Positions 1 through 64,000 of a stretch of DNA of 64,000 nt are shown here, one piece after another. The position numbers were made by a program, and so were the translations under genes. Numbering within the stretch: position 1 is the stretch's first letter; every line of letters starts with the position of its first letter. The stretch is from the NCBI GenBank assembly GCA_021414225.1, contig JAIOOX010000001.1, positions 6,624 through 70,623 of the forward strand, in the 5' to 3' direction. The DNA comes from Candidatus Vogelbacteria bacterium (GTDB lineage Bacteria; Patescibacteriota; Minisyncoccia; Phycocordibacterales; XYD1-FULL-46-19). The notes below the pieces were generated by a model. The model did not search any database and had not been told where the DNA came from. It saw nothing but the letters and a program-made list of their open reading frames with translations.

Positions 1-61
1 CCGTTTGGTGACTTTTTTAGACACGGTATTATGCCTAAATCTAGCCCAATTTCTAACACAC

Positions 62-856
62 TTATTGTCCGTCTACAAGGTCTAAAAGATTTGCAAAAAG
101 AAGTACCAAAGTCAGAGGGCCAACACCACCTGGTACTGGTGTAAACAAAACAGCTTTGTCAGCGCAGGCCGGGTCGGCATCACCGGCCAGCCGGCCACTG
201 GCTTCGGAAGTTGCGGCGTCGATAATGACCACTCCATCTTTGATCATGTCCAGTTTAATTAGCCCTGGCTGGCCGGCTCCCAAAATCAAAATATCAGCAT
301 GTCTGGTAATCGCTCCGACATCCACCACCTTACTGTCCACCACCGTCACATCATAACCATCACTAGCCAACCATAAAGCGACTGGGCGACCCACTAATTT
401 ACCCTGACCAACCACAACGATCTTTTTGTCAGCTAATTCAATCTGACTAGTTTTCAAAATCTCTTGCACTGCTCGCACTACCGGTGAAGGCACCTTGGCA
501 TCCTCACCCAAACTATCTGGATCTTTAGCCGGTGGAATCAAATTAATTATTTCCTCTCGATTAAGATGGTCGGGTAATGGTAGTTGCACCAACACCCCAT
601 CAATGTCTTGTCGAGCGACTAATTTTTCTATTTCTAATTTTAAGTCAGCTTCTACAATATCAGCCTCGTATTCAAATAGTTGAACATCCACTCCAACATT
701 TTCCCCCACTGCTTTTTTACGATTAATATATTTAACCGATACCGGATCATCTCCAACAATCACCACCGCTAAAGTAACCGGTTTACCTAAACCAGTTACT
801 TTAGCTCGAAGCTCGGCCTCGATTTTTTTACTTAAAGCTTTGCCGTCTAAAATCAT
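62..856 (-). CDS. folD: Bifunctional methylenetetrahydrofolate dehydrogenase / methenyl-THF cyclohydrolase (FolD)
   Basis: 264-aa ORF with a Rossmann-type NADP-binding fold. Motifs match FolD family, including VVIVGDDPVS, YINRKKAVGENVG, DGVLVQLPLP and DVTVVDS. Confidence 0.85.
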   Translation of the reverse strand: MILDGKALSKKIEAELRAKVTGLGKPVTLAVVIVGDDPVSVKYINRKKAVGENVGVDVQLFEYEADIVEADLKLEIEKLVARQDIDGVLVQLPLPDHLNREEIINLIPPAKDPDSLGEDAKVPSPVVRAVQEILKTSQIELADKKIVVVGQGKLVGRPVALWLASDGYDVTVVDSKVVDVGAITRHADILILGAGQPGLIKLDMIKDGVVIIDAATSEASGRLAGDADPACADKAVLFTPVPGGVGPLTLVLLFANLLDLVDGQ

Positions 857-1764
857 AGTAATCCAGCCAACTGTTTTAGTTCATTAATTCCCTCTTCAAT
901 CGACACTTGCGGCTCCCACCCAAGTAGCTCCTTGGCTTTAGAGTTATCGGCTTTTGTGTCTTTTGGCTCAAGTCGTGCAGGTAAAAACTCAACAGGACCA
1001 CCAACCAGTTCCGCAATTCTTTTAACAGACTGGTTGTTACCTGCACCGATATTTACAACCTCCCCCCGACCTATTTTGAGGTTATCTAGGCAAAGTAAAT
1101 TAGCCCTGACAATATCTGTGACGTGGGTAAAATCTCGTGTTTGCTCACCGGACCCACAGATAGTTAGTGGTTCGTTATTTTGTCGTTGTTTTATAAACTT
1201 GGTAATCACCAACGGATAAGATGCTTCAGCACTATCACCTGGACCATAAACATTAAAATATCTTAAACAAACGGTCGGTAAACCATAAATTTCAGTAAAA
1301 GTTTTCGCATATAATTCACCAATATATTTTTGTAAACCATAAGGACTTTTTGGTCTAGCTGGCATGGTTTCCACTAATGGTAAGATGTCTTGATCCCCAT
1401 AAGCAGAAGATGAAGCTGAGTAAACAAAAATCTTTACTCCAGCATCCTTAGCAGACACTAGAAGATTTAGAGTACCTTTAACGTTAGCCTCATTGCTTTC
1501 TATTGGGTGATCTATGGAAAAAGAAACTCTAGGTAAAGCAGCTAGATGAAAAACCGCCTCCACGCCAACTAAAAGAGGTTTAAGACTATCTAGGTCAGTA
1601 ATATCAACCAGGTGGAACGAGACACCATCAGGAATCCTCTCCTTTTTACCAGTCGACAAATTATCAACTACCACCACCTGATGACCATCTTTGAGTAAGG
1701 CTCGAACTAAATGTGCTCCGATGAAACCAGCCCCTCCACTCACTAAAATTTTTTTAGATATCAT
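853..1764 (-). CDS. NAD-dependent nucleotide-sugar epimerase/dehydratase (GalE/WbpP-like)
   Basis: N-terminal GGAGFIG Rossmann motif and the SDR YxxxK catalytic motif (SPYGLQKY). Overlaps folD by 4 nt, suggesting an operon. Confidence 0.8.
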   Translation of the reverse strand: MISKKILVSGGAGFIGAHLVRALLKDGHQVVVVDNLSTGKKERIPDGVSFHLVDITDLDSLKPLLVGVEAVFHLAALPRVSFSIDHPIESNEANVKGTLNLLVSAKDAGVKIFVYSASSSAYGDQDILPLVETMPARPKSPYGLQKYIGELYAKTFTEIYGLPTVCLRYFNVYGPGDSAEASYPLVITKFIKQRQNNEPLTICGSGEQTRDFTHVTDIVRANLLCLDNLKIGRGEVVNIGAGNNQSVKRIAELVGGPVEFLPARLEPKDTKADNSKAKELLGWEPQVSIEEGINELKQLAGLL

Positions 1765-1767
1765 AAT

Positions 1768-3075
1768 TTAAGAACCTTTAGCTGATAATAATAAAGCGAC
1801 TGTTTTTAAACCTATTTTTATATCCAACCAAATACTTCTATGCTTAATATAATACAGGTCGTATGATAATTTGTTGCGTGTCTCGACAACATCTAAACCA
1901 TGATGAGGATGGGCTTCATGATACATTTGAGCCCAACCAGACAAGCCAGGTTTAATGATATGACGAATATTGTAATAAGGAATCTGATTACTATATTTTT
2001 CAACTGGATCGGCAAACTCTGGGCGTGGACCAATCAAAGAAATATCTCCTCTTACAACGTTCCACAACTGAGGCAATTCATCAATCCTGGTCTTTCGTAA
2101 AATCTTACCAACCCTGGTTACTTTGTTTTTGTTCACAGCTCCCCACACTCCACCGTCGTTACTATTAGTCATCGTTCTAAATTTTATCAAATTAATTGGT
2201 TGATTGTTTTTACCAACTCGAGTTTGATATGAAAATAAAGGACCTGGTGTTTCTAGTTTTATTAAAACAAAAACAATTGGATATAAAATCAAAGATAAAA
2301 TCCCAAACACCAAACCAACCATCAAATCGGTTGTTCGTTTAAAAAAATCATAAAATGGTTTTGGTTGATTAGACAAATGTTCCAAGAACCAACGTTCACT
2401 AATGATCGAAACCGGGACTCGACCATAAACTTCTTCATAAATGTCTTCAATATTAGCAAAGCGGACTCCAGAAAAAAGCATTCGATAAAAGTTGGCAAAC
2501 AAAGGGGCACTAGCAGTGTCGTGGGAATTAAAGACAACCATCGACACCTCTTGCGGTAAAGCTCTAGGCTCACCATCCCGAACAGTAATCCCATACTTAC
2601 TATTCTTCGCAAAAGTCTGTCTTAACTCTTCAACTTCTGGGCCACCACAGGCAAACAAAATTGATTCTTGAGCTGGTCGAATAACAAAACCAACCCCTAA
2701 TCGACGCCACACCAACAAAATTAAACAAGAAACAACTAAAAATATGAATAGATTAGTTTTAGGAGTAATCCCAAAATAAGGAATCAGATAAAAGAATAGT
2801 AGTGCAATGATTATGTTGACCACCTGGGCATTGAGAATAGCACTAGTCAATTTTCTTTCCAAAAATAGAGTTCTAGACCCGTAAAGATCGTACATAAAAA
2901 AGACCAGACTCCAGAGAATAAAAATAATAGCAAATGGAGCTAGGTGATCAAAAAAAAGTTGAGTGCTTGGCCAGCCTAGATAACGAATAATAAGCGTCAA
3001 CCATAAGGCTATCGCTAGGGCAAGCAAGTCACCCAAGAACAAAAAAACTGTTTGAGTGGTAGTCCCAAAACGCAT
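1768..3075 (-). CDS. Polyprenyl-phosphate glycosyl-1-phosphate transferase (bacterial sugar transferase, WbaP-like initiating enzyme)
   Basis: N-terminal multi-TM region and a C-terminal bacterial sugar transferase domain (DELPQLWNVVRGDISLIGPRPE). Confidence 0.8.
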   Translation of the reverse strand: MRFGTTTQTVFLFLGDLLALAIALWLTLIIRYLGWPSTQLFFDHLAPFAIIFILWSLVFFMYDLYGSRTLFLERKLTSAILNAQVVNIIIALLFFYLIPYFGITPKTNLFIFLVVSCLILLVWRRLGVGFVIRPAQESILFACGGPEVEELRQTFAKNSKYGITVRDGEPRALPQEVSMVVFNSHDTASAPLFANFYRMLFSGVRFANIEDIYEEVYGRVPVSIISERWFLEHLSNQPKPFYDFFKRTTDLMVGLVFGILSLILYPIVFVLIKLETPGPLFSYQTRVGKNNQPINLIKFRTMTNSNDGGVWGAVNKNKVTRVGKILRKTRIDELPQLWNVVRGDISLIGPRPEFADPVEKYSNQIPYYNIRHIIKPGLSGWAQMYHEAHPHHGLDVVETRNKLSYDLYYIKHRSIWLDIKIGLKTVALLLSAKGS

Positions 3076-3135
3076 AAGTAGCCGAATAATACAACAAAAT
3101 AACCTTTTATGCTACCCTAGATACTAAGTACTATT

Positions 3136-4272
3136 ATGACTAAAAAAGTTCTATATTTAATCACTAAAAGTAACTGGGGTGGAGCCCAAAAGTATGTTTT
3201 TGACCTGGCCACCAACCTACCTAAAGACCAGTTTGAGACAGCTGTGACTAGCGGTGGCACCGGAGCCAAAGGAGCTGAGGTTGGTCAACTGGCCAATAAA
3301 CTAGCCGAGGTCAGCCTCCCTTTCTACCCGATCAAATCGTTCACTCGTGATATTTTTTTATTTAACGAACTAAAAGCTTTTTGGGAAGTGGGTTTGATTA
3401 TTAAAAAATATAGGCCAGACATTCTTCATGTTAATAGTTCTAAAGCGGCTGGTGTCGGTGGTTTCGTCGGGCGACTAATTGGTGTTAAAAAAATTATTTA
3501 TACCGTTCACGGTTGGCCTTTTAACGAACAGCGAAATTTTATCAGCAAATTCCTGATCTACTTTTTTTCGTGGCTAACCTGTTTTCTAGTTCATGAAGTA
3601 ATTGTGATCAACGAAAAAGATTTTGCGCAAGGCAAGAAAATGTTTCTAGTGGGTAAAAAAATGCATCTAATTTACAATGGTCTCGCTCCTATTTCTTTCC
3701 TGTCCCAATCAGAAGCTCGTAAAAAGTTAAGAGAAATAACTATCCACAATTTTTCTGATTCAGATTTAATTGTAGGTTCAATCGCTGAACTCCACCCCAA
3801 CAAAGGATTAAACTATTTGATTGAGGGAGTAGCGCAGGCACCAGAATGGAAATTAATAATAATTGGCGGTGGTCAAGAAAAAACCAATCTTGAAAAATTA
3901 ATCCAGAAACTCAATGCAACTGATCGAGTATTTCTAGCTGGCTTTGTCACCAACACTTCCACCCTACTCAAAGCTTTTGACGCTTCCGCTCTTGTCTCTC
4001 TCAAAGAAGGTCATCCTTACGCTGTGCTGGAATCGGGCCTCGCCTCACTCCCTGTTATTGGTTCAGACATTCCTGGCATTCGAGCGATTATTGACTCACC
4101 AGACAAAGGCATGTTAGTTCCCCCAGCCAACCCCCAGGCTATTACTGAAGCCCTAAATAAATTAGCCAACGACCCTACCATTCGACAGACTCAAGGCGAG
4201 AATCTCCAAAATAAAGTCCAATCAGACTTTAATATCGAAAAGATGATAAATAGCACCACTCAGTTATATTAG
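3136..4272 (+). CDS. Glycosyltransferase family 1 (GT4-type)
   Basis: 378 aa. The C-terminal GT-B domain carries an E-x7-E-like motif (ESGLASLPVIGSDIPGIRAII). Confidence 0.75.
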   Translation: MTKKVLYLITKSNWGGAQKYVFDLATNLPKDQFETAVTSGGTGAKGAEVGQLANKLAEVSLPFYPIKSFTRDIFLFNELKAFWEVGLIIKKYRPDILHVNSSKAAGVGGFVGRLIGVKKIIYTVHGWPFNEQRNFISKFLIYFFSWLTCFLVHEVIVINEKDFAQGKKMFLVGKKMHLIYNGLAPISFLSQSEARKKLREITIHNFSDSDLIVGSIAELHPNKGLNYLIEGVAQAPEWKLIIIGGGQEKTNLEKLIQKLNATDRVFLAGFVTNTSTLLKAFDASALVSLKEGHPYAVLESGLASLPVIGSDIPGIRAIIDSPDKGMLVPPANPQAITEALNKLANDPTIRQTQGENLQNKVQSDFNIEKMINSTTQLY

Positions 4273-4277
4273 GAGAT

Positions 4278-4988
4278 CTATATCTTTTTTATCGAAGCAA
4301 CCACAGCCAAGTGATCACTCACTCCATCTACTAATTTAATGTCCACCACTTCGTAGTGAGGAGTAGTAAATAAAGCATCAACCATATAAGGTAAGTAACC
4401 AGCTCTGTGCAGATTTTCATCTAAACTAGTTACCACCTCTTTTGGAATATTATCTTTGTACATCGTCGCCCAGTTATCAAATATATCTGTTCCACGGGGA
4501 CAGTTAGTATCACCAGTAAAAATAAGTTCGGGCATAGAATTTAACATTTTAGTTAAATCAACTTGAAGTTCTTTTTGAAAATCAGACACCTCATTCCCAA
4601 CATGATTTTTGGGGAAATGGGTCGTGGTAACGGTAAAAACATCATCACCACTGACCACATCAACTCGCACTAAAGCAAAAACAGACCAGTAGACATCGAG
4701 GGGATGCATTTTACTACCAGGCAAATGATCCACTCCTCGCCAGTAGTAATCCGCCTTCGAAGTGATAATTGACAACTGACTCAAAACACCAGCACCCAAT
4801 ATTCCCTCTGAATTTGTAAGCATTGGGGCAAATAAACCAGTCATACCCAACTCTGCCTTAAAGAGATTAAAAGAAACTTCGCTAACCTCTTGTAGACACA
4901 AAACGTCTGGTTTTTCTGTCTTTAAGAAAGGGGTGATTTTATCAATATGCCTATCCCCTTCGACATTTAGTTGTATTAGTTTGATCAT
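4278..4988 (-). CDS. Endonuclease/exonuclease/phosphatase (EEP) family protein
   Basis: N-terminal LQEV motif, plus downstream DxN/H and SDH motifs typical of the EEP fold. Confidence 0.65.
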   Translation of the reverse strand: MIKLIQLNVEGDRHIDKITPFLKTEKPDVLCLQEVSEVSFNLFKAELGMTGLFAPMLTNSEGILGAGVLSQLSIITSKADYYWRGVDHLPGSKMHPLDVYWSVFALVRVDVVSGDDVFTVTTTHFPKNHVGNEVSDFQKELQVDLTKMLNSMPELIFTGDTNCPRGTDIFDNWATMYKDNIPKEVVTSLDENLHRAGYLPYMVDALFTTPHYEVVDIKLVDGVSDHLAVVASIKKI

Positions 4989-5005
4989 AAAAAAATATTA
5001 TATCT

Positions 5006-5389
5006 TTAAATCAAAATTTTTGAAATATCCTCTCTAGAGATTTTACGAACCTTAACTCCTTCCATATTTAAAATATAAGATTTCATTAATCGATGAAGTC
5101 CATCCAAGATAAGCCATCGACCTTTATTTTCCATAATATCGATCGGGTGAATTAAATCAGCTTTCATGGTTCTTTCATACTCTTTTTCATGAGCTTTCGG
5201 ACTATCAATCACCTCTTGGGGTTTGAGATTATAAACCCCATCCTCCCACAAAAATGGAACATCAAAATGCCAAGTTAATTCTTTTATGTCCATTTCCTCT
5301 ACTGGTACATCAAGAGCCCAAACCTTTTCTTCACTCCAATTAAAATCAAACCCGACGTCTTTAATAATTTGTGGAATATCTTTTTCCAT
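5006..5389 (-). CDS. Hypothetical protein with a ParB/sulfiredoxin-like DGxHR motif
   Basis: 127-aa ORF. The LILDGLHRL segment resembles the ParB/Srx fold DGHHR signature. No other recognisable domain. Confidence 0.35.
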   Translation of the reverse strand: MEKDIPQIIKDVGFDFNWSEEKVWALDVPVEEMDIKELTWHFDVPFLWEDGVYNLKPQEVIDSPKAHEKEYERTMKADLIHPIDIMENKGRWLILDGLHRLMKSYILNMEGVKVRKISREDISKILI

Positions 5390-5396
5390 AATTTAA

Positions 5397-6536
5397 TTAA
5401 CGTGGTCCCACAAACTCATTATGAATATCTCCTCGATGGTAAGCCAGGCGATAGCGTCGCATACCCATCAGAATTCCAAGACCAGCAAAAATAGTCAGCA
5501 TGTGAGACCCACCATAACTCATAAACGAAATCGGCAGACCAGTGACTGGTAAAACTCCAATATTCATACCAACATGAATCACAAAGTGACTCATTAAAAT
5601 AATAGACAGCCCTATAGCAAACAACGTTTCAAAATTGGTCGCCCCCACCAGGCCGGCCCCTAAAATCCTCCAAATAACCGTTCCAAATAAACAGAAAACA
5701 ATCATCACTCCAACAAACCCCCACTCTTCAGCAAAAGCGGCAAACACGAAGTCTGTCTGAAATTCCGGCAAAAATTTTAGTCGGGACTGACTACCAAACC
5801 CTACCCCCTTCCCTAACACCTGACCCGAACCAACCGCAACCGTGGACTGAAAAGCGTTATAACCCGCCCCCTGAATATCCGACAATGGATTAACGAAAGT
5901 TTTGATTCTGTTTTTTTGATAATCAGCTAAAACAAATCCCCATAACATCACAAAAGAGATCACCCCTAAACCAAAAACTACGGCTAAATGTTTTTTAGAA
6001 ATACCGGCCACCATGGTCATCCCCAACCAAATAAAAAATATGATAACAGCCGAACCAAAGTCTGGTTGGATAAAAATTAGTACGAATGGAATAAAAGCAT
6101 ACAAACCAGAAACTAAAATATGACGGATATGAGCAATCTCTACATGACGCCTAGTAAAATACTTGGCCAACATAATCACTAAAATCAACTTCATAAATTC
6201 CGCTGGTTGGAGTGATACCCCACCAACAGAAAACCAGCTGTACGCTGAACGGGTGGCCTGACCAAAAAGAAACACCACCAACAAAGCCAAGCAGCCCGCC
6301 AGATACAAGCTAGCCACCACTTCTGTTCGACGTAAAATCCGCCAATCGACAAAACTGAAGAATAAAAACGTGGACAAACTAGCCGTAATCCAGATCAACT
6401 GCCTCGTGAAATAGTAACTATCACTAGTAAATGAATTCATAGTAATCAAACCAGCTCCCAATAAAGGCAAGATAGCTACCACTAAAACCCAATCAATCGA
6501 CACGCCCCCAAAGCGTCGTAAAATAGTCTCCAACAT
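5397..6536 (-). CDS. SEDS-family peptidoglycan glycosyltransferase (RodA/FtsW/SpoVE)
   Basis: 379 aa, about 10 TM helices, with conserved SEDS motifs in the C-terminal half. Confidence 0.8.
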   Translation of the reverse strand: MLETILRRFGGVSIDWVLVVAILPLLGAGLITMNSFTSDSYYFTRQLIWITASLSTFLFFSFVDWRILRRTEVVASLYLAGCLALLVVFLFGQATRSAYSWFSVGGVSLQPAEFMKLILVIMLAKYFTRRHVEIAHIRHILVSGLYAFIPFVLIFIQPDFGSAVIIFFIWLGMTMVAGISKKHLAVVFGLGVISFVMLWGFVLADYQKNRIKTFVNPLSDIQGAGYNAFQSTVAVGSGQVLGKGVGFGSQSRLKFLPEFQTDFVFAAFAEEWGFVGVMIVFCLFGTVIWRILGAGLVGATNFETLFAIGLSIILMSHFVIHVGMNIGVLPVTGLPISFMSYGGSHMLTIFAGLGILMGMRRYRLAYHRGDIHNEFVGPR

Positions 6537-6544
6537 GATCAGTA

Positions 6545-7318
6545 TTATTGGCGCTTAATTCTAAAAGTATTGGCTCGAGGATAGAAATCAACGTATTCTG
6601 GAGTTTTGGTCAAAGCTTGAGGCCAAGTAAAATACACATCTTTAGTTTGGCCACGACCCAAATCTTGGATCAAAGTCGCACTCCCAGTAAAAGCGTTTTG
6701 TTGACCATCAGACACAACCACCGGCACGACAATATTTTCCAAATCGTAATTTGATTCATTCGTCACCAAAGCATGAAGCTTCGGTGTTTCATCTGCAAAA
6801 TTAAATTCTTTTCTAGTCACAGATAAAACTGGTTTAGCAATCTCTGGTTTATCCCAACCAGTATCACTCGTAAAATCAATAAAGGCCCGTAAAGCAATCT
6901 GGTTGTCAGTATTAATATTCGGTTCAAAAATAACAAACTTTTCTTGAGGATTAACGAACACCTCTCCCTTCCTGGTCGCCACCGTTGCGCCGAGGTCATT
7001 TGTTAATTTAATGGTGTAAAAAAGACGATCCACTCCCAAGGATCGATTTTGATTCTCAAACAAACCCATCACACTATAAGTACCAGCCACAATCGAAAAT
7101 GGCCTAATCCATAAAGTTTGAGTTGGAATAACTTCACTGCGACAAACCTTAGCACAAGGACCTCCACAATCTATTCCAACCTCTTCTTGATTTTGCCGAC
7201 CATCAGAACAAGTTGGTAGCGGTTTGGTATACCAATAACCAAAACCAGTCACTGCGACTATAAAAATAATCACTCCCAATAAATAAGCTAGTTGTCGGCG
7301 TCGGTTCCAAGATAACAT
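6545..7318 (-). CDS. Hypothetical membrane-anchored protein (CxxC-containing)
   Basis: Start moved to the internal ATG at 7318 (MLSWNRRR...). It is followed by a single TM helix and an extracytoplasmic domain. The longer ORF-track start would run into the tRNA. Confidence 0.45.
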   Translation of the reverse strand: MLSWNRRRQLAYLLGVIIFIVAVTGFGYWYTKPLPTCSDGRQNQEEVGIDCGGPCAKVCRSEVIPTQTLWIRPFSIVAGTYSVMGLFENQNRSLGVDRLFYTIKLTNDLGATVATRKGEVFVNPQEKFVIFEPNINTDNQIALRAFIDFTSDTGWDKPEIAKPVLSVTRKEFNFADETPKLHALVTNESNYDLENIVVPVVVSDGQQNAFTGSATLIQDLGRGQTKDVYFTWPQALTKTPEYVDFYPRANTFRIKRQ

Positions 7319-7562
7319 TAGGTCTATGGTACCAAAAATCCCACCCTCTGGCGAGGATGGGATTTTTGATTTTAAGTTTTTGAATACTCTGTTCCGGCGA
7401 CAAGCTACTCTCCCGCATAGCAGTACCATCGCCGCTACGGTGCTTAACTTCTCTGTTCGGAATGGTAAGAGGTGTGACCACCGCGCCAAATCGCCGAAAC
7501 AGAACATTCAAACGCTTTTGAAAACTGTGATGGAAAGCCAACATAAATGTTGGCGAAAAAAT

Positions 7563-7639
7563 TGGAGCGGATGGTATGGGACTCGAACCCACGTCTCCTT
7601 ATTGGCAATAAGGCACTCTACCAACTGAGCTAACCCCGC
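7563..7639 (-). tRNA. tRNA-Gly (anticodon GCC)
   Basis: Minus-strand cloverleaf:
- D-arm GCTC/AGTTGGTA/GAGT
- anticodon loop TTGCCAA between CCTTA/TAAGG stems
- T-arm GTGGG/TTCGAGT/CCCAT
- encoded CCA and discriminator U
The 3' acceptor strand carries 2 extra nt (a non-canonical bulge). Confidence 0.75.
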
Positions 7640-7707
7640 CCGAAAAATTTTAGGGATATCCCATCACAATTTTCAAACTTTAGGTAAAACACTAAATTAA
7701 ATTGACT

Positions 7708-7765
7708 ACTCCGACAAATTAACTTGTCGGAGCGATTTGTAAAAATTTTAATTTTTACAAATCGC
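7708..7765 (-). other. Two adjacent perfect hairpins between the 23S 3' end and tRNA-Gly (processing or termination structures)
   Basis: H1: ctccgacaaattaacttgtcggag. H2: gcgatttgtaaaaattttaatttttacaaatcgc (14-bp stem). Confidence 0.5.
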
Positions 7766-7790
7766 ATGATTTTTAAATTTCCTAATAGGA

Positions 7791-10810
<3,020 letters not shown>

Positions 10811-11109
10811 TTTCCTATTAGGAAATTTAAAAACCATGTTTACAATTTTAGCCCTGTAACAATTTTATTTGTTACAAGTTTTGATTTAATGCTTACCTAT
10901 CCGCCTCCAGTATGGCAAAGACCCCAATTAAATTGGATAGCCATAAAGTGACGGGATTCAGTTATCAATGTTCCGATTCTTGGCTGAAAAAATTAAACCG
11001 CCTGTCAGGCGGATTTTAGGCACCTATGCAAAAAGCAAGAGTCCTTTAACCCGCGTGTTTTTGGTTTAATTTGATAATCATACTGACGCTCGTTAGTATA
11101 TACCCCACA

Positions 11110-11150
11110 GCAAAACCCGTCAAGCCAATACTGGCCAGACGGGTTTTGTC
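11110..11150 (-). terminator. Rho-independent terminator downstream of the 11175-11861 gene
   Basis: Minus-strand stem aaacccgtc...gacgggttt followed by a U-rich tract. Confidence 0.5.
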
Positions 11151-11174
11151 TTTAAAACAAGGGCTAAAATAGCT

Positions 11175-11861
11175 CTATTTTTTAGAAATATCGTTACGAA
11201 GCTTGTCTATATAACGAGCGGCTGCATCCTTTCCACCCAAACCGAAAGATAGACCGCCGGCGATCGCCAACATGGCCACCAAACCAGTAAATAGGGTCTG
11301 AGCAAAAATAGCGCCAATATCCAATTGATTGAAAGCAGCTAAGATAGCAAAGATCCAAATAGACCAACGAGTAATACCGCCCAACAAATCAGCATAATCA
11401 GTGCCAGCCGCTTTAGCAGAAGCCACTACCGCTTTTTGTAAAGCGTCCGCAATGATAGCCGCCAACAACAAAATCAGAGCGGCGGCGATAACATTAGGAA
11501 TATAACCCAATATTACCTGATACAAGAAAACGTTAATCTGAGACAACTTGAGAACATCAAGAGCTGCCACTAAAAAGATAATTATTACAAATACTTTCAC
11601 CAAGCCTCCGATAAAAGCACCGGAGTCTAGACGGTAGCCAGCTCGGCCGACGATCTCATCAACCCCAACACTAGCCAAAGCTCGGTCAATCTTGAGACTA
11701 CGTAATACTTGAGCCACCCATCGGCCAACCACCACTGCCACCACCCAACCGACTACAAAAACAATAATGGAAACAAGAATGTTTGGCACGTACGCAACAA
11801 TCTCGGCCCAGACATTTTGGAATGAAGCAACGAGCACTTCACTCCAGGTTTGAAGAATCAT
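11175..11861 (-). CDS. Membrane protein with conserved TM-helix repeats (MscS-associated TM_helix-like)
   Basis: 228 aa, multiple hydrophobic helices. The repeated architecture resembles the 'conserved TM helix' family found next to mechanosensitive channels. Confidence 0.45.
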   Translation of the reverse strand: MILQTWSEVLVASFQNVWAEIVAYVPNILVSIIVFVVGWVVAVVVGRWVAQVLRSLKIDRALASVGVDEIVGRAGYRLDSGAFIGGLVKVFVIIIFLVAALDVLKLSQINVFLYQVILGYIPNVIAAALILLLAAIIADALQKAVVASAKAAGTDYADLLGGITRWSIWIFAILAAFNQLDIGAIFAQTLFTGLVAMLAIAGGLSFGLGGKDAAARYIDKLRNDISKK

Positions 11862-11990
11862 AATATTCTAAAATAAAACTGTTATTGATAAAACGACCTA
11901 AAACTAATAATAAGTTACACCTACAATTATACCACGATTAGACCTTTTGCGGGGGGTAATGTGGATAATAATTAGCACAACTTAATCTCA

Positions 11991-12593
11991 TTAAAAAGGC
12001 ATTTTATCTATGATTCGTTCGTGTGGATAGTCAAAAATATCTCGAATGAATTTATCGCTAGAGTTGGCTCGATATTTAAAATCATCGGTTTCCATAATTG
12101 AATAAACAAGTTCCCTACCCACCTCAGCCTCAATCCCCCGAATAATATTCTCAATCACATTTCGTTTTAGTTGGTCGCCGATAATAACCAAATCAACTCG
12201 ACTATCAGTGTTTTCCACAAAAATACCAGACACAATCAACAGTTTGATTTTGCCACAGTTTTTAAATCGTCTAACCAACTCATTTTTTCGGCGAATAAAA
12301 TCAGCATTCAATAGTTTTTTAATTTGAGAGGCCAAAGGAAAACCTTGGGTCAATTCCAAGCCAACCCTAGATCTTGAACCATTCTTTTGTTTCGCTGGTA
12401 AAGTTTTTTCCTTGATTACTCCAGCCGCGATTAGAGTATTAATTTCTTTAGCTAAACGTTCGGCTGGGATCTTGGCTCGACTAGCAATACTGGCTCGGTC
12501 AAAAATAGTCTCGGGATTAAATAAAAACAATCTCAACAGCTTCACCCGATGAGGACCACCAAAAAGCTTGCCTAATATATCAATCGTATTCAT
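11991..12593 (-). CDS. Hypothetical protein with an N-terminal winged-helix-like region
   Basis: 200-aa ORF. N-terminal region HRVKLLRLFLFNPETIFDRASIASRAKIPAERLAKEINTLIAAGVI is wHTH-like. No further assignment. Confidence 0.4.
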   Translation of the reverse strand: MNTIDILGKLFGGPHRVKLLRLFLFNPETIFDRASIASRAKIPAERLAKEINTLIAAGVIKEKTLPAKQKNGSRSRVGLELTQGFPLASQIKKLLNADFIRRKNELVRRFKNCGKIKLLIVSGIFVENTDSRVDLVIIGDQLKRNVIENIIRGIEAEVGRELVYSIMETDDFKYRANSSDKFIRDIFDYPHERIIDKMPF

Positions 12594-12608
12594 GGCCGGT
12601 AGTATAAC

Positions 12609-12753
12609 AAACCCCGCTCTCGGTCACAACCGAGAGCGGGGTTTGTTAAACCGGTCATTTTATATATCAGTTATTATCAATACAACCCCTCGAGACTAAA
12701 GTCTCGAGGGGTTGTATTTAGCTCTTATCCCGCTTCCCTTTGGGAAGCGGGAT
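12609..12753 (-). terminator. Array of three consecutive GC-rich hairpins downstream of rplL
   Basis: Three stem-loops:
- aaccccgctctcgg/ccgagagcggggtt
- acaacccctcgagac/gtctcgaggggttgt
- atcccgcttccc/gggaagcgggat. Confidence 0.6.
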
Positions 12754-12774
12754 CTCGCTTAAATAAATTACTAT

Positions 12775-13170
12775 TTATTTAAGCTCGACCTGACCACCAG
12801 CGGCTTCGATAGCCTTCTTGATAGTTTCAGCTTCTTCCTTCTTAGCACCTTCCTTAACATTAGCAGGAGCAGCATCAACAATATCTTTAGCTTCCTTAAG
12901 ACCAAGACCCAGGGCGTCTTTGATAGCCTTAATCACTTGAACTTTTTGATCGCCAACCGCTTTCAAGACTACTGTGAAAGAGTCTTTCTCTTCAGCCGCT
13001 CCCTCACTAGCTCCAGCGCCACCAGCGACAACCATTGCTTGAGCAGAAACACCAAACTTTTCTTCTAACACTTTTACCAATTCATGAAGTTCCAACACAC
13101 TCATTGACTCAACTTTTTCTACCAAGTCTTTGAATTTAGCCGGCACTTCTACCGCTTTTGTTTCTTCCAT
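12775..13170 (-). CDS. rplL: 50S ribosomal protein L7/L12
   Basis: 131 aa, N-terminal dimerisation helix, Ala/Gly-rich hinge, and a C-terminal domain with [24 protein letters not shown]. Confidence 0.92.
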
Positions 13171-13202
13171 AATAATTATCTTAATATTTGGATTAATAAT
13201 AT

Positions 13203-13697
13203 TTAGTTCGAATCTTTTTTATCAGCTATCTGACCAAGTGTCATCACAAAACTCTGGATCGGCCAATTGATCATATTTACAAATTGACCATACAGAACTT
13301 CACGAGTAGGTACCTTGGCTAGAGCAGTCATGTAGACCGCATCAGCATAATTATTTTCGAACACTCCGCCAACAATCGAAATCTGGGCTGGATTTATTTT
13401 CTGAAATTCATAAACCCCTTTAGCCGCTTCTAATGGGTCTTCACCGTAAGCTACCGCAATCTCACCTGGCAGTTCTGGCATAGAACCATTGATAGCACTG
13501 TTACTGAAACCAATCTTGATTAAGGTTTTCTTAGCTACAAAATAGCCAATCCCCTTATCTCGAAGTGATTTTCGAATCGTAGTTGCAACTCCAACAGGTA
13601 AACCATGAAATTTAACAAAGACGACTGACTTGGCACTGCCAGCCACGTCGCTAAGTTTTTTCACAATTGCTTGTTTTTTGTCTTTAGTAATTGCCAT
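13203..13697 (-). CDS. rplJ: 50S ribosomal protein L10
   Basis: L10 family sequence. Start placed at the internal ATG ([12 protein letters not shown]...). Immediately upstream of rplL. Confidence 0.85.
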
Positions 13698-13990
13698 TGT
13701 TTTTGAGTAAAATAAAAAACGGCTCTTCGCCGCCGTCTCGACCGCCACACTGTTTATATCTAAACCACCACACAGTGTAGGGTTATCTTCCAGTGGGCCT
13801 CAGTAGGTCTTATAAATGCCTACTTTCTACGGCTTGGCTAAAAGCTTACCACGCTAAGGAGCTTTGTCAATAATGGAGAGTTAAGATCGCCTCTTTCATA
13901 AGCCCCCACACTATAAACCACCCCCAAACCAAATAGAATTAGTACTAAAAAACCAATTGTCATGCGCCAAAATTTAGGATTAAAATCTAC
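13698..13990 (-). promoter_or_regulatory. Long rplJ 5' leader; candidate L10(L12)4 autoregulatory leader
   Basis: About 300 nt of non-coding sequence precede rplJ. Bacteria commonly place an L10-binding leader here. The region also holds a possible 43-aa TM micro-ORF. Confidence 0.3.
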
Positions 13991-13997
13991 CATATAA

Positions 13998-15410
13998 TTA
14001 TCTACCAATTATATCGTGAATCATCTTAAAACCAAGACTTGGTATATTTTTAAAAGAATCATACCAGCTAGCCGGCTTATCTATTACGATTGAAATAGTT
14101 CCAACCCCAGCCACCTGATTAGAACTGGTAGAGCTCACTATTTTAGTGGGTTCATCCTCAACCGCTATTACTTTTTCTTTTTTAGCTAAAGATGATTGTT
14201 GAGGAGCTAAAGTATTTACTTGATTAGAAATCAAAGCCAACCGGGATTCTATTTCCGCTAGACTAGATACCAAATGATCACTTTGACCTGTTGTTATTAA
14301 TGGGTTTAAAGTAGTCGCCAAGTTTTTATTCTGGGGATCTTTCAAAAAAATATTTTGAGTGGTCGATCCAATCGTAAAACCCAAAATCCCAAAAGCCACT
14401 GGCAGATGACCACCAGGCACAATCAAGGTGTCGGTGGGAAAAACAAAGTCTTGCGAACCATCCCCTATCCTCCAATCACCAATATTAACTTCTCGGTTGG
14501 ATTTATTTTTTAAAATTAAATACCCAGACAAGAAGTCAATTACTTCTATCTCTACTTCTGGTTTAGTGACGACCACCCTAGTTCGCGAAACCGCTTTCTC
14601 GGTACCGGATACAGCGTTGAGAACTATCTCATAAGTACCGGGTAGGGCATAAGCATGTCTCACTGATTTACCTACATAGCTAGTCCCATCCCCAAAACTC
14701 CAAGTAAATGATGGGTTGAAAAAATCACCACCTCTTGTCACCACAGCATCAAAAGACACCAAGTTGCCAACCACACTTATTTGTTCTCGACCGGCGCTGA
14801 CTTCAAATTTTATGGGACTGGCGGTTGAACTAAGGGTCACCGAACTAGAGTGAGCTGAGGATGTCCCCCCACTAGAACTGTTGGTCGCGTTAGAGACTTC
14901 AGCAGTCACTGTGGTAGTCGAGGTGGTCGATGTTTCTTCCTCAGAATCACTGTCTCCATTAGGTAGCGAAACAGTTACTGTTTTTTGGTAAGTTTCCCAA
15001 TCGTTGTTTTCAGGCGACCATGTATCACAAGAAGTTGTTACTTCACTTGGTCGCAAAAAAGTTTTTAACGAGAAAACAGTCTCAGACACTCCATTTAAAC
15101 TAAAATAAAAATTACGATTACTGACCCCGTTTTCGTTTTTAGGGATATTACTTTTTATTTTAGACCCGATCTCAACTTTAGAACTACTGAAGAAAGTTCC
15201 TCCCGCTGAAGATTCTAATTCAAAACAAGTAGTTAACGTTCTAGAATTTAAGGCTCTAACTGTAATTGAGTTTTGCTCAGAAGCACCAATAATACTATTT
15301 CCTTCATCGTTACCCACTAAGACAATATATTCTCCATTAGCTAAAACCAACTTCGGTAAAAATACTAGATTTAAAATCACTAAACCGATTAAACAAAGTT
15401 TATTTGTCAT
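13998..15410 (-). CDS. Secreted protein with PKD and lamin-tail (LTD) domains
   Basis: Signal peptide after the adjusted start (MTNKLCLIGLVILNLVFL). PKD signature FGDGTSYVGKSVRHAYALPGTYEIVL. LTD-like block EVNIGDWRIGDG. Confidence 0.6.
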   Translation of the reverse strand: MTNKLCLIGLVILNLVFLPKLVLANGEYIVLVGNDEGNSIIGASEQNSITVRALNSRTLTTCFELESSAGGTFFSSSKVEIGSKIKSNIPKNENGVSNRNFYFSLNGVSETVFSLKTFLRPSEVTTSCDTWSPENNDWETYQKTVTVSLPNGDSDSEEETSTTSTTTVTAEVSNATNSSSGGTSSAHSSSVTLSSTASPIKFEVSAGREQISVVGNLVSFDAVVTRGGDFFNPSFTWSFGDGTSYVGKSVRHAYALPGTYEIVLNAVSGTEKAVSRTRVVVTKPEVEIEVIDFLSGYLILKNKSNREVNIGDWRIGDGSQDFVFPTDTLIVPGGHLPVAFGILGFTIGSTTQNIFLKDPQNKNLATTLNPLITTGQSDHLVSSLAEIESRLALISNQVNTLAPQQSSLAKKEKVIAVEDEPTKIVSSTSSNQVAGVGTISIVIDKPASWYDSFKNIPSLGFKMIHDIIGR

Positions 15411-15515
15411 CGTTTTAAATATTAAGACTATATCTATAATCTTAATCCTAGCTAAACCGACTGACAAAAATGTTTTCCCCACCCTATCAATACCAAGGAT
15501 AGCCCTCGCTAAAGA

Positions 15516-16556
15516 TTAGTATTTAATCTGATCAACAAGAAGGCCATTGGCATCATACAAGGTAATGGTTTCTCGCTCTTTTGCCCACATCTCCCAGACT
15601 TGACCCAAGTAAACTCGCCACTCCCCTTTGAAAAAATCGTCATCCCCTGAATGGTATTTTAAACAACTTTGGTAGTTGAAATGCTCTTTCAAATAATTTT
15701 TACACAAATTAGAGAAGCCATCGATACCATCGACGTAACTACCTCGGACCACTTCATTACCAATCCTCTTATAGTCCGAAATGTCAGGAGTCCGGCAACG
15801 CCCTAATCTCTGAGTGACATACTTGTAACATTTTTCCGCTAACTGCGGTACGCCAATTTCTTTTCGAGGGTCAGGACAAGTGAGTGGTAAAGACGGCACA
15901 AAATTATAATCAGGTGTCTGTTCAATATAACCAGTACACTTATTGGTTTTAAAGCTACGAGTAATATCAAAATCAGTACGAATTGCAGTAGGGCTACCCG
16001 TTGTCACAATGGCCCTCTCACCAGCCTTGAGAGTAATGGGACCCACCACATCATGGTCTAGCCCCGTAAATAAAACTGAACCGAAAGGAATAGCCACTCG
16101 TTTTGAGACACCTGTCACTATTTCACCATTTTGTTCATAATATCGATTATTAAATCCATTTTCCAAGATCCAACCGGAAATATTAACTTCTCCTTTATTA
16201 TTAGAAGCAGCTTGTAAAGTAATATATTCTTCACTGGAGCGGTAAGACGAACCAGCATTACCCCTCCCTAATTTTATTTTTCCCTTCCAAGGTGAGGTAG
16301 TAGAAAAACTATTATTGGAGTTACCAACACTGTTTGACCCAGACCCGGCAGAACTTTGGTTATTATTATCAATACTAGAACTATTATTTGGGTCAAAGTT
16401 AACTTTTGGTACAGCTATTTGCAACGAAGCTGGTGTTAAAAACAAAGACTCATTGCTCTGTTTTTTACTGATTTGACCACTACCAGTCCACAAAGCAAAC
16501 AAGGCTCCAATAACCAAAAAGAAAAAAAGTAAGTCATTTTGAAAACCTCCAGACAT
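15516..16556 (-). CDS. Secreted lamin-tail-domain (LTD) protein with a Cys-rich C-terminal domain
   Basis: N-terminal signal anchor, an Asn/Ser-rich linker, an LTD-like motif (GEVNISGWILENG), and a C-terminal region with 8 Cys. Confidence 0.5.
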   Translation of the reverse strand: MSGGFQNDLLFFFLVIGALFALWTGSGQISKKQSNESLFLTPASLQIAVPKVNFDPNNSSSIDNNNQSSAGSGSNSVGNSNNSFSTTSPWKGKIKLGRGNAGSSYRSSEEYITLQAASNNKGEVNISGWILENGFNNRYYEQNGEIVTGVSKRVAIPFGSVLFTGLDHDVVGPITLKAGERAIVTTGSPTAIRTDFDITRSFKTNKCTGYIEQTPDYNFVPSLPLTCPDPRKEIGVPQLAEKCYKYVTQRLGRCRTPDISDYKRIGNEVVRGSYVDGIDGFSNLCKNYLKEHFNYQSCLKYHSGDDDFFKGEWRVYLGQVWEMWAKERETITLYDANGLLVDQIKY

Positions 16557-16627
16557 AAGATTATATTAATTGTACTACAAAATTAACCAGTCTGACTATT
16601 GATTAGAGTCTGAAAACAAAAAACTAA

Positions 16628-18133
16628 TTACTGAGCTTTGACTTCAATCTTGTCGCCAGCCACCAAACCCTCAATCACCTCCACTAGACCATTATCACCA
16701 TAGATACCCAATTTGACGGGAGTGGCAACCACTTGGCCGTTAATGTATTTTTTCACAGTTGATACTCCTTTGTCAGTGGTAATAGCATAGACAGGCACAA
16801 CCACTACCTGATCTTTAGAATCAGTGGTAATAGATAAATTAGCGGTCAGACCATTTTTTAAGCGCTCGTCTTTTTCAGTAAAAGAGACTTTGATTTTGTA
16901 GTTAACCACCCCATCGATCAAAGTTTCAGCTGGATCAATATAGAAAACCTCGCCAGAAAAATTTTCACCAGGAAAAGCGTCCAAGGTAATGGTCGACTTC
17001 TGACCTACTTTTATTTTACCAATATTTATCTCCGGAATATTAGCTTCCACTTCGAAGGAATCAGGATTAAGGATGGAGACCAAAACTTCACCAGCAGAAA
17101 CCGATTCACCCACTTTAGCTTCTTGTTTGGTAACGACACCCGAAATAGGTGCCGTTAAAGACAACTTCGAAAGGAGGGCTTGCTTTTCAGCTACCTGAGC
17201 TTCTGCTTGTTTAATCTGAGCACTCTGAGTTGAAACTTGCCCGTTGCTCAACTCCGCCGCACTTAGACGAGCACTATTCCAATCTTGACTAAATGAAGAA
17301 ATATTGGAAATTTTTTCATTAACGCTTGTCCGAGCTGAGGAGATTGTGGATTTATAGTTATTAATAGTCGATAAATAACTATAGTCCCCAGTATCAAAAG
17401 AATTAACTCCTAAAGAAATATCATCTAACAATGTCTGTATCGCTTCTAGTCTATTGCGAGTAATATTGATAGATTTTTCTTTATCTTTTAGAAAATCTGG
17501 ACCATAAATATCTGCTTTCCACTCTTCGAGGATGCGGTCAACCCTTCTCTTGCCAGTTGAAATTTTACTTCTTAAAACGTAATCATTTGTACTCAAGCTA
17601 ACACTCTGACCATTATCATAAAACTGAATTTCAAATGAAGGTGAGGATGAATTGGGATTTTTAAAAAATTGATTTACATAGTTCTTTAAAATATCATCGG
17701 CCGAAAAATAGGCACCACGCAAAGAGTCATCTAAATTTCTCTCCACATCTCCTAAAGATATTTTAGAGTCATTCAGTTTTGCTTTCTGATAATCTAGATT
17801 AGCTTGAGTTGAACTCAACTCCGCATAAGCTTTATTTTTATCCAGACTAACTAAAATCTGACCAACTCCAACAGTGCCACCTACCCGAGGACCAACAAAT
17901 GAAACTAAACCCGTTTGCTCAAAAGCTAGGTCAACATAACTTTCCGCCCTAGTTTCTCCGGCCACCGAGACAGTCTGAGTAATAGGTCCAGCCGACACAG
18001 AATAACTCTCGACTGCATTACTAGTATTTCTTAAAAAGAAAAAGGCTATCAATGCCAGAGCTAAAATGGACAGTCCCCCTATCCACCAGTATCTTTTTCT
18101 TAGTTTAAATTGTTTTTCAAAAATATTTATCAT
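16628..18133 (-). CDS. HlyD-family membrane fusion / periplasmic adaptor protein
   Basis: N-terminal TM anchor, a long coiled-coil, and beta-barrel/lipoyl-like motifs (LTAPISGVVT, ITLDAFPGENFSGEV). Confidence 0.7.
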   Translation of the reverse strand: MINIFEKQFKLRKRYWWIGGLSILALALIAFFFLRNTSNAVESYSVSAGPITQTVSVAGETRAESYVDLAFEQTGLVSFVGPRVGGTVGVGQILVSLDKNKAYAELSSTQANLDYQKAKLNDSKISLGDVERNLDDSLRGAYFSADDILKNYVNQFFKNPNSSSPSFEIQFYDNGQSVSLSTNDYVLRSKISTGKRRVDRILEEWKADIYGPDFLKDKEKSINITRNRLEAIQTLLDDISLGVNSFDTGDYSYLSTINNYKSTISSARTSVNEKISNISSFSQDWNSARLSAAELSNGQVSTQSAQIKQAEAQVAEKQALLSKLSLTAPISGVVTKQEAKVGESVSAGEVLVSILNPDSFEVEANIPEINIGKIKVGQKSTITLDAFPGENFSGEVFYIDPAETLIDGVVNYKIKVSFTEKDERLKNGLTANLSITTDSKDQVVVVPVYAITTDKGVSTVKKYINGQVVATPVKLGIYGDNGLVEVIEGLVAGDKIEVKAQ

Positions 18134-18182
18134 TAGTCAATTGAAGCATACCTAGTTTAAATAATAAAGGCTTTGGTAAAGT

Positions 18183-20177
18183 TTATATTTGTCTAAAAAA
18201 GAATAAGTCCAGGTCTGGAAAAGTTTTAATAGATTTTTCTACGTAAGCGACCACCTCCTGACTCTGTTTAATTTTAGGATTAAGCGCCAAACCACGACTA
18301 GAAAACTCTCTAGCCAAATCAAACTTTCTCATATAAACATAAGCGACGGCTTTCATCCAGTAAGGTTGGGGACTTTGGGGAACTAGTTCTATCGCTTTAT
18401 CTAGAACCTGCTGGGCCTCGACTAGATTGTTATCACCAAATAACATCGAGTAAATTAAAACATCAGCCAAACCTAAATGGGCTCTAAAATTATCCGGATT
18501 ATTTTTTAAGTACTCTCTATACTCATCCTTGATGATCAACAACTCCTGTCTGATACTTTCTACTTTTTTAGGGTTTTCTAAAACCTTAGGATTTTCAGCC
18601 ACCCCTCTCTGGAAATCAGTCATCGTTCTCCATAAAATAGCTTGTTTATCAATTTTCGATCCAAACAAAGCTGGGTAAAGTGGAATTCTTTTGTCTGTAT
18701 CACCCACCATCCTCAACTGCCCATTAGCCACCTGTGAGTTTAGAAAAGGATACAACCCGTAAATTAAAGAAAAAATAGTAAGAATGGTGACCACTCCAGC
18801 AGATAAGTACTGACCCACTAGTCCAAACTGTATTTCTTTATTTTGGTAAGACCAATTTCTGTGGAACAGTACCGCAGCGGACACAAACATAAAACCTAGG
18901 ATTGGATAGGAGATCGAAGTGTCAAAAGCGGTTTGTAGTTCTAATAAATGTAGCGGAAAGTAAACAGCCAAAATCACTGCCAATAATTTATCCTCTTGCT
19001 CTGAGGCGTTTAGAGCCACATAGATCAAAGATAGTAGAGAGACTATGTAGACCAATAAATAGAGGCTCAAGCCCACCAGACCATTGTCCACCAATTGATC
19101 AATAAAGATATTGTGGGCCCGATCAAACCAGGCCTCCCCTCCATATTCATTCTGTAGTAACCGATTATCATAGTTAACCTCAAACACTCTTTCAAAATTA
19201 TCCTGACCAAAACCTAGATAAGGCCTTTGGGAGATGGCTTGCTCAGAAACTGACCACACCAAAGGTCTAGCCGCAGAGGATTGACTCAAGTAAAAATTAC
19301 GGACCAACCCCCCAGAAGACAGCAGAGAGAAAATAAGAAATACTATCCCAATAAACACACCCCCAGCCAAAGTATAACTTAATATTGATCTTAATTTATG
19401 ATCTTTAATTTTAGCTAGCAACCAAACAAAAATTAAACTAACCAGGGATAGGATAACAACGTAGGTGGTCGCTCGGGCTTCGCCAATTATACCGTCAGAA
19501 AAATCGCCTCGCCAAATTTTGCTACTTATAATATAAGGATTTACCAGTAAACTAACTGGTAGTAGATACAGCCACCATTTCTTAACTTTTTCTTTAGCTA
19601 CAAAATAAACAGACAACATAAAAGTAGCAAAAAGATACATCGCCGCGAAACTGGAGTTACCAAAAGTAAAACCGTCGTTTGGATTAGATTTGAACAATAA
19701 ACCTAGACCCTCTGGACCTAATACTGACAAGATGGAGTAGAAACTAGTTGATAAACAAATAATTAAAATAAGCCGGTCATGTTTAGACCGATCATTAACT
19801 ATAACAAGACTCATTAAAACCAAAACAATACCTAGACTGATAAAATACCAAAGCCCAGTCATTCGAGTAATCACCGACCAAAATGAGTTAGATAAACTTA
19901 AACCCAAAAAACCCGATAAACAAACAGATCCCAGATACAAGGTTAAAGATAAAAAGATGGGTGATTTAGCTATAACCAGCTTTCTTTTGCTTGAAAAAAT
20001 AAAACCCAAAAAAACCAAACTAAGCAGTATTGAAAAAATTACTAAATTAACAGATCTAGTGGTTGACCCAGAGTATAAAAAAGAACCGTACAAGATAAAT
20101 GGAAAAGACCCAAAAAACAAATAGATTAAATATTCTATAACCACTAAATACGAGGACTTTTCTTTGTTTATTAGCAT
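18183..20177 (-). CDS. O-antigen ligase-like (Wzy_C) polytopic membrane protein with C-terminal TPR repeats
   Basis: About 12 TM helices with a large loop, and a C-terminal TPR region (LGLADVLIYS..., YWMKAVAYVYM...). Start set at the internal ATG 20177 to avoid a 120-nt overlap with the upstream gene. Confidence 0.6.
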   Translation of the reverse strand: MLINKEKSSYLVVIEYLIYLFFGSFPFILYGSFLYSGSTTRSVNLVIFSILLSLVFLGFIFSSKRKLVIAKSPIFLSLTLYLGSVCLSGFLGLSLSNSFWSVITRMTGLWYFISLGIVLVLMSLVIVNDRSKHDRLILIICLSTSFYSILSVLGPEGLGLLFKSNPNDGFTFGNSSFAAMYLFATFMLSVYFVAKEKVKKWWLYLLPVSLLVNPYIISSKIWRGDFSDGIIGEARATTYVVILSLVSLIFVWLLAKIKDHKLRSILSYTLAGGVFIGIVFLIFSLLSSGGLVRNFYLSQSSAARPLVWSVSEQAISQRPYLGFGQDNFERVFEVNYDNRLLQNEYGGEAWFDRAHNIFIDQLVDNGLVGLSLYLLVYIVSLLSLIYVALNASEQEDKLLAVILAVYFPLHLLELQTAFDTSISYPILGFMFVSAAVLFHRNWSYQNKEIQFGLVGQYLSAGVVTILTIFSLIYGLYPFLNSQVANGQLRMVGDTDKRIPLYPALFGSKIDKQAILWRTMTDFQRGVAENPKVLENPKKVESIRQELLIIKDEYREYLKNNPDNFRAHLGLADVLIYSMLFGDNNLVEAQQVLDKAIELVPQSPQPYWMKAVAYVYMRKFDLAREFSSRGLALNPKIKQSQEVVAYVEKSIKTFPDLDLFFFRQI

Positions 20178-20199
20178 ATGTTTTATTATAAACCACTGT

Positions 20200-20245
20200 T
20201 TGTAAAACAACAAAAAACCGCCCAATCGGGCGGTTTTTTGTTGTT
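20200..20245 (-). terminator. Bidirectional hairpin terminator downstream of the surface protein gene
   Basis: aaaaaaccgcccaatcgggcggtttttt. Confidence 0.6.
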
Positions 20246-20280
20246 TTACAACAATTACAAAGTAACGAACTCTACTATAA

Positions 20281-22257
20281 TTAGTTAAGAGTTGCGTTAA
20301 CCTTAAATGAGTTAAGGTTTGAAGTGTAAGCGTTGTTTGGAGTAGCGTCAGTCTCATCAGTTGTCCAACTAACACCTCCCAATTTAACTTGGAAGTTGCC
20401 ACTAGAACCAGCTGCTGGCAATGAAACGGTTGTAGTCAACTCAAATGTTGCACTTTCACCATCTTCAATTGTCCAAGTACCAGCTGAAGTTACTGTAGGC
20501 TCTACAGTGTCCACGTTAATAATACGAGTTGATACACCACCAACAGTGGCAGTACCATTTCGATCAACGTTAACAGTAGTGTAACCAGCTGTAACACCAG
20601 TAAGTTGTTTATCTGACAGTGATGATACGTAAATAGTATCACCACTTGCAGTTACCTTAAACTTGATGACGAAATCACCAGAGTCGTTATTCGCTACAGC
20701 GTTATCGGCTACAGGTTTAGGAGTAACACTAACCAATGTCAAACTAATACCACTGGTTCGTAATTCTTGAGCTTCACCAGTAGCAGTACCTGATTTCTCT
20801 GAAGAGTCAGAAAGTTGATCACCTTCTTCGTTTTCAACATCCATCAAGTTACGGTTACTTGTAGTAACATCAGCCTTCAAAGTAGCACCGTTTACGAAGA
20901 TTGAGCCGTCAACATCGTTAACATCAGCTAATACTTCGAATTCAACAGTATCACCAGCATCTAAAGCTAGATCAAGGTTGTCGAAAGTTACAGTACCAGC
21001 AAGAGCGGCAGTTACACTCATGGTTTCAGTGTATTCCTTACCATCAATCTTAAGTGTTACTGAACCAGCAATGTCATCAACACCGTTAGCAGAACCACCG
21101 TTAGCAGTAGCTGTGAAAGTTACAGGGAACTCATCAAGAGTTGCATCTGAAGTACCTTCAAGCTTTAGCTTACCCTTAAGCAAAGTAACGTTATCAGTAT
21201 TTGATGAATCATCAACTTCAACGATACCAGCTTCTGGACTGTCTGAGTCAGTAGAGATCTTAAGTTCAGTATCAGCTGAACTTGAGAAACTAACGAAATC
21301 AATAGACACATCCATACCGTCAATATCACCAGTTGAAGTGTCTGTAGTTGAAACACCAGAACCATCAACGAAGCGAATACTGTCAATATCAACTGTCCAA
21401 GAATCACCTCCAATATCACCAGAATCTAGGTTATTAGCAGCATCAACTGAAATGAACAATTGAGCTGTTTTGTCAGCCTTGATTACAGCATTGGAAACAG
21501 AAATAGTTTTTGAGTAAACACTTCCATTTTCAGTGAAGTCATCTACATCAGCTGAGCCGATTTTAGTAGAACCCAACCAAATAGAAACTGAATCAATATA
21601 ATCATCAAGATTATCTGAACCAGATGTACCAGTTGAATCAAAACTTACTTTAACAGCAGTGATAGAAATATCACCGTCGTTAGAAGCCTCTACATCAGCT
21701 CCTAATACTTTAACACCCTCTTCACCATCACCTACCTCTTCACTGTTGTAAGAACCAAGTTCATCAACATCTGAAAGAGTTCCGAATGAACCAGTCAAAG
21801 GACCAGTAGTTGCTGGAGTACCAGGAGTTGCTGGAGTACCAGGAGTACCAGCCATAGCGTTAAGCGCGGTTCGTGAGATAGGACCCACGTAACCAGCTGC
21901 TGGAGAAATACCAGCAGCAGCTTGCCACTTAGCAACAGCTGCTTGGGTCAAAGGACCAAAGTTGCCATAAGCAACACCAGCAGGCATAACCAAGTAACCC
22001 TTAGCAACCAAAACTTTTTGAAGTTCAGTTACATCAGCACCAGTAGAACCGATAGTCAAATTACTAGTAAATTGGTAACCACCAGTAGATGTACCAGTAG
22101 TGGTTGTACCACCTTGTAGCTGAGCAATCATTGCTGTTAACTGAGCAATTTGGGCCTTAAGTGCATCAACATCAACTGTTTGAGCACTAGCAGGAACTGC
22201 TACAGCAACAAGCATGAAAGCGGCAACTGCCAAAGCAGAGATTTTTTTCATACTCAT
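20281..22257 (-). CDS. Large secreted surface protein with two PG_binding_1-like domains and a Ser/Thr/Asp-rich beta-rich region
   Basis: Signal peptide MKKISALAVAAFMLVAVAVPASA. Peptidoglycan-binding-like segments (TELQKVLVAKGYL..., AVAKWQAAAGI). PGTPATPGTPAT repeats. About 500 aa of low-complexity D/S/T-rich sequence. Confidence 0.6.
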   Translation of the reverse strand: MSMKKISALAVAAFMLVAVAVPASAQTVDVDALKAQIAQLTAMIAQLQGGTTTTGTSTGGYQFTSNLTIGSTGADVTELQKVLVAKGYLVMPAGVAYGNFGPLTQAAVAKWQAAAGISPAAGYVGPISRTALNAMAGTPGTPATPGTPATTGPLTGSFGTLSDVDELGSYNSEEVGDGEEGVKVLGADVEASNDGDISITAVKVSFDSTGTSGSDNLDDYIDSVSIWLGSTKIGSADVDDFTENGSVYSKTISVSNAVIKADKTAQLFISVDAANNLDSGDIGGDSWTVDIDSIRFVDGSGVSTTDTSTGDIDGMDVSIDFVSFSSSADTELKISTDSDSPEAGIVEVDDSSNTDNVTLLKGKLKLEGTSDATLDEFPVTFTATANGGSANGVDDIAGSVTLKIDGKEYTETMSVTAALAGTVTFDNLDLALDAGDTVEFEVLADVNDVDGSIFVNGATLKADVTTSNRNLMDVENEEGDQLSDSSEKSGTATGEAQELRTSGISLTLVSVTPKPVADNAVANNDSGDFVIKFKVTASGDTIYVSSLSDKQLTGVTAGYTTVNVDRNGTATVGGVSTRIINVDTVEPTVTSAGTWTIEDGESATFELTTTVSLPAAGSSGNFQVKLGGVSWTTDETDATPNNAYTSNLNSFKVNATLN

Positions 22258-22795
22258 AAATAAATAATATGTGAACTAATAATTTTAATTAACTAATCAA
22301 CCTTTTTATACTTCAAGACTTTACTGATTGTTTCCAATCTCAAATCCCAAAGTACGCACCATCTCAACTTTCGACGGTTTGACATAGTGCAGTTTGATTT
22401 CGATTTTTATTAACCTTGAACTACCTACTCCGCATTATATTAATGGTGCGTTTTGACAGCCAAGGGTTAATAAACAAAAGGGAAGAAATCTGATCGGCAG
22501 ACAGATAGATCGTGACGGAATTTATTTTTAACCTTATTTAATTTTCAAAGTTCAGTCAGCCGGACAACTAGCGACCAGATTACAACGTCAAAGATTATTA
22601 TACTATTGTCCAGCCTCACCCACCAAATTGATGGGCTTAATAATGTGGATAAGTAACAGTATTTTGACTCTGACGATCTCTGGAGGTTGTTTATTTTCCA
22701 CCAGTTCTCAGGCTCTAGTTTAACCTAAAATGGTCAAATAGTCAACGAAAACGTCTCCCTTTGCCCTAGACTTGAACACATGAAAATAATTATTT

Positions 22796-23605
22796 TTAAG
22801 AGACAAGCGTATAGCGACTCCACCGTCTATCCCCCTTTTTTCTAAGTAGTCCTTTTTCTACCATCAAAGACAAGTCACGTTGGATGGTTTTCATACTACA
22901 TTCCGGAACTACTGTGGCTATGTCCTTTATGGATAACCAACCTTTGTCTTTTAGAAAAGAAACAATCTTATCGTGTCTATCATTTTTTAAACCAGATTCA
23001 ACTTCTAACTTATCAGTCGCCTGTCGGTCTGAAGTTTTGTCTTTAATATTTCCGGTTTTTAATTCTTTGGAAAAAGACTGACCTTGAGGTAAATTTTTGG
23101 CGTTAGAAACTGTCCCTAAATAAGCTCTATCAGTCACCTGATTTTGGGTTGGCAAACTAGAATAACCAGGTTGTCGATCATAACCCGACAACATAAACAG
23201 GCGCATCGATTCACGAACCGAAGCATTAATATTATCAGCCAATTTTTGGTATTCCTCTCTAAGTAAAACTAAATTCATGGTGGAAACAGTTCCAGCCGAG
23301 ACCGCAACCGATACAAGGGTATTTAGATCGTTAATAGATTTGACTAAAGTATCAACATCAATGTTTTTATAAAAGACAAAGTCCTGACCGTAATCAGCCA
23401 TGTGCTCTGTTTCCACTTTTTTAATATCAGACAAAATACCTAAAGCTGATTCGCGTAACTTCCACTTCAACGGCTCGCTGTCCGATAAAAGCGAGGTCAC
23501 CAAATACAACGCCGAAGTTAGTCTTTCTGTTTTTAAGACAACAAAACCAAAGGCGGTATTATCCTTCAAAGTCAGGTTAGTTTGGTTGTCCTTTGTGTTG
23601 TCCAT
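22796..23605 (-). CDS. Hypothetical protein with a C-terminal winged-helix DNA-binding domain
   Basis: The C-terminal 60 aa (IVSFLKDKGWLSIKDIATVV...RDLSLMVEKGLLRKKG) resemble a DeoR/HrcA-type wHTH. Confidence 0.45.
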   Translation of the reverse strand: MDNTKDNQTNLTLKDNTAFGFVVLKTERLTSALYLVTSLLSDSEPLKWKLRESALGILSDIKKVETEHMADYGQDFVFYKNIDVDTLVKSINDLNTLVSVAVSAGTVSTMNLVLLREEYQKLADNINASVRESMRLFMLSGYDRQPGYSSLPTQNQVTDRAYLGTVSNAKNLPQGQSFSKELKTGNIKDKTSDRQATDKLEVESGLKNDRHDKIVSFLKDKGWLSIKDIATVVPECSMKTIQRDLSLMVEKGLLRKKGDRRWSRYTLVS

Positions 23606-23798
23606 AAGTATTCTGTCTTTTAGATAAATTGTCTCTTAAACCAGATAAAAGACACTCCTAATGTGTCCTTTATTATATATTAGACATAAAGTTTTGTCCA
23701 ATGCCTTTAAAGGACGTTTTGTTTATATGGCTCAATCAAGCCTTCTTTTGCGATCATTATCTTGATATAATAATTAGGCATCACAAACCACCCCTTCA

Positions 23799-25970
23799 AT
23801 GGCGCGTAAAAAAACTACCAAAAATAAAAAGGACCACGGGGACGAAGAACTAGTCAGCCCCCGCCTACAGGCCGAAACTCGTTACGGTATTATGGCTATT
23901 GTTTTTTTTACTTTAGCCCTCTTTTTTATTCTCTCTTGGTTTACCAAAGCCGGTCTAGCTGGACAATATACTTACCAAGTACTGGACTATTTATTCGGGG
24001 CTGGCTATCTACTAGCACCGACTGTTTTTCTAGTCTTAGCCATCTCTTTCCTCCAACTATCCAAACCTAACTTTATGGCTCATCGTTTGATTGGTGGCTT
24101 ACTACTTTTCTGTTCATCTCTCGGTATTACTAGTATTATCGTGGACCCTGAAGCAGGCGGGGTCGTCGGCAATCTCATCGCCACCCCTTTCCTAAAATTA
24201 TTTGATATCTACTCTAGTTTAGTTTTCCTAGTCGCCCTGATCATCATCTCAGTCTTGATTATGTTCGAAACCAAAATCACTCTCGGTTGGGGCATTTTCA
24301 GTCGTCTATTTAAACAAAAAGAATTGGCGTCTGAGACCGAAGATATTGAACCGAATATTGTCGGCCAACCAGACACTGATGAGGAAGAAGAAAACACTCC
24401 CAACAGACCAGTTAAACCGGTGGCCACCAAAACTGAAACCCCCAACGAAATGGGGTTACTCGGCTCTTTGGTTGGTTTTACTAAAAAAGGTACTAGCGGC
24501 TCTTTTACTCCACCACCATTATCACTCCTAGAAAAAGATAGCGGTAAACCAGGGGCGGGCGATATTAAAGCTAATGCTAATATTATTAAAAGAACTCTGG
24601 CCAACTTTGGTATTAATGTCGAGATGGACGAAATCTCTATCGGCCCGTCAGTTACTCGCTACGCTCTCAAACCCGCCGAAGGTATCAAGCTGTCTCGAAT
24701 TGTCGGCTTACAAAATGATTTATCTTTGGCTTTAGCGGCTCACCCACTTCGAATCGAGGCTCCGATCCCTGGCAAATCACTTGTTGGAATAGAAATACCA
24801 AACACAGTGAAAACCACCGTTGGTCTAGGCACCTTGTTGGGCGCCAAAGAATTTACTGATTCAGCCCATCCTTTACTTGTTTCTCTTGGTCGAGGTATAT
24901 CTGGTATACCAAACTTCGCTAACGTCGCTAAATCCCCTCACCTACTAATCGCTGGTACGACTGGCTCCGGTAAATCTGTCACTATCCACACTTTGATTGT
25001 TTCTCTACTCTATCGCAACCCACCAGAATTGATGCGCTTTATCATGATCGACCCTAAACGAGTCGAACTCACTCTCTACAACAAGATTCCCCATCTCTTA
25101 ACCCCAGTTATTACAGACCCCAAAAAAGCTATTGCCGCTCTCCGCTGGGCCGCCAAAGAAATGGATCGCCGCTATGATATTTTGGAATCACACGCTGTTC
25201 GTGATATTCAGTCTTATCACAACAACATCCTCGCCCCAGCCACCGCCAAAGCTAGTGGTAAAGATGACGAGGAAGCGATGGAACAAATGCCTTATATTGT
25301 CATTTTGATTGATGAATTGGCAGATATTATGTCGACCTATCCTCGAGAACTGGAAGCGGCTATCGTTCGTCTAGCTCAAATGTCTCGAGCGGTCGGTATT
25401 CACTTGGTTCTATCAACCCAAAGACCATCAGTCGAAGTAATCACTGGTTTAATCAAAGCCAATATTCCATCTCGAATCGCTCTCCAAGTGGCTTCCCAAA
25501 TCGACTCTCGTACTATTATTGATATGCCTGGAGCTGAGAAACTATTAGGTGCTGGAGATATGCTTTATATGTCTGGGGAAATGTCCAAACCGATTCGGGT
25601 TCAATCAGCCTTTATCTCTGAGACTGAGGTAAAAGGGGTGGTTAAATATCTGGTTGATAAATATTCTGATGCTATTCCAAATGAGATAAACTTAGGTGGA
25701 CCAGAAGAAAACGGTAACTCCCTCTTTTCTACTTCTCTAGACAACGACAACGGTGACGATGATGAGCTTTATGAAGTAGCTCGAGAAGCAGTGGTGGAGG
25801 CTGGTAAGGCTTCAGCTTCTTATTTACAACGTAAACTAAAAGTGGGTTACGCTCGAGCCGCTAGACTGTTGGACATGCTGGAAGAACGAGGCGTGATTGG
25901 ACCCGGTGAAGGCGCTAAAGCCCGTGAAGTGTACGGTGGTGGTCGCTCAAGTGAAGAAGAAGTTCTATAA
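23799..25970 (+). CDS. ftsK: DNA translocase FtsK/SpoIIIE
   Basis: Four N-terminal TM helices, a Pro/Thr-rich linker, a Walker A motif (GTTGSGKS), an ATPase domain, and a C-terminal gamma wHTH (YLQRKLKVGYARAARLLDMLEERGVIGP). Confidence 0.9.
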   Translation: MARKKTTKNKKDHGDEELVSPRLQAETRYGIMAIVFFTLALFFILSWFTKAGLAGQYTYQVLDYLFGAGYLLAPTVFLVLAISFLQLSKPNFMAHRLIGGLLLFCSSLGITSIIVDPEAGGVVGNLIATPFLKLFDIYSSLVFLVALIIISVLIMFETKITLGWGIFSRLFKQKELASETEDIEPNIVGQPDTDEEEENTPNRPVKPVATKTETPNEMGLLGSLVGFTKKGTSGSFTPPPLSLLEKDSGKPGAGDIKANANIIKRTLANFGINVEMDEISIGPSVTRYALKPAEGIKLSRIVGLQNDLSLALAAHPLRIEAPIPGKSLVGIEIPNTVKTTVGLGTLLGAKEFTDSAHPLLVSLGRGISGIPNFANVAKSPHLLIAGTTGSGKSVTIHTLIVSLLYRNPPELMRFIMIDPKRVELTLYNKIPHLLTPVITDPKKAIAALRWAAKEMDRRYDILESHAVRDIQSYHNNILAPATAKASGKDDEEAMEQMPYIVILIDELADIMSTYPRELEAAIVRLAQMSRAVGIHLVLSTQRPSVEVITGLIKANIPSRIALQVASQIDSRTIIDMPGAEKLLGAGDMLYMSGEMSKPIRVQSAFISETEVKGVVKYLVDKYSDAIPNEINLGGPEENGNSLFSTSLDNDNGDDDELYEVAREAVVEAGKASASYLQRKLKVGYARAARLLDMLEERGVIGPGEGAKAREVYGGGRSSEEEVL

Positions 25971-25978
25971 TAATAAAC

Positions 25979-26320
25979 ATGAGACAAGTCACTATCTTAA
26001 AAATGATTTCGTTGGCCCTAATCATGGTTTTTATTACTGGTTATGCCTACTCTAAGACCATTGATGTGATTCGCGGTCCAGAAATCATCATCCACTCACC
26101 TACCATTGGCTACTCCACCACAGACAATCTCATCCAAATCAAAGGCCAAGCTTTGCGCATAGCCAAACTCTACCTAGACGGCAAACAAATATATACCGAT
26201 GACCTAGGTAACTTTAAGGAATCGTTGCTCCTCCCTAAAGGCTATAGTACACTCAACCTAGAAGCGACTGATATTTTCAATCGCAAAACTAGTCACAATA
26301 TTCCGGTCGCCCATTTATGA
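25979..26320 (+). CDS. Hypothetical secreted/membrane-anchored protein
   Basis: 113-aa ORF with an N-terminal hydrophobic helix. Lies between ftsK and recA. Confidence 0.4.
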   Translation: MRQVTILKMISLALIMVFITGYAYSKTIDVIRGPEIIIHSPTIGYSTTDNLIQIKGQALRIAKLYLDGKQIYTDDLGNFKESLLLPKGYSTLNLEATDIFNRKTSHNIPVAHL

Positions 26321-26337
26321 ACCAATTAGCCTAAATT

Positions 26338-27372
26338 ATGATCAAGAAAAAACAATCTGCCCCCAAAGAAACCAACACCGGTGTTGATGATGCTATTAAA
26401 GCGATTCAATCTCGTTTTGGTGACGAATCTATTATTAAACTTGGAGAAAAACCAAAAGTGGGAGTTAATGCTATTCCAACCGGCTCTCTAGGTTTAGATT
26501 TAGCCCTCGGTATTGGTGGTGTGCCTCGCGGTCGGATCATCGAGATCTATGGCCCAGAATCGTCAGGTAAGACTACCCTCGCCCTTCACATCATCGCTGA
26601 GGCTCAAAAACACGGCGGTGTGTGTGCTTTTATTGACGCTGAACACGCTCTCGATCCTGAGTATTCAAAAAAAATTGGCGTAAAGATTAATGACCTTCTA
26701 GTCTCCCAACCAGATTATGGTGAACAAGCCTTGGAGATCTGTGAAAGTTTGATCCGCTCGGGTAGTATCGATGTTATCGTTATTGACTCTGTAGCCGCTC
26801 TCACCCCTAAAGATGAGATTGAGGGTGATGTTGGTGCTCAACACATGGGTAAACAGGCTCGTCTAATGTCTCAAGCTCTCCGTAAAATGACTGCCATTGT
26901 CGCTCGATCTAAGACTGTTGTTATCTTTATCAACCAAATTCGAATGCAAATCGGAGTAATGTTTGGTAATCCAGAAACTACCCCTGGAGGTAAGGCTCTA
27001 AAGTTTTATTCCTCTGTTCGTCTAGATATCCGCCGCATCGCTCAAATCAAGAAAGGTGAAGATGTTGTTGGCGGTCGAGTAAGAGTCAAAGTGGTCAAGA
27101 ACAAGGTCGCTGCCCCTTTCAAACAAGCAGAATTCGATGTTCTTTATAATGAAGGAATCTCCCCAGAAGGTGAAGTGCTAGCTTTGGGTGAAAAATATGG
27201 CATCGTTAAAAAAGCTGGTGCGTCTTATAGCTACACCCCCGAAGGTAAGGATGAGGTCAAACTCGGACGAGGTTACGACGCGGCTCGCACTTTTGTCAAA
27301 GCCGACCCTAAATTAAAGAACGAGTTGGTGAAGAAAATTAATGAAGCTTGGGGTAAAGAAACCCTTGCTTAA
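26338..27372 (+). CDS. recA: Recombinase RecA
   Basis: Walker [10 protein letters not shown] and the RecA signature [14 protein letters not shown]. 344 aa. Confidence 0.95.
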
Positions 27373-27435
27373 GCTTCCAAATAGCCCAAGTCGAGCGACT
27401 GGCTTTTTTACAGAATTAAGTTACAATACTCCCGT

Positions 27436-28005
27436 ATGGCTATGCTCGAATACAATGAAATAAAGCCCCGAAAGTACATCATTCACGAAGGTGGGCCTTA
27501 TGAAGTTCTCGATTCTCACGTCTTCCGCAAACAACAACGAAAGCCAGTTAACGCTACTAAACTTAAGAATTTGATTACTGGTAAAGTCGTAGAACATTCT
27601 TTCCACGTCTCCGATAAAGTACCTGAAGCTGAGTTGACCACTAAAAAAGCTAAATATCTATATTTCAACCGCGGTGAGTACTGGTTCTGCGAACCAAGCA
27701 ATCCTAGTAATCGCTACCAAGTTGAAGCTAGTGTTTTGGGTGAGACAATTAAATACGTAAAAACCAATTCTGAGGTAGAGTTATTAACCTTTGAAGAACA
27801 GCCGATCGGAATGAAGATTCCAGTAAAAGTGGAACTGAAAGTCACTGAAGCCTCCCCGGCTGTTAAAGGTAATACTGTCCAAGGTGGTAGCAAACAAGTT
27901 ACCTTGGAAACAGGAGCTACTCTCAACGTGCCCATGTTCGTCAATGAAGGCGATACAATCCGTATTAATACCGACAGTGGAGAATACGTCGAAAGAATAA
28001 ACTAA
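27436..28005 (+). CDS. efp: Elongation factor P
   Basis: 189 aa with three OB/KOW-like domains. EF-P family N-terminus (GGPYEVLDSHVFRKQQRKP). Confidence 0.85.
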   Translation: MAMLEYNEIKPRKYIIHEGGPYEVLDSHVFRKQQRKPVNATKLKNLITGKVVEHSFHVSDKVPEAELTTKKAKYLYFNRGEYWFCEPSNPSNRYQVEASVLGETIKYVKTNSEVELLTFEEQPIGMKIPVKVELKVTEASPAVKGNTVQGGSKQVTLETGATLNVPMFVNEGDTIRINTDSGEYVERIN

Positions 28006-28013
28006 AATCCTAA

Positions 28014-28046
28014 CAAAAAATCCGGCCAGGCGCCGGATTTTTTGTT
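28014..28046. terminator. Bidirectional rho-independent terminator between efp and rpsR
   Basis: aaaaaatccggccaggcgccggatttttt. Confidence 0.7.
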
Positions 28047-28068
28047 ATCTTTATATTATCTAAATTTT

Positions 28069-28269
28069 TTAACTAGCCAAGAAAGGCAATAGACCCATAA
28101 AACGAGCTCGCTTAATAGCAGTCGTTAGTCGTCTTTGATGACGAGAACAAGTCGCTGTTCGACGGTGCTTAACGATTCGAGCATGAGGATCAAGAAAGAG
28201 CTTGAGGGCATCAACCTCTTTGTAATCTACCTCCTTAATATTATTACTGCAGAAATGGCATTGCTTCAT
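28069..28269 (-). CDS. rpsR: 30S ribosomal protein S18
   Basis: 66 aa. Conserved DYK..D.L motif, and RQLTTAIKRARFMGLLPF. Confidence 0.85.
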   Translation of the reverse strand: MKQCHFCSNNIKEVDYKEVDALKLFLDPHARIVKHRRTATCSRHQRRLTTAIKRARFMGLLPFLAS

Positions 28270-28310
28270 ATTTACATTATTACTATCACGTTTATAATAT
28301 TTCGTCTAGA

Positions 28311-28760
28311 TTAAAAAGGAATATCGTCAGGATTAATCTCTTCCTCTGGATATTCAATAGTATCCAACTGAGGAGCTGGGGCTGGACCATCGGTCTTGGC
28401 TGTCTCACCAGCAAAGCCAGTCGCTTGCCCCTCTCGTCTTGGTCCTAATTGAATCTTCTCCACCACTATTTCAGTTCGATACTTTTTAGAACCATCTTGG
28501 GCATCCCAACTGCGGGTCTGCATTCTGCCTTCTACCATCACTGAACTTCCCTTCTTGAGATATTGTCCGGCCACATTGGCTTGAGGACCAAAAGCGACGA
28601 CATTGTGGTATTGAGTATCTTCTTGCTTGGCTCCATTCTTATCCTTCCACACTCGAGAAGTGGCTACCGCAAAACTAGTGACTGATACCCCACTTGGCAA
28701 AGCTCGCTGTTCTGGATCGCGAGTAAGATTACCAATGATTATCGCTTTATTAAGATACAT
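28311..28760 (-). CDS. ssb: Single-stranded DNA-binding protein
   Basis: OB-fold N-terminus (MYLNKAIIIGNLTRDPEQRALPSGVSVTSFAVAT). Gly/Pro-rich tail ending in the acidic DIPF motif. Confidence 0.9.
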   Translation of the reverse strand: MYLNKAIIIGNLTRDPEQRALPSGVSVTSFAVATSRVWKDKNGAKQEDTQYHNVVAFGPQANVAGQYLKKGSSVMVEGRMQTRSWDAQDGSKKYRTEIVVEKIQLGPRREGQATGFAGETAKTDGPAPAPQLDTIEYPEEEINPDDIPF

Positions 28761-28762
28761 AT

Positions 28763-29254
28763 TTAAGCAACGAGTAGTTCTTCGATCTCTTGGTCGATTT
28801 TTTCATTATCAACCAAACCCTTATCTTCTTCTATCACCCCTTCTTCAGCGATCACTTCTTCATTTTTAACCTCAGCTCGTGGAACAACAATTCTTTCTGT
28901 TTGAACTGGAGCGTCGATAACCAAAATACGAATAATTAGATCACTTTTTTCTACTTGTTTTTTAACGGTATTTATTTTGTCAGGCGTAACAGAAAATTTA
29001 ACCGCTCCAAAATAAGCATCTGACACTAAAGTTTTTTTGTGGTTAATAGTCTTACCAATTTTGTAAGCCAATTTTCGTAAGTGAGGAGTGGTTTGACTAA
29101 CCATAGTTCCACCTACCGCTTCCACCTCTTTAACAATAATCTCAGTGATTTTGTCAGCCTTGTCAGCCTCAGGCACCAAAGGACTCAACAAATAGCCTAT
29201 TTCATAGGTTTTTGGGTCTTTTAAATCAATATCAGCAATAACTTGTTCTTTCAT
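28763..29254 (-). CDS. rpsF: 30S ribosomal protein S6 with a C-terminal extension
   Basis: S6 fold (YEIGYLLSP...GGTMVSQTTPHLRKLAYKI) and position in the conserved rpsF-ssb-rpsR arrangement. Confidence 0.8.
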   Translation of the reverse strand: MKEQVIADIDLKDPKTYEIGYLLSPLVPEADKADKITEIIVKEVEAVGGTMVSQTTPHLRKLAYKIGKTINHKKTLVSDAYFGAVKFSVTPDKINTVKKQVEKSDLIIRILVIDAPVQTERIVVPRAEVKNEEVIAEEGVIEEDKGLVDNEKIDQEIEELLVA

Positions 29255-29298
29255 AGATAGGAGGTATGTTACCAGACAAAAGCCAAAAAGTCAAAAAA

Positions 29299-30105
29299 CT
29301 AGAGGCCAAATAGGCGCCTGGCGTTGGCTACCAAAGCTTCAGCTACCTGCTGTTCTGGTAAGGCTTTGATTTCAGCTATTTTTTTAACAATTTCCACCAC
29401 ATAGACTGGTTCATTCCTTCGGCCTCGATGAGGCACCGGAGCGACGTACGGACAGTCGGTTTCAGCCATAATCATATCTAAAGGCGTGTTTCTAACCAAC
29501 TCCTCATATTGCTTAGCAAAAGTCACCACCCCAGTAAAAGAGAGGGTAAAGCCTAAATCTAAAAATTGTTTCCCCTCCTCCCAAGTACCAGCAAAAAAAT
29601 GGACATTACCCAATACTTTGGCGTCCTCCCTAAGCACAGCCAAAGCGTCACCATAGGCCTCTCTAATATGTAACATTAGAGGTTTATTGATTTCATTAGC
29701 CAAAGCTATTTGTTGTTGGAAAACTGGTATTTGGGTCGCCTTGGTTTGCTCCTCCAACCGAAAATAATCCAAACCACACTCACCAATCGCTACGACTTTC
29801 GGGTCACTAGCTAATTTTTTATAGATCTCATAATCAAAAATCTCAGCCTCATGAACCACTTGGTCTTTTATTTCATCAGGATCAGCCGGATTGGTCGTAC
29901 TATGAGTCGGATGTAAGCCTACAATAGCGTAAACCCCTGCTTCATACTGATTGGCCAGATCTACTGCCGATTGCGAGGTTTCTAGCCCGGTACCAACATT
30001 AATCATCGCCACCTGAGCTTCCTGTGCTCTTTTAATTACCTCATCTCTGTCACCGTCAAAAGCTGGGAAATTAACGTGCGAATGAATATCAATATAGCGG
30101 AACAT
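29299..30105 (-). CDS. tatD: TatD-family metal-dependent hydrolase/DNase
   Basis: N-terminal DIHSHVNFPAFD motif and conserved His/Asp/Glu ligands. Confidence 0.8.
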   Translation of the reverse strand: MFRYIDIHSHVNFPAFDGDRDEVIKRAQEAQVAMINVGTGLETSQSAVDLANQYEAGVYAIVGLHPTHSTTNPADPDEIKDQVVHEAEIFDYEIYKKLASDPKVVAIGECGLDYFRLEEQTKATQIPVFQQQIALANEINKPLMLHIREAYGDALAVLREDAKVLGNVHFFAGTWEEGKQFLDLGFTLSFTGVVTFAKQYEELVRNTPLDMIMAETDCPYVAPVPHRGRRNEPVYVVEIVKKIAEIKALPEQQVAEALVANARRLFGL

Positions 30106-30107
30106 GA

Positions 30108-30560
30108 CTAAATTTGAGACTTTTTTATTAAAGTTAAAGCTTCAGCCTCATCAACAATTTCAACTATTGGTGATTTGTAACCAAAATAATCTTTTATTAT
30201 TTTTTGCTCTGTTAAAGGAATGTCTGACCAAGAATTATGGTCACAAAAATCTATTTCTACTGCCAAAATCTTTTCATCTTTATCTTCTCTCTTTATAAGA
30301 CCAATTGGTTTAATTAATACTTCGTCAGCTGGTTTCAGATCTCTACTAGAAAAAACCAAAACATCTAGTTCTTCCTCGTGCTCACTATCTTCTTCTTTAT
30401 TTACAGTATCTTTTATAAAACCATAGTGAACCGGCATTATTCCCTCATTAACCGGAATCACATCCTTAATAGGCCCCAAATCGATTAAACCACTCTTGTC
30501 ATATTTCATATGACGTCTTCGACCATCTCCTTTTGGTATCTCTATATAAGCTTTATACAT
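30108..30560 (-). CDS. ppa: Inorganic pyrophosphatase (family I) with an acidic insertion
   Basis: Motifs IEIPKGD, HYGFIKDT and DVLVFS match family I. An acidic insert NKEEDSEHEEE sits before the DxD motif. Confidence 0.7.
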   Translation of the reverse strand: MYKAYIEIPKGDGRRRHMKYDKSGLIDLGPIKDVIPVNEGIMPVHYGFIKDTVNKEEDSEHEEELDVLVFSSRDLKPADEVLIKPIGLIKREDKDEKILAVEIDFCDHNSWSDIPLTEQKIIKDYFGYKSPIVEIVDEAEALTLIKKSQI

Positions 30561-30562
30561 AA

Positions 30563-32005
30563 TTAATCCTTGCGTAAAAATAAAGGCTGAGCTGGGGCTT
30601 TATTTTCTTCAATTAATTGTTGAATGATTTTAGCAGTTTCGGGCATAAGTGGATTTAACATTTGACTAATAGTGTATAAATCAGTAACCAACTCTTCAAT
30701 AATTTTAACTCCAACCGCTTGATCAGTTTTTACCAATTTAAATGGTTGAGTGTCTTGGATTTTTTTATCGAGCTTAGTGATTATCTCCCAAACCACACTC
30801 GCCGCTTTATTGGTGTCGTATTCAGATAAAGCAGTCTGAAAATCAACTGAAGGTAGTGCTGGAACCAAAGCCGGACACTTCATTAAATTAGTTTCAGCCA
30901 TTTTCATAATTCGTGACACCAAATTACCCAAACCATTAGCCAGATTGGCATTATAAGTGTCTTTAAATCTTTCCATCGTAAAAGGACTATCATCAAAAGA
31001 AGAAGTTTCCCTGGTCACAAAATAGCGCAAAGCATCCACTCCGTATTCTGCCACTACATCATAAGGATTAACCACATTACCGATTGACTTAGACATCTTA
31101 ATCCCCCCTTCGCCAGTATAGAAACCATTTATTACCACCTGATGAGTATTCGGTAGATTGACCGACATCAACATGGCCTGCCACATAGCCGACTGTTGAC
31201 GCAAATTGTCCTTACCACAATATTGAGTCGGTGTTCCATTGACCCAGAAAGCCTCAAATTGAGCCTGGTTGTCAGGCCAACCTAAGGTGGAGATATAATT
31301 AACCAATGCATCGAACCAAACATACATTACTTGGTCTGAATCATCGGGAACAGCTACACCCCAGGGCATTTTAGATTTCAACCGAGAAATAGAAAAGTCT
31401 TCTAATCCTCTCTCGACAAAAGCTTTAATTTCATTAAATCTAAAATCAGGTAAAACAAACTTAGGATGTTTAGTATAAAAATCTAACAATGGTTGTTGAA
31501 AAGCGGAAAATTTGAAAAAATAGTTTTCTTCATCAATTAACTCAATTGCTCGGCCAGGATGAAGCGGGCACTCCCCTTTATCATCTAGTTCGGAGTCTGT
31601 TTTTTCTAATTCACATCCGACACAATATTTAATTTGGTAAGCTTTTTTATAAATAAAACCATTAGCCTGACAACGGCGCCAAAATTCTTGAGCGGTTTTT
31701 TCATGCTTGGCATCAGTAGTGCGAACAAAATTAATATCTTCTGAAATACCTAACAACTTGACTAAACCTTTGAATTTTTCAGCATATTCATCGACATACT
31801 GCTTTACTTCTTTACCTTCTTTTTGGGCGGCTTGCCATAGTTTGGAACCATGTTCATCAGTACCAGTATTAAAAAAGACTTCATCACCCACTGATTTACG
31901 CCACCGAGCGATCACATCAGCCCTAATCAACTCCATAGCAAAACCAACATGCGGTTCAGCATTAACATAAGGCAAAGTGGTGGTGATATAAAACTGTTTA
32001 GACAT
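30563..32005 (-). CDS. metG: Methionyl-tRNA synthetase (short form)
   Basis: HIGH-class motif (PYVNAEPHVGFA), a zinc-knuckle CxxC...CPLH, and KMSKS (KMSKSIGNVV). Confidence 0.9.
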   Translation of the reverse strand: MSKQFYITTTLPYVNAEPHVGFAMELIRADVIARWRKSVGDEVFFNTGTDEHGSKLWQAAQKEGKEVKQYVDEYAEKFKGLVKLLGISEDINFVRTTDAKHEKTAQEFWRRCQANGFIYKKAYQIKYCVGCELEKTDSELDDKGECPLHPGRAIELIDEENYFFKFSAFQQPLLDFYTKHPKFVLPDFRFNEIKAFVERGLEDFSISRLKSKMPWGVAVPDDSDQVMYVWFDALVNYISTLGWPDNQAQFEAFWVNGTPTQYCGKDNLRQQSAMWQAMLMSVNLPNTHQVVINGFYTGEGGIKMSKSIGNVVNPYDVVAEYGVDALRYFVTRETSSFDDSPFTMERFKDTYNANLANGLGNLVSRIMKMAETNLMKCPALVPALPSVDFQTALSEYDTNKAASVVWEIITKLDKKIQDTQPFKLVKTDQAVGVKIIEELVTDLYTISQMLNPLMPETAKIIQQLIEENKAPAQPLFLRKD

Positions 32006-32019
32006 AAAAACTAAACTGG

Positions 32020-33081
32020 TTATCGAGCTTCATTCATGCGCGCTTTTCTTTTCTCGAAATCGTTGGCTATTTCCATCAAGATGGTAGCCAGTGGTACCGA
32101 CAAAATAATTCCTAGAAAGCCGGCTATTTTTGCTCCCACCAACAGGGCTAAAATAACAATAATTGGCGATAAACCAACCACCTTTTTAACCACTAGCGGG
32201 TAGATCAGATGGTTTTCAAACTGTTGAATGATCACATACAATCCAATCACCATCAAACCAGCGGTGGTATTATCAGTAAAAGCTAATATCACCGCTGGAA
32301 CAGCGGCTAAGATCGGCCCAAAAACTGGAATCAACTCAAAGAAGGCCGCAATTACCGCCAACACAAAGGCATATTTAACTTGCAAAATAGTGAGTCCTAA
32401 AAAGACCAAAACGCCCACAATCAGAGCCAGTACAATTTGCCCTTTCATCCATTGACCAATCTTAATCTGGGACCGGTTCCACAAATCAAGAATATAAGGT
32501 TCATTACGATAAGGTACGACTAGTTTAATAAAGTTTTCAATTCCTTTCTCTTGAACTGATAAGTAGAAAGAAATAACTAAAATCAAAATAAAACTAAAAG
32601 CTCCACCGAAGACCGTACTAGCAGTCGTAAATAAACCACCAGTAAATTGACCCACCGCCTGTTCAACTGGTTCGATTAAATCTTTTAAAACAAAACTTTT
32701 TTCAATCCCCCCTAGAGATAAGACTGGTTCAAAGTTATAACCAACCACGGATGAAGAATCAATTTGTTCTGGAATATTATTAGAAAGATCGGAAACCTCT
32801 AAAAAGAGGGGTGGTATGAAGATATACAAAAAACTAAAAACAGCACAAAAAGAAACCACATAAATAGTCAGCACAGCTAATACTCGTGGAAATTTATAAT
32901 TCATAAACCAACGAGTCGCCGGTTCTACCGCTGAAGCCAGTACCACTGAAGTCAACAAGATCAACACCAAATCAAATAATAAATAACCAAGCAAAATCAA
33001 GAAGGCCACAAAAAATACCCGCCAGACAGTACCAGTCGTAATAGTTACTTGGATTGGAGTATTTTTAGAGTCTTGTTCCAT
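32020..33081 (-). CDS. AI-2E family transporter (PerM/UPF0118 permease)
   Basis: 353 aa, about 8 TM helices, typical AI-2E topology. Confidence 0.7.
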   Translation of the reverse strand: MEQDSKNTPIQVTITTGTVWRVFFVAFLILLGYLLFDLVLILLTSVVLASAVEPATRWFMNYKFPRVLAVLTIYVVSFCAVFSFLYIFIPPLFLEVSDLSNNIPEQIDSSSVVGYNFEPVLSLGGIEKSFVLKDLIEPVEQAVGQFTGGLFTTASTVFGGAFSFILILVISFYLSVQEKGIENFIKLVVPYRNEPYILDLWNRSQIKIGQWMKGQIVLALIVGVLVFLGLTILQVKYAFVLAVIAAFFELIPVFGPILAAVPAVILAFTDNTTAGLMVIGLYVIIQQFENHLIYPLVVKKVVGLSPIIVILALLVGAKIAGFLGIILSVPLATILMEIANDFEKRKARMNEAR

Positions 33082-33123
33082 TAGCCTTATGTTACTACAG
33101 AAACTACCCGACTCGCAATAAGC

Positions 33124-34425
33124 TTAGGAGTTGAGCTTGGTTATTAGGCCGGCTATGGTCACCCGTTCTTGCTCACCGCTATCACGATGACGAATGGTGA
33201 CCGTCTCATCTTCAAGGGTATCAAAATCGATAGTCACACAGTAAGGAGTTCCTATCTCATCCTGACGGCGATAACGTTTACCAATATTGCCATTATCATC
33301 AAAGACTACTCGGCCAAAATTGGCTTTTAGTTCAGCAAAGATCGTTCGAGCCTTAGCAATTAATTCTGGTTTATTTTTAAGAAGTGGGAAAACAGCCACT
33401 AGCACAGGGGCGACACTAGGGGCTAAAGCCAAATAACTTCGAGCCTCTCCATTCATTTCATCTTCTCGATAAGCATCACTCAATACAGCTAGAACTGTTC
33501 GATCTACCCCAAAAGACGGTTCAATGACATGTGGAATAAAACGTTCTTTAGACTCTTCATCGTAGTACGACAAGTCAACAGTGGAGTTTTCCGAATGCTT
33601 TTTGAGATCGTAGTCGGTTCGATAAGCTAAACCATAAAGCTCCTTGCGACCAAAAGGAAAATCAAATTCAAAATCAATTGTTCTTTCAGAATAATGGGCC
33701 CGGTCTTCCGCTGCCACCTCCAACTCATGAACATGTCCAGCCTCCAAGCCAATCTCCGCATTAAAAGCCAAGACTTCCAATCTTAACTCTTCAAAAGCTT
33801 TTTGCCAGTCGATCGGCTTAACAAAATATTCAATTTCCATTTGCTCAAACTCTCGAGTTCTAAACACAAAATCCCGAGGCGCTATTTCGTTACGAAAAGC
33901 CTTTCCAATCTGAGCCAAACCAAACGGCAATTTGGGATGAAAAGAGTCCAGCACATTTTTGAAGTTCACAAACATCCCCTGAGCTGTTTCTGGTCGTAAA
34001 TAAGACACTGATGTTTCGTCTTGGACTGCCCCCACATTAGTTTTAAACATCATATTAAAAGCTTTCTCAGCTCCTAAAGCTCCCCCGCAGTCTGGACATT
34101 TTTCTTTGTCAGCTAAGTGATCAGCTCTAAAACGTTTTTGACACTTAACACATTCAACCAAGGGGTCAGCAAATCCATCCACGTGACCTGAAGCTTGCCA
34201 CACATTTTGATTCATCAAAATAGCCGCATCAAAACCATACATATCCTCTCGATCGTCTACAAACCGCTTCCACCACAACCGTTTAATATTATTTTTAAGC
34301 GCTACCCCTAAAGGGCCGTAATCCCAAGTCCCAGCCAGGCCACCATAAATTTCCGAGCCCTGGTAAATAAAACCGCGCCTCTTAGCTAAACTAACTATCT
34401 TTTCCATCGTTTTCTCTGTATCCAT
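33124..34425 (-). CDS. glyQS: Glycyl-tRNA synthetase (class II, alpha2 type)
   Basis: Class II motifs, N-terminal WDYGPLGV, and a C-terminal anticodon-binding domain. Confidence 0.85.
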   Translation of the reverse strand: MDTEKTMEKIVSLAKRRGFIYQGSEIYGGLAGTWDYGPLGVALKNNIKRLWWKRFVDDREDMYGFDAAILMNQNVWQASGHVDGFADPLVECVKCQKRFRADHLADKEKCPDCGGALGAEKAFNMMFKTNVGAVQDETSVSYLRPETAQGMFVNFKNVLDSFHPKLPFGLAQIGKAFRNEIAPRDFVFRTREFEQMEIEYFVKPIDWQKAFEELRLEVLAFNAEIGLEAGHVHELEVAAEDRAHYSERTIDFEFDFPFGRKELYGLAYRTDYDLKKHSENSTVDLSYYDEESKERFIPHVIEPSFGVDRTVLAVLSDAYREDEMNGEARSYLALAPSVAPVLVAVFPLLKNKPELIAKARTIFAELKANFGRVVFDDNGNIGKRYRRQDEIGTPYCVTIDFDTLEDETVTIRHRDSGEQERVTIAGLITKLNS

Positions 34426-34430
34426 GACTC

Positions 34431-36353
34431 TTACTCTACCACCAAACCGTCCTTAACTTCAAACCCTGGCTCTGATAACAAACTAGTGTTTAAAGTATTT
34501 TTAGTATCTTGTAAAGTATTATTAGTAAAAAGATCAACCCCAGATAATAGGATATTTTTGACTATAACCGCCGGCCGCTGACGATCAGTAAGACTAGGAG
34601 TAAGCCCTACTTTGAAGATCACTTCCCTAGGAGCCATTTTAACCCCTGTTCCTGCTACTACCCTACCTAGATCCCACCGCACCTCACTAGTGACCGGGTT
34701 ATAAGTTACTTTTTCCGACTTGGGAGTTGTTTCTCCGATAAATCTCACCCCTTGAGGCAAGACCACCTTAACATAGGAATCACTAACATCATTTGAGGTG
34801 TTCAAAACAGATATATCAATAGAATAAGTGGTCTCTTGATCCACCTTTGGCGGGATTGGACCAGTATTGGTCAGAGGCCCGGTCTGGTGAAGCACTTTGG
34901 CTGATAAGCGCAAAATAGAATTCAATTTAATCTTTCGACTAATTTTGGTTTCAATATTTTCAGTTGGAAAGCCCTCAGAAATTCTCGTCCCTCGAATCAC
35001 CGCATTAAGTTTAATAGTTGGATTAACAATACCAGCCATCGCTTGATCAAACAAAGAGTAAGAGTTGAACGTAAAAGAAGTTTTACCAGACTCAAGCGAA
35101 GTTATATCAGCCAACTTAGGTTCAGCCACTTGTGTCCAACTAATCGTTCCATCACTCACTCGATAAAAACCCGTGCCTGGAGAAACACTAGATTTATTAA
35201 AAGGCTCTCCCGACAAACTCACTTCTAGCTGATTATTGACCACCTTACTAGCCAAACTATTAATCCAGTTTAAATCAACCCGAATAGTGCCCCCACTGGT
35301 CACCACCGGTTCAATAGAAGCACTACCATTAATACTTGTATCCAGAGCAATAAACGGTTGCTTTAGGGTTATAGTCTTAAACACTTCAGTAAATTTTGTT
35401 TCAATCGCTCCTTCATCAATAATATCCTGAACTCCAAGTAAAGCCTGAAAAATCTTTACCTCTTGATTAACTCCTGTTAGTCGGCCCTTAATAGTAAAAT
35501 TCTGCTCACTCCCGGATTTTATCTCACCCAAAACCCAAAAGTTGTTGTCTTTGGTTGGCTCTAAGGTCGAACTGATAAATTCAAATCCTCGGGGATAGCT
35601 GATCTGCAAAGCAATCCCCCGCAACACTGATTGAGCGTTAGAAGTAATTTTAACATCTAAGGAAACTTCATGGTCAACTATCGATTCTGGAACAGCTGTA
35701 ATCGCAATACTAACCGGCGGTGAGCTAATAATTAAATTATATTTGGAATCTTTTTGATAGACCGCATTCGATCCGTAAACTCGATAAGCAATCGAACCAG
35801 TCACTTCTCTGGCTTCGTTTTCATTACCAAATAAAGCCGCCGAGACTGACTTGTTGATAGTTTCACCGGGAGCAATACTACCAACTGGTAATTCTACTTT
35901 ACGTAATGGTACAGTAGCATCACCAGGTTGTTTAGTATCGTTAGGATACTCAACCGTTAAGACCACTTGATCTAGGGCTAATTTATTACGATTAGTTATG
36001 ATAATTTGAAAATTTGTTTCGTCGCCAGCCTTGGTAGTAGCGGGACCACTAATAGAAAAATCAATATTACGATTGGAGATTAAATTGGCTCCCTGAAAAA
36101 ACCAAAATCCAGCGACCGCCAGAGTTAAAGCAAAAAAAATAGCCGAGATTAAAGCTAATTTATAGAGAAAGCCTTTTGTAAAACTATCATTATTTGAAGT
36201 GATGGCCTGATTGGAATCAGTCCAAACTGGGACCACTTCTTGGTATTTAGGAGATAATTTTGATCGCCTTACTCCCCCAACAGAAACATCTCGATCGTAT
36301 AATCTTTTCTTTAATTCCTCGATCCGATTAAATTCTTCATTATTAGCGTTCAT
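34431..36353 (-). CDS. Large hypothetical membrane-anchored extracytoplasmic protein
   Basis: 640 aa. One TM helix after about 70 cytoplasmic residues, then a beta-rich repetitive region. Confidence 0.45.
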   Translation of the reverse strand: MNANNEEFNRIEELKKRLYDRDVSVGGVRRSKLSPKYQEVVPVWTDSNQAITSNNDSFTKGFLYKLALISAIFFALTLAVAGFWFFQGANLISNRNIDFSISGPATTKAGDETNFQIIITNRNKLALDQVVLTVEYPNDTKQPGDATVPLRKVELPVGSIAPGETINKSVSAALFGNENEAREVTGSIAYRVYGSNAVYQKDSKYNLIISSPPVSIAITAVPESIVDHEVSLDVKITSNAQSVLRGIALQISYPRGFEFISSTLEPTKDNNFWVLGEIKSGSEQNFTIKGRLTGVNQEVKIFQALLGVQDIIDEGAIETKFTEVFKTITLKQPFIALDTSINGSASIEPVVTSGGTIRVDLNWINSLASKVVNNQLEVSLSGEPFNKSSVSPGTGFYRVSDGTISWTQVAEPKLADITSLESGKTSFTFNSYSLFDQAMAGIVNPTIKLNAVIRGTRISEGFPTENIETKISRKIKLNSILRLSAKVLHQTGPLTNTGPIPPKVDQETTYSIDISVLNTSNDVSDSYVKVVLPQGVRFIGETTPKSEKVTYNPVTSEVRWDLGRVVAGTGVKMAPREVIFKVGLTPSLTDRQRPAVIVKNILLSGVDLFTNNTLQDTKNTLNTSLLSEPGFEVKDGLVVE

Positions 36354-36390
36354 CTAATAATTATACCATGAGTAGAGTTCGTCAAAAATA

Positions 36391-36987
36391 CTACAGGTGA
36401 GTAGCCTTGAGTGAGTTGTTAATAGTCTGAATCATTGGTCGACGGACAGCGTCTAATTTAATTTGAGCTAAGTCTGTCCAAGAGAAATGGTCGATGAAGA
36501 TCCGTAATTCTGGAATATCAGGAATGTAACCTAAGTGGTGCAGAACTCGCAATAAAGTAACGAGCTCAATGTTTTCTAATTCTAAATGACGCCCTTGATC
36601 AACAACCAAACTAATCTGTTTGAACGAGCCTAAAATATCGTCAAACAGAACAGGGTGACTATCCTCACCCTTAACCAACCTTTTGACCACGTTGATAATT
36701 TGTCCCACAACCAGTCGAGCGGATTTATGTTTAACAAAAACAGTCGTAAGACCATAATTTTCTACCCCCACCAACCGCCACACTTCCCGACCTCTCACTA
36801 CACTCAGTCTAATATAACTATACAAAGATAGATGTGGTCTTAATTTAGATTCTGGACGACGATAAGCTTTAACGTGAACAAAAATTAAACCTAAATCTCT
36901 CGTAAAAACACCCACTCGAGCATCCCACTCACTGACACTCGTTTTCGAGATCACAACACCATCCGTGTGATATATGTGATGAGCCAT
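36391..36987 (-). CDS. recO: DNA repair protein RecO
   Basis: N-terminal OB-fold-like region and a RecO-like helical region (ELVTLLRVLHHLGYIPDI, compare RecO ELALLGHLGY). Confidence 0.6.
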   Translation of the reverse strand: MAHHIYHTDGVVISKTSVSEWDARVGVFTRDLGLIFVHVKAYRRPESKLRPHLSLYSYIRLSVVRGREVWRLVGVENYGLTTVFVKHKSARLVVGQIINVVKRLVKGEDSHPVLFDDILGSFKQISLVVDQGRHLELENIELVTLLRVLHHLGYIPDIPELRIFIDHFSWTDLAQIKLDAVRRPMIQTINNSLKATHL

Positions 36988-36990
36988 AAT

Positions 36991-39900
36991 TTAACGTAAA
37001 GCCAAAGAGAAAGATCGACCATCAATCAATAAACTATCAACCCCTGTTATCAGTTCAAACACGATCGATCGAGAGTTGGTTACTCGCAAAATTTCGGTTT
37101 GGTACTTTTCTACTAAAATCTGACTGTCTGGATCAGTACTAATTACCACACTAACAATATCAGTTGGTAATAAACCATTACTTTTACGCAATTCTTGAAT
37201 ATGTCGAATCAAATCTCTAACCAAACCTTCTTCTTTTAACTCAGAGGTAATATTTGTATCCAACTGGACAGGTTCGGACAGGGTCTCATCAACCGAAACA
37301 TTTTTTACATTAACCTCTTCAGCGATCATGACTAAGTAGGCCGGACTTAATGTCTTTTTAATCATCAATTGAGCTAGTGGTTGGCGAACTTTAATTCCCG
37401 CTTCAGCTCTCAAGCGCAATCCCTGCTCAACAATAATTCTAGCTTCGGCCATATCAGCAATCACTACTTCATCAAAAGAAGTGGCCACAGGCCAGTCAGT
37501 TAGGTGGACACTAATTTGATCTTCGGGATTTTTTAATTTTTGGAAAATATCTTCAGCTATAAACGGTGTAAGCGGGGCCATTATTTTAGCTAAGACAAGT
37601 AAGACGTGACTAGTGGTTATTTTGACCAAAGTCCGATCTTTTATATCTTCACTTTTAAACCGATCTCGACTACGACGAATATACCAATTGGACAAGTCAT
37701 CAATAAAGTCATCAATTGGTCTAACCGCTCGGTCCAATTCATAGTTATCCAGCGCTTTACCCACCTCTAAAGTGACCTGGTTTAGTCGGCTGGTAATCCA
37801 AAGATCTAAAATGTTGTCAGATTTTTCAGAACCAATCTTCAGATCTTTATCTGCATACATTTCATAGAAAGAAATTACGTTTTGCAGTCGAGCAATGACT
37901 CGCCGACTAGTCTCACTCAGAGTTCGCTCTGAAAAAGCAAACTCCTCCGCTCTAACTGATGGACAACCCAATAAATAAAAGCGTAAAGCATCAGCCCCAT
38001 ATTTATCAATTGTCGGATGAAGGTCTGGATAATTTTTCAATTTCTTACTCATCTTTTGACCGTCTTCCGCCAAAATCAAACCATTCACAATCACATTTTT
38101 AAATACCGGTTTATTAAACAAAGCCGTCGACAAAACAGACAGCGAATAAAACCAGCCTCGAGTTTGGTCTAAACCTTCAGCAATAAAATCAGCTGGGAAA
38201 TTTTGATTAGTCTCAGGATCAAACTGGTTTTTATCTCCAAACGGATAATGCGCTTGGGCGTAAGGCATCGATCCAGACTCAAACCAGCAGTCAAACACAT
38301 CAGATACTCGAATAAGATTTCCACCACATGAACAGGTCCACTTAAATTCATCAATGTATGGGCGATGAAGATCTAACTCATAATTTTTATTATGAGGATA
38401 TGACCTAACCACCGCCTCTCTAGCTTCACCAGTTTTGAAATACAAGTCACTCCATTTTTCTATTTTTAATAAGTCGTCAATTGTTTTGAAATTCAAATAC
38501 TGTTCCGCCAAGAACAGTGGTAAACCATGAGAAACAACCAGGATTGTTTCATTTTCATGACTATTATTAATATCCATGATAGCACCCAACATTCGAGCTG
38601 ATATTTCATGAATAGTTTCCCCTCCAGGTAAAGCCTTAAAGAAACGTTCATTTCTATTTTTAAACTGGGCATTAAATTCCGCCCAAGGTTTACCATTAAA
38701 GCCCCCGGTTTTAAGTTCTCTTATTTTCTCTTCAGTAACAATATCCTCGATTGGAAAACCGATCGTCTCCGCCACCAATTTGGCTGTCTCTTGAGTCCGC
38801 ACAAATGGTGAGGCAAAGATTTTAGTTATACCTATATCTTTCAAACCACTCGCTGTTTTTGATACCTGACTCCTACCAGTCTCACTTAATTTATTAACTT
38901 CAGTTGGATCATCACTAATAACATCTCGAACATTACCACCAGCTTCACCATGGCGCATCAAAATAAATTTATTTCCACGAGTTGGAAGTTTGCTCACCAA
39001 ATCCTCCACCGAACCAAGGACTTCGCTTTTTTCACAAGAATCACATTTCCAGACCGGCAGTGGTGCTCCCCAAAAACGGGATCGAGAAATAGCCCAATCG
39101 CGAGCCCCTTCTAACCATTTACCGAACCTCCCATCTTTAATATGATCGGGAATCCAGTTGATCTGCTGATTATTAGCAATTAGCTTATCTTTAAAATCAG
39201 TTACTTTTACAAACCACGACGAGGAGGCGTAGTTGAGAAGTGGTGTATCACAGCGCCAACAGTGAGGATAGGAGTGGACGATTTTTTCTTTGGCAAATAA
39301 CACCTCTTTGGCGGCTAGTAGTTTAATCACTTCAATATCAGTCGCCTGGTGGTCGTCTTTTGGTTTAGCTTGTTTACCAGCCAGATCAGTCACTTCTAGT
39401 TTGAATTCCCCGTTGGTGCCCACATGCTGAATAAAAGGCAGATTGTATTGCTGACCCAACTTCATATCATCTTCACCAAAAGCCGGTGCAATATGGACAA
39501 TCCCTGTCCCATCTTCAGTTGTCACAAAATCAGCTCCATAAACTTGCCAACCGTTATCACGATTGACTAATTTTTCATCTTTGGAGTAATGATCAAATAC
39601 TGGTTTATATTTTTTACCAACCAATTTTTCCCCATTAAATTGTTCAACGATTTCATAATCACTCTTCAGGTTTTTTTCAACTAAGTTTTTGGCGAGAATA
39701 TAAAATTTACCATCCTTAACCACTTTCACATATTCAACTTCTTTGTTAACCGCCAAAGCCACGTTACCAGACAAGGTCCAAGGTGTCGTTGTCCAAGCCA
39801 ATAAATAGGTCCCTGGTTCATCAACTAGTTCAAATTTTACTGTCACTGAGATATCAGTAATGTCTTTATAGCCCTGATTAACTTCAAAGTTAGATAAAGT

Positions 39901-40464
39901 AGTCTCACAACGCGGACACAATTGCATTGACTTAAACCCTTGGTAAATCAAATTTTTGTCATGGAGAATTTTAAAAATCCACCAAATTGATTCGGTGTAA
40001 GTAGGATTCATAGTTTTATAATCATTCTCCATGTCCACCCAGCGACCCATGCGGTAAATAACCTCTTTCCAATCAGAAGCATAACGAAGCACACTCGCTC
40101 GAGCGGCTTCGTTAAAAACATCGATTCCTAAAGTCTCAATGTCTTTTTTAACTTTTAACCCCAACTCTTTCTCAACCACATTCTCAACCGGTAAGCCATG
40201 ACAGTCCCAACCCCAGCGTCTAAAGACCCGCTTCCCTTTCATGGTTTGATAGCGAGGAATAGCATCTTTAATCGAGGTTGGCAATAAGTGACCAAAGTGG
40301 GGCAAGCCATTGGCAAATGGCGGACCATCATAAAAAACAAAATCCCCCGCTTTACCCGGCCGACTTTCGGTCTGTTCAAAAATTTTATTGGTACGCCAAA
40401 ACTCCAGAATTTCTTCTTCACGTTTGGCGACATTACTTTTTGTTTCTTTTTCTGGTTCAGCCAT
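36991..40464 (-). CDS. ileS: Isoleucyl-tRNA synthetase, type 2 (eukaryote-like), with an inserted histidine-phosphatase domain
   Basis: HIGH motif PPFANGLPHFGH, editing-domain signature WTTTPWTL, a zinc-knuckle CWRCDTP, and KMSKKLKNYPD (type-2 KMSKS). 1157 aa, with an insert of about 200 aa at residues 495-695. Confidence 0.9.
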   Translation of the reverse strand: MAEPEKETKSNVAKREEEILEFWRTNKIFEQTESRPGKAGDFVFYDGPPFANGLPHFGHLLPTSIKDAIPRYQTMKGKRVFRRWGWDCHGLPVENVVEKELGLKVKKDIETLGIDVFNEAARASVLRYASDWKEVIYRMGRWVDMENDYKTMNPTYTESIWWIFKILHDKNLIYQGFKSMQLCPRCETTLSNFEVNQGYKDITDISVTVKFELVDEPGTYLLAWTTTPWTLSGNVALAVNKEVEYVKVVKDGKFYILAKNLVEKNLKSDYEIVEQFNGEKLVGKKYKPVFDHYSKDEKLVNRDNGWQVYGADFVTTEDGTGIVHIAPAFGEDDMKLGQQYNLPFIQHVGTNGEFKLEVTDLAGKQAKPKDDHQATDIEVIKLLAAKEVLFAKEKIVHSYPHCWRCDTPLLNYASSSWFVKVTDFKDKLIANNQQINWIPDHIKDGRFGKWLEGARDWAISRSRFWGAPLPVWKCDSCEKSEVLGSVEDLVSKLPTRGNKFILMRHGEAGGNVRDVISDDPTEVNKLSETGRSQVSKTASGLKDIGITKIFASPFVRTQETAKLVAETIGFPIEDIVTEEKIRELKTGGFNGKPWAEFNAQFKNRNERFFKALPGGETIHEISARMLGAIMDINNSHENETILVVSHGLPLFLAEQYLNFKTIDDLLKIEKWSDLYFKTGEAREAVVRSYPHNKNYELDLHRPYIDEFKWTCSCGGNLIRVSDVFDCWFESGSMPYAQAHYPFGDKNQFDPETNQNFPADFIAEGLDQTRGWFYSLSVLSTALFNKPVFKNVIVNGLILAEDGQKMSKKLKNYPDLHPTIDKYGADALRFYLLGCPSVRAEEFAFSERTLSETSRRVIARLQNVISFYEMYADKDLKIGSEKSDNILDLWITSRLNQVTLEVGKALDNYELDRAVRPIDDFIDDLSNWYIRRSRDRFKSEDIKDRTLVKITTSHVLLVLAKIMAPLTPFIAEDIFQKLKNPEDQISVHLTDWPVATSFDEVVIADMAEARIIVEQGLRLRAEAGIKVRQPLAQLMIKKTLSPAYLVMIAEEVNVKNVSVDETLSEPVQLDTNITSELKEEGLVRDLIRHIQELRKSNGLLPTDIVSVVISTDPDSQILVEKYQTEILRVTNSRSIVFELITGVDSLLIDGRSFSLALR

Positions 40465-40467
40465 AGG

Positions 40468-42186
40468 TTACATCTTATCGGGTGCTACTATTCCGAGCAA
40501 GTACAGACCATTCTTCATCACAATCGAGAAACTTTCAGTCAAAGCTACTTTATAACCCGACTCCAAATCATTAGCGTCAACGATTTTATTTTGAGCGTAA
40601 AAGTTATTGAAGCTAGCAGCCAGTTCTAACAAATAGGTCACAATATAGTGTGGAGAGAATTCTTTGCCGGCTCGTTCCACCACTTCTGGAAAACGATAAA
40701 GTAACTTTTCTAACACATAAATTTCCTCCACTGTTTTCTTGGTTGTTTTTTCAATACCAGCCTTATTGGCTTTGTCTAAAATAGATTTAGCTCTCGTGTA
40801 AGCGTATTGCAAATAAGGACCAGAATCACCTTCAAACGAGATCGATTTGTCAAAATCAAAAATCACGTCTTTTCCAGGTGCCTGACGCAAGATGGAGAAT
40901 TTGATAGCCCCAACCGCTACCGCCTCGACCACCTGGGCTTTGGTCGCCTGATCATAGTCACGATCTTTAATTTTATCAGCTACCATCTTTTTTATATCTT
41001 CAATTATCGAGACAGCTGTAATCACGTCACCGGTCCGTGAAGACATCTTACCAGACGGCAATCGCAACATACCATGAGACAAGTGAACCGTTTTCTCTGC
41101 TAGTTGAGGAAAAACCAACTCCATAGCCTTTAAAACTACTTTGAAGTAGTCATTGACCTCATTGCCGGTTATCACAACCGATAAATCATAAGGATAGTCT
41201 TCATATTTTATATGAGCTAAACCAAGTTCCTTAGCTTCATAAGTTGGCAAACCTTCTGAGTTTATAAAAACCCGAGTATGCAAACCAAAGTCTTCGCCTG
41301 GGAAAATAATCGCCCCATCGCTTTGTTTAAAAATATCCTTCTTGAGGGAATCCATTACTATCTTCTGACCAAAGTCCCCGGTCGCACTCTCAAAAAAGAA
41401 GTGGTCAAACTTAGTACCAAGTATTTTGTAAATCGAATTAAAGTAGTCTAGACTCCAGTTTTTACCGGTATCATAATAGTAATTAGTTGAATTATTATTC
41501 CTTAAATAAATTTCTTTATTCAGCTCAATTATTAATTGCTTCACCTCTGGATTAGATTCATATTCTTTAGCTCCAAAACTATAAGCGCGACCCAAAAAGT
41601 TAGCACGGGTCGTTTCGTCACCCAGTAATTTAACTTTCCAAAAATCAAACTTCTGATGTTGTAAACCATAAACCGCTTTCGCAATATGCAAACCTACATC
41701 ACCTTGATAACAAGCTCGGTGCAACTCTGCTCCACTGTAGCCAATAACCCTAGAAATAGATTCACCAATAATATTAGACATCAAGTGACCCAAATGAAAT
41801 TCTTTAAACGGATTAGGGTCTGTATATTCAACAATTACTTTTTTATTTTTTAAATTATTGTTAGCTCCGTAACTAGCCCCATTTTTACCAATCATCTCCA
41901 GACTATCACCAAAAAAACTAGGAGCTAGGTAGAAATTAATAAAGCCAAAACCAGCAATCTCCACTTTTTCTAATCCCGCTATTGGTTGTTTATTGAAGGC
42001 CGCCACAATCGCCCGAGCCACTTCCAAAGGACTCATCTCCAGCTTTTTACCATAAACCAGGGCAACATTGGTCGAATAGTCACCATGAGATAAGTCGCCT
42101 GGATGTTCTAAGACTACCTGAGGTCTTTTAACCCCAAGCTCTTTAAGTGCCTCCCCAATAATTCGGTTAATATCGTTAGTTACCAT
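40468..42186 (-). CDS. argS: Arginyl-tRNA synthetase
   Basis: N-terminal Arg_tRNA_synt_N-like domain, class I HxGH motif (HLGHLMSN), and the typical C-terminal anticodon-binding DALR-type domain ending in M. Confidence 0.88.
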   Translation of the reverse strand: MVTNDINRIIGEALKELGVKRPQVVLEHPGDLSHGDYSTNVALVYGKKLEMSPLEVARAIVAAFNKQPIAGLEKVEIAGFGFINFYLAPSFFGDSLEMIGKNGASYGANNNLKNKKVIVEYTDPNPFKEFHLGHLMSNIIGESISRVIGYSGAELHRACYQGDVGLHIAKAVYGLQHQKFDFWKVKLLGDETTRANFLGRAYSFGAKEYESNPEVKQLIIELNKEIYLRNNNSTNYYYDTGKNWSLDYFNSIYKILGTKFDHFFFESATGDFGQKIVMDSLKKDIFKQSDGAIIFPGEDFGLHTRVFINSEGLPTYEAKELGLAHIKYEDYPYDLSVVITGNEVNDYFKVVLKAMELVFPQLAEKTVHLSHGMLRLPSGKMSSRTGDVITAVSIIEDIKKMVADKIKDRDYDQATKAQVVEAVAVGAIKFSILRQAPGKDVIFDFDKSISFEGDSGPYLQYAYTRAKSILDKANKAGIEKTTKKTVEEIYVLEKLLYRFPEVVERAGKEFSPHYIVTYLLELAASFNNFYAQNKIVDANDLESGYKVALTESFSIVMKNGLYLLGIVAPDKM

Positions 42187-42333
42187 AGCCTATTTGGCTA
42201 TCATAACATAAAAGGCCCCTAGGGAAAGCAGTTTATTTATGACCGTAAATTAGCCTCATAGCCCAATCTAGACTCAAGTGATATAGTTTAATTATTAATA
42301 AAGGTCTTAGTTATTTAAATAAATAAGCTATAT

Positions 42334-42600
42334 ATGAAAAATAAATGTAACCTCGCTTTAGTTGGTTGGATTTTGTTAGCTATCGGTGGTCTAAACTGGG
42401 GCTTAGTTGGTATTAGTTATTTTGTTGAACGAAATTTAAATTTAGTAAACTTGCTGTTTGGCAAAATACCGACCCTAGAAGCAACTGTTTATATTGTCGT
42501 TGGTCTAGCTGCTATCGCTTCATTCCTACATTGTAAATGTAAAAAATGTCAGAATTGTTCTTGCTCTGACTCGAACTGCAATCACTGTAAAGTTCAGTAA
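42334..42600 (+). CDS. DUF378-family small membrane protein with a Cys-rich C-terminal tail
   Basis: ALVGWILLAIGGLNWGLVG matches the DUF378 double-TM signature. The tail is CKCKKCQNCSCSDSNCNHCKVQ. Confidence 0.6.
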   Translation: MKNKCNLALVGWILLAIGGLNWGLVGISYFVERNLNLVNLLFGKIPTLEATVYIVVGLAAIASFLHCKCKKCQNCSCSDSNCNHCKVQ

Positions 42601-42606
42601 TCAACC

Positions 42607-42641
42607 AAAAAAACACCCCTCAATTGAGGGGTGTTTTTTTG
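42607..42641. terminator. Bidirectional rho-independent terminator between the DUF378 gene and dut
   Basis: aaaaaaacacccctcaattgaggggtgttttttt. Confidence 0.7.
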
Positions 42642-42653
42642 GTTGAGGGCAAA

Positions 42654-43079
42654 TTAAGCTCTCCCTGTACTACCAAACCGTCCATCTCCCCGACTCGATT
42701 CTGACATTTCCTCAACCTCTTCCAGGGTGGCAATCTCAACCGGCATAACAACCAGTTGAGCAATTTTATCTCCTTTCTCAATCACATAAGGCTCTTGACC
42801 TAAGTTAATTAAATTAACATTGTACTCCCCTCGATAGCCTGCGTCATAAACTCCACCCATGGTATGAATACCGCCATTTTTTGGCAAACTTCCTTTATCT
42901 TTAACTAGGACCGCAAAGCCATTTGGAAACTCCAAAGCAAAACCAAGAAAAAATATTCTTCTTTCTCCAGGCTGTAATTCATATCTTTCAAGGGAAAATA
43001 AATCTAAACCAACATCGCCAGGATGAGCATAAGAAGGCAATTTAGCTTCTGGGTTAAGTTTCTTGATTTTTAAATTCAT
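42654..43079 (-). CDS. dut: dUTP diphosphatase
   Basis: dUTPase motifs (AHPGDVGLDLF, GERRIFFLGFA, SSRGDGRFGSTG). Confidence 0.9.
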   Translation of the reverse strand: MNLKIKKLNPEAKLPSYAHPGDVGLDLFSLERYELQPGERRIFFLGFALEFPNGFAVLVKDKGSLPKNGGIHTMGGVYDAGYRGEYNVNLINLGQEPYVIEKGDKIAQLVVMPVEIATLEEVEEMSESSRGDGRFGSTGRA

Positions 43080-43093
43080 ATTTATATCTAAAT

Positions 43094-43774
43094 TTAACTA
43101 AGTAATTTTTTAATCACAATTGAAATCTGTTCATGAATATCTGGTATAGGTTTAGGCCTATCCCCATCAGCGCAATCAATTACAGTCCAACCATATTGTT
43201 TGGCGACCTCTAAATAAGCTTGTGAGGCTTTTTCTAAGTGCTGGAGATCGGCTTCATGAATATCTCTTTTTTTACCTTGAGTGTACTCTCTAGCCGACTT
43301 CTGATCGACTAATTTTTGACCTACAGCTGGTGGCATAAACAAAATAATCACCGCATCTGGTTTTGGAATATTAAGCATTCCAAACTCTAAATCTAATAAC
43401 CAGGTCAGGAATTTTTGACGCTCAACCGGATCGGCAATTTTACCAGCCTGATGCCCAATATTAGAGGAGACATAACGATTAGCGATCACCACCCACCCTT
43501 CAGCCAACCACTGTCTGATCTCGGTCGCTTTATCAAAGCGATCTAAAGCATAAAACAATGAGGCCTTATAAGGTCCAACTTCATCCGCTGATCCATATTC
43601 ACCGCGTAAATATTTTTCAACAAACCAAGCACTGCCATTACCATATTGAGGAAAATCAACCATTTTCACTTTCCGCCCCTCAGTTGCCAGACGTTCGATG
43701 ATTAAAGCTGTCTGGGTCCCCTTACCTGAGCCATCCGTACCATCAATGACAATAAAAATACCTTGCTTAATCAT
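43094..43774 (-). CDS. tmk: Thymidylate kinase
   Basis: P-loop IVIDGTDGSGKGTQ and the DRY-like lid. 226 aa. Confidence 0.88.
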   Translation of the reverse strand: MIKQGIFIVIDGTDGSGKGTQTALIIERLATEGRKVKMVDFPQYGNGSAWFVEKYLRGEYGSADEVGPYKASLFYALDRFDKATEIRQWLAEGWVVIANRYVSSNIGHQAGKIADPVERQKFLTWLLDLEFGMLNIPKPDAVIILFMPPAVGQKLVDQKSAREYTQGKKRDIHEADLQHLEKASQAYLEVAKQYGWTVIDCADGDRPKPIPDIHEQISIVIKKLLS

Positions 43775-43776
43775 GC

Positions 43777-44958
43777 CTAATTAATCAGTTTTTTAATTAC
43801 CCGGTCTATTCGATCAGCTATTTTGACCATATCTGATTCTTTTTTACCTCTAGTAGTTTCAGCTGCCGTACCTAGACGAATACCTGAAGGATCTACTGGC
43901 GAGCGACTATCAAATGGAATGGTATTTTTATTAACAATAATCCCCACCTTCTCTAGAGCTTCACTCGCCGCTTTTCCGCCCACCCCTTTACCGTCCAACC
44001 AAGTGTCAACCAAAAGTAGATGACTATCAGTTCCACCAGAAATTAATCGCCAGCCCTTTTTCTTAAGAGCTTCACCTAGAGCTTTAGCATTTTTCACTAC
44101 TTGTTTAGCATATTTTTTATAGGCCTCACTTTGAGCTTCAAGCAAAGTAACAGCCACAGCTGCTATCTGATTCAGGTGTGGTCCACCTTGTAAGCCTGGA
44201 AATACCGCTTTATCTATTTTTTTATATAAATCCCGGTCATCAATCAGAGAAAAGATCAGGGCACTCCGTGGACCTCGCAAGGTCTTGTGCGTGGTCGTAG
44301 TGACCACATCAGCATACGGAAAAGGACTTGGATAAACTCCACCAGCTACCAAACCAGCAATATGAGACATATCCACCATCAGCAAAGATTCTCCAGCATC
44401 AGCTATCTCTCTAAATTTTTTCCAATTGATATTTCGTGGATAAGCAGTAAAACCAGCTACGATAATTGTCGGCTTTTCTTTGATTGCTATTTTCTTTAAT
44501 TCTTCATAATCAATAACTTCCGTTTCCTTAGATACACCATACGGCACCTGAACCCAAGCCTTACCTGTCATTGATACCTTATAGCCATGAGTTAAGTGTC
44601 CTCCATGGTCAAGCGACATCCCCATTATTTTACCGCCCAGTGGCACCAAACCAAGGTAGACCGCCAAGTTCGCTGGAGAGCCAGACAAAGCTTGAACGTT
44701 AACATGCCATTTTTTAGCACTTAATTTAAATAACTTAAGAGCTCGATCCTTACAGATATTTTCAATCTGATCCACAATTTCATTGCCTCCATAATAACGC
44801 AACCCAGAATATCCCTCAGCATACTTATTAGTTAACTCCGAACCCAAGGCTTTAAGCACGTCAGCTGAAACATAATTCTCTGACGCAATTAAATTAACTA
44901 CTTTCTTCTGACGTTTTTTTTCTATGTCTATTAATTTAGTGATTTGTTTATCTTTCAT
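43777..44958 (-). CDS. glyA: Serine hydroxymethyltransferase
   Basis: LIASENYVS motif and the PLP-lysine region TTTTHKTLRGPRSA. 393 aa. Confidence 0.9.
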   Translation of the reverse strand: MKDKQITKLIDIEKKRQKKVVNLIASENYVSADVLKALGSELTNKYAEGYSGLRYYGGNEIVDQIENICKDRALKLFKLSAKKWHVNVQALSGSPANLAVYLGLVPLGGKIMGMSLDHGGHLTHGYKVSMTGKAWVQVPYGVSKETEVIDYEELKKIAIKEKPTIIVAGFTAYPRNINWKKFREIADAGESLLMVDMSHIAGLVAGGVYPSPFPYADVVTTTTHKTLRGPRSALIFSLIDDRDLYKKIDKAVFPGLQGGPHLNQIAAVAVTLLEAQSEAYKKYAKQVVKNAKALGEALKKKGWRLISGGTDSHLLLVDTWLDGKGVGGKAASEALEKVGIIVNKNTIPFDSRSPVDPSGIRLGTAAETTRGKKESDMVKIADRIDRVIKKLIN

Positions 44959-44960
44959 AA

Positions 44961-46250
44961 TTATTTTTCTTTAATATCACTTAAACCTCGACGAACATCC
45001 CAACTATCCAATTCTAAATCTGAATACAAAACTAGATCAGGAAACAGGGTTTTCAATCCATAATGCATTTGGTGAGCAATTTTTCTTAGAGTTGGGTGAA
45101 CCAGTTTACCTGATCGCAACTCTACTGTATAAACGGTCGCCGGCAAGCCATAAGTAACTTTACATGGCGTATTGAAACCCATCGCCACGTAATATTGTTT
45201 TATCTCATCAGTAGCCGACAAAGACTGAATCGCTTCTGTCTGATTTTTAATTAAAGTCAAAGCCTCTAACATTAAGTCATCCGGTAACTGATTTAAGTAC
45301 CAATCATTAAAACCACACTGCGGGGTCAATAGCGGCATCCGGCAAACACCATTACGATGGCGTTGAATGTCTCTGAACGAACCAAAGTCCATCAAAAATT
45401 CAAAAGTAATAGTTCCTAATTCCGTCAAAAAATGAGGCAGGTTAGTTTTGATTGGCCGTTTAGCCAATATCTCTTTGTATTGACTCAAGCTGGAAGCATC
45501 AATAGTGGTTGAATAAATAAAATTAGGATTACAAACTTTAGGATTATAAAAAGTAAAATTTTCAACTAAATACTGACGATAATTTTCCTGCCCTTCATAA
45601 TTCTTGTGCGAGAAACTGTTTGGGTATTTTTCAGATAAAGCCTGGTGAATACTCTCGGCCACCGCCCTAACTTCCGGTAATGGATTATAACGCATTAAAG
45701 CTAGTTTATCGGCCGCCTGACGTAAGTTGGTATGCCATGACAATTGAGTTGTTGATCCTGCTGGTAAAAACGAACGCAAGATATCAAAAGAACGAGCAGT
45801 AATAGCTTTCAAATACACATTTTCATCTTCTTCTGGCCGACGCGGATAGCGTTTTTGTAAGTAAGCAATCAACGGCTCTTTACTCTTACTATAAAAATCT
45901 ATCCAATTCTGAATAATTTTTTTAGATTCTGGTGTACCTAGAGGATCAACTATTTCTTGTTGAGCAAAATCAATATAGCGAGAACTAGTTTCTTGGCCAG
46001 AGTAAAGAGGCCAGTCTTGAACAGCTTTTGCCACCAACATACTTACTCCTTCAATAAAAACCGTCGTACTACCGCAATCCGCAATACTGGCATGACCATA
46101 GCCAACATAAAATTTCTCCATAAACTTACCTGAACCCGTTTTCTTAACCTTCTCCGCATGTTCCACCACACTCTCAGCACTCCGAGAGTATAACGCTTGC
46201 ATCATCGCAATATCTTCTGGATTAAATTCATCGTAGACAAAAGTTTTCAT
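44961..46250 (-). CDS. Divergent ThyX-like flavin-dependent thymidylate synthase family protein (double length)
   Basis: Alignable to the ThyX core (GHASIADCG...QETSSRY against ThyX GHE..FEH...RHRxxxxxxSxRY). The first RHR is replaced by DWP and an RHR lies later (IQRHRNG). A second ThyX-like helix is present (LRSGKLVHPTLRKIAHQM). The gene sits inside the dCMP deaminase-glyA-tmk-dut operon. Confidence 0.5.
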   Translation of the reverse strand: MKTFVYDEFNPEDIAMMQALYSRSAESVVEHAEKVKKTGSGKFMEKFYVGYGHASIADCGSTTVFIEGVSMLVAKAVQDWPLYSGQETSSRYIDFAQQEIVDPLGTPESKKIIQNWIDFYSKSKEPLIAYLQKRYPRRPEEDENVYLKAITARSFDILRSFLPAGSTTQLSWHTNLRQAADKLALMRYNPLPEVRAVAESIHQALSEKYPNSFSHKNYEGQENYRQYLVENFTFYNPKVCNPNFIYSTTIDASSLSQYKEILAKRPIKTNLPHFLTELGTITFEFLMDFGSFRDIQRHRNGVCRMPLLTPQCGFNDWYLNQLPDDLMLEALTLIKNQTEAIQSLSATDEIKQYYVAMGFNTPCKVTYGLPATVYTVELRSGKLVHPTLRKIAHQMHYGLKTLFPDLVLYSDLELDSWDVRRGLSDIKEK

Positions 46251-46252
46251 AA

Positions 46253-46789
46253 TTATTTCATATTATCGTAAACTTCTAATTCATTATTCAAAAGCTCATA
46301 CTCCACACCAGCGTCTTTAAAAATTTCTTTACTCCGACCGCCACGATGATAATCCTTCAAAGCTACTACTCGCTTAATTCCAGCATTGATCACGATCTTG
46401 GCACAAATATAACAAGGGGTCATGTGACAATAAACCGTCGCCCCATCCAAACTAACTCCGACTCGAGCCGCTTGAGCGATCGCGTTTTGTTCGGCGTGAG
46501 TTGTCCGCACACAATGCAATGACTGGGTACCATCATCGTTTAAAACCGTACTCAGCTCATGACCAACTTCATCACAATGAGCCACCCCAGCTGGAGCACC
46601 CACATAACCAGTCGTTAAAATTCGTTTGTCTCTTACAATTACACAGCCAGACCGACCTCGATCACAAGTCGCTCGACTGCCAACCAACTCAGCAATACTC
46701 ATAAAATATTCGTCCCAAGACGGGCGACGATAAGACTCTTTGACCTGTTTATCTTCAGTCATATTGGTCATTATACTCCTCCCACTCAA
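46253..46789 (-). CDS. Deoxycytidylate (dCMP) deaminase
   Basis: Zinc-binding HAEQNA...PCYICAKIV cytidine/dCMP deaminase motifs. Confidence 0.85.
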   Translation of the reverse strand: MSGRSIMTNMTEDKQVKESYRRPSWDEYFMSIAELVGSRATCDRGRSGCVIVRDKRILTTGYVGAPAGVAHCDEVGHELSTVLNDDGTQSLHCVRTTHAEQNAIAQAARVGVSLDGATVYCHMTPCYICAKIVINAGIKRVVALKDYHRGGRSKEIFKDAGVEYELLNNELEVYDNMK

Positions 46790-46916
46790 AACACCCAGAC
46801 TTGTTTTGAGACTTTATTTGTTTTCTAAAATACCACCCTCCCCCAGAAAGCCTTGCTGCCAAAAGTCTGAACCAGTCCAATTAAGATACCTAGTCATTTT
46901 TTCCGAATGTGGATAA

Positions 46917-46949
46917 CAAAAACCCCCAAAGCTTACGCTTTGGGGGTTT
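46917..46949 (-). terminator. Rho-independent terminator after rplK
   Basis: aaaaacccccaaagcttacgctttgggggtttt. The secE-nusG-rplK unit ends here, without rplA. Confidence 0.7.
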
Positions 46950-46960
46950 TCAAGATTTAT

Positions 46961-47386
46961 TTAATCAATCACATCTACACCCATTGACCGAGCGGTCCCC
47001 ATAACAGTCTTGATAGCTGTTTCTAATGAAGCAGCGTTCAGATCAGGCATCTTTCGTTCAGCAATTTCCTTAATTTTAGCTTTAGTGATTTTACCAATCT
47101 TACTAGTATTTGGCTTACCAGAACCTTTCTCTACCCCAATCGCTCGCATAATCAAGTTCGCTACCGGTGGAGTTTTAAGCACAAAATCATAACTACGATC
47201 TTCGTAAACTGAGATAATAACCGGGATAACGTCTCCCACCATTTCAGCAGTAGCTGCGTTAAACTTCTGAACGAAGTCGCCAATGTTAACCCCGGCTTGA
47301 CCGAGAACTGGACCAACTGGTGGTGCTGGATTAGCTTTACCGGCCGGAATCTGTAATTTAACTTGTTTTACAATCTTTTTTGCCAT
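46961..47386 (-). CDS. rplK: 50S ribosomal protein L11
   Basis: 141 aa. [26 protein letters not shown], the L11 N-terminal signature. Confidence 0.92.
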
Positions 47387-47407
47387 ATTAGTGGTTTATA
47401 GACTACC

Positions 47408-47953
47408 TTAAATCTTCTTAACCTGCAAGAAGTCTAGTTCGACTGGAGTTTCGCGTCCAAACATAGACACCAATACCCTGACCTTACCTCTTTCATTGTC
47501 GATCTCACTAACCTTTCCTTCAAACTCTTTAAACGGACCATCCACAATAGTGATAGATTCCCCAACCACTAGATCAATAGCGTGCTTAGCTGAATCGTCA
47601 CCCATTCGACGGAATAGCTCATCAACCTCTTTCTTTTCTAGTGGTACCGGCACAGTTCCCGCTCCAATAAAACCAGTTACTCGAGGTGTATTTCGAACCA
47701 CATACCAAGAATCATCAGTAACAATCATATCTACCAAAACATAACCAGGATAAATTTTCTCTTCAATGGTCACTCTCTTGCCACCTTTAATTTTAACTTT
47801 GTTTTCACTAGGAACTAAAACATTAAAAATCTTATCTTCCATCCCTAAAGATTCAATACGTTGTTTCAAATTCCGAGCTACAGCATTCTCATAACCTGAA
47901 TAAGTATGAATAGCATACCAATTACGTCCTTGATCTAATTCTTGTTTAGCCAT
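47408..47953 (-). CDS. nusG: Transcription termination/antitermination factor NusG
   Basis: NGN domain (WYAIHTYSGYENAV) and a C-terminal KOW (GESITIVDGPFKEFEGKV). Confidence 0.9.
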   Translation of the reverse strand: MAKQELDQGRNWYAIHTYSGYENAVARNLKQRIESLGMEDKIFNVLVPSENKVKIKGGKRVTIEEKIYPGYVLVDMIVTDDSWYVVRNTPRVTGFIGAGTVPVPLEKKEVDELFRRMGDDSAKHAIDLVVGESITIVDGPFKEFEGKVSEIDNERGKVRVLVSMFGRETPVELDFLQVKKI

Positions 47954-47965
47954 AGATATTATTTT

Positions 47966-48151
47966 TTAGCCTAAAATGACCGCTCGTAATATTAAATTAA
48001 AAATAAAATCAAACAAACCAAGGTAAGCTCCAGCCAAAATAGAGGTGATAATCACTACCACTGTAAAAATAACCGTATCTCTACGAGTCGGCCAGTTAAC
48101 GTGACGCAATTCACTTCGAGTACCCTTAATATATTCTGAAAGCCAAGACAT
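47966..48151 (-). CDS. secE: Preprotein translocase subunit SecE
   Basis: 61 aa with a single TM helix. Position upstream of nusG-rplK. Confidence 0.8.
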   Translation of the reverse strand: MSWLSEYIKGTRSELRHVNWPTRRDTVIFTVVVIITSILAGAYLGLFDFIFNLILRAVILG

Positions 48152-48163
48152 AATATTTGTTGT

Positions 48164-48186
48164 AAATTAAAACGCCCCGCAGGGCT
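48164..48186 (-). other. 5'-proximal hairpin plus U-tract between the secE promoter and the secE start (attenuator or leader stem)
   Basis: Minus-strand gccctgcggggc followed by gttttaattt, located between the -10 element and the secE ATG. Confidence 0.4.
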
Positions 48187-48192
48187 CTTGCC

Positions 48193-48221
48193 ATATTACC
48201 CCGCTAAAGGAGAAATGTCAA
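48193..48221 (-). promoter_or_regulatory. Near-consensus sigma70-type promoter for secE-nusG-rplK
   Basis: Minus strand reads TTGACA - 17 nt - TAATAT (plus-strand tgtcaa 48216-48221 and atatta 48193-48198). Lies about 40 nt upstream of the secE ATG. Confidence 0.55.
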
Positions 48222-48229
48222 CCAAACAA

Positions 48230-48520
48230 GGGCCTCAAAATAACAAAACTCGGGGGTGCCAGAGGACACACCCGAGTCACACACGAGACCACAGCCTACC
48301 GATGACACACCAGCTGTTGATGCTGTTGACGATCATACGCCACCGCACCAGAAACATTGATGGTTGTCGGTTTAGCAGGATCGCCTTCCAGTTTCAACCC
48401 CCGGAGGGCCGCCCGATAAAAAAGAATATCGGGCCAAGAGCCCTCGAACAAAATACCTGGCCAATTTGAAAAGATAACCGATTCCGTTTCCGTTTTCACA
48501 GGCACCTCCCGTTTGTTCAA
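48230..48520 (-). ncRNA. GC-rich, highly structured about 290-nt non-coding region (candidate structured RNA of unknown class, or a decayed element)
   Basis: Local GC is well above the flanks. Multiple stable hairpins (cccgata/tatcggg, ctcggg.../...cccgag, ggccaag.../...cctggcc). Both overlapping ORFs have implausible composition or a TTG start. No match to the RNase P, tmRNA or SRP motifs checked by eye. Confidence 0.25.
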
Positions 48521-48550
48521 TCCAGCCTTTAGAAAACCATATTATAAAAT

Positions 48551-49567
48551 TTAACGCAACTCCGGATAGACAGTGTAAATAGCTTCTACCACTTTTTGTT
48601 TAGCTTCTTCGTTGGTGCCTTGAATCAAGGCCCCTGCTGCCGGTTTGTGGCCACCGCCCCCCAACAAGGAGGCTATTTTTGATACATCAAAACCACTTCT
48701 TTCTTTAACGCGAAAACTAATCCGGTTAAAACCTTCTTCCTTTTCAATTATTGAGATGCCAATATTCCAGCCTTTCACTGTAATCAAAGTGTTAGGCAAA
48801 CCTTGGTTTTTAATATTCTCTTCTTTAATTTCGTGCTGTTTTAATAGGCTATAAGGAATACTAATAATTGCCACTTGATCATGGCCAAACAATTCAATAT
48901 GTTCAAAAGCCATCGCCTTAAAATATAATTGCTCTGGTTCTAACTGATCACTAATAGCCGAGATAATAGCTGTAAAATCGGGATAAATTTCCACTAGCTT
49001 GGCCGCTATTTCAAAAGTTCGACTAGTGGTCGCCCTAAACCGAAAACCACCAGTGTCATAGTACATCCCCACCAACAAACAAATCGCTATATCTGGCGTA
49101 ATGTTTATTTGTAACTCTTCAAACAAATCATACAAAACTTGAGCTGTCGCTGGATAACCAGGCTCTATTAAATTAATCTGACCATAACCAGTATTGGTCG
49201 CGTGGTGGTCAATCACAATAGTTTTTAAATGATCAGGGAAAACTACCTCTTGTAGTCTGGTCACCATAACTGGTGCACCACTATCGAGAATAATAAATAG
49301 ATCAAATTGACTTAAATCCATTTCGCCAAAATTCTTATCAACTATCTCAGCCCAGCCAGGCAAGACAGATAGGTTTTCTGGTTTAGGAGAATCTCCACCA
49401 ATCACCACCACTTCTTTACCTATCCCTCTAAGGGCGTGATACACAGCCAAAGAACTGCCCACACTATCGGGATCGGGACTAGGGTGACAATGCAACAAGA
49501 TTCGTTCCGAGTTATCTATCGCCTCTTTGATTTGCGGAGTTAGTTGTGGAATGATAACGCTTTTCAT
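48551..49567 (-). CDS. nrnA: DHH-family phosphoesterase (NrnA-like oligoribonuclease / pAp phosphatase)
   Basis: DHH motifs (HCHPSPDPDSVGS, DHH at VIDHHATN) and the DHHA1 C-terminal GGGGH motif (LLGGGGHKPAAGA). Confidence 0.8.
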   Translation of the reverse strand: MKSVIIPQLTPQIKEAIDNSERILLHCHPSPDPDSVGSSLAVYHALRGIGKEVVVIGGDSPKPENLSVLPGWAEIVDKNFGEMDLSQFDLFIILDSGAPVMVTRLQEVVFPDHLKTIVIDHHATNTGYGQINLIEPGYPATAQVLYDLFEELQINITPDIAICLLVGMYYDTGGFRFRATTSRTFEIAAKLVEIYPDFTAIISAISDQLEPEQLYFKAMAFEHIELFGHDQVAIISIPYSLLKQHEIKEENIKNQGLPNTLITVKGWNIGISIIEKEEGFNRISFRVKERSGFDVSKIASLLGGGGHKPAAGALIQGTNEEAKQKVVEAIYTVYPELR

Positions 49568-49569
49568 TT

Positions 49570-50076
49570 TTATTGTTTTCTTAAATCTTCAATGTTTTTA
49601 GTTAGGATTTCGATTTGTTTCTTAATCGTCTCCAAAGTCGCCACCGTCATATCTTCAATCTCATCATCCTGTTTTTCTATTTCATCCACATCTTGTTGAA
49701 TCTCGTCAACATTGTGTTGAATTTCATCCACATCTTGTTGCATCTCATCAACATCTTCTTGAATAGTATCAACTCCTGCTTGAATCTCCTCAATATCTTC
49801 TTCTACTTCTTCCAAACTAGCCGTGTTTCGATTAACAGTCATTTGAATGAAGATGGCTAAATAAATCGCCTCCAAAGAAACAATGGTCGTTAACACTAGT
49901 AACACCCGATCCCAATTAACACCTAGCAAGCCCAATAAAAAAGCTGAAATAAACAAGGCAGTATGAACAGCTAAGGATTCGGTTGAACCAATCCAGGCAG
50001 TCGCTTTGGTGGAAATTTTTTCCAAATTAAACCTTTTATTCTTTTTTGATTTTCTTTTTTTAGACATTGCCGTCAA
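49570..50076 (-). CDS. DUF1003-like membrane protein with a repetitive acidic coiled-coil C-terminus
   Basis: Two TM helices with WIGSTESLAVHTALF...NRN (DUF1003-like), then heptad repeats DVDEIQQ/DVDEMQQ/NVDEIQQ. Confidence 0.5.
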   Translation of the reverse strand: MTAMSKKRKSKKNKRFNLEKISTKATAWIGSTESLAVHTALFISAFLLGLLGVNWDRVLLVLTTIVSLEAIYLAIFIQMTVNRNTASLEEVEEDIEEIQAGVDTIQEDVDEMQQDVDEIQHNVDEIQQDVDEIEKQDDEIEDMTVATLETIKKQIEILTKNIEDLRKQ

Positions 50077-50115
50077 ATATACTCACCAGTAGGAGTCCAG
50101 TATTATCAATTAGTA

Positions 50116-50523
50116 TTACTTTCCTTTGTTAACAAATTTTTCGAGAGTGTAACGACCAGCGCCAGCACAGATAACTCCAATAGAAGCCAACAACAAAACT
50201 AAATCCAACTCATAACCACCATTACCATAACCCATTCCCCCTTTAATTTTAGTGATCGCCCCCACCATAATAAACACAAAAAGCACCGCCACTGTCTGAG
50301 TAGCCACTCCTGCAATCATCAGCAAGCCACCCACCAACTCAATTATAGCCACCGACCAAGCCAACCAAGCTGGTAAATTGATTGAAGCAAAAAAAGCGAC
50401 CGTTGCCCCCATATTCATAAGTTTAGTTGCTCCGTGATACACAAAAGGGATACCAACCGTTAGACGTAGAGCCAACAAACCTAAAGCGGGATTGTCAGTA
50501 TAACTTTGAATGCGTTTCAACAT
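50116..50523 (-). CDS. DoxX-family membrane protein
   Basis: 135 aa with four TM helices and DoxX-like GIPFVYHGATKL. Confidence 0.65.
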   Translation of the reverse strand: MLKRIQSYTDNPALGLLALRLTVGIPFVYHGATKLMNMGATVAFFASINLPAWLAWSVAIIELVGGLLMIAGVATQTVAVLFVFIMVGAITKIKGGMGYGNGGYELDLVLLLASIGVICAGAGRYTLEKFVNKGK

Positions 50524-50630
50524 AGGAAAGAAAATAAATTTAGTAATTACTAATTATAATAACACTTTATAGATTCAAACTCCAAAGGCGGGACTTAAAA
50601 AGCCCCGCCAACCTTACTCGCACCAAAGAA

Positions 50631-50906
50631 CTATGTCCGTCTTTTTTTATTAAACATTGCCATGTCTACAGCAATATTTACAGCCTCCCAAGATTTTATT
50701 TTATTGGACTCCAAATGCCGACGGTAATGTTGAGAATACAACTCCCTCCTAATCAACTGCCCGCACAAGTTACAAAGAAAACAACACGGCTCTGCCCAGT
50801 GCAGACAGTTTGGTCGGTCAGAAAACCTGTGACAACAGCAGTCACACACCTCCTCCGGTAAACAATCAAACACTAACAAGCGCCCTTCATAATGAGTGGT
50901 ACACAT
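50631..50906 (-). CDS. Small Cys-rich protein with a C2H2-like zinc-finger motif
   Basis: 91 aa with 12 Cys. Includes CNLCGQLIRRELYSQHYRRH (C-x2-C-x12-H-x3-H). Confidence 0.45.
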   Translation of the reverse strand: MCTTHYEGRLLVFDCLPEEVCDCCCHRFSDRPNCLHWAEPCCFLCNLCGQLIRRELYSQHYRRHLESNKIKSWEAVNIAVDMAMFNKKRRT

Positions 50907-50971
50907 AAAAAAATCCTCCCATTTCTCTTCCTTTATTTAGAATACGCCCAACCAAACACCTAAGTCAAATA

Positions 50972-51451
50972 CTAGTGGCAAACATTTAAACCTCTCTTCA
51001 TTAAATACTTCTGGTGATAGTCTTCGGCCGGATAAAAAATTTCAGCTGGTAAAATTTGAGTGGCTACGCGATCGGCCAGCTTTCCCGATTCATCTAACCC
51101 TTGTTTCGATTGTTCAGCCAAATCCCGTTGCTCTGAAGTATGGTAAAAAATAACTGAGCGATATTGCGTTCCAGTATCCGGACCCTGACGATCAATTTGG
51201 GTCGGGTCATGGTTCTCCCAAAAAACTTTTAGTAAACTCTCGTACTTAATCTTGGTTGGATCATAGGTAAGATGCACCACTTCAACATGACCAGTCTCAT
51301 CGGTACACACTTCTTCATAAGTCGGATTAATCTTATCACCACCCATATAGCCCACAGCGGTCTCGATGACTCCTGTCAAAGTTCTGAAGGTTTCCTCCAC
51401 CCCCCAAAAACAACCAGCCCCAAAAGTCGCTTGTTGTAAGTTTTGTTCCAT
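50972..51451 (-). CDS. msrA: Peptide methionine sulfoxide reductase MsrA
   Basis: Active-site GCFWG motif ([13 protein letters not shown]). Confidence 0.9.
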
Positions 51452-51481
51452 TAGTTAATTATACCACCCTGGTCAATAACC

Positions 51482-51928
51482 CTATCCAGCGTGATGATAG
51501 CCCTCGCCTTTGATTATAGTGAGTGATCGATAGACTTGCTCGGCCACAATTAGACGAACAATCTGGTGCGGGAAAGTTAGTTTACCTAATGACCATACAA
51601 TCTGACCTTTCTCTTTTACTTTCTTATCAAAACCATAAGCCCCACCAATTATAAAAACCAGGCGTTTATCACTTGACCCCATTCTTTCGTTCACTAATTC
51701 AGCTAATTTCTCTGACGAATAATTTATCCCTTCGTCGTCGAGTAATATACAAAAGTCGCCAGGCGCTAAAATAGACAAAATTTTTGAGCCTTCAGTTTTA
51801 GGATCGCTAGTGGGAATAATTTTCCAGTCAATCTGTGAATAATTTTTTATCCGTTTGGTATATTGTTCAATTCCCTCTCGAATAATGTCGTCGTGTTTCT
51901 TGCCGATCGTGATAATTAGAATCTTCAT
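51482..51928 (-). CDS. rlmH: 23S rRNA (pseudouridine1915-N3)-methyltransferase RlmH (SPOUT)
   Basis: MKILIITIGKK..., LVFIIGGAYGF, and the YbeA/RlmH C-terminal motif. Start placed at the internal ATG. Confidence 0.8.
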   Translation of the reverse strand: MKILIITIGKKHDDIIREGIEQYTKRIKNYSQIDWKIIPTSDPKTEGSKILSILAPGDFCILLDDEGINYSSEKLAELVNERMGSSDKRLVFIIGGAYGFDKKVKEKGQIVWSLGKLTFPHQIVRLIVAEQVYRSLTIIKGEGYHHAG

Positions 51929-51965
51929 GCCGAATATTATAACAAACTTTGTTTGGGTGAAGTAC

Positions 51966-52023
51966 AAAAAAAACAGAAACCCCACCAGACCGAGAGAGCG
52001 GGGCTCTGTTTGGTCTGGTGGGG
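51966..52023 (-). terminator. Strong rho-independent terminator after the lexA-operon accessory gene
   Basis: ccccaccagaccgagagagcggggctctgtttggtctggtgggg, followed on the minus strand by a U8 tract. Confidence 0.75.
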
Positions 52024-52024
52024 A

Positions 52025-52468
52025 CTAAGTTTGACTTGGTGTAGTAATTTGTTCACTTAGAAAAAAGAACTCCTCCGGAACTTCGAAAATTACGCACCTG
52101 GCCTTACCTATGGAACCCAACCCCTGCAACCAGGCTTCGCCTGTGAGCCACTGATAGTCTTCAAGCCGTTTGAAACGGTAGGTGACAAGTCGTGGCACAC
52201 GTTCACACTGGGCCTCAAACTCAAGGGTGCCCGAATCGAGGTCCAAGAGGACTTTTTCGATAAAACAGACACCTCTCTCTTCACGCAATCTACCGGTAAT
52301 GGCACCCTCAGCACAAACTTCCAGGAGTCCACTGAAGTGATTACCCGCCAAATCAGGGTCAAGGATGTTACGCGGCCCCCCTTGACCTGAGTTGGCCAGA
52401 TCGATTTTTAATGCCCCAGGAACGAGAAAACCTTTCAAAAAGAAATATCGATTACCCAAATTTATCAC
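52025..52468 (-). CDS. Hypothetical protein, GC-rich, co-operonic and downstream of lexA (candidate SOS-induced effector)
   Basis: 147-aa ORF about 56 nt downstream of lexA, before the terminator. Local GC is clearly higher than the genome background. No confident family assignment. Confidence 0.5.
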   Translation of the reverse strand: MINLGNRYFFLKGFLVPGALKIDLANSGQGGPRNILDPDLAGNHFSGLLEVCAEGAITGRLREERGVCFIEKVLLDLDSGTLEFEAQCERVPRLVTYRFKRLEDYQWLTGEAWLQGLGSIGKARCVIFEVPEEFFFLSEQITTPSQT

Positions 52469-52527
52469 CCCCTTTCTAATGAGATGTTCGGTCTGAAAAC
52501 ATTACTACCAAAAACAGGTTAGAAAAG

Positions 52528-53094
52528 CTAGTACTTACGAATCACCCCTTTCACTACTCCACCAATCGTTAAGGATTGTTCTGGATAGATCGCTTTAAAA
52601 TCTTTGTTAGCTGGTTCGAGCCAGGATTTACCGTTTTTAGTTTTAAAATATTTCATCGTCCATTCGCCGTCCACCTCAGCTATGACAATATCACCATCAC
52701 TAGCTCTATTGGTCTTCTCGACAATCACCATATCACCATCAGCGATATGCGCGTCGATCATCGAGTTCCCATCTACCTCTAGTAGATAGGTTTTCTCTTT
52801 TTTCTCGATCATCAAATCATCCAGACTAATACTATCAAGCATCGCTTCCTCCGCCATCGCCGGAAAACCAGCAGTCACCGAACCAAGTAAAGGTACTTCG
52901 CCAAAAATTTTATTTGGCAACAACTTCCCTTGGTTATCTTTAGTTACTATCCCCGCTTCGATCAACTTCTCTACCAAGCGATAAGCCGCATTAGAAGATT
53001 TGAATTGTAGCAGTGTCGCTATCTCGCGATACGACGGCATGCGCTTGTGCGTCCGATAAAAGTCTAGAATTTTGTTTTTGTATTGTTCAAACAT
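52528..53094 (-). CDS. lexA: LexA repressor (S24 peptidase)
   Basis: N-terminal wHTH, an Ala-Gly cleavage site (VTAGFP), and a catalytic Ser (GNSM) and Lys (WTMKYF). Confidence 0.9.
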   Translation of the reverse strand: MFEQYKNKILDFYRTHKRMPSYREIATLLQFKSSNAAYRLVEKLIEAGIVTKDNQGKLLPNKIFGEVPLLGSVTAGFPAMAEEAMLDSISLDDLMIEKKEKTYLLEVDGNSMIDAHIADGDMVIVEKTNRASDGDIVIAEVDGEWTMKYFKTKNGKSWLEPANKDFKAIYPEQSLTIGGVVKGVIRKY

Positions 53095-53298
53095 TTAGAA
53101 TAAGAAAGTAGAGACTAAACGAAAAGCCCGTGGCCAAAAATAAGACTTGGTACTCATTCGTCTCATTTGGGTAAGTAGTTGGCGGTGGCGACGGGCGTCA
53201 TCGTGATAATCCAAACCAGTAATAATTTTAACGTCGATCTCTTTGTTAAGCTTGGAGAGCTCTCGCTCGATAGCTTGTCTGTATTGATTGTGATTCAT
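53095..53298 (-). CDS. Small hypothetical protein encoded immediately upstream of lexA
   Basis: 67-aa ORF from the internal ATG (MNHNQYRQAIERELSKL...). The longer ORF-track start would include the LexA box, so the shorter start is preferred. Confidence 0.4.
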   Translation of the reverse strand: MNHNQYRQAIERELSKLNKEIDVKIITGLDYHDDARRHRQLLTQMRRMSTKSYFWPRAFRLVSTFLF

Positions 53299-53336
53299 AG
53301 TGATAATAAAGGTTAAACTTAATATCACTAGTTTAA

Positions 53337-53352
53337 GTGAACAAACGTTCAC
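53337..53352 (-). promoter_or_regulatory. Candidate LexA operator (Cheo-box type GAAC-N4-GTTC)
   Basis: A perfect 16-bp palindrome GTGAACAAACGTTCAC lies about 40 nt upstream of the small-ORF/lexA operon, overlapping a TTGTTC -35-like element. Confidence 0.6.
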
Positions 53353-53376
53353 CGTCAATAATTTCCTTGGGGATAA

Positions 53377-55119
53377 CTAAACTCGCTCGCCTGTTTGCTC
53401 ACGCCACATCGCATAGTACAAACCTTTTTGCGCCACCAACTCTTCGTGAGTACCAGACTCACAAATCAACCCTTTCTCTAAAACATAAATCCGATCAGCG
53501 TGCATGATAGTCGACAAGCGGTGAGCAATCATGATCGACAAGTGTTCTTTGGTTAGGGATAACTCCCGGACAGTTTTAGTAATCTCTTCTTCGGTCAGCG
53601 AATCAAGGGCAGAGGTGGCTTCATCAAAAACTAGGATTGTCGGCTGACGCAGTAGAGCTCGAGCGATTGATAGTCGCTGTTTTTCACCACCAGAGACTTT
53701 CACCCCACCTTCCCCAATCAGAGTATCTATCCCCTTGTCTGCCCGAGCTAACAAATTCTGACAGGCACTTTTTTGGAGCACGGTCATTATCTCCTCATCG
53801 GTCGCTTTTGGATTCACAAACAGTAAGTTGTCTTTAATACTGCCAGCAAATAGTTGAGTGTCTTGGGTGACAAAACCAATTTGAGAACGGAACTCCGTGA
53901 AGTCTATTTCGCGTGAAGCAATATCGTTGTAATAAATTTCTCCACTATCCGACTGATACAAACCAACCAATAATTTCACCAGGCTAGTTTTACCCGAACC
54001 AGATGGTCCTACAAATGCAATGCTCTCACCTTTGGTCATACCAAAAGAAATATCTTTAAGGGCTTGATTGGTAGCTGATTGATAAGCAAAAGAAACATGG
54101 TCGAAAGTTAGTTTTTCAACTCGACCAAGCGGCTTAGGATTAGCTGGTACCACCTCTTTTGGTATTTCTAAAATTTCAGCAAACTTACGAAGTGATACTT
54201 CAGCTTCGCGATAACTGTTGATCACCCCTCCCATTTCTTGAAGCGGGTTAAAGACAAAGAAAGAATAGATGAAGAGTGAGAAGAATTCTCCAAACGTAAT
54301 AGTTTGGGTGTACATTAAATACAGCATGAAAAACAAAATCGAAGTCCGTAAAAAGTTAATCAAAGTTCCTTGAACAAAACTTAAACTGCGCACATAGCGT
54401 AACTTTTTTAGTTCTAGATCAAGAATTTTTTCCGTCGTCGTATTGAGACGATTGATCTCTTGATCCACCAAACCTAAACTTTTGACCAATTCAATATTAC
54501 GCAAAGACTCTGTCGTCGAACCAGCCAAGGCGGTCGTCTCTTTCATGATATCTTGTTGCACTACTTTCAACTTCCGACTCAGCACATAACTGATCCCTCC
54601 AATAATTGGGACAGTCAAAGCGTAGGCCAGGGCCACTCCCCAATAAATACTGATGGCGTAGATGGCGATAAAAGTGAACCCGATCAACGACACGAAAACA
54701 ATATTAATAATCGCAGCGATAAACTTTTCGACGTCGCCTCGCACTTTTTGGAGTAAACCTAAAGTCTCCCCACTACGCTGATCTTCAAATACCGAATAAG
54801 GTAGACCTAAAGTATGTTTGACCCCATCAGCATACAGCTCCGCTCCCACTCGTTGAGTGACAGTATTCAGGTAATAGTCCTGAAAATTTTTGGCGACTCG
54901 TGACACAAAAGCCACACCGATCATGGCCAACATTAACCATAACGCTCCTTGCAAAAACTCGGCCTTGGAATACTGGTCAAAATTGGTTGTGTAACCATCT
55001 ATCACGTGCCTAAAGATCAGTGGGTCAAGTAGTGAGAAAATCTGATTAATCGAGGCTAAGACTAAAACCCCCAAACACACTCGCCAATATTTTTTTAAAT
55101 AAGATAATAATAATTTCAT
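53377..55119 (-). CDS. ABC transporter, fused permease/ATP-binding exporter (MsbA-like)
   Basis: Six TM helices at the N-terminus. C-terminal NBD with Walker A GPSGSGKTS, signature LSGGEKQR and Walker B ILVFDEATS. Confidence 0.85.
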   Translation of the reverse strand: MKLLLSYLKKYWRVCLGVLVLASINQIFSLLDPLIFRHVIDGYTTNFDQYSKAEFLQGALWLMLAMIGVAFVSRVAKNFQDYYLNTVTQRVGAELYADGVKHTLGLPYSVFEDQRSGETLGLLQKVRGDVEKFIAAIINIVFVSLIGFTFIAIYAISIYWGVALAYALTVPIIGGISYVLSRKLKVVQQDIMKETTALAGSTTESLRNIELVKSLGLVDQEINRLNTTTEKILDLELKKLRYVRSLSFVQGTLINFLRTSILFFMLYLMYTQTITFGEFFSLFIYSFFVFNPLQEMGGVINSYREAEVSLRKFAEILEIPKEVVPANPKPLGRVEKLTFDHVSFAYQSATNQALKDISFGMTKGESIAFVGPSGSGKTSLVKLLVGLYQSDSGEIYYNDIASREIDFTEFRSQIGFVTQDTQLFAGSIKDNLLFVNPKATDEEIMTVLQKSACQNLLARADKGIDTLIGEGGVKVSGGEKQRLSIARALLRQPTILVFDEATSALDSLTEEEITKTVRELSLTKEHLSIMIAHRLSTIMHADRIYVLEKGLICESGTHEELVAQKGLYYAMWREQTGERV

Positions 55120-55122
55120 AGT

Positions 55123-55611
55123 TTAAATTTTTATTTGATCCATCCCTCGCCAAACATTGGAAGTGCCAATATCTTGATTGCCGGCGGATTTAACATACAA
55201 AAATAACTGCATTTTATACCCGGCCAGCATAGTTAGAACATTAAGTAAAAATAATCTCTTAGTTTGCTTAGTGCCAAACATTTCCACTTCTTGATCTAAA
55301 TCTTCATCCGTAAACCGATTTAGTAATTCTGTAGTTTCAGCCAAAGACTCGTTCATTCGTTCGTCAAAATTAGCTCGAGTAGTACTCTCTGATTTAGCGG
55401 TATAGGCTCCAAAAACTGAATAATCAACAAGTGATATCATCTTCAACATCGACGGTGTCATAATACTGAGATATTGTAACAACTCTAGCAGGCTTCTTTG
55501 TTTATCAGTTGGCTTGTAACCATCCACACCATCTGGAATCTTACTAGCCAGGTGTTTAATTACATTCACTTCATGACTAATAGCACCCAAAAAATGATCT
55601 TTACTATACAT
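55123..55611 (-). CDS. Hypothetical protein (possible DinB/YfiT-like helical bundle)
   Basis: 162 aa, predicted all-alpha. Weak resemblance only. Confidence 0.3.
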   Translation of the reverse strand: MYSKDHFLGAISHEVNVIKHLASKIPDGVDGYKPTDKQRSLLELLQYLSIMTPSMLKMISLVDYSVFGAYTAKSESTTRANFDERMNESLAETTELLNRFTDEDLDQEVEMFGTKQTKRLFLLNVLTMLAGYKMQLFLYVKSAGNQDIGTSNVWRGMDQIKI

Positions 55612-55674
55612 AATGATTGTTGGTTAACTTTTAAGTCATGGCAGTATATCAAACAGAGCTCTGTCGAGCTATTC

Positions 55675-56292
55675 TCATTTTTCCTTCGGCCACTCAACCA
55701 CCTCCGCCACCAACCTCTCTATCTTGTCAGCTAAACGCAATTTGGTTAAAACTGCTTTGGAAGCAATATTGTAATGTTTAATTTTGTCTAATTCCTCATC
55801 GATTCCCCACAAATCTTCCTCGGCTTGAGCCCAATCATCAGTGAAACTATTTAAATTAAGTGGCCGTGAATAACAACGCAAAGTTTTTACTCCGTCATAA
55901 GTGAAATACTCGTGAAAATAAGACATCACCAACTCTCGCACATTTTTATAAATTGGTTCTCGGTAACGTAAAACAGAGTGATTGGTTTTTGATAAAGCAC
56001 CCCACAAATTATCCACTTTAAATAAAGTAATCACGTGATCCAAATCATCAGCTGTGGTTTGAAGATGAAGCAAGAGTGGTTCATGCCCGTGTAGTGACAA
56101 AATATAAGCCCCTAGAATTGCCCCCTCAATACAGTGAGCGTTGTTTTCGCGGATCACTCGCACTGGAGACTTGATGACATCCTCACCATCAGGTTCAAAA
56201 TTAAATGGAATACTATTTAAAAAATCCTGAACCTTCGCTGGGGTGTTTAGTTTTTTAAGTAAATTGAGTTCAGCGGTGGTGAATTGAAGCAT
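55675..56292 (-). CDS. Hypothetical protein, possible transglutaminase-like Cys-His-Asp fold
   Basis: HCIEGAILGAYILSLHGHEPLL resembles the transglutaminase-core pattern C-x3-A-x-L-x2-A-x-x-R-x-x-G-x-P-A-R, with His/Asp downstream. Confidence 0.3.
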   Translation of the reverse strand: MLQFTTAELNLLKKLNTPAKVQDFLNSIPFNFEPDGEDVIKSPVRVIRENNAHCIEGAILGAYILSLHGHEPLLLHLQTTADDLDHVITLFKVDNLWGALSKTNHSVLRYREPIYKNVRELVMSYFHEYFTYDGVKTLRCYSRPLNLNSFTDDWAQAEEDLWGIDEELDKIKHYNIASKAVLTKLRLADKIERLVAEVVEWPKEK

Positions 56293-56301
56293 TGGTAGAT
56301 T

Positions 56302-56742
56302 TTAGACCTCTAACACATAACCAAATCCGTTTTCGGAAGGAGTCACTTTGGCATAGCGACTAAAAAGACGCACTCTGGCTAACCGTCTTTGCTCTTCCCT
56401 TTCTTCAAGGGCATCTTTTCCAGATGGAAAGAACCAAAACTTTTCAATCCCAGAATCTTCAGCCACCATCTTAATACATTTGGTTATATATTCCATATTA
56501 ACTCCCTCTAATCTATCAACTGGTTTATCGAAAGAGTTTTCGTTTAGTTGTGACGGATCAGCAAACGTTCCAAAAAGGATTTCTGGTAAATCTGGTTGAT
56601 TTTTCCCTGTTGTATCTATAGCAACTGCAACATTTTTAAAAAAATATATCACAACGCCTTCTTTGTGTTCGGTTTTTTCAAACGAAAAATTTTCAAGTTC
56701 ATTAGAACTTTCCTGGACTTGGTCAAATGATTGTCTTTCCAT
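56302..56742 (-). CDS. Hypothetical protein
   Basis: 146-aa ORF with no recognisable motif. Confidence 0.35.
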   Translation of the reverse strand: MERQSFDQVQESSNELENFSFEKTEHKEGVVIYFFKNVAVAIDTTGKNQPDLPEILFGTFADPSQLNENSFDKPVDRLEGVNMEYITKCIKMVAEDSGIEKFWFFPSGKDALEEREEQRRLARVRLFSRYAKVTPSENGFGYVLEV

Positions 56743-56862
56743 ATTTAAAATTATACCCCGGAGTGGACGAGATTAGAAATTGGGTGCCGTAGTGGATAAG
56801 GGCACACTTAGTTAGGAATGTATTTGAGAGAAGGGATAATACAACGATTTATATTCCCAGGC

Positions 56863-57624
56863 TCAGTTAGGCTTCTTCCTAGTCACAATGGTAGTCAACG
56901 GATAATGAAGAAAGAATTTACCCCCTTCTTCCTCGACACCCAACATCTCTTCCGCTCCACGTAAACATTCTTCAGGAGTTGTTTTTGTCATTGCGTGAAG
57001 CTTGTAGAGAAAAACACCAATATCTTCTTTTTTGTCAAAAACCCATTTGGCATCAAAATCATAAAATTCGGGTTTTTCAAATCCGTTCAAAAAACATAAC
57101 GTATCCGCATATTCTCGACTCCAAAAAGAAACTTCGTGACCGGTCACGCAATACTTAGCTACTCGATCATCAAAATGTTGGGCTAATACAGTTCCAGAAA
57201 AAACATCAGTGATAAGCATTCTAGCCCCAGGCTTTAAAGCACTAAAGAATCTTTTGAAACCTTCTGTTTTATCAAACAAATGATGTAGCGCTCCAAATGA
57301 CCAAATTGCATCTACTGAATTAGGTTGTATGGTTAACGTATCTCCTCCTTCACGTCGAATTTCAATATTACTTCTTTTCAATTGGAGTACACCATCTGAT
57401 TGATCTTCTGATGGATCAGTAACGATTACTTTACCGTTTGGAAGTACGGCATCGGCAATAGTTCCTGAAAAAACACCATTACCTGCACCGACTTCTAAAA
57501 TAACTTCCCCTGGTTGAGGGTTTAGAAATCGTCGCATTACTTCAATGTCCCCTTTTCGAGCGTTAGGAAATTCTAGTAAAGCTTCACCATATAATTGAGC
57601 TCGTATACCATCAAATTCTGCCAT
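56863..57624 (-). CDS. Class I SAM-dependent methyltransferase
   Basis: Motif I VLEVGAGNGVFSG, plus downstream motif II/III spacing. Confidence 0.7.
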   Translation of the reverse strand: MAEFDGIRAQLYGEALLEFPNARKGDIEVMRRFLNPQPGEVILEVGAGNGVFSGTIADAVLPNGKVIVTDPSEDQSDGVLQLKRSNIEIRREGGDTLTIQPNSVDAIWSFGALHHLFDKTEGFKRFFSALKPGARMLITDVFSGTVLAQHFDDRVAKYCVTGHEVSFWSREYADTLCFLNGFEKPEFYDFDAKWVFDKKEDIGVFLYKLHAMTKTTPEECLRGAEEMLGVEEEGGKFFLHYPLTTIVTRKKPN

Positions 57625-57723
57625 ATGGTTAAAACTCTACCAGGTTAGAAGTTAAAAGTCATTATATAAAACAAAAGCCGCTGGGCGAACCATACGGCAT
57701 TTGTCGTAAAGATCCTACGATTT

Positions 57724-58107
57724 TCACGACAACTTTCTCATCTTATCAATGAGAGACGATAAACCTAGCTCGCTAGCAGCACCTTCCGAATGTTTGTCCC
57801 GAAAGATAAGCCAGCAGTGAACATGTCCAACCCTCTGACCAGCTTCTTGTCCTTGGTTAAAACTCAGATTGAATGATCTTCCAGCTATTGTCTGGCCAAA
57901 GTGATCACTTAAAAGCTGCTGCGTGGCCCCGTGCCAATCAGACGGCAAATCGATGATCGACTCAACATGCTCTTTGGGAATAATCAGAAAACGATCATCG
58001 ATGACATTACCTCCTCCATCACAGGCGGCGACTAAATAAGCCATGTCATTTTGACACAAGGTTACCACCTTCCCATTCTCAACACAGAACGGACAGTCTT
58101 TTGGCAT
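57724..58107 (-). CDS. HIT-family (histidine triad) nucleotide hydrolase
   Basis: Histidine triad HVHCWLI (HxHxHxx) near the C-terminus. Confidence 0.7.
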   Translation of the reverse strand: MPKDCPFCVENGKVVTLCQNDMAYLVAACDGGGNVIDDRFLIIPKEHVESIIDLPSDWHGATQQLLSDHFGQTIAGRSFNLSFNQGQEAGQRVGHVHCWLIFRDKHSEGAASELGLSSLIDKMRKLS

Positions 58108-58311
58108 AAGAAAACCTCTTTTCTAAAGGATTTGGTTGTAGTTGGATGGTTCTTCTAGGTTAATTATTACAATATATTTAAATGATTGTCAACTTGGGTG
58201 CACTGCTCGCTTTTTGGAGAAGCTCCCAGCACACGCCAAAAATTAGAACTTGCCCTTCGATTACTCAGGACACTGGATTTTTATAGTCACTTCGTTCCTT
58301 AAAAATTCGTG

Positions 58312-58383
58312 GGTGCCTAGAGAGAATCGAACTCTCGATACCGGTTCCACAAACCGGAGTTTTGCCACTAAACTATAGGCACC
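58312..58383 (-). tRNA. tRNA-His (anticodon GTG)
   Basis: Cloverleaf with:
- anticodon loop TTGTGGA
- extra G-1 pairing with C73
- T-arm GAGAG/TTCGATT/CTCTC
CCA is not encoded. Confidence 0.8.
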
Positions 58384-58408
58384 ATATGTTTTTACTTTCG
58401 CCAAAAAG

Positions 58409-58963
58409 CTATTTATAGCTTGGCGGTTCCTCTGTTATACCAGATTTAGCATTACTAAGTCTAGCTAAAGCGTATAGAAGACTCGATAAACGATTTAGAT
58501 AAGGCAACGTAAATTCTCCTAATTTGACAGCTCCCTCTTCTGAGACACCCACCACCCGCCGCTCCGCCCGCCTAGCAATCGTTCGACCAATATCAAACAA
58601 GGCAGCTAATTCTGAACCACCGGAGACAAAGAAAGATGTGATCGGCGGTAATTCTTGTTCCATTCCGTCTACTAAAGTTTCTAAGCCTTTCACTTTCTCT
58701 TCAATAATATGTTTATCCGCTCCGGCCAACTCTGCCTGAATAATAAATAGATTATGTTGAACCTCGCCTACAATATCAGCAAAGGTTCTATCAGAAGCAA
58801 TCGTAAAATTTTGTTCAGCCGACTTAACTTTACACAAACCCAAGAAAGAATTTATTTCATCCAAAGTCCCTAAAGCTTCAGCAATAGCCGAACTTTTAGA
58901 AATTCTTTGATCACAACCAAAAGTTTTGGTTGTACCTTTGTCACCTTTTCGAGTATAGAGCAT
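58409..58963 (-). CDS. ATP:cob(I)alamin adenosyltransferase, PduO-type (MMAB family)
   Basis: YTRKGDKGTT...EALGTLDEINSFLG matches the PduO N-terminal signature. Start placed at the internal ATG. Confidence 0.7.
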   Translation of the reverse strand: MLYTRKGDKGTTKTFGCDQRISKSSAIAEALGTLDEINSFLGLCKVKSAEQNFTIASDRTFADIVGEVQHNLFIIQAELAGADKHIIEEKVKGLETLVDGMEQELPPITSFFVSGGSELAALFDIGRTIARRAERRVVGVSEEGAVKLGEFTLPYLNRLSSLLYALARLSNAKSGITEEPPSYK

Positions 58964-59009
58964 AAGAAAATAATTCGGGGGGCGCAAGTCTTAAAACTCA
59001 CGCCCCCCC

Positions 59010-59228
59010 CTAGAAGAATACATCTCTGGCGTTGGCCATTTGAGCTTCGGTACAGACCACCCAAGATTCACAACGCTCGTCGCTGGAACTAGATTCTACC
59101 GGGTACTGATCTCGCACCGCCTCTTCGGCTTCGGTCTTAGAATTAAAACATCCTTCAAGTTGGTACACCTCTGGCTGACCCTTGCCAGCAGGAGGGAAAA
59201 ATATAACATTATATTTTTCCTTTGGCAT
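59010..59228 (-). CDS. Hypothetical small protein (GC-rich patch)
   Basis: 72-aa ORF in a compositionally distinct segment. Confidence 0.35.
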   Translation of the reverse strand: MPKEKYNVIFFPPAGKGQPEVYQLEGCFNSKTEAEEAVRDQYPVESSSSDERCESWVVCTEAQMANARDVFF

Positions 59229-59293
59229 GGGAGACCTCCTTTCTATCTAATTATAGACGAAGCAGACACCCCGCACAAGCAAGTTGTGCGGGG

Positions 59294-59575
59294 CTAAAAA
59301 AAAGGAAAGAACATCTGGCGGGTCAGTTTGTGTTTAGGGGCTTCAGGTAACTTCTGGCGACCCCAAATTCTCACATACTCAACACTGTCCAGTGGTGAAG
59401 AAAGAAGCTCTCTGTGTTTTTTCTTAACAAAAGCACAAGCCTGCCTAGCTGAAAAAGCATAAACTTCCCTGATAAACTCCACAACCTTATCTGGGCGCTT
59501 ACCAAAAACATACCAGGTTTTCTTCTGTTTCCGTTTTTTCTTTTTGGCTTTTTTCTGTTTAGCCACAGGTATCAC
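59294..59575 (-). CDS. Hypothetical small basic protein (Lys-rich N-terminus)
   Basis: 93 aa, beginning MIPVAKQKKAKKKKRKQKKT. Same GC-rich patch. Confidence 0.35.
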   Translation of the reverse strand: MIPVAKQKKAKKKKRKQKKTWYVFGKRPDKVVEFIREVYAFSARQACAFVKKKHRELLSSPLDSVEYVRIWGRQKLPEAPKHKLTRQMFFPFF

Positions 59576-59622
59576 CCCCTTTCTATCTTTGACTTTACTC
59601 TCGGTAAATTAAAAATCAACTG

Positions 59623-59704
59623 TGCGCGGGGGGAGACTTGAACTCCCACGCCTTGCGGCACACGCACCTCAAGCGTGCTTGGCTACCAGTTACAACACCC
59701 GCGC
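59623..59704 (-). tRNA. tRNA-Leu (anticodon GAG), class II with a long variable arm
   Basis: 82 nt. Anticodon loop TTGAGGT, variable arm TGCCGCAAGGCGT, T-arm GGGAG/TTCAAGT/CTCCC, acceptor GCGCGGG/CCCGCGC. Confidence 0.8.
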
Positions 59705-59732
59705 ATAGGTCATATTATTGTCTGTCTCCATC

Positions 59733-59767
59733 AAAAAAACAAGCGGACAATTGTCCGCTTGTTTTTT
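59733..59767 (-). terminator. Rho-independent terminator after rplS
   Basis: aaaaaaacaagcggacaattgtccgcttgtttttt. Confidence 0.7.
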
Positions 59768-60266
59768 ATTTCTCTTCAGTGGTTTCTGCTGGCGTTTCTG
59801 TTTCTGGTATCTCTTCACCCGTTGCTTCGGCGACAGCTACCTCATTGGCGGCAGTGATCACCTCTTCGGGTGTAACGTACAATTCTTCATCTTCGTTAAC
59901 AGCCTTAACTCCTGTTTGTTTCATCCGACGACGAATCTCTTTAGCTGCTTTGTCACGGATATAATAAAGTTTAGCTTTGCGAACTTTAGAAGTTTTAACG
60001 ATTTCAATCTTATCAATATTAGGAGAATAGAGTGGGAAAATCTTTTCCATGCCCACCCCACTAGCTACCTTGCGAACAGTAAAAGTCGCCCCTGGTTCAA
60101 AACCATGTTTGCGAGCAATAACCAAACCTTCATAAGCTTGAAGACGGGTCTTGCCTTTTTCCTGAATTTTTTGCCAAACTCGCACTGTCGTACCAGGGCG
60201 AAGGTCAACTTTTTGACGCTTAACCATATCGACAGACGAAACTTTGAAGGCGGTAGCTAATGACAT
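59766..60266 (-). CDS. rplS: 50S ribosomal protein L19 with an acidic C-terminal extension
   Basis: The L19 core (RPGTTVRVWQKIQEKGKTRLQAYEGLVIARKH...) is followed by about 45 aa of acidic E/T-rich tail. Confidence 0.85.
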   Translation of the reverse strand: MSLATAFKVSSVDMVKRQKVDLRPGTTVRVWQKIQEKGKTRLQAYEGLVIARKHGFEPGATFTVRKVASGVGMEKIFPLYSPNIDKIEIVKTSKVRKAKLYYIRDKAAKEIRRRMKQTGVKAVNEDEELYVTPEEVITAANEVAVAEATGEEIPETETPAETTEEK

Positions 60267-60282
60267 AACAGTGAAGACATTA

Positions 60283-61026
60283 TCACAAACTGGCTAGGTA
60301 ATCAAGGGCAGAAGTGAAATCAGCCGGGGTTTCTGCCTCTAAATGAAAAACTTCCCCCTCTGGGCTCTTAAATTCCAAGATCTTAGCATGTAGAGCCTGG
60401 CGACCAAGTCCTGGTAAACACTCCCGACCGGGGGCATATAAGGAATCACAAACAATCGGATGACTGATAAACTTTAAATGCACCCTAATCTGATGAGTTC
60501 GCCCAGTCTCTGGTTTGACCTCCAAATAACTATACCCAGGAAATTGTTTAATCACTTGATAGTTCGTTTTAGCCTCCCGCAACTTACCCACCGCCTGTTT
60601 GTAGGCCGATCGGACCCGAGGATCTTTCCGACTACGACCAATTGCTGACTCTATGACCCCCTCTTCCTCTTTAAAGTTGCCATAAACCAGAGCTTGGTAG
60701 GTTTTTTTAATCTCGTGATTTTGAAAAGCTTCCTTTAACCAATCATAAGCTGACTGTTTTTTGGCAATCAATAAAATACCGCTAGTGTCTTTGTCTAGGC
60801 GATGAACAATACCCGGTCGATCAATTACTTCCCCGGAATCCAATTTCATTGACTCACCCACCCCTCGACACTCTGGATGGCACTTCAAAACCCAGTCGAC
60901 TAAAGTTTGATTAGAAGAGTGACTATCACCATGAACAGCTAAACCGGCCGGCTTATTAACAGCCAAGAAATCATCACCCTCATAAACAACAGGAATATTA
61001 ATCATCATGTCTTGATAAAATGACAC
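60283..61026 (-). CDS. RluA-family pseudouridine synthase
   Basis: Catalytic motif HRLDKDTSGILLIAKK. 247 aa. Confidence 0.8.
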   Translation of the reverse strand: MSFYQDMMINIPVVYEGDDFLAVNKPAGLAVHGDSHSSNQTLVDWVLKCHPECRGVGESMKLDSGEVIDRPGIVHRLDKDTSGILLIAKKQSAYDWLKEAFQNHEIKKTYQALVYGNFKEEEGVIESAIGRSRKDPRVRSAYKQAVGKLREAKTNYQVIKQFPGYSYLEVKPETGRTHQIRVHLKFISHPIVCDSLYAPGRECLPGLGRQALHAKILEFKSPEGEVFHLEAETPADFTSALDYLASL

Positions 61027-61064
61027 AAATACTGTATTGTAGCAATGTTTGCAACCAAATAGGC

Positions 61065-61140
61065 GGGCGATTAGCTCAGTTGGTAGAGCAACTCATTTAC
61101 ACTGAGAAGGTCAGGGGTTCGAGTCCCTTATCGCCCACCA
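61065..61140 (+). tRNA. tRNA-Val (anticodon TAC)
   Basis: GGGCGATTAGCTCAGTTGGTAGAGC..., anticodon loop TTTACAC, T-arm AGGGG/TTCGAGT/CCCTT, encoded CCA. Confidence 0.8.
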
Positions 61141-61144
61141 CAAA

Positions 61145-61178
61145 CAAAAAAGTCTTTGATCTAATCAAAGACTTTTTT
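61145..61178. terminator. Bidirectional terminator between the convergent tRNA-Val and tRNA-Arg
   Basis: aaaaaagtctttgatctaatcaaagactttttt. Confidence 0.65.
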
Positions 61179-61187
61179 GTTTGTGGG

Positions 61188-61259
61188 TGCCCCTGGTTGG
61201 AATCGAACCAACATTAACGGCTTAGAAGTCCGCTGTTCTATCCATTGAACTACGGGGGC
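61188..61259 (-). tRNA. tRNA-Arg (anticodon TCT)
   Basis: Minus-strand cloverleaf with anticodon loop CTTCTAA and T-arm GTTGG/TTCGATT/CCAAC. One C:A mismatch in the acceptor stem. Confidence 0.7.
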
Positions 61260-61293
61260 AAGCTGGTTCGTTAACCCTCCAAATATACTGTCA

Positions 61294-61596
61294 TTATAAC
61301 GAAGGGTCAACAACCTTGGGTGCTGCTTTATAAAGTAAGTCAAATCGATCAGCTCTACGATCTAAAATAGAAACTGCCTCATCCAAATCTTTTTGATTAA
61401 TTGTTGTTTTCTTGGCAATTTCTATTTGAATAGACTCAGCATCTCCGGCCCGCCACAAATTAAAATAATCAACAGCCAACCAACCACAAACAACCGCAGC
61501 TATCAGCAAAAAAACAGTAAGCAAAATAAACCAATCTCGATCAGGATTAATACTCTCCTGTTTGTCTAATTTACGAAGTATTAAAAGATTTTTCAT
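61294..61596 (-). CDS. Hypothetical small membrane protein downstream of pilO (possible pilus assembly accessory)
   Basis: 100 aa with a single TM helix. Operon position only. Confidence 0.35.
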   Translation of the reverse strand: MKNLLILRKLDKQESINPDRDWFILLTVFLLIAAVVCGWLAVDYFNLWRAGDAESIQIEIAKKTTINQKDLDEAVSILDRRADRFDLLYKAAPKVVDPSL

Positions 61597-61628
61597 AATT
61601 CAATTATTTTAGAGAAACTAATTATTCA

Positions 61629-62168
61629 TTAAATAATGAACCTCAAGGTCAAACTAACCGTCCAAAGGCTTTTTCTCGGATCATCTGTAGAAACCGCCAT
61701 GTCACTGGATTCAATAAAAACCGGGTAAGGCATAGTCTCGACTAGACCAATCAGTCTATAGATAGCAGAGAATGACCCGCTCCCTTTTACGATAAAAGTG
61801 GTTCCTTCATTACCGCCAACATGTTCCAAATTTATAACCACCCCAGCCTGCTTAGCGATTGATTCTAGAGATTCAATCAAAAGTACAATTTGATCTAATT
61901 TGAGATTAAATTTATCTAACTCTTCACGAGCTCCAGTAGTTTGTTTGTATTGTTGCTGAGCTTTAACTAAAGATATTTCTTGTTGTTTCTTTGTCGCTAA
62001 ATCTGTGGCTAAATTTTCTAAACTGTGTACTTTTTGGTGAACAAAAAATCTAACAGCTAAAACCAGAATAATTAAAAACAAAGTTAGCATTAAAGCACTG
62101 ATGGTTTTTAAAAATAAGGATCGGGGCATATACCAATTATAACTGATTTGTTTTAAGTTTAAGCTCAA
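61629..62168 (-). CDS. pilO: Type IV pilus assembly protein PilO-like
   Basis: N-terminal TM helix, coiled-coil, and a C-terminal alpha/beta domain. Overlaps pilN by about 30 nt. Confidence 0.55.
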   Translation of the reverse strand: MSLNLKQISYNWYMPRSLFLKTISALMLTLFLIILVLAVRFFVHQKVHSLENLATDLATKKQQEISLVKAQQQYKQTTGAREELDKFNLKLDQIVLLIESLESIAKQAGVVINLEHVGGNEGTTFIVKGSGSFSAIYRLIGLVETMPYPVFIESSDMAVSTDDPRKSLWTVSLTLRFII

Positions 62169-62685
62169 GACTGAAAGATCCCGCTTTTTCTTTAATTAAG
62201 TTATCGACCGGAGAATTAACAGTTGCCACTTGAGCTGATTGTTTTAACTTTTCAACATAGTCAAGAAAAACTTTTCGACTAGTAAACTGACCTTTAATTG
62301 TCACCCCTTGGTTCTCACTACCACTATTATCAAAATTTAACGACTGAATACGAATACCATCTATTCTGTAAGTCATTATTAAATCTAAAACCGCCTGTAA
62401 AGAAATTTTATTATTAAGAGAGTTAATTATTGAGATATTACTATTAAGTCCAGCCACATAACTAGACACTTGCTCAAAATTTTCACTTTTATTCTCTGTA
62501 GGAACGCCACTCAACTCTCTAACCAAACTCTTTTCCTTCAATGATAAAACTAAAAAGATGGTAGTGGACACTACCAAGACAATAACCACTACTACAGCCG
62601 TTAGAACCACCCCAACAGTCACCACCCGATTGAGATATTCTTTTTTCAAAACTGATAAATTATTTGAAGGTAAAAGATTAATCAT
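62137..62685 (-). CDS. pilN: Type IV pilus assembly protein PilN
   Basis: N-terminal INLLP signature followed by a TM helix. Confidence 0.7.
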   Translation of the reverse strand: MINLLPSNNLSVLKKEYLNRVVTVGVVLTAVVVVIVLVVSTTIFLVLSLKEKSLVRELSGVPTENKSENFEQVSSYVAGLNSNISIINSLNNKISLQAVLDLIMTYRIDGIRIQSLNFDNSGSENQGVTIKGQFTSRKVFLDYVEKLKQSAQVATVNSPVDNLIKEKAGSFSLELKLKTNQL

Positions 62686-62689
62686 ATAT

Positions 62690-63787
62690 TTACTTGGCTT
62701 TATAGTAGGCAGCCCGCAAGGCTAAACCAATAGCCGTACTAAAACGTAAAGAATCTTCAAATGACAGCTGAGGCACTAAATCGACTATTTCTTTGGCATT
62801 ATTCCACGGGTCACCAATAAAGACCGGTAAGTTTAACTGTCCAGATAAATATTCCACAAAACCAGGCAAAGAAGCTTGCCCACCACAAATCACAATTTTC
62901 TCAACTGGTTTTTCATAGTAATTAGACTCACTTTGTTCCGCCCTCCAAAACTCGATTACTCTTGTTAATTCATCTTTCAAGGAAGACATCATTGGGATGA
63001 GGGCAGTGAATACCTCCTCGTTATCTAAGGCTCGAGACAAGCCTTTGGTTTTTTTTAGCGTCTCTGCTTCTTTGGTTGTTATCTTTAAACTTCGTTCAAT
63101 ATTACGAGTCATGTCTCGACCACCGATATTAGATATTGTTGAAGTTAAGGCCACCACCCCTCTAGCCACTACCCCTAAACCGGTTCTTGTTTTACCAATA
63201 TCTAAAATTAAAGTAGTGTCTCTATCGCCCGAGGCCAAGCAAGCCCTAGCTAAAGCTTGAGATTCTATTTCAAAAGCTAAAGGCATTAACCCGGCCTCCG
63301 ACAAAACTGAAGCATAAACAGAAGCTTCCTTTTGAGGAAAAATAGAGACTACTACGTCACGCCCACCAGGACCAGCCTTGGGGGTGTCCACTAGTTCATA
63401 ATCAAAGATAATATCTTTGATAGGCAAAGGAACATATTGATCCAACTGAAGCTCAATCGCCTGCTTCATTTCAGTTGGCGACATCTCCGGCAGAGAGAGT
63501 CTAACAATATAAGCTAATTCCTCAGGAAGAGCTGCCACTACCGCTGAAAATTTATAATCTTTTTTTAATTTTATTAAACTTTCAATTAAAATTTCTGGTT
63601 TTTTAATAACCCCAGACTCAATCACTCCTGGAGCCAGATCGACTTCTGCAAAATAATTTAAAGTTAACTTCTGGTTGGTATTAGAAATATTAACCAACTT
63701 CACAGATTGATCAGAAATATCTAAACCCACCGCTGGTATTGCTAAGAATCGAGGGGTGGGGAAAAATTTTAGAAAAGTAGAAAACAC
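62690..63787 (-). CDS. pilM: Type IV pilus assembly protein PilM (actin-like ATPase fold)
   Basis: Actin/FtsA-like motifs (VGLDISDQSVKLV, LILDIGKTRTGLGVV). 365 aa. Confidence 0.8.
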   Translation of the reverse strand: MFSTFLKFFPTPRFLAIPAVGLDISDQSVKLVNISNTNQKLTLNYFAEVDLAPGVIESGVIKKPEILIESLIKLKKDYKFSAVVAALPEELAYIVRLSLPEMSPTEMKQAIELQLDQYVPLPIKDIIFDYELVDTPKAGPGGRDVVVSIFPQKEASVYASVLSEAGLMPLAFEIESQALARACLASGDRDTTLILDIGKTRTGLGVVARGVVALTSTISNIGGRDMTRNIERSLKITTKEAETLKKTKGLSRALDNEEVFTALIPMMSSLKDELTRVIEFWRAEQSESNYYEKPVEKIVICGGQASLPGFVEYLSGQLNLPVFIGDPWNNAKEIVDLVPQLSFEDSLRFSTAIGLALRAAYYKAK

Positions 63788-63812
63788 TACCCTAGTATAC
63801 CAAATTTATATC

Positions 63813-64000
63813 CTAAGAAAGATGTTTAGACTGTGAACGACGATACCCTTTTAGTAATTCGTAGGCCGCCGGCATTAATGATAGACCGATAATAATAAAA
63901 ATAATTATTGTAATGTACTCATCAACTCCAGGTATTAGTGAACCCAAGAAATAACCTAAGCTAATAAAACTAACACTCCACAACACTCCTCCCACGACGT
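63813..64000 (-). CDS. Partial CDS (C-terminal part) of a DedA-like membrane protein, continuing beyond the window end
   Basis: The reading frame stays open to the window edge. The hydrophobic C-terminal segment (ISLGYFLGSLIP) resembles the DedA family. Confidence 0.35.
   Translation of the reverse strand, partial: VVGGVLWSVSFISLGYFLGSLIPGVDEYITIIIFIIIGLSLMPAAYELLKGYRRSQSKHLS

Follow-up and report, generated by a model that had tools for sequence, protein, structure and literature searches.

O-oligosaccharyltransferases (O-OTases), WaaL ligases and Wzy polymerases cannot be separated by sequence (PMC3643930), and Pfam family PF04932 takes in all three. A C-terminal TPR region has been reported for the S-layer O-OTase WsfB and for PglL, and O-OTase genes often adjoin the genes of their targets (PMC2943079, PMC3643930). 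S-layers have been reported on some Patescibacteria (PMC13293708; bioRxiv 2024.05.28.596244), and boxA is known to function outside rRNA (PMC5725501, PMC7665894).

The 64,000-nt stretch of DNA analysed here (the window) comes from a metagenome-assembled genome of an uncultured, ultra-small Candidatus Vogelbacteria organism (Parcubacteria/Paceibacteria), and the locus described below is best explained as a conserved cell-envelope module of Paceibacteria. In it, the gene for an apparent major peptidoglycan-anchored surface protein (SP) adjoins that of a membrane sugar-transferase that may decorate SP, and the SP leader carries putative control signals common to ribosomal RNA, namely a boxA-like motif. 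Both genes and the gap upstream of SP lie on the minus strand. The protein-coding features are:

18183..20177, minus strand: Wzy_C-TPR, a 664-aa, WaaL-fold enzyme with about 13 transmembrane helices (Pfam Wzy_C, PF04932, E 5.7e-14, plus C-terminal TPR matches)
20281..22257, minus strand: SP, a 658-aa secreted acidic Thr/Ser/Asp-rich protein (ORF, Pfam, AlphaFold, family comparison)
22796..23605, minus strand: 269-aa protein with a C-terminal DeoR-type HTH (Pfam HTH_DeoR, E 1.6e-5)
853..1764, minus strand: sugar epimerase (Pfam)
1768..3075, minus strand: phosphoglycosyltransferase (PGT; Pfam, Bac_transf)
3136..4272, plus strand: GT4 (Pfam)

SP consists of a signal peptide, a helix (residues 30–47), one PG_binding_1 domain, a Thr/Pro-rich linker and three well-conserved beta-sandwich domains. 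Its composition (T 12.5%, S 10.6%, D 9.4%; 90 acidic vs 30 basic residues; no Cys) bears out the secreted Ser/Thr/Asp-rich character given in a preliminary description of this DNA. That description had also credited SP with two peptidoglycan-binding domains and low complexity. The results showed a single PG_binding_1 domain (aa 72–126 in Pfam), which forms a single three-helix bundle in the AlphaFold model, and low complexity is contradicted by the entropy of 2.9–3.6 bits per 40-aa window, by the beta-sandwich domains and by an identity of 50–67% across Kaiserbacteria, Nomurabacteria, Vogelbacteria and other Paceibacteria, on a par with that of FtsK. Disorder is limited to two short Ser/Thr/Pro/Gly linkers (about aa 49–60 and 136–155). 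The codon usage of SP is the most extreme among 58 ORFs (third-position T 0.55); it is no proof of high expression, because the ribosomal protein genes do not have the same bias. Probably SP is a wall protein expressed at a high level, and it is a candidate S-layer protein, or at minimum a candidate major wall protein. It would be held on peptidoglycan via its PG_binding_1 domain, with the three acidic beta-sandwich domains displayed outside.

The true start of Wzy_C-TPR is the ATG at 20177; a 739-aa ORF overlapping SP proved to be an ORF-finder artefact. The AlphaFold model (pLDDT 85.5) gave WaaL (7tpg_B, E 1.2e-5) as its best Foldseek match, and the family comparison showed that the outer-loop residues R304 and H355, an Arg/His pair that characterizes this family, are invariant and that R235, the equivalent of WaaL R215, is not strictly conserved (Q or L in some). 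Topology was reasoned by hand: nine helices precede the large loop and four follow it, so the predicted position of the TPR domain (494–664) is extracellular, next to the catalytic loop, a placement best explained by an extra transmembrane helix. The Wzy_C protein with a C-terminal TPR region was thus correctly recognized at the outset. Of the profile comparison with PglL and Wzy_C families that had been proposed, the Pfam search returned Wzy_C but detected neither PglL_A (PF15864) nor Wzy_C_2.

Pfam agreed with the epimerase, initiating phosphoglycosyltransferase and GT4 assigned earlier to 853..4272, which are likely to be donor-glycan genes detached from the SP–Wzy locus in the present genome. 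Sugar epimerase, GT4 or PGT genes lie directly 3′ of Wzy in at least 12 loci, supporting a glycoconjugate locus. Relatives of the window's epimerase, 51–55% identical to it, are among the post-Wzy genes in L018, L038 and L051; in L018 and L038 they immediately adjoin Wzy. Homologues of GT4 or PGT are located behind Wzy in L011, L012, L028, L033, L036, L041, L042 and L056, and in L037 four GT4 genes and one GT2 gene lie directly after SP. Of 61 Paceibacteria species loci, about 41 have the DeoR-like gene, long gap, SP and Wzy_C-TPR in this order, and gene order, long gap (313–1280 nt) and gap motifs are found again in some 54 species-level loci, more than chance would give. A DeoR-like homologue lies directly upstream of the SP gap in about 54 loci, and the 269-aa protein is a possible regulator of the locus. 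The SP–Wzy adjacency alone is weak evidence, because gene order is conserved well past this pair (RecA, a 113-aa ORF, FtsK, the DeoR-like gene, SP, Wzy, L10). Comparative genomics nevertheless supports a pairing of SP with Wzy_C-TPR that would be fed by a lipid-linked glycan pathway: synteny and glycan-gene neighbours speak for the surface protein and O-OTase-type pairing of the preliminary description, whereas the absence of PglL_A and of known S-layer homology speaks against it.

The gap upstream of SP and the SP–Wzy junction contain the following elements, listed with a comparison site:

22644..22652, minus strand: TTATCCACA, upstream promoter element that has exactly the DnaA-box consensus sequence (exact 9-mer conserved in SP gaps)
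22597..22626, minus strand: predicted sigma-70-type SP promoter, read from the sequence (−35 TTGGTG, 22626..22621; 18-nt spacer; −10 TATAAT, 22602..22597)
22258..22590, minus strand: predicted SP mRNA 5′ leader, about 330 nt (from promoter position)
22535..22553, minus strand: boxA-like GAACTTTGAAAATTAAATA in the transcribed SP leader (19-mer weight matrix, 26.8 bits)
22355..22391, minus strand: hairpin bearing GUCGAAA in its apical loop (22375..22369) and representing a conserved leader motif in the window (local fold z −2.5)
20200..20251, minus strand: SP intrinsic terminator with a 24-bp stem, GATT loop and T-run (sequence, cross-locus comparison)
20185..20213, minus strand: predicted promoter of Wzy_C-TPR itself (−35 TTGTTG, 17-nt spacer, −10 TATAAT; from sequence)
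10955..10973, minus strand: boxA-like GAACATTGATAACTGAATC in the 23S rRNA leader, about 135–150 nt ahead of the 23S 5′ end (weight matrix, 16.0 bits; comparison site)

Of the leader of about 540 nt described earlier, the 538-nt gap (22258–22795) is real, but it is intergenic, and the predicted 5′-UTR covers only about 330 nt of it; the median predicted in 42 loci is 360 nt. The suspicion that it might hide an unannotated gene was not borne out for a protein gene: ORFs in the gap do not exceed 32 aa, Rfam gave no match, and regulatory DNA and RNA elements were found instead. The TTATCCACA element, the boxA-like motif and a covarying hairpin are all new relative to the preliminary description. 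Of the 54 SP-upstream gaps, 43 carry the exact TTATCCACA 9-mer in sense orientation, and downstream of it the same promoter layout (TTGCAx, 17–19 nt, TATAAT) was seen in 42 loci. Its distance to the −10 box is 29–34 nt in 38 of these 42 and 40–41 or 51 nt in the remainder (41 in the window), spacing classes that are steps of one helical turn and hence phase-locked. Transcription of SP is predicted to start at about 22590. The leader is AU-rich, with no obvious Shine–Dalgarno sequence ahead of the ATG, and its overall fold is not exceptional (z −0.9). The hairpin family (loop GUCGAWA) is absent from Rfam; both sides change in 14 of 14 pairs (covariation score 0.76 vs 0.31 shuffled), and all 26 matches of its covariance model fall inside SP leaders. 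In the window the copy is irregular, and the model missed it. The hairpin is probably a protein-binding or mRNA-stabilizing element.

A GC-rich hairpin with a T-run equivalent to the SP terminator follows SP in essentially all compared loci. The −10 box of Wzy ends 7 nt ahead of its ATG, implying a leaderless mRNA, and TATAAT lies 6–7 nt ahead of the Wzy ATG in most of 33 loci compared. SP and Wzy are therefore predicted to be separate transcription units with a strong terminator between them. SP would form a monocistronic unit running from the phase-locked TTATCCACA through the sigma-70-type promoter, the 5′-UTR and the coding region to a very strong terminator.

The reading that we favour, with a probability of roughly 0.45, is that Wzy_C-TPR O-glycosylates the Ser/Thr-rich linkers of SP. 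The enzyme would act as an O-OTase, taking an undecaprenyl-pyrophosphate-linked glycan made by the phosphoglycosyltransferase, GT4 and epimerase set and moving it to Ser/Thr in the two disordered linkers, while the TPR domain grips the protein substrate. That no flippase turned up in the scanned parts of the window weighs against this reading, as does the variability of R235. The main rival, somewhat unlikely in our estimate, is that Wzy_C-TPR, instead of glycosylating protein, polymerizes or ligates a polysaccharide of the cell wall (a secondary wall polymer or one like teichuronic acid) and that the two genes adjoin since wall-protein and wall-polymer genes cluster, as do Firmicutes S-layer and anchor-polymer genes, the TPR handling the polymer or a partner protein. 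TPR domains are found too in the polysaccharide export machines PelB, BcsC and AlgK. The breadth of Wzy_C, the lack of PglL_A, the separate transcripts, a top structural match that is a ligase with a glycolipid acceptor, and clusters of three to five glycosyltransferases in L012, L028 and L037, which fit a repeat-unit polymer, also suit it. However, the scanned window regions showed no Wzx flippase, no chain-length regulator and no LCP ligase, the ligand of PG_binding_1 is peptidoglycan itself and not a secondary polymer, Wzy is tightly and widely placed after one secreted protein with Ser/Thr linkers, as in pilA–tfpO/tfpW and comP–pglL, and the combination of Wzy_C with a C-terminal TPR has been reported specifically for WsfB. 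It is considerably less probable still that the adjacency is inherited gene order without a functional tie, SP being unglycosylated and the enzyme serving other targets (e.g. type IV pilins) or general glycosylation. The generally frozen order from RecA through L10, the roughly 12 loci in which SP lacks an adjoining Wzy orthologue, the independent promoters with a terminator between, and Neisseria PglL, which is unlinked to pilE and has many substrates, would agree with this; yet after insertions Wzy is still within 1–1.5 kb of SP in the rearranged loci L011, L033, L041, L042 and L059, glycan genes join the SP–Wzy block, and in L037 glycosyltransferase genes directly follow SP.

Whether SP builds a two-dimensional lattice is a separate matter, and the alternative, a conserved protein with a structural or scaffolding role in the wall zone, or a host-attachment adhesin, is a serious one that falls a little short of even odds. 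S-layer proteins usually diverge fast, and SP is conserved far more than is usual for them. Among solved structures no S-layer protein matched SP; the matches were all generic (Ig-like, cohesin-like, carbohydrate-binding-module-like), and the anchor is not SLH or CWB2. In contrast, the acidic, Cys-free, Thr/Ser/Ala/Gly/Val-rich sequence with its signal peptide, together with the monocistronic unit, long leader, strong terminator and codon bias, fits an abundant envelope protein, and the S-layers reported on Patescibacteria agree with a lattice. For the boxA-like motif, the 19-mer matrix (cut-off ≥16 bits) was run over both strands of 702 kb of loci. The result showed 48 matches in SP gaps and three elsewhere, two of these in 23S leaders; the top two within the window are those of the SP and 23S leaders, and the element also occurs in the 23S leaders of L035, L040, L057 and L062. 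Such RNA may recruit a NusB/S10/NusG antitermination complex and so favour processive transcription of the long untranslated leader. That the motif instead acts as DNA, serving a factor such as the neighbouring DeoR-like protein as operator or promoter-proximal site, with the leader serving only mRNA stability or translation, seems unlikely to us. In its favour, an HTH regulator gene is always upstream, the motif lies anywhere between 10 and 163 nt from the −10 box, and the window, although it encodes NusG, showed neither NusB nor Rho. Against a DNA site, the motif in SP gaps is confined to the sense strand (48 vs 0) without dyad symmetry, is without exception 3′ of the predicted −10 box, and otherwise resides in 23S leaders, where it sits 120–190 nt ahead of the mature 5′ end, as boxA classically does. 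It also closely matches GTTCTTTGAAAACTGAAT, a primer whose target we take to be the 16S–23S spacer. This primer is used in nested PCR for mycoplasma detection (PMC3019172).

Compared with known systems, GAACTTTGAAAATTAAATA resembles the E. coli boxA GYTCTTTAANA (PMC5725501), though the match is only partial. The 51-residue spacing of R304 and H355 in Wzy_C-TPR is that of R298/H349 in PglL, and the WaaL pair R288/H338 has a spacing of 50. The genes for S-layer proteins and wsfB are monocistronic near neighbours (PMC2943079), and SP and Wzy are likewise neighbouring, apparently separate units. TfpW, finally, has a periplasmic TPR and is encoded downstream of pilA, just as Wzy_C-TPR, with its predicted external TPR, is encoded downstream of SP.

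We interpret the locus as an envelope module that combines a probably abundant, peptidoglycan-anchored wall protein (SP, a candidate S-layer protein), a dedicated enzyme of the WaaL fold whose TPR domain is predicted to be external (Wzy_C-TPR, or Wzy) and a linked pathway for a glycan on a lipid carrier. Its most economical function, judged from the analogous WsfB/SpaA and pilA-tfpO/tfpW, would be O-glycosylation of the SP linkers, to which we assign a probability of roughly 0.45. The features concerned are as follows.

22258-22795, minus strand: gap of 538 nt upstream of the SP gene
22602..22597, minus strand: predicted −10 box of SP, with the start near 22590
22553..22535, minus strand: boxA-like 19-mer of the SP leader, GAACTTTGAAAATTAAATA
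22375..22369, minus strand: loop of the window copy of the leader hairpin (local fold z −2.5, irregular)
20281-22257, minus strand: SP, an ORF of 658 aa, with the Wzy_C gene next
20251..20200, minus strand: SP terminator, a hairpin with a 24-bp stem plus T-run after the SP stop codon
10973..10955, minus strand: boxA-like element of the 23S leader in the window, GAACATTGATAACTGAATC

Pfam detected one PG_binding_1 domain in SP, at aa 72-126, in place of the two peptidoglycan-binding domains of the preliminary description; a second domain was rejected because Pfam, NCBIfam, a PDB profile search and the AlphaFold model all gave a single one. In that model (pLDDT 77.6), the predicted order is signal peptide, a helix at aa 30-47, the three-helix peptidoglycan-binding bundle, a disordered Thr/Pro linker at aa 137-152 and three beta-sandwich domains. 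The composition of SP (T 12.5%, S 10.6%, D 9.4%; 90 acidic vs 30 basic residues; no Cys) fits an envelope protein. A homologue search in which 8,000 candidates were scored gave at least 505 significant matches; the best 120 carried 'peptidoglycan-binding protein' as their sole annotation and were 48-67% identical and 600-692 aa long, apart from a few shorter, probably partial, entries. With such identities and three modelled beta-sandwich domains, the earlier view of SP as a low-complexity protein was not borne out. All of the homologues came from Parcubacteria/Paceibacteria, and a linker rich in Ser/Thr/Pro/Gly, which joins the anchor to the beta domains, is constant in the family alignment. 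SP combines secretion with a cell-wall anchoring module, as S-layer proteins do; no known S-layer protein was found to resemble it in sequence or fold, and the conservation of the family is unusual for an S-layer protein. The codon usage of SP is the most deviant among the 58 ORFs of the window (third-position T 0.55 vs 0.29-0.49), a bias absent from ribosomal protein genes.

Two further observations were made on the SP family. The extreme C-terminus, ...YTSNLDSFKTSYxxLN-COOH (window 20281-20325, aa 644-658), has invariant Y644, S646 and L657 and a nearly invariant N658, and could be a sorting, assembly or secretion signal. Some homologues (P0024, P0027, P0037, P0051 and P0092 in alignment A1, columns 210-260) carry one or two copies of a Cys-bracketed module of about 20 aa, C-x2-G-x2-[FY]-S-x2-T-G-x2-C, in the linker between the peptidoglycan-binding and beta domains; the window SP is without this module.

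Directly downstream of SP, the previously described Wzy_C protein with a TPR region was confirmed by a match to the Wzy_C profile (PF04932) at aa 235-374 (52.6 bits vs a gathering cut-off of 31.7; E 5.7e-14) and by matches to TPR families in Pfam. A 739-aa version from the ORF finder, overlapping SP, was rejected, as an independent gene call and 25 orthologues place the conserved start at ATG 20177, giving 664 aa. A 100%-identical protein has been deposited under the name 'O-antigen ligase family protein [Candidatus Vogelbacteria bacterium]'. The AlphaFold model (pLDDT 85.5, pTM 0.87), Foldseek, hydropathy and the positive-inside pattern indicated a polytopic fold like that of WaaL, in which about nine helices precede a large extracytoplasmic loop, and the best PDB structural match in Foldseek was WaaL (7tpg_B; E 1.2e-5; TM-score 0.57 on target). 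Helix counting with the positive-inside rule placed nine helices ahead of the catalytic loop and four behind it, so that the TPR domain (494-664) should be extracellular and adjoin that loop; in WaaL, three helices follow the loop and the C-terminus is cytoplasmic.

R304 and H355 of Wzy_C-TPR lie 51 residues apart and are invariant among 26 orthologues, while R235, the candidate upstream Arg, is variable among them. Pairs of similar spacing are R298/H349 in PglL (51 apart) and R288/H338 in WaaL (50 apart), with an upstream Arg at R215 in WaaL and R224 in PglL (PMC3643930). Wzy_C-TPR gave no residue-level alignment to WaaL, the full-length profile being marginal (E 0.026) and a single sequence and a 7-sequence TM-only profile being without a match; the putative catalytic equivalence of R304 and H355 is therefore argued from spacing and invariance. 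The enzyme could also be a wall-polymer ligase or polymerase, which we consider somewhat less likely. Simple sequence comparison cannot separate WaaL from PglL (PMC3643930). Of the PglL and Wzy_C families put forward for profile comparison in the preliminary description, Wzy_C was recovered as PF04932 but the PglL_A motif (PF15864) was not; neither PglL_A nor Wzy_C_2 matched in Pfam at E <= 0.01. PilO is likewise without both motifs, yet is an O-oligosaccharyltransferase (O-OTase) (PMC3643930). No NCBIfam subfamily was assigned, the best being PEP_O_lig_1 with 29 bits vs a cut-off of 188.

Synteny was compared in 61 homologous loci of Paceibacteria, one genome per species. The order RecA, a 113-aa ORF and FtsK (all divergent), a DeoR-like gene (269 aa with a C-terminal DeoR-type HTH in the window), the long gap, SP and Wzy_C-TPR was kept in most of them. 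Downstream of SP, a clear Wzy orthologue was present in 41 of the 61 loci and a weaker Wzy-like match in 6, with none in the fetched DNA of about 12, and Wzy remains within about 1.5 kb of SP despite inserted genes in L011, L033, L041, L042 and L059. In many lineages, glycan genes are joined to the SP-Wzy block, including glycosyltransferase (GT) and phosphoglycosyltransferase (PGT) genes:

L033: SP, an unknown gene, Wzy, epimerase, GT4 and a methyltransferase-like gene (the last recognised by eye)
L041: SP, an unknown gene, Wzy, GT4 and methyltransferase
L011: Wzy, GT4 and, on the opposite strand, a PGT homologue
L012, L028 and L056: Wzy, then two or three GT4 genes
L037: SP, then four GT4 genes and one GT2 gene

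Relatives of the window epimerase (853-1764), 51-55% identical, directly follow Wzy in L018 and L038, and another in this identity range lies about 1 kb after the weaker Wzy-like match in L051. Together with the glycan genes joined to the block elsewhere, these relatives suggest that the epimerase, PGT and GT4 genes with which the window begins plausibly belong to one pathway with SP and Wzy. The earlier claim of matching lipid-linked glycan machinery at this place is thus supported by the epimerase relatives adjoining Wzy, but the set is detached in the present genome, about 14 kb from SP-Wzy with rRNA genes in between. No flippase was found near the glycan genes of the window.

Other genes were seen around the block. 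Lineage-specific insertions by SP comprise a secreted 430-aa protein with C-terminal 'VKYTG..NDRD'-type repeats (L011:8004-9296, L042:7854-9170) and a cytoplasmic 320-340-aa protein without a Pfam match (L033:7933-8967, L041:7995-8969); LCAT-like lipase-domain proteins of 830-890 aa lie by SP where Wzy is missing (L035:8276-10951, L044:8183-10669). Directly downstream of Wzy, window 13998-18133 (minus strand) encodes an RND/HlyD-type periplasmic adaptor (501 aa), whose pump partners are absent, and two secreted Lamin-tail-domain proteins, one with a PKD domain; only the Lamin-tail/PKD proteins recur near SP, in some loci (e.g. L008, L029, L039, L045 and L052). Elsewhere in the window, 36991-40464 (minus strand) encodes a class I aminoacyl-tRNA synthetase of 1157 aa, presumably IleRS (the Pfam family covers Ile, Leu, Met and Val), which is interrupted at aa 501-651 by an entire His_Phos_1 (histidine phosphatase) domain.

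Terminators equivalent to that of the window SP were found 3′ of SP in essentially all of the 33 loci compared. Wzy has its own TATAAT, which in most loci compared ends 6-7 nt before the ATG, implying a leaderless mRNA; the Wzy_C-TPR gene thus appears to be expressed in leaderless form (window 20175-20213, minus strand; equivalent position in about 30 loci). The final 30-40 nt before the SP ATG are AU-rich and show no clear Shine-Dalgarno sequence. Taken together, a leaderless Wzy and an SP gene lacking a Shine-Dalgarno sequence hint at unusual translation-initiation signals in this lineage.

The gap upstream of SP exists throughout the conserved loci (313-1280 nt) with a conserved anatomy. 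The possibility, raised earlier, that the leader hides an unannotated gene found no support for a protein gene, as the 538-nt gap of the window contains no ORF of more than 32 aa. The exact 9-mer TTATCCACA, which we take to be the DnaA-box consensus, was present on the sense strand in 43 of 54 SP-upstream gaps, 6-10 nt upstream of a −35-like TTGCAx that is followed by a 17-19-nt spacer and TATAAT. Of 42 loci, 38 have it 29-34 nt from the −10 box, and the other four, among them the window (41 nt), have it at 40-41 or 51 nt. The phase-locked distances of 31, 41 or 51 nt differ by single helical turns, as is characteristic of a protein site restricted to one face of the DNA, and TTATCCACA may be bound by a protein factor. 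As it stands in fixed phase 6-10 nt upstream of a separate −35-like box, it was rejected as a −35 element. Exact copies occur at three intergenic promoter regions of the window, all on the minus strand (22644-22652, 11960-11968 and 46908-46916); in L002-L062, the copy upstream of SP lies at about 5100-5700. The two copies outside the SP gap are sense-oriented to the next gene, one preceding a mechanosensitive-channel gene upstream of the 23S rRNA and one an operon for dCMP deaminase, ThyX, SHMT, Tmk and dUTPase.

From the −10 box, the predicted transcription start gives a 5′-UTR of about 330 nt (median across loci, 360 nt); the leader of about 540 nt proposed earlier therefore holds for the length of the upstream gap but not for the predicted transcript. 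The promoter scored best in the gap by the scanner, TTGGCT-18-TATAAT at 22463..22434, was rejected because it lies downstream of the conserved elements and is unsupported by other loci. The fold of the whole SP leader was no stabler than shuffled sequences (z −0.9).

The SP leader contains a boxA-like element with the consensus G[A/T][T/A]C[A/T]TTGA[A/C]AAYNNAATA, which outscored shuffled controls in nearly all gaps. At a threshold of at least 16 bits, 48 matches fell in SP gaps vs 3 elsewhere in 702 kb of loci searched on both strands, and two of these three were in 23S rRNA leaders; almost no further occurrences were found in the 1.4 Mb scanned. The two top matches in the window were likewise the SP leader and the 23S leader, and the 23S leaders of L035, L040, L057 and L062 have the motif 120-190 nt before the mature end. 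In 42 loci the predicted −10 box precedes it by 10-163 nt, and its orientation is sense in every case. The motif resembles E. coli boxA, GYTCTTTAANA (PMC5725501). Outside rRNA, boxA is found at suhB and in CRISPR leaders (PMC5725501, PMC7665894). In a Gram-positive comparison based on a mycoplasma PCR primer, the 19-mer was also similar to GTTCTTTGAAAACTGAAT. We take this primer to target the 16S-23S spacer. GTTCTTTGAAAACTGAAT is used as a nested primer in mycoplasma detection (PMC3019172). NusG is encoded in the window (47408-47953); NusB, S10 and Rho were not located within these 64 kb. Judged by its sequence, the SP-leader element is a putative Nus-factor binding site.

Features of the rRNA genes were also recorded. 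The rRNA unit of the window (7392-10820, minus strand) consists of 23S, tRNA-Gly and 5S, with no 16S gene within the window, and its 23S spans 3040 nt vs the 2925-nt model, which suggests an insertion. In the 23S leaders (window about 10985-11010, minus strand; L004, L035, L040, L057 and L062), a GC-rich, terminator-like hairpin with a T-run stands 20-30 nt upstream of the boxA-like motif and resembles an attenuator, or else a hairpin of the boxB kind, in front of the putative antitermination site.

A hairpin with a GUCGA(A/U/C)A apical loop occurs in about 49 of the 54 SP leaders. Covariation was scored on 18 ungapped sequences anchored on the loop alone, because MAFFT alignment of 28 hairpins gave spurious gaps. 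The 14 stem pairs were paired in 77% vs 52% in shuffles, the covariation score was 0.76 vs 0.31 in shuffled and 0.21-0.37 in slid controls, and all 14 pairs had changes on both sides. A covariance model gave 26 matches at E <= 1 in 766 kb, all of them in SP leaders and 8 outside the seed alignment. The window copy was not detected by this model built from relatives, and the generic hairpins that it reported in the window were terminators. In Rfam, the window leader had no credible match, a single sub-threshold one (a Caenorhabditis snoRNA family, 23.5 bits vs a cut-off of 70) being taken as chance; the L010 and L032 leaders gave chance matches to terminators only. The hairpin lies 31-270 nt before the ATG in most loci, and this variable position together with the invariant GUCGAWA loop suggests recognition by a specific factor, not simple 5′-end protection. 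In one clade (L003, L005, L010, L059 and L060; e.g. L010:2118-2153), the GUCGAUA hairpin coincides exactly with an upstream ORF of 11 codons, M-x-x-W/R-S-I-P-x-x-V-G-stop. The codons that vary in this ORF are the covarying stem positions, so that RNA structure explains it better than coding, and a leader peptide is the less well supported reading.

The long 5′-UTR had been taken earlier as a sign of an S-layer gene; a long leader is indeed predicted, but a putative antitermination element of the rRNA type, together with a specific RNA hairpin, accounts for it better than that view alone. In a wider scheme, which we regard as quite improbable as a whole, the mRNA of the major envelope protein of Paceibacteria would be a natural non-rRNA client of ribosomal antitermination. 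The boxA common to the 23S leader and the GUCGAWA-loop hairpin would form a nut-like site making the long, Shine-Dalgarno-less leader termination-proof, the phase-locked, DnaA-box-like activator site TTATCCACA, which is also found ahead of the dTMP-synthesis operon, would couple SP transcription to replication or growth state, and SP would then be O-glycosylated by the dedicated WaaL-fold enzyme with its external TPR domain. If true, the Candidate Phyla Radiation would have its first defined protein-glycosylation system. The glycosylation part would add another member to the known protein-glycosylation systems; the leader architecture is a new variation on known ones, with a boxA-like element on a surface-protein mRNA, a hairpin motif absent from Rfam and a DnaA-box-like site in locked phase.

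Paceibacteria/Parcubacteria belong to the most abundant uncultured bacteria, and their envelope mediates host attachment. In the literature searched, no molecular description of this envelope and none of the SP-Wzy module was found, and the protein families of the locus are annotated only generically. The locus offers a candidate main wall or S-layer protein, a possible dedicated glycosylating transferase and likely glycan-building genes, which could be addressed by metaproteomics, by fitting into cryo-electron tomograms and by reconstitution in a heterologous host. To our knowledge, little is known of promoters or RNA regulation in Paceibacteria, and the leader provides testable regulatory elements in the phase-locked TTATCCACA, the rRNA-type boxA on an mRNA and the covarying hairpin. 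An O-OTase with relaxed glycan specificity, if Wzy_C-TPR is one, might be of interest for bioconjugate engineering.

Among the closest known systems, S-layer O-glycosylation in Paenibacillus alvei (SpaA with the O-OTase WsfB) and Geobacillus stearothermophilus (SgsE/WsaB/WsaA) takes place on a monoderm-type envelope, as here. In Gram-positive S-layer glycosylation, the S-layer gene and wsfB are each monocistronic and can be close together (PMC2943079); the present locus likewise has a monocistronic surface-protein gene near a separately transcribed candidate O-OTase gene, plus GT, epimerase and initiating PGT genes. WsfB and PglL carry a C-terminal TPR (PMC2943079), WsfB being a Wzy_C-domain transferase like Wzy_C-TPR, and Geobacillus has the adjacent TPR protein WsaA. 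In contrast, SP has no detectable sequence relationship to SpaA or SgsE, its anchor is PG_binding_1 instead of SLH, neither an ABC transporter (Wzm/Wzt) nor rml genes turned up here, and the GT genes are about 14 kb away.

PglL, PilO (TfpO) and TfpW resemble the predicted Wzy_C-TPR in being polytopic and in having a large C-terminal domain on the extracytoplasmic side (a TPR in the case of TfpW and PglL), and a pilin O-OTase gene also lies immediately 3′ of, and co-oriented with, the gene for an abundant secreted substrate. The Arg/His pair about 51 residues apart in the Wzy_C region resembles that of the pilin O-OTases of Proteobacteria, whose acceptor sites lie in flexible Ser/Thr/Ala/Pro-rich segments comparable to the SP linkers. 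However, PglL_A and Wzy_C_2 are undetected here; the candidate substrate is a 658-aa wall protein and not a pilin; TfpW is ArnT-like whereas Wzy_C-TPR is WaaL-like; and a terminator separates the SP and Wzy genes. WaaL of Cupriavidus metallidurans (PDB 7TPG) belongs to the same Pfam family and has nine helices followed by a large outer loop with conserved Arg and His, but Wzy_C-TPR is longer by one C-terminal helix and by a TPR domain of 170 aa that is predicted to be external. These bacteria are not known to have an outer membrane or a lipid A-core acceptor.

With the boxA of rrn, suhB and CRISPR, the leader shares a single-stranded-type motif (core CTTTGA(A/C)AA) in a long untranslated region and the presence of the same motif in the rRNA leaders of the organism. 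Transcripts other than rRNA that are poorly protected by ribosomes provide a precedent for an upstream boxA (PMC5725501, PMC7665894). The consensus here differs from GYTCTTTAANA, and the putative target is a surface-protein mRNA. Lactobacillus slpA, Thermus slpA and E. coli ompA are very highly expressed envelope-protein genes with a long leader and a stable, mRNA-stabilising hairpin. The SP gene is similarly preceded by a long leader and a hairpin, but here the hairpin has an invariant GUCGAWA loop and is accompanied by a boxA-like element and, farther upstream, by TTATCCACA.

Follow-up and report, generated by a model that had tools for sequence, protein, structure and literature searches.

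The ileS gene and its nested module

The window (the whole stretch of DNA analyzed, 64,000 nucleotides from a Candidatus Vogelbacteria genome) carries on its minus strand a gene for isoleucyl-tRNA synthetase (IleRS), which lies between argS and recO and holds, within one reading frame, a module belonging to the histidine phosphatases (hp). The parts of this locus are given here by coordinate.

40468..42186, minus strand: argS, arginyl-tRNA synthetase, directly upstream of ileS; 3 nt separate its stop from the ileS start
36991..40464, minus strand: ileS, type-2 IleRS with nested module; complete, uninterrupted open reading frame, 1157 amino acids plus stop
38998..40464, minus strand: IleRS residues 1-489, comprising the Rossmann catalytic domain's first half, the CP1 editing domain and CP2, as far as the zinc-knuckle CxxC
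40288-40299, minus strand: HFGH (HIGH signature), residues 56-59
39034..39045, minus strand: C474-x-x-C477, the zinc knuckle's first half, flanking the insert; Cys kept in 118 of 120 homologues
38395..38997, minus strand: hp module, residues ~490-690, two short linkers included
38512..38964, minus strand: Pfam His_Phos_1 (PF00300), residues 501-651; E=6.8e-30, 104.6 bits against a gathering cut-off of 21.7
36994..38394, minus strand: IleRS residues 691-1157, comprising the remaining catalytic domain, the stem-contact fold, the anticodon-binding domain and a C-terminal domain of type 2
38326..38334, minus strand: C711-x-C713, completing the zinc knuckle; 118 of 120 homologues have Cys here
38041-38055, minus strand: KMSKK (KMSKS signature), residues 804-808
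36391..36987, minus strand: recO, directly downstream of ileS, part of a conserved argS-(hp)-ileS-recO-DUF11 order

The ileS product is identical in sequence to an NCBI entry named 'class I tRNA ligase family protein [Candidatus Vogelbacteria bacterium]'. Pfam recognizes tRNA-synt_1, Anticodon_1 and DUF5915 in it, and it passes the equivalog cut-off of the NCBIfam ileS model TIGR00392 (894.8 bits against 621.4). An earlier reading of this DNA, referred to below as the original prediction, had called the enzyme type 2, and we agree: the top PDB match is P. megaterium IleRS2 (8c8u, E=5.6e-225); the IleRS2 structures 8c8u and 8c8v and the yeast (eukaryote-type) IleRS outrank the type-1 structures 8c9e and 1ffy in both sequence and fold matches; and the C-terminus is that of a type-2 enzyme, with PF19302 (DUF5915, ARD3) at residues 1066-1156 and no type-1 C-terminal zinc-binding domain. 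Residues H56, G58, K804 and K807 are invariant across 119 IleRS sequences, as is the Thr-rich editing motif WTTTPWT (W224-T230). The CP1 editing domain occupies residues ~198-401 (PDB 1wk8, E=1.4e-26), and the DCWFESGS motif is intact in the part of IleRS that lies 3′ of the module. From these sequence features we infer that the protein charges isoleucine as a housekeeping type-2 IleRS, and that tRNA-Ile would be charged and edited normally.

The boundaries of the module were set by alignment to 8c8u and to the insert-less IleRS of three sister lineages (L002, L009, L012). Residues 9-489 of the query align with residues 7-474 of the 8c8u chain and residues 691-1061 with 480-852, leaving ~200 amino acids in place of ~5; in insert-less IleRS the loop that the module replaces is 5-8 residues long, that of L009 reading EKLSSVKV. 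The original prediction had placed the insert at 38382-38985 (residues 494-695), within 13 nt of the alignment-based limits. In the Pfam search the PF00300 match interrupts that of tRNA-synt_1. Within the catalytic domain the module occupies the zinc-knuckle loop, with WGAPLPVW-CxxC on one side and CxC-...DCWFESGS on the other; judged by its position, this is probably the element called CP3. Every motif quoted in the original prediction is found in the translation (VWKCDSC at residues 471-477, FILMRHGEAGGN at 500-511, SPFVRTQETA at 552-561, LVVSHG at 642-647, DLHRPYIDEF at 698-707 and CSCGG at 711-715), and the flanking IleRS motifs are intact. A surface loop had been anticipated as the site of insertion, and alignment to solved IleRS structures puts the insertion point in a short loop, one strand from the WF(E/D)SG active-site motif. 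The full-length AF2 model of the protein has a pLDDT of 91.4 and a pTM of 0.84; the pLDDT of the module is 92-97 within IleRS and 94.3 when it is modeled alone.

Could the arrangement be an artefact, whether a chimeric assembly, a frameshift or two genes wrongly called as one? The original prediction had discounted this, and we put the chance of it at practically nil. The frame is uninterrupted, and all 120 homologues, which come from independent assemblies, share the architecture, as do 11 GTDB species representatives. Both parts fold confidently in the AF2 model, and the module has IleRS sequence on either side of it, an outcome that a simple gene fusion could not bring about.

Catalytic residues and relatives of the module

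The residues on which a phosphatase activity would depend were located by alignment with PhoE (1h2e).

38947..38955, minus strand: R504-H505-G506, the RHG motif with the predicted nucleophilic His, matching R9-H10 of PhoE in the alignment; unchanged in all 120 homologues
38797..38799, minus strand: R556, second phosphate-binding Arg; 120 of 120
38716..38718, minus strand: E583, predicted general acid/base; 120 of 120
38527..38529, minus strand: H646, distal catalytic His; 120 of 120

The Pfam match bears out the claim that a complete histidine-phosphatase domain lies inside IleRS, and the catalytic His, Arg, Glu and His that such a domain requires are all in place; as a small correction, the second catalytic Arg of the module is R556. 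S552 is also invariant (120 of 120), N511 is kept in 114 of the 120, and alignments of the module with PhoE and PspA keep R, H, N, R, E and H. The same catalytic residues are retained in tandem modules, in modules at alternate sites and in those of named genomes, apart from the fourth copy in P0122, which is truncated, and a small number of substitutions outside the core. Median identity to the query across the 120 homologues is 35% for the module versus 64% for the IleRS body. Since the catalytic residues are invariant in every complete copy at ~35% overall identity, the comparison indicates selection on activity. The module is apparently a complete branch-1 histidine phosphatase, and both its sequence and its model predict that it is catalytically active.

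The best Foldseek matches of the insert-only model are PspA (4ij6), PhoE (1h2e), GpgP (4qih), TIGAR and HFP (9mmh), with TM scores of 0.65-0.74, and the modeled fold is closest to the small-metabolite phosphomonoesterases PspA and PhoE. Cofactor-dependent phosphoglycerate mutases stand below these compact phosphatases in the ranking, and their alignment rmsd is higher. PhoE of B. stearothermophilus (1h2e/1ebb) and PspA of H. thermophilus (4ij5/4ij6) lead both the structural and the sequence matches (E about 1e-10 for the latter); they share the fold of the module, its size of ~200 amino acids and its catalytic residues, but they are free-standing metabolic enzymes and only 25-27% identical to it. 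The module falls below the NCBIfam cut-offs for cofactor-dependent phosphoglycerate mutases (NF038349, 80.5 against 225 bits; NF002901, 59.8 against 261; NF002339, 31.8 against 316), alpha-ribazole phosphatase CobC (TIGR03162, 68.6 against 162.9), phosphoserine phosphatase PspA (NF045917, 59.1 against 350) and phosphohistidine phosphatase SixA (TIGR00249, 35.4 against 74.5, over the N-terminal third only). No equivalog cut-off is reached, and therefore no substrate can be transferred to the module by homology.

The weak SixA match bears on the idea that the module is a phosphoprotein phosphatase or regulator, one that dephosphorylates IleRS, ValRS or a partner and might, for example, counter the HipA-type kinases that inactivate synthetases. 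The histidine-phosphatase superfamily does include protein phosphatases (SixA, PGAM5, Sts), and an enzyme resident on its own target would account for tethering without fixed geometry. Yet the SixA cut-off is missed, no structure of SixA, Sts or PGAM5 is among the 50 best Foldseek matches, and the conserved gene neighborhood is without a kinase, so that we give this idea very little credence.

Histidine phosphatases of branch 1 have been joined to other enzymes before. In the RNase HI/CobC-type acid phosphatase of M. tuberculosis (Rv2228c; PRK07238) such a domain is linked to a nucleic-acid enzyme, but there the fusion is end to end and the partner a different one, and the module scores 78.5 bits against a cut-off of 326. 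In mycobacterial MutT1 (NF052459) a histidine-phosphatase domain is fused to a nucleotide-handling (Nudix) enzyme; that domain is terminal rather than nested, and the match of the module is weak (25.5 bits against 475).

Nested, split and repeated forms

All 120 of the closest homologues of the window IleRS, drawn from NCBI, JGI, ENA and Logan assemblies and 53-81% identical to it, carry the module (PF00300), and the spacing from CxxC to CxC is 229-240 amino acids in every one. GTDB genomes were scanned by IleRS alignment, and the taxon counts from that scan are a sample; the alignment of the module itself (A2) offered no stretch conserved enough for scanning GTDB. Among the 80 GTDB species representatives listed with a type-2 IleRS, 11 species have nested modules and 1 has the split form described below, and all are Patescibacteria. 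Within the scanned sample, then, the association is confined to Patescibacteria. The original prediction had called the architecture highly unusual, which is true among characterized synthetases and not true of Patescibacteria, in a large part of which the nested phosphatase is the norm; it is found in ValRS as well.

In sister lineages (L002, L009, L012) a free hp gene stands between argS and an insert-less ileS. The free hp proteins P0165, P0191 and P0181 are encoded in operons of the type argS-hp-ileS-...-recO-DUF11-like, with an ileS product of 931-984 amino acids, and L025 has the same split-form operon. In L009 hp spans 6001-6570 and ileS 6572-9367. At the hp/ileS junction the two genes overlap or are separated by 1 nt, and the free protein can be aligned end to end with the nested insert. 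A functional link between hp and IleRS is strongly supported by this conserved argS-hp-ileS operon. Two of the five free-standing hp homologues checked are not adjacent to ileS; in two genomes with a module-less valS no hp gene adjoins it, a number of genomes too small for a conclusion.

The canonical loop is not the only one occupied. Site C of IleRS (reference 748-756) hosts the module in P0255, P0146 and P0138, and site D (reference 874-884) hosts it in P0146 and P0192; the P0146 type is found on 6 contigs, the longest of 1.06 Mb. Tandem copies are present in P0209, P0221 and L023, and tandem arrays overall have 2-4 copies. Modules are also carried by ValRS: 71 of 120 relatives have 1-4 of them, usually in the loop that is homologous to the IleRS site, and the canonical loop is dominant in both synthetases. 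Beyond these hosts, ATP sulfurylase (P0170, 3 cluster members, adjoining a sulfotransferase), Sua5/TsaC (P0231, a singleton on a 3.7-kb contig) and, on a weak match, an AlkB-like protein (P0238) are fused to close relatives of the module, and RtcB and TGT are encoded near one free homologue. In P0082 a GNAT domain is nested in the CP1 region and an hp module is present besides.

The state of the module is patchy among relatives, being split, nested or absent. In neighbor-joining trees of modules and of IleRS bodies the branches are long and carry no support values; in the body tree split forms are scattered among nested ones. Such patchiness, together with the several insertion sites, the tandem amplification and the occasional fusions to unrelated enzymes, is what might be expected of a promiscuous or selfish domain that spreads through permissive loops of large essential proteins, or of structural ballast, a scaffold with no catalytic role. 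We consider this explanation far-fetched. The core catalytic residues are invariant in every complete copy at ~35% identity, and the argS-hp-ileS position is conserved across divergent lineages. A DNA-level search for insertion traces found no repeats at the insert edges and no shared word of at least 7 nt, and no mobility machinery was found. The composition of the module is unremarkable, with GC inside the range of the host and GC3 slightly lower.

The original prediction went further and suggested a hydrolytic activity coupled to charging or editing, possibly on 2′,3′-cyclic ends. A step tied geometrically to either process is not supported: the separate gene, the occupation of at least three other loops and the tandem arrays all argue against one fixed geometry, and the structures nearest to the module are those of small-metabolite phosphatases.

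What the phosphatase may do

We favor, with moderate confidence, the view that the window IleRS represents a conserved partnership of two proteins in its fused state and is a predicted bifunctional enzyme. The IleRS of this Paceibacteria-type genome (Candidatus Vogelbacteria) carries, nested within it, a branch-1 phosphatase of ~195 amino acids and PhoE/PspA type, which would hang from its loop by two short linkers as an independent globule. Phosphomonoesters would be hydrolyzed through a phospho-His505 intermediate, with the phosphate bound by R504, R556, N511 and H646 and with E583 acting as acid/base; the substrate would most likely be a small phosphorylated metabolite or nucleotide. The property under selection would be co-localization or stoichiometry with the branched-chain class-Ia synthetases, rather than one exact geometry, since a separate subunit, four loops and multi-copy arrays are all tolerated. 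The dominance of the canonical loop in IleRS and ValRS could mean that geometry does matter.

One alternative is that the module heals tRNA ends and thereby enables aminoacylation: A76 of tRNA-Ile or tRNA-Val, or the end of some other RNA, would be stripped of a 2′- or 3′-phosphate, a cyclic phosphate or a pyrophosphate. Its regular hosts, IleRS and ValRS, are tRNA enzymes, and the single Sua5/TsaC fusion, the weak AlkB-like fusion, the free homologue near RtcB and TGT, and the closeness of the canonical site to the WF(E/D)SG motif are all consistent with such a role. There are precedents, too: the CCA-adding enzyme of E. coli, which works on tRNA 3′ ends, has a phosphatase in its HD domain, and RNase HI-CobC, whose model (PRK07238) is the second-best NCBIfam match of the module, joins a nucleic-acid enzyme to a histidine phosphatase. 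Against this stand the nearest folds, all of them small-metabolite phosphomonoesterases, and the near-neutral charge of the modules (median pI 5.9-6.7, a weak test, given that the tRNA-binding part of the host is acidic too). Four loops, a free form and arrays that reach 4 copies are ill-suited to a single tRNA-end path, and why IleRS and ValRS alone should need healing is left unexplained. We judge this alternative improbable.

A second alternative has the module clear a by-product, hydrolyzing PPi, a phosphoanhydride or a nucleotide (NDP, ApnA) and so pulling activation forward. Relatives of the module are fused to ATP sulfurylase (P0170) and to Sua5/TsaC (P0231), both of which form adenylates and release PPi; some eukaryotes have ATP sulfurylase fused to a pyrophosphatase, and in mycobacterial MutT1 a nucleoside diphosphate is the substrate of the C-terminal histidine-phosphatase domain. 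The window has its own enzyme for the first of these substrates, in a gene adjoining that for MetRS.

30108..30560, minus strand: family-I inorganic pyrophosphatase; PF00719, 50.9 bits against a cut-off of 23.5

It also encodes a DHH/DHHA1 NrnA-like protein at 48551-49567, so that nothing is missing for the module to replace. The notion of the module as a substitute pyrophosphatase is largely rejected, because the genome has a pyrophosphatase of its own. Beside a sulfotransferase, the ATP sulfurylase fusion is at least as likely to serve as a PAP 3′-phosphatase, and the Sua5 fusion is the singleton on a short contig noted above. By-product clearance in general thus strikes us as highly improbable.

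A bolder form of the partnership deserves mention, although we think it unlikely: in the CPR the phosphatase may be mechanistically integrated into charging by IleRS and ValRS, either removing a 2′/3′-phosphate or pyrophosphate from A76 (as repair of the damage done by toxins that modify tRNA ends, or immunity to them) or destroying a phosphorylated antimetabolite directed at IleRS and ValRS. If this were true, it would constitute a new quality-control or repair step in translation, beside CP1 editing.

The CP1 editing domain of the class-Ia enzymes IleRS, ValRS and LeuRS is the obvious comparison, being likewise a hydrolytic domain nested in a Rossmann loop by two linkers. CP1 is universal, acts on mis-acylated tRNA and has an unrelated fold, whereas the hp module, a histidine phosphatase, is restricted to certain lineages, occupies a later connective loop and can be a separate gene or present in several copies. 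An IleRS with an extra enzyme domain is also described by NF040702 ('ileS_w_GNAT'), but the added domain there is an N-acetyltransferase, and the window protein (305 bits against a cut-off of 1999) is not a member. A further lineage-variable insertion in type-2 IleRS is INS in ARD2, an optional element of ~80 amino acids in the C-terminal region that is non-enzymatic and binds the tRNA D-loop; the survey that describes it makes no mention of a phosphatase (Modrusan et al. 2026, bioRxiv 10.64898/2026.02.03.703510). The window IleRS apparently lacks INS, residues ~853-933 of 8c8u having no counterpart in it. Our literature searches turned up no account of an aminoacyl-tRNA synthetase with a histidine phosphatase inside it or next to it.

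The aminoacyl-tRNA synthetases belong to the most conserved of all enzymes, and we know of no catalytic domains nested in bacterial synthetase cores other than those for editing. Across a large part of Patescibacteria, a second, unrelated hydrolase with an intact predicted active site is nested in IleRS. The nesting also accounts for the bare annotation of these essential genes as 'class I tRNA ligase family protein'. The module recurs in ValRS, as a neighboring gene, in arrays that reach four copies and in further loops of IleRS, and from so much independent recurrence a real functional link between the phosphatase and branched-chain aminoacylation seems to us to exist. The split and nested forms make a natural pair, a model for how whole enzymes enter other enzymes, and the link between phosphatase and synthetase can be tested directly with recombinant proteins. 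The bacteria concerned by the implied link are minimal and host-dependent.

The phosphatase insert of the window IleRS

The ileS gene is a single uninterrupted reading frame of unremarkable composition along its length. In its product Pfam recognizes tRNA-synt_1, Anticodon_1, and DUF5915, and the NCBIfam ileS equivalog scores 894.8 bits (cut-off 621.4). The tRNA-synt_1 match is cut in two by a match to His_Phos_1 (PF00300; residues 501-651, E=6.8e-30, 104.6 bits, gathering cut-off 21.7).

Window features
36991..40464, minus strand: ileS, uninterrupted, 1157 aa
C474xxC477 and C711xC713 of IleRS: insert flanks, two halves of one zinc knuckle
34431-36353, minus strand: DUF11 protein
36391-36987, minus strand: RecO
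40468-42186, minus strand: ArgRS
30108-30560, minus strand: family-I pyrophosphatase, directly after MetRS
48551-49567: DHH/DHHA1 protein

Among solved structures, P. megaterium IleRS2 (8c8u, E=5.6e-225) and eukaryote-type IleRS match best. Residues 9-489 of the query align with chain 7-474 of 8c8u and 691-1061 with chain 480-852, so that about 200 residues stand where about five were. The original prediction had placed a phosphatase inside this synthetase; the open frame, the Pfam match, and the structural alignment confirm it. Its motifs all lie where it put them (window 38382-38985, residues 494-695), the sole correction being that the second catalytic arginine is R556. The observation is real, robust, and broader than that prediction had seen. 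Elsewhere in the protein (window 36994-37290), the ~80-aa ARD2 INS subdomain of P. megaterium IleRS2 (8c8u ~853-933; described in bioRxiv 10.64898/2026.02.03.703510) is seemingly absent: in the HMMER alignment, chain residue 852 is followed by 934, with the query advancing from 1061 to just 1063.

A search with the insert by itself finds PhoE (1h2e/1ebb, E about 1e-10), the phosphoserine phosphatase PspA, TIGAR, and CobC, and R504-H505, N511, R556, E583, and H646 fall opposite the known catalytic residues of PhoE. AF2 models the full-length protein with a mean pLDDT of 91.4 and pTM of 0.84 (insert blocks 92-97), its body superposing on IleRS2 and the yeast IleRS-tRNA complex, and the insert alone with a pLDDT of 94.3 and pTM of 0.91. 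The nearest solved structures of the insert (PspA, PhoE, Rv2419c GpgP, TIGAR, E. histolytica PSP, and a riboflavin-pathway HFP; TM 0.65-0.74) are compact, ~200-aa phosphomonoesterases of small metabolites. The dPGMs rank lower, and the protein phosphatases SixA, Sts, and PGAM5 are missing from the best 50 structure matches. Membership in the histidine phosphatase family is certain; that certainty covers the family, not the substrate, since the insert reaches no NCBIfam equivalog cut-off (bits vs cut-off: dPGM_arch 80 vs 225; RNase H/acid phosphatase 78 vs 326; CobC 69 vs 163; PspA 59 vs 350; SixA 35 vs 74.5). Sequence and model together indicate a complete, catalytic-type enzyme.

PF00300 is precomputed in 120/120 best homologues (53-81% identity, 1112-1325 aa), drawn from NCBI, JGI, ENA, and Logan assemblies, and a local HMM finds one such module in each. 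R504, H505, G506, S552, R556, E583, and H646 are invariant in all 120, as are HIGH, KMSKS, and the editing-site residues; 114 retain N511. All have a CxxC-to-CxC spacing of 229-240 aa, and against the query the insert has a median identity of 35% and the IleRS body 64%. An invariant active site and near-constant spacing despite 35% identity rule out an artefact and argue for a conserved catalytic function.

Several observations accompany this survey. NCBI lists the exact window protein under the name 'class I tRNA ligase family protein [Candidatus Vogelbacteria bacterium]'; module-bearing IleRS and ValRS carry just 'class I tRNA ligase family protein' or 'hypothetical protein' as names, and ValRS without the module from related taxa are listed as 'valine--tRNA ligase'. 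It seems that the nested domain prevents a specific name from being assigned, though TIGR00392 exceeds its cut-off. One homologue (P0082, 1325 aa) carries two foreign enzyme domains, the phosphatase and a GNAT acetyltransferase (PF13302/PF00583; residues ~294-394) nested in the CP1 editing region (reference IleRS ~235-278). In Candidatus Peregrinibacteria (JACPMA010000018.1; L017:4547-4549), a TAG codon in frame, at the position of the conserved Ser in CPRCETxLSNFEV, splits a module-bearing ileS; possible explanations are a sequencing error, pseudogene formation, or recoding of the stop.

Split genes, other sites, and taxonomic range

Searching the insert against 1.84 billion cluster representatives gave 11,191 matches below 1e-3, 719 of them below 1e-10. 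Among the best 150 of the 11,191, 94 are whole or partial IleRS and 56 consist of the module only, most of these about 190-215 aa. Three free-standing homologues, from different 50% clusters (P0165, P0191, P0181), are encoded between argS and an insert-less ileS (931-984 aa); recO and a DUF11/CLIPPER-like gene come next, an arrangement matching that of the window. At two loci (L002, L009) 1 nt separates the phosphatase stop from the ileS start, and in Staskawiczbacteria (L025) the phosphatase frame overlaps the start of ileS. Free proteins and insert align end to end at 33-36% identity; the insert-less IleRS have a 5-8 residue loop exactly where the insert sits, and that of L009, 54% identical to the window IleRS, is as close to it as insert-bearing homologues are. 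Two further free homologues do not adjoin ileS, one keeping remnants of the synteny. P0169 (L008:204-5354) lies downstream of defence-type genes (AbiEii, NERD, MazG-like, SLFN-like helicase, DUF3800); around it, DUF7619/CLIPPER and AI-2E genes recall the gene order of the window, and argS and ileS are absent.

In the window itself, translation genes abound on the minus strand (30108-33081, 33124-42186): with ArgRS, IleRS, RecO, and the DUF11 protein are a class-II synthetase (HGTP anticodon type), an AI-2E transporter, MetRS, family-I pyrophosphatase, TatD, S6, and SSB. Upstream of argS lie a dUTPase (42654-43079) and further nucleotide salvage genes (43094-46789: thymidylate kinase, SHMT, a 429-aa ThyX-like protein, dCMP deaminase). 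The rRNA operon (7392-10820) runs 23S, tRNA-Gly(GCC), 5S; its 23S is 3040 nt vs a 2925-nt model (~115 bases extra), and no 16S gene was found within the whole window.

Other insertion sites were mapped by BLAST to the insert-deleted reference, by Pfam, and from the genes called on a 1.06-Mb contig. In P0255 the only module lies at reference 748-756, its zinc-knuckle site being empty; P0146, a type found again on six contigs from ENA assemblies, has modules at 748-756 and 874-884. P0138 (first copy at about 700-712, an approximate position) and P0192 each combine one alternative site with a copy at or near the knuckle loop. Two copies stand in tandem at the knuckle loop itself in P0209, P0221, and L023 (Ca. 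Peribacteria). P0122, with four modules, is a ValRS (valS models 381-411 bits vs ileS 199). A search with it recovered 120 ValRS relatives, 71 with the module (1011-1626 aa; one copy in 57, two in 12, three in 1, four in 1), all Gracilibacteria or Peregrinibacteria where the source gives a name. The principal insertion point in ValRS, flanked by WGHRIPVW and DTLDTWFSSG, is the homologue of the canonical IleRS site, and a second one corresponds to IleRS reference ~424. The core R, H, R, E, H residues are retained in all complete copies.

GTDB species representatives were scanned with the IleRS alignment, giving at least 80 loci classified by HMM. Among the matches listed (80 loci), 11 are nested (recorded as Paceibacteria/Paceibacterota, Minisyncoccia, Yanofskybacteria, Spechtbacterales, Peregrinibacteria, Peribacteria, 'Patescibacteria group', or 'bacterium'), 1 is split (Staskawiczbacteria), and 68 lack the module, one of these with a weak family-level match in its flank. 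Module-less loci include three Saccharibacteria/Saccharimonadales and some Peribacteria and Peregrinibacteria; none of the matches listed places the module in a non-CPR phylum.

Possible function and known analogues

Near relatives of the module are fused to ATP sulfurylase (P0170) and Sua5/TsaC (P0231), which prompted the idea that it removes PPi from adenylate-forming reactions. We have demoted this idea because the window has its own pyrophosphatase and a DHH/DHHA1 protein, the ATP sulfurylase fusion adjoins a sulfotransferase, and the Sua5 fusion is a singleton. In the former (L006:6001-8536, JGI 3300021357), the phosphatase is fused N-terminally to PUA_2 and ATP sulfurylase; the next gene is the sulfotransferase, glycosyltransferase genes cluster around the pair, and APS kinase is absent within 6 kb. 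That phosphatase might act on PAP or PAPS. In the latter (L007:977-2140, Logan SRR22388321; one cluster member, 3.7-kb contig), the phosphatase is joined to Sua5/YciO/YrdC and takes the usual SUA5-domain position.

The original prediction suggested hydrolysis coupled to charging or editing. A phosphatase acting on tRNA ends is possible, but such a role is a poor match for insertion at four loops, arrays of several copies, a form encoded separately, and a fold like that of metabolite phosphatases. The conserved operon and repeated fusions show a functional link between phosphatase and synthetase. We suggest that the protein would be bifunctional, an IleRS (or ValRS) and an independently active phosphomonoesterase, the latter kept beside the synthetase for co-localisation or stoichiometry and acting on some small phosphorylated compound, a chemistry we infer from its residues and modelled fold.

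Like the module, the CP1 editing domain is a nested hydrolase in the very same enzymes. PhoE and PspA share its fold and catalytic residues; RNase HI-CobC and MutT1 contain histidine phosphatases too, in end-to-end fusions with enzymes that act on nucleic acids or nucleotides. We count the curated NCBIfam family ileS_w_GNAT among the closest analogues. IleRS connective peptides comprise CP core, ED/CP1, CP2, and CP3 (Chen et al. 2024, PMC11685878), and by position the main site of the module is probably CP3. A recent survey of how IleRS domains evolved covers no insertion but the ~80-aa INS, and the words phosphatase and Patescibacteria are absent from it (Modrusan et al. 2026, bioRxiv 10.64898/2026.02.03.703510); we found no published description of a phosphatase-in-synthetase architecture in the literature. 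Multi-domain synthetases are already known; what is new is the nested phosphatase enzyme, and its presence within IleRS would surprise specialists.

Follow-up and report, generated by a model that had tools for sequence, protein, structure and literature searches.

A tandem two-domain ThyX-like protein in Patescibacteria with active-site residues divided between its two halves

How can a protein that occupies the place of a thymidylate synthase in a dTMP-synthesis operon work when other residues stand where its catalytic RHR motif belongs? This question is raised by an open reading frame at 44961-46250 on the minus strand of a 64,000-nucleotide stretch of Candidatus Vogelbacteria DNA (the window, that is, the whole stretch that was analysed). 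The ORF begins with ATG, has its stop codon at 44961-44963 and encodes a ThyX-like protein of 429 aa, as an earlier note made from the sequence alone had claimed. The protein is about twice as long as T. maritima ThyX (220 aa). The earlier note suggested that it may be a permuted or internally duplicated ThyX with an active site assembled from two half-domains, or else a non-canonical enzyme.

The gene is the second of five co-directional genes that lie in the order dCMP deaminase, ThyX-like protein, SHMT, Tmk and Dut with successive spacings of 2, 2, 2 and 14 nt. The dCMP deaminase gene (46253-46789, minus strand; Pfam dCMP_cyt_deam_1, E 7e-25), whose product converts dCMP to dUMP, is located 2 nt upstream of the ThyX-like gene. 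On its other side are the genes for serine hydroxymethyltransferase (SHMT), which regenerates CH2-THF (43777-44958, minus strand; Pfam SHMT, E 1e-158; NCBIfam NF000586, 524 bits), for dTMP kinase (Tmk; 43094-43774, minus strand; Pfam Thymidylate_kin, E 9e-18; NCBIfam dTMP kinase models match with scores under their curated cut-offs), and for dUTPase (Dut), which converts dUTP to dUMP (42654-43079, minus strand; TIGR00576, 123.8 bits against a cut-off of 102.55). Pfam and NCBIfam matches on the same strand thus confirm the operon of dCMP deaminase, ThyX-like gene, glyA, tmk and dut that had been proposed. The folD gene noted at the start of the window is also present (62-856, minus strand; matches to Pfam THF_DHG_CYH and THF_DHG_CYH_C); it encodes FolD, the methylene-THF dehydrogenase/cyclohydrolase, and lies far from the dTMP operon and outside it. 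A scan for promoters and terminators around the operon gave nothing above the expectation from shuffled sequence.

The Pfam Thy1 profile, named in the earlier note as a check of its assignment, matches residues 14-211 with 62.1 bits, well above the gathering score of 24.8, and the match extends over profile positions 12-191 of 191. This above-threshold match is confined to the N-terminal half of the 429-aa protein. The thyX equivalog model TIGR02170 gives 25.8 bits against a curated cut-off of 87.9, so that by this model the protein is not a canonical thyX equivalog. Its fold and the Pfam threshold therefore place the protein in the ThyX superfamily, and it falls below the TIGR02170 cut-off and does not have the RHR(X)7S motif in a single domain. 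In other words, the equivalog model misses it and Pfam detects just one of the two domains described below.

The N-terminal half (residues 1-215; 45606-46250, minus strand) is aligned by hhalign with the profile of canonical ThyX at a probability of 96.2% and an E-value of 2.2e-9. This domain is without RHR and keeps the residues of the dUMP loop and the FAD ligands that a second subunit provides. The remainder (residues 216-429; 44964-45605, minus strand) comprises most of an inter-domain segment (residues ~213-264) and then a C-terminal domain, which carries RHR and the equivalent of Arg174. What kind of domain the C-terminal half forms was not evident from comparing the protein with itself. 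No match was obtained when the N half was compared with the C half by BLASTP. Comparison of the two profiles by hhalign was not significant: profiles built from close relatives matched over just 21 residues in the terminal helices, and profiles built from 97 diverse sequences reached an E-value of 0.016 with a probability of 3%, in a sensible register only in the C-terminal part. A search of PDB sequences with a profile HMM of the C half found no ThyX. Since internal duplication could not be demonstrated by sequence self-comparison, a search at the level of fold was needed.

In the full-length AlphaFold2 model (pLDDT 83.8, pTM 0.85), the order of secondary-structure elements in residues ~1-210 recurs in residues ~240-405. 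When the C half was modelled alone, the best model had a pLDDT of 82.8 and the other four had values of 57-68. The Thy1 profile also matches the C halves of 10 of 19 relatives weakly and co-linearly at ~16 bits, which is below threshold (best E 3.8e-4); in these matches C-half residues ~60-190 correspond to profile positions ~54-191. In the predicted structure both halves are whole ThyX-fold domains, which indicates a tandem duplication of the entire fold. Of the two forms that the earlier note had considered, the internally duplicated one is retained. Circular permutation is rejected because each half follows the Thy1 profile and T. maritima ThyX co-linearly. The protein hence has two ThyX domains per chain of 429 aa, whereas canonical ThyX has one in a chain of ~190-260 aa.

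Canonical ThyX, or FDTS (PF02511; EC 2.1.1.148), is represented by T. maritima TM0449 (PDB 1O26/5CHP) and M. tuberculosis ThyX (PDB 2AF6/3GWC). It is a 222 homotetramer in which each active site is made from three subunits (PMC6514825, section 3.1). The FAD of subunit A is bound by the RHR of A together with Ser71 and Arg190 of subunit B, where Ser71 of the M. tuberculosis enzyme is a ligand of the FAD phosphate, and the dUMP stacked on that flavin is contacted by two residues of A (Arg95 and Arg199) and four of subunit C (Arg87, Ser105, Arg107 and Tyr108) (PMC6514825). Arg172 of the M. tuberculosis enzyme binds the phosphate of dUMP (PMC9571937). We therefore speak of three roles, with residues numbered as in M. 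tuberculosis/T. maritima: role A comprises RHR 95-97/78-80 and Arg199/174, role B comprises Ser71 (Thr55 in T. maritima) and Arg190/165, and role C comprises the loop of Ser105/88, Arg107/90 and Tyr108/91.

To place these residues in the two halves, the 97-sequence profile of each half was aligned by hhalign with the profile of canonical ThyX. The reference was T. maritima ThyX, whose sequence matches the T. maritima entry of the database with 100% identity along 100% of its length. The alignment of the C half is co-linear over 114 columns and statistically weak (probability 15%, E 1.8e-3), so the register of the C half rests on co-linearity and on the fold match. Conservation was counted in two sets, one of 72 species genomes and the other of 96 diverse representatives with 33-56% identity to the window protein; the denominators given below for the species set vary from column to column.

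The RHR position is where the two halves differ most plainly. T. maritima R78-H79-R80 is aligned with D79-W80-P81 in the N half (46008-46016, minus strand) and with R297-H298-R299 in the C half (45354-45362, minus strand), so that both the DWP in place of RHR and the RHR in the C-terminal half that the earlier note had pointed out are found. In the species set, D is conserved in 67/70, W in 63/70 and P in 53/70; RHR is absent from the N halves of all 72 species genomes and all 96 representatives, and most of the representatives have D-x-x at this position. R297-H298-R299 is the sole RHR in the protein, and in role A it would provide the FAD phosphate and dUMP ligands. It is present in 72/72 species; among the 96 representatives it is mostly RHR, with RQR in ~12 and RNR in one. 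The other residue of role A, the uracil-binding arginine (T. maritima R174, M. tuberculosis R199), corresponds to R379 of the C half (45114-45116, minus strand), which is kept in 72/72 species and 96/96 representatives. In the N half this position falls on L185 or M186 next to a variable R187, and no conserved Arg is found there.

Residues of roles B and C show the opposite distribution. G52-H53-A54-S55 of the N half (46086-46097, minus strand) is aligned with T. maritima G52-H53-E54-T55 (His69/Ser71 in M. tuberculosis); its G, H and S are present in all 69 species that have a residue at those columns, and nearly all of the 96 representatives have (G/N)HS at this site. In the C half, the position of T. 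maritima H53/T55 is beyond the aligned region and no conserved GH.S is visible. N175-L176-R177 (45720-45728, minus strand) corresponds to T. maritima N163-A164-R165, which includes the role-B FAD ligand R190 of M. tuberculosis; N175 and R177 are each found in 71/71 species, and the C half has G368 and P370 in their places. The dUMP-binding loop of role C, S88-G89-R90-Y91 in T. maritima, is represented by S89-S90-R91-Y92 (45975-45986, minus strand). Its S, R and Y are present in 70/70 species, and S.RY is found in ~88 of the 96 representatives, the others having S.RF, S.RA or S.RC. The C half has L307, a gap and T309 at S88, R90 and Y91, and S.RY is absent from the C halves of all 72 species genomes and all 96 representatives. 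Finally, R159 of the N half (45774-45776, minus strand; 71/71 species) is aligned with the dUMP phosphate ligand R147 of T. maritima (R172 of M. tuberculosis), and Q352 takes this position in the C half.

At the other positions compared, T. maritima R74 corresponds to K75 in the N half and R293 in the C half, Q75 to A76 and D294, E86 to E87 and M305, and E144 to D156 and E349. Neither half has a counterpart of M. tuberculosis Arg87; T. maritima ThyX is also without it and has Ile70. At its C-terminal end the chain has a conserved tail, W417-D418-x-x-R421-G422 (44985-45002, minus strand), in which W is present in 72/72, D in 69/72, R421 in 71/72 and G in 72/72 species; residues 422-429 have a pLDDT below 50. 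To our knowledge, this WD..RG tail has no counterpart in canonical ThyX. Together with the variable inter-domain segment of ~50 residues, it is what the protein has in addition to the canonical enzyme.

Taken over the whole chain, the full set of ligands (RHR, R174, T/S55, R165, S88, R90, Y91 and R147) is present and invariant or nearly so, but it is split between the two domains. RHR(X)7S never occurs within one of them: S89 comes after D79-W80-P81 in the N domain, and L307 comes after R297-H298-R299 in the C domain, a split that is seen throughout the family. Thus, the C domain alone has RHR and the N domain alone has the Ser/Arg/Tyr loop, whereas canonical ThyX has both in one domain. As far as the alignments go, the two halves keep complementary subsets of the canonical active-site residues.

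This distribution suggests the following history. An ancestral ThyX gene may have undergone tandem duplication and fusion, after which its two copies would have lost complementary sets of catalytic residues. The C domain keeps only the residues of role A (R297-H298-R299 and R379), and the N domain only those of roles B and C (H53/S55, N175/R177 and S89/R91/Y92), plus R159. If the subunits of the ThyX tetramer are called a, b, c and d, its four sites are composed, in the order of roles A, B and C, as (a,b,c), (b,a,d), (c,d,a) and (d,c,b). If the C domains take positions a and d and the N domains take b and c, two of these sites, (a,b,c) and (d,c,b), would be complete, each made from one C domain and both N domains. 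The two remaining sites would be dead, being without RHR and Arg174, and each domain would have lost precisely the residues that serve these two dead sites. Because this placement yields exactly two complete sites, a homodimer is the most likely working form. We infer that the homodimer of the 429-aa chain is most likely a pseudo-tetramer that mimics the ThyX tetramer and holds two FAD/dUMP sites. The predicted assembly would have two sites per four domains, in a dimer with a single two-fold axis, in contrast to the four sites of the canonical 222 homotetramer. As to the active site built from two half-domains that the earlier note imagined, the complementary invariant residues support a composite site; the half-domains are rejected, and two whole ThyX domains take their place.

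The scheme makes a prediction for Arg147/172. This residue is R159 in the N domain and an invariant Gln in the C domain, so it should act in role B or role C. If Arg172/147 acts in role A, the partition would be less clean than described above. On all of the evidence, we give a probability of roughly 0.7 to the reading that the protein is a tandem-duplicated and fused ThyX with complementary losses, a flavin-dependent thymidylate synthase that works as a dimeric pseudo-tetramer.

Could one domain alone be catalytic, the other being a degenerate scaffold or regulator, with the sites formed among like domains as in the canonical homotetramer? The N half is far closer to canonical ThyX in sequence and the C half is barely recognisable by sequence, which would fit such an arrangement, but neither half has what a site among like domains would need: RHR and the equivalent of Arg174 are missing from the N half, as are S88/R90/Y91, R147 and N163/R165 from the C half. 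The conservation of the halves also speaks against it. Mean pairwise identity is 0.69 in the N half vs 0.66 in the C half for the species set and 0.42 vs 0.38 for the diverse set, and the share of invariant columns is even higher in the C half (38%) than in the N half (26%), while in the inter-domain segment (213-264) just 6% of columns are conserved at 95% or more. Judged from these alignments, both halves are under equal purifying selection, and a decaying pseudo-domain would not hold RHRNG.CR and R379 invariant among proteins of 33-56% identity. We regard catalysis by a single domain type as unlikely.

The two-domain protein is not peculiar to this genome. There are 3,935 homologues at E <= 1e-3, and the best 120 of them are ~430 aa long and 62-99%, mostly 62-68%, identical to the window protein. 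In the databases these 120 are labelled 'thymidylate synthase ThyX' or 'FAD-dependent thymidylate synthase', and they belong to Patescibacteria where a lineage is named. The signature of the C half is found in at least 576 species-representative genomes, and the named lineages that carry it include Falkowbacteria, Paceibacterota, Nomurabacteria, Taylorbacteria, Vogelbacteria, Komeilibacteria and Peribacteria. An exhaustive profile search gave 1,109 clusters at 50% identity, 251 of them with E <= 1e-30, and nearly all of the full-length proteins found, of 427-550 aa, contain the match in their C-terminal part. N and C halves occur together in 79 of 80 loci. Most of the matches that look like a C half alone have their start within the N half, one is interrupted by a scaffold gap and one is truncated at the end of a contig. 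Separate genes for the C half, or a form split into two genes, are rejected, as every match of 190-270 aa examined is a fragment or a scaffold-gap split. The fusion of the N and C domains thus appears to be obligatory, and the two-domain protein is the standard form of a very large, mostly Patescibacteria family that is already annotated as ThyX.

The surroundings of the gene recur in the family as well, which extends the dTMP-synthesis setting that the earlier note had called canonical from the window to its relatives. Of the 80 loci, 46 have dCMP deaminase in their flanks, and 46 have Tmk, 37 Dut and 23 SHMT; these counts are lower bounds because many of the loci end at contig ends. Some relatives have dCMP deaminase fused to ThyX in proteins of ~627-633 aa (e.g. 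P0079, 633 aa), and one relative has a fusion of Tmk and dUTPase. The operon supplies dUMP (through dCMP deaminase and dUTPase) and CH2-THF (through SHMT) and uses dTMP (through Tmk). Because every known ligand of dUMP and FAD is retained, the gene stands in a dTMP operon and this context recurs, we infer that the protein binds FAD and acts as a flavin-dependent thymidylate synthase (dUMP + CH2-THF + NADPH -> dTMP + THF).

A ThyX fold may also serve another reaction. PolB of Streptomyces cacaoi, a UMP/dUMP methylase (PDB 4P5A), belongs to the ThyX family and has an altered substrate range; it is a single domain, with 226 residues in the solved chain. The PolB gene lies in a nucleoside-antibiotic cluster, whereas the tandem ThyX gene lies in a dTMP operon. 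That the present protein likewise has another substrate or chemistry, as a PolB-like UMP/dUMP methylase, a pyrimidine hydroxymethylase or a nucleic-acid methylase, and is not the thymidylate synthase of the cell, seems improbable to us. The score under the thyX equivalog cut-off and unusual invariant features (C303, R304 and the WD..RG tail) are in its favour; however, the gene is inserted with 2-nt spacings between dCMP deaminase and SHMT-Tmk-Dut, this dTMP context recurs across dozens of species and extends to dCMP deaminase-ThyX fusions, and every neighbour feeds dUMP or CH2-THF or removes dTMP. In addition, the dUMP-specific residues S88, R90, Y91, R147 and R174 are collectively all kept.

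CPR bacteria depend heavily on salvage, and this counts in favour of a further reading, in which the protein is an inactive relic of ThyX and dTMP comes from salvage or from a thyA or canonical thyX gene elsewhere in the genome. Some Patescibacteria have acquired thyA horizontally (PMC12455944), but a relic is very hard to reconcile with a gene under extremely strong purifying selection (62-68% identity in most of the best 120 homologues) that keeps dozens of residues invariant, all the catalytic ones among them, that is present in no fewer than 576 species genomes, that shares its operon with genes for enzymes producing dUMP and in some cases is fused to them, and that is accompanied by no thyA or second Thy1-like gene in the 64-kb window (tblastn) and by no other thyA or thyX in the 80 related loci of 2-13 kb. 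De novo dTMP synthesis is part of the minimal repertoire of groundwater Patescibacteria (PMC12455944). The tandem ThyX is probably a main dTMP-making enzyme of Patescibacteria.

Two other systems deserve comparison with the tandem-duplicated ThyX proposed here. The 'monomeric' dUTPases of herpesviruses, such as that of EBV, are likewise derived from an enzyme with sites at subunit interfaces by tandem duplication, fusion and complementary loss of motifs, and have fewer composite sites. Their fold and reaction are unrelated to those of ThyX and their ancestor was a trimer, not a tetramer, so the likeness is an analogy only and implies no homology. The other is the ThyX of Chlamydia (~529 aa), which was reportedly characterised biochemically by Griffin et al. 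in J Biol Chem in 2005. Like the tandem ThyX, it is about twice the canonical length. No Chlamydia-labelled protein is among the best 120 matches of either two-domain query. The chlamydial ThyX was omitted from earlier ThyX phylogenies for its low sequence identity (PMC6171736). If it belongs here, the family would already have one characterised member.

In the open-access full text of PMC and bioRxiv, we found no description of a ThyX that is duplicated or has its motif split, or of the Patescibacteria enzyme. Databases already annotate the gene as 'ThyX'; they do not seem to record its architecture or what this implies for the mechanism. What we describe is a widespread and apparently undescribed architectural variant and not a new class of enzyme. 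The fullest statement of the variant, that Patescibacteria have an undescribed architectural class of obligate tandem ThyX in which the roles are split over two domain types, the homodimer has two composite sites and RHR(X)7S never stands in a single domain, has in our view an even chance of being right in all its parts.

ThyX is well studied and is a target for antibacterial drugs. As each subunit contributes to three different sites, in a different role each time, the active site is hard to dissect. If the model is true, the tandem protein is a natural asymmetric ThyX in which one role could be mutated without touching the others, and questions about half-of-the-sites behaviour would become directly addressable. 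The family also matters for annotation, since the curated thyX model failed on a protein represented in at least 576 species-representative genomes and in 1,109 clusters at 50% identity. The tandem ThyX is a deeply conserved and clean case of an oligomeric enzyme that has gone through duplication, fusion and complementary loss. A very large bacterial radiation probably relies on it for de novo synthesis of dTMP.

In the window, the secE-nusG-rplK (L11) genes (46790-48151, minus strand) directly abut the dTMP operon, which is composed of the genes for dCMP deaminase, tandem ThyX, SHMT, Tmk and Dut, and rplA is not present between them. In the related locus L002 (GCA_964413295.1), rplA sits between rplK and a gene encoding a 633-aa fusion of dCMP deaminase and tandem ThyX (positions 5784-7685 of that locus). 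The L1 gene was not found anywhere in the window by tblastn with the L1 protein of L002 as the query. The L002 locus also encodes a 407-aa Tmk-dUTPase fusion (8992-10215). Several further fusions of about 627 aa were found among the tandem ThyX homologues listed, including P0051, P0097 and P0099. In the stretch of about 400 nt between secE and the DHH-family gene (48152-48550), no convincing ORF, tRNA or Rfam match at the gathering threshold was detected.

A small DUF378 membrane protein of 88 aa (42334-42600, plus strand), convergent to the dTMP operon, has the Cys-rich C-terminal end HCKCKKCQNCSCSDSNCNHCKVQ. A 168-aa protein (49570-50076, minus strand) gave matches to DUF677, DUF948 and DUF1003, all of them weak, and carries in its C-terminal half a run of about six copies of the acidic repeat (V/I)D(E/T)(I/M)Q.

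The 23S rRNA gene (7781-10820; 3,040 nt versus a model of 2,925 positions), a tRNA-Gly gene (7567-7639) and the 5S rRNA gene (7392-7498) are located on the minus strand. Since no 16S rRNA gene is present in the entire 64-kb window, the 16S rRNA gene appears to be unlinked from the 23S-5S pair. A 320-aa ORF (6545-7507, minus strand), to which no Pfam family matched, reaches into the 5S rRNA gene with its 5' end; the start was probably miscalled, unless the ORF itself is spurious.

Many 'binchicken' MAG records that contain a Patescibacteria-type tandem ThyX gene (loci L008, L009, L013, L023 and others) bear the name 'uncultured Gammaproteobacteria', 'Bdellovibrionales' or 'Saccharibacteria' in their titles. 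The names appear to be unreliable taxonomic placeholders and not evidence for a wider host range.

The stretch immediately C-terminal to the RHR motif (R297-H298-R299) in the C domain of tandem ThyX comprises residues 300-303 (45342-45353, minus strand). The Ser83-to-Asn85 stretch of canonical ThyX is replaced in this domain by N300, G301, C303 and R304, all four of which are invariant across the close family of 72 species genomes. Among the 96 distant representatives, C303 and R304 are variable. Near the C-terminus, the tail W-D-x-x-R-G (residues 417-422; 44985-45002, minus strand) is near-invariant, and D425 and I426 downstream of it are invariant. In the predicted structure, model confidence is low at residues 422-429. 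To our knowledge, the W-D-x-x-R-G tail has no counterpart in canonical ThyX, and it could be an arm that extends into an active site.

Follow-up and report, generated by a model that had tools for sequence, protein, structure and literature searches.

GAAC-N4-GTTC is the experimentally established core of LexA-binding sites in Gram-positive bacteria. In SOS systems of the Bacillus subtilis type (LexA/DinR), it forms part of the Cheo box CGAAC-N4-GTTCG, through which a self-cleaving repressor of the S24 family represses the promoter of its own gene. A different organisation, the lexA-dinB operon of Geobacter sulfurreducens, was reportedly described by Jara and colleagues in 2003. In systems of this second type, a single transcript under the operator of lexA itself covers lexA and the gene of a Y-family polymerase, and recA shows no visible sign of LexA control. 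A passage of PMC8565304 quotes GGTT-N10-AACC as the motif of these operons. Small genes standing beside lexA under a LexA operator are represented by SulA, YneA/SosA and SidA. Closest to the present question, the work of Sanchez-Osuna, Barbe and Erill (2017, Environ Microbiol 19:3465; cited in PMC8565304 and PMC7739468) is said to treat the SOS network of the Patescibacteria, i.e. the same question in the same superphylum, and probably already describes a LexA motif such as the one considered here.

Exploring a 64-kb stretch of DNA (hereafter the window, at its full length), we delineated a lexA locus that is probably a conserved, autoregulated SOS operon of a fairly ordinary type from a member of the Patescibacteria (CPR), carrying an orphan ORF as foreign cargo. 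The locus shares with the Bacillus subtilis type the palindromic core, an S24 repressor and the apparent repression of lexA at its own promoter. By contrast, the flanks of the palindrome read GTGAAC...GTTCAC instead of CGAAC...GTTCG, the operator fills the spacer between the -35 and -10 hexamers, recA is devoid of a box, and lexA comes second in a polycistron, behind a small ORF. Relatives of the window display exactly the lexA-dinB order of the Geobacter sulfurreducens type, whereas their operator differs, an additional conserved small ORF precedes lexA and, in the window, an orphan ORF replaces dinB. Both the small ORF (67 aa) and the orphan recall the small lexA neighbours SulA, YneA/SosA and SidA by their position beside lexA under a LexA operator, but neither shows a SulA Pfam match, a LysM domain or a transmembrane helix. 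In addition, the 67-aa product is predicted as a soluble, basic hairpin encoded upstream of lexA within the operon, and not divergently or downstream. The nearest lexA operons were found in metagenome-assembled genomes labelled Ca. Saccharibacteria, and the one protein record with an identical sequence bears the label Candidatus Vogelbacteria.

The palindrome, small ORF, lexA, orphan ORF and terminator listed by a preliminary description of this DNA, drawn from the sequence alone, were all recovered, and all belong to the minus strand, an orientation that it had left unstated. The core features of the operon, in the order of transcription, are as follows:

53353..53358, minus strand: -35 hexamer TTGACG, from the promoter scan; 14 of the 15 promoters from relatives retain TTGAC, immediately 5' to the operator
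53337..53352, no strand assigned: putative LexA operator, perfect palindrome GTGAACAAACGTTCAC (GTGAAC-N4-GTTCAC), from its position and its conservation in relatives
53330..53335, minus strand: -10 hexamer TAAACT (TATACT in relatives), from the promoter scan and the alignment of relatives
53095..53298, minus strand: small ORF of 67 aa (ATG at 53298, stop ending at 53095), coding for a basic helical hairpin whose C-terminal tail is hydrophobic
52528..53094, minus strand: lexA, 188 aa, with TIGR00498 and Peptidase_S24 matches
51966..52023, minus strand: intrinsic terminator closing the operon, predicted from its fold

The palindrome, which had been reported upstream of the 67-aa ORF and was indeed located there, is the sole perfect 16-mer of this kind in the 64-kb window. 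Its core GAAC-N4-GTTC occurs twice in these 64 kb for 0.93 occurrences expected, a count that is not significant within the window alone; it is the relatives, not the window counts, that raise the palindrome above chance. A half-site was also noted at 52047-52058. Each of the 22 related loci carrying GTGAAC-N4-GTTCAC (records that include several same or near-identical contigs counted twice) had it exactly once and in an unchanged place within the promoter, for a chance expectation of ~0.02 over the 273 kb of all loci compared. This single site per related locus at a constant promoter position makes the palindrome almost certainly the LexA operator, as far as comparative sequence data can tell. 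The complete arrangement TTGAC-n-GTGAAC-N4-GTTCAC-(c/t)TATACT was kept across 15 aligned promoters, and a GAAC-N4-GTTC palindrome overlaps the lexA promoter in the manner of a Cheo-type SOS box. In more distant LexA relatives from Syntrophales, the core persisted in the form TAGAAC-N4-GTTCTA, located between -44 and -74 relative to lexA. Recognition of the palindrome by a different regulator, or its retention merely as a conserved feature of the promoter spacer, would fit the weak match of the LexA DNA-binding domain to its Pfam model and the lack of the site at recA. Both are nevertheless very improbable: wherever a related locus carries the site, lexA is strictly there too, with the site at the promoter of that gene; the flanks vary together with the lineage of LexA (CPR clade GTGAAC, Syntrophales TAGAAC); and the core is the established Gram-positive one.

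The candidate repressor is, judging from its translation, a complete LexA. It matched TIGR00498 over its full length at equivalog level (139.6 bits for a cutoff of 110.95) and Peptidase_S24 over positions 1-115 of 116 (E = 4e-29), while its N-terminal domain remained below threshold for the Pfam model LexA_DNA_bind (17.9 vs 23.7 bits). The cleavage motifs could be read from the translation as Ala-Gly (VTAGFP), Ser (DGNSM) and Lys (WTMKYF), spaced as expected in the S24 match. Compared with L016, the closest relative of the window, lexA shows 26 codon changes that are synonymous and 3 that are not. With an operator whose position within the promoter spacer is kept across relatives, a complete LexA and a conserved small ORF, the proposal of a compact LexA-controlled module was thus upheld. 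The same applies to its strong terminator, which combines a 12-bp perfect stem (52012-52023 / 51980-51991) with an inner 5-bp stem and runs into UUUCUGUUUUUUUU, with a predicted dG of -31.7 kcal/mol (z = -6.2) that was reached by 0/200 shuffled sequences. Downstream of it, rlmH is equipped with a separate TATAAT immediately ahead of the start codon ATG.

An enrichment of the palindrome upstream of DNA-damage genes had been anticipated, and did not appear in the 64-kb window: neither recA (26338-27372) nor the ftsK-like gene upstream of it is preceded by a site with 0 or 1 mismatch in the core. As recA lies in the window and lacks the box, the regulon may consist of this operon alone.

Between operator and lexA, the small ORF is conserved and, compared with the orphan, the more interesting gene of the operon. 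Its TAA immediately precedes the lexA ATG at 53094, confirming that the two genes abut. The preliminary description rightly called this ORF uncharacterised and overlooked its conservation: it is a real, conserved gene of an unannotated family of ~64 aa, with 29 members (E 1e-22 to 1e-30) and 9 invariant alignment columns. Every family member examined was positioned between operator and lexA, and the small ORF adjoined lexA at every locus checked. Only 2 synonymous and 0 non-synonymous changes separated it from its L016 counterpart. The AF2 model (pLDDT 80.7) predicted two helices, spanning residues 3-27 and 32-52, and the maximum 19-residue hydropathy was 0.23. None of the 29 members bore an annotated name or a Pfam match. 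The window protein itself had no Pfam or NCBIfam match, no SulA domain, no LysM and no transmembrane helix, and no significant match emerged when its profile was searched in PDB and Pfam. A fold search with the model returned generic helical hairpins, none with E <= 0.001. An 87-aa form starting at a TTG was discarded, its start being upstream of the predicted -10 and the family alignment speaking against it, as was a PADLOC match to DruM2 (E = 1.9e-5), considered spurious and common to 0/26 other family members. The conserved C-terminal tail of the family, [S/L]-F-S-F-L-H-L-F, resembles QL[S/D]LF clamp-binding peptides.

In most relatives, a Y-family polymerase gene (dinB) directly follows lexA, and the order small ORF, S24 gene, IMS gene was observed in L001-L005, L018, L021, L061, L063 and L065. 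This usual dinB slot had gone unremarked in the preliminary description. In the window, the position is taken by the orphan ORF, and tblastn as well as a DinB HMM run on six-frame fragments detected no Y-family polymerase (PF00817, IMS) in the window. The orphan is contained in a segment that varies between strains:

52006..52528, minus strand: strain-variable segment of 523 nt, which includes both the orphan ORF and the terminator's 5' arm; 20 nt stand in its place in L016
52464..52475, minus strand: Shine-Dalgarno-like sequence AAAGGGGGTGAT, its G-run being 8 nt away from the TTG at 52459
52025..52459, minus strand: orphan ORF, 144 aa from the TTG at 52459, or 147 aa from a GTG at 52468 (52025-52468)

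L016 is 96.5% identical to the window upstream and 91-96.5% identical in the flanks of the segment, and keeps the rest of the operon without the orphan. Neither the remainder of the window nor any of the compared loci (273 kb) contained DNA resembling the 523-nt segment. The absence of the 5' terminator arm in L016 favours a deletion in that strain, yet L016 still folds a weaker hairpin, which leaves the direction of the indel ambiguous. Genome and metagenome collections yielded no intermediate relative to polarise it, none being closer than 66-69% LexA identity, and L059 and L060 having the same sequence as the window.

The orphan itself appeared foreign, as had been suspected from its composition. 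Its GC content of 0.48 (300-nt peak 0.54) exceeds the window mean of 0.40 (sd 0.034) and ranks among the top 0.5% of 444-nt windows once the rRNA is set aside. It had been described as far above its surroundings, and is better termed elevated, with native stretches reaching 0.51-0.54. The TTG is the likelier start, and the resulting 144 aa agree with the NCBI record. The distance separating the ORF from lexA, previously given as 56 nt, is actually 59 nt from the GTG or 68 nt from the TTG. A sequence matching AAGGAGGTGAT at 10/11 positions is placed at the right distance before the ORF, in a window whose native genes are essentially without Shine-Dalgarno sequences (6/50 flagged, most of these being G-runs within extended -10 boxes). 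Raised GC, this strong Shine-Dalgarno and the absence of the ORF from L016 concur in its foreign look. Searches across ~15 billion proteins (word-indexed search of 5.8e9 clusters, HMMER on 1.84e9 representatives) returned self matches only, and viral, phage and plasmid collections contained no match. The orphan is thus known from one sequence, the Logan contig L059 being 100% identical. Conservation in related genomes, to which the preliminary description had tied its interpretation, was not found, and its statement that no family could be assigned holds for Pfam, NCBIfam, PHROGs, PADLOC and PDB. A hit to P0003 (E = 7.5e-4), a 1143-aa repetitive coiled-coil protein, was rejected as compositional.

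We considered whether this ORF could be a dedicated damage-induced effector recruited into the lexA operon, such as the division inhibitor or toxin previously suggested. Its place in a transcript under LexA control, without an intervening terminator, its strong ribosome-binding site and the frequency of small effectors next to lexA in SOS regulons (sulA, yneA, sosA) would all accommodate such a role. The orphan nevertheless lacks a SulA domain (PF03846), a PADLOC profile match to any toxin-antitoxin or defence protein, and, unlike YneA, SosA and SidA, a transmembrane segment (maximum 19-residue hydropathy 0.94). With no family match of any kind, no homologue in other SOS operons or anywhere else searched, and a sister strain that retains the remainder of the operon without it, we found the effector proposal unsupported and deem it unlikely. 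The absence from L016 also indicates that the orphan is dispensable. We regard it instead as accidental foreign cargo caught in a variable slot of the operon. The gap between lexA and the orphan holds neither a promoter-like site nor a stable hairpin. Lacking a promoter or terminator of its own, the orphan is probably co-transcribed with lexA and would therefore be damage-induced.

The orphan could also be non-functional. That the 523-nt segment represents a decaying relic or foreign junk, whose long ORF yields no useful protein, has a modest but real chance of being correct: the ORF is a singleton without homologue, its in-frame codon score (+0.07 per codon) is the second lowest of 47 long ORFs scored, AF2 produced no confident fold from the single sequence (pLDDT 40), and L016 dispenses with the segment. 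Several observations argue against such decay. An ORF of this length arises by chance with a probability of only ~0.005 (147 codons reached in 0.5% of composition-matched random sequences) and fills the segment. The match to AAGGAGGTGAT precedes it at the appropriate distance, and the correct frame scores best, with a frame-specific GC of 0.57/0.40/0.47 that fits a coding sequence. Nor did tblastn or the DinB HMM, applied to all six frames, detect a DinB remnant, and a decayed dinB was rejected as the origin of the segment. Alternative reading frames of the region showed no Pfam matches.

A GC-rich island in an AT-rich genome frequently turns out to be an RNA gene, the ORF is bracketed by a 15-nt inverted repeat (87% complementary, 52041-52055 / 52494-52508), and the indel boundary falls within the terminator hairpin, three features in keeping with a structured non-coding RNA or a MITE-like element inserted at the lexA terminator. 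Yet Rfam reported nothing at gathering threshold or at E <= 10 except the terminator hairpin, ARAGORN had no match in the segment, and the segment fold z-score was only -1.4, dismissing RNase P RNA, tmRNA or similar candidates. The weak repeat, of a quality estimated to occur ~0.1 times by chance, was the sole outcome of the IS/MITE test. Neither a transposase family match nor a target-site duplication accompanied it, the window and the other 273 kb of loci contained no second copy, and the MITE idea was abandoned on its chance expectation and lack of other copies. An RNA gene or mobile element is accordingly a highly improbable explanation of the segment.

Returning to the autoregulated operon with foreign cargo, its position and conservation suggest that a LexA dimer bound to GTGAAC-N4-GTTCAC would block RNA polymerase, because the operator takes up the entire -35/-10 spacer. 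Upon DNA damage, RecA-stimulated self-cleavage of LexA would presumably free the promoter. A single transcript, ending at the strong terminator, would then encode the ~64-aa helical-hairpin protein, LexA and the 3' gene, with LexA probably translationally coupled to the small ORF since their junction reads TAAATG. The ancestral 3' gene would be the Y-family polymerase gene dinB, so the module would normally couple translesion synthesis to DNA damage. Since the genomes of CPR bacteria are tiny and their regulators few, each conserved regulatory module is informative, and the present one points to an SOS response that may amount to scarcely more than a self-regulated lexA (plus dinB) operon. Within it, the orphan matters much less than the small ORF, illustrating a foreign gene landing in a damage-inducible transcript, while an unannotated small protein always carried by the operon under purifying selection constitutes a concrete candidate for a new SOS factor. 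More speculatively, and with considerable doubt, the ~64-aa hairpin protein may be an undescribed SOS component of Saccharibacteria-type CPR, as a LexA or RecA modulator or, by way of the tail described above, a beta-clamp-binding factor, and the 3' end of the operon a swap site where foreign genes replacing dinB come under damage control. If true, a small protein binding the beta clamp would tune replication or the access of Pol IV.

A last element was located upstream of the promoter:

53368..53376, minus strand: TTATCCCCA, DnaA-box-like (TTATCC[A/C]CA), separated from the downstream -35 by 9 nt and present in 14/15 aligned promoters of relatives

Three further copies of TTATCCACA were identified in the window, all intergenic and each upstream of a gene on the same strand.

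The module formed by the small ORF, lexA and the orphan ORF lies entirely on the minus strand of the window, with the following organisation.

Features of the lexA operon and its promoter
53376-53368, minus strand: conserved element TTATCCCCA, 5' of the -35
53358-53353, minus strand: -35 (TTGACG) of the lexA operon promoter
53352-53337, minus strand: perfect palindrome GTGAACGTTTGTTCAC (GTGAACAAACGTTCAC on the plus strand), candidate operator
53335-53330, minus strand: -10 (TAAACT) of the lexA operon promoter
53298-53095, minus strand: small ORF, 67 aa, its TAA directly abutting the lexA ATG
53094-52528, minus strand: lexA, 188 aa, ATG start
lexA-to-orphan spacer, minus strand: 59-68 nt, containing AAAGGGGGTGAT
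52468 (GTG, 147 aa) or 52459 (TTG, 144 aa) to 52025, minus strand: orphan ORF
52023-51966, minus strand: hairpin terminator, 3' of the orphan ORF

The preliminary description of a palindrome, small ORF, lexA, accessory ORF and terminator was correct except for small details, all elements lying on the minus strand and the announced 56-nt gap between lexA and the accessory ORF measuring 59 nt (to the GTG). The terminator hairpin (-31.7 kcal/mol, z = -6.2) is followed by rlmH, a SPOUT methyltransferase gene, and since rlmH displays its own TATAAT just ahead of its ATG, the lexA unit stops at this terminator. The 188-aa protein passed the NCBIfam LexA equivalog (139.6 vs 110.95 bits), with a complete S24 domain and with Ala-Gly, Ser and Lys motifs seen in its translation. 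Defining features of both LexA and a Cheo-type operator at lexA were found, and the mode of action is that of a Gram-positive-type SOS system. Overall, it is a real, well-conserved and fairly ordinary SOS operon, in which the small protein represents the one worthwhile unknown and the orphan a weak one. This type of operator has probably been described before; a 2017 comparative study reportedly dealt with SOS networks in Patescibacteria.

Within the window alone, the GAAC-N4-GTTC core was not enriched (2 found vs 0.93 expected), and the nature of the palindrome was decided by relatives, i.e. loci encoding LexA relatives (genomes and metagenomes) plus contigs carrying the small-ORF family. GTGAAC-N4-GTTCAC was detected exactly once per locus of the candidate phyla radiation (CPR) type, in 22 loci; the sequence fetched totals 273 kb, in which ~0.02 would be expected, and several of the 22 are repeat retrievals of one contig or of nearly identical ones. 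Fifteen aligned promoters revealed a near-constant order of TTGAC-n, the 16-mer and (c/t)TATACT, the operator filling the -35/-10 spacer in a classic occlusion geometry. At loci of more remote LexA relatives (Syntrophales and other Deltaproteobacteria, 44-50% identity), the same core has other flanks, as TAGAAC-N4-GTTCTA, and stands at -44 to -74 relative to lexA. Operator flanks co-vary with the LexA lineage, as expected for the repressor's own site, and these comparisons argue for a conserved operator to which LexA presumably binds.

Those Deltaproteobacteria, including Syntrophales (loci L009-L015 and L028-L051), host the next-closest LexA proteins (44-50% identity), and this closeness of the CPR and Syntrophales LexA proteins could reflect horizontal lexA transfer. 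Just 5' of the -35, a DnaA-box-like nonamer, TTATCC(A/C)CA (53368-53376, -), was kept in 14 of 15 related promoters and may be a site for DnaA or another global regulator; the three other TTATCCACA copies of the window (46908-46916, 22644-22652 and 11960-11968 (-)) are all intergenic, upstream of same-strand genes. A 12-nt exact match, TAAGTGAACAAA, between the operator (53334-53345, +) and the orphan 3' end (52047-52058, -) forms an isolated LexA half-site, spotted post hoc (~0.003 expected, as an estimate).

The palindrome had also been expected upstream of recA. This gene (26338-27372, +; GPESSGKT motif) is preceded by an ftsK-like gene and a 113-aa ORF, and our scan of the window found no LexA box (0 or 1 core mismatch) upstream of recA or of the ftsK-like gene, and no LexA-box-like site upstream of the 113-aa ORF. 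The SOS regulon within the available sequence would be the single lexA operon. In lexA-dinB systems such as that of Geobacter, recA is not known to be under LexA control, and the window resembles them, its recA being without visible LexA control.

In many relatives (L001-L005, L018, L021, L061, L063, L065, also L007 and L027), the gene after lexA encodes a Y-family polymerase of 414-447 aa (PF00817/PF11799) and often overlaps the lexA stop; dinB is the normal third gene of the operon. The relatives' operons match the lexA-dinB type, but neither a dinB gene nor a relic was found in the window. Two loci carry a LAGLIDADG-like ORF (faint Pfam match) just 5' of the SOS operon (L061 2930-3541, L062 980-1645).

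A profile built from seven syntenic small ORFs recovered 29 proteins of 63-68 aa and a few longer calls, all of them unnamed and without a Pfam domain. Their alignment (consensus MATTHIAPxLEKRIxELNKKIDSKILRGKSYxxEAREHRALLSxLK....R..FxHSFSFLHxF) shows invariant M1, N18, I21, I25, G28, Y31, A35, H38 and L41. With this alignment, AF2 confidently predicted two antiparallel helices folded as a hairpin (residues 3-27 and 32-52, pLDDT >90 there) with a floppy C-terminal tail, and fold and profile searches returned generic hairpins only. The small protein carries a basic net charge of +6 to +8, and no transmembrane segment was found. Between the window and its closest relative, the sister strain L016, the small ORF shows 2 synonymous and 0 non-synonymous changes, and not one base differs in the 78-nt promoter region. 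All loci in which it was detected have it between operator and lexA. Altogether, the small ORF is a real, conserved, unannotated gene. In L007, L023 and L027 (LexA 50-57% identity), the operator lies directly 5' of lexA without the small ORF, which makes the latter an addition specific to one clade. Even in the window, L016 and L006, which have no dinB, it stays tightly linked to lexA, pointing to a role tied to LexA or to the response as such rather than to Pol IV. The resemblance of the conserved tail to clamp-binding peptides is only a lead. The small protein is not a membrane inhibitor of the YneA/SosA/SidA type.

The accessory ORF, previously suggested to be a damage-induced effector, falls outside the known families of effectors, toxins, RNAs and mobile elements. 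As already noted, no family could be assigned (no match in Pfam, NCBIfam, PHROG, PADLOC or PDB). Across 5.8e9 protein clusters, and among 1.84e9 representatives scanned in full with HMMER, the only relative was an identical NCBI entry (hypothetical protein K8Q91_00305, Candidatus Vogelbacteria), and viral, phage and plasmid collections yielded none. Its AF2 pLDDT was 40. The GC rise is real (ORF 0.48, in the top 0.5% of windows, peak 0.54, vs 0.40 +/- 0.034) but moderate rather than far above the surroundings, native stretches reaching 0.51-0.54. Only one other long ORF of the window has a lower codon score; nevertheless, its length (reached in 0.5% of composition-matched random sequences), its frame 0, best-scoring with a coding-like GC1/2/3 pattern, and a 10/11 match to AAGGAGGTGAT at ideal spacing upstream provide evidence for a putative gene. 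Since native genes of the window are essentially devoid of Shine-Dalgarno sites, many having TATAAT right at the start codon, this AAGGAGGTGAT-like site is also the best sign of foreign origin. Neither a promoter-like site nor a stable hairpin was found between lexA and the orphan, which is therefore probably co-transcribed with the lexA operon. More broadly, TATAAT or TGnTATAAT within ~10 nt of many native start codons suggests that leaderless or short-leader mRNAs are widespread.

Conservation in related genomes did not hold for the 147-aa ORF, missing from L016 and from every fetched locus, and it is strain-specific. L016, a JGI metagenome contig, is 96.5% identical to the window over the ABC transporter, small ORF and lexA, while identity drops to 91% once rlmH begins; in lexA, 26 codons differ synonymously and 3 non-synonymously. 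There, 20 unrelated nt replace window positions 52006-52528. The terminator's 12-nt 5' arm is missing while the 3' arm is kept, which would speak for a deletion in L016, although a weaker hairpin (-16.6 kcal/mol) still forms there out of what had been the loop. Over 49005-55125, nucleotide divergence is 1-5.5% for the ABC transporter, small ORF and lexA vs 13-14% for rlmH and msrA. The step at the lexA 3' end, from 3-5% to 13-14% across the indel junction, points to a recombination breakpoint at the same place as the indel.

Between msrA and DoxX genes, a 91-aa cysteine-rich ORF (50631-50906, -; 13 Cys, including CDCCCH), with no Pfam match on record, has gene calls in L016 as well and in two contigs with the same sequence as the window (L059 and L060). 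Further away, 23S rRNA, 5S rRNA and tRNA-Gly cluster at 7392-10820 (-); ORFs listed across 6545-7628, overlapping 5S rRNA and tRNA-Gly, are probably spurious, and 23S domain I carries a ~55-nt insertion relative to the Rfam model.
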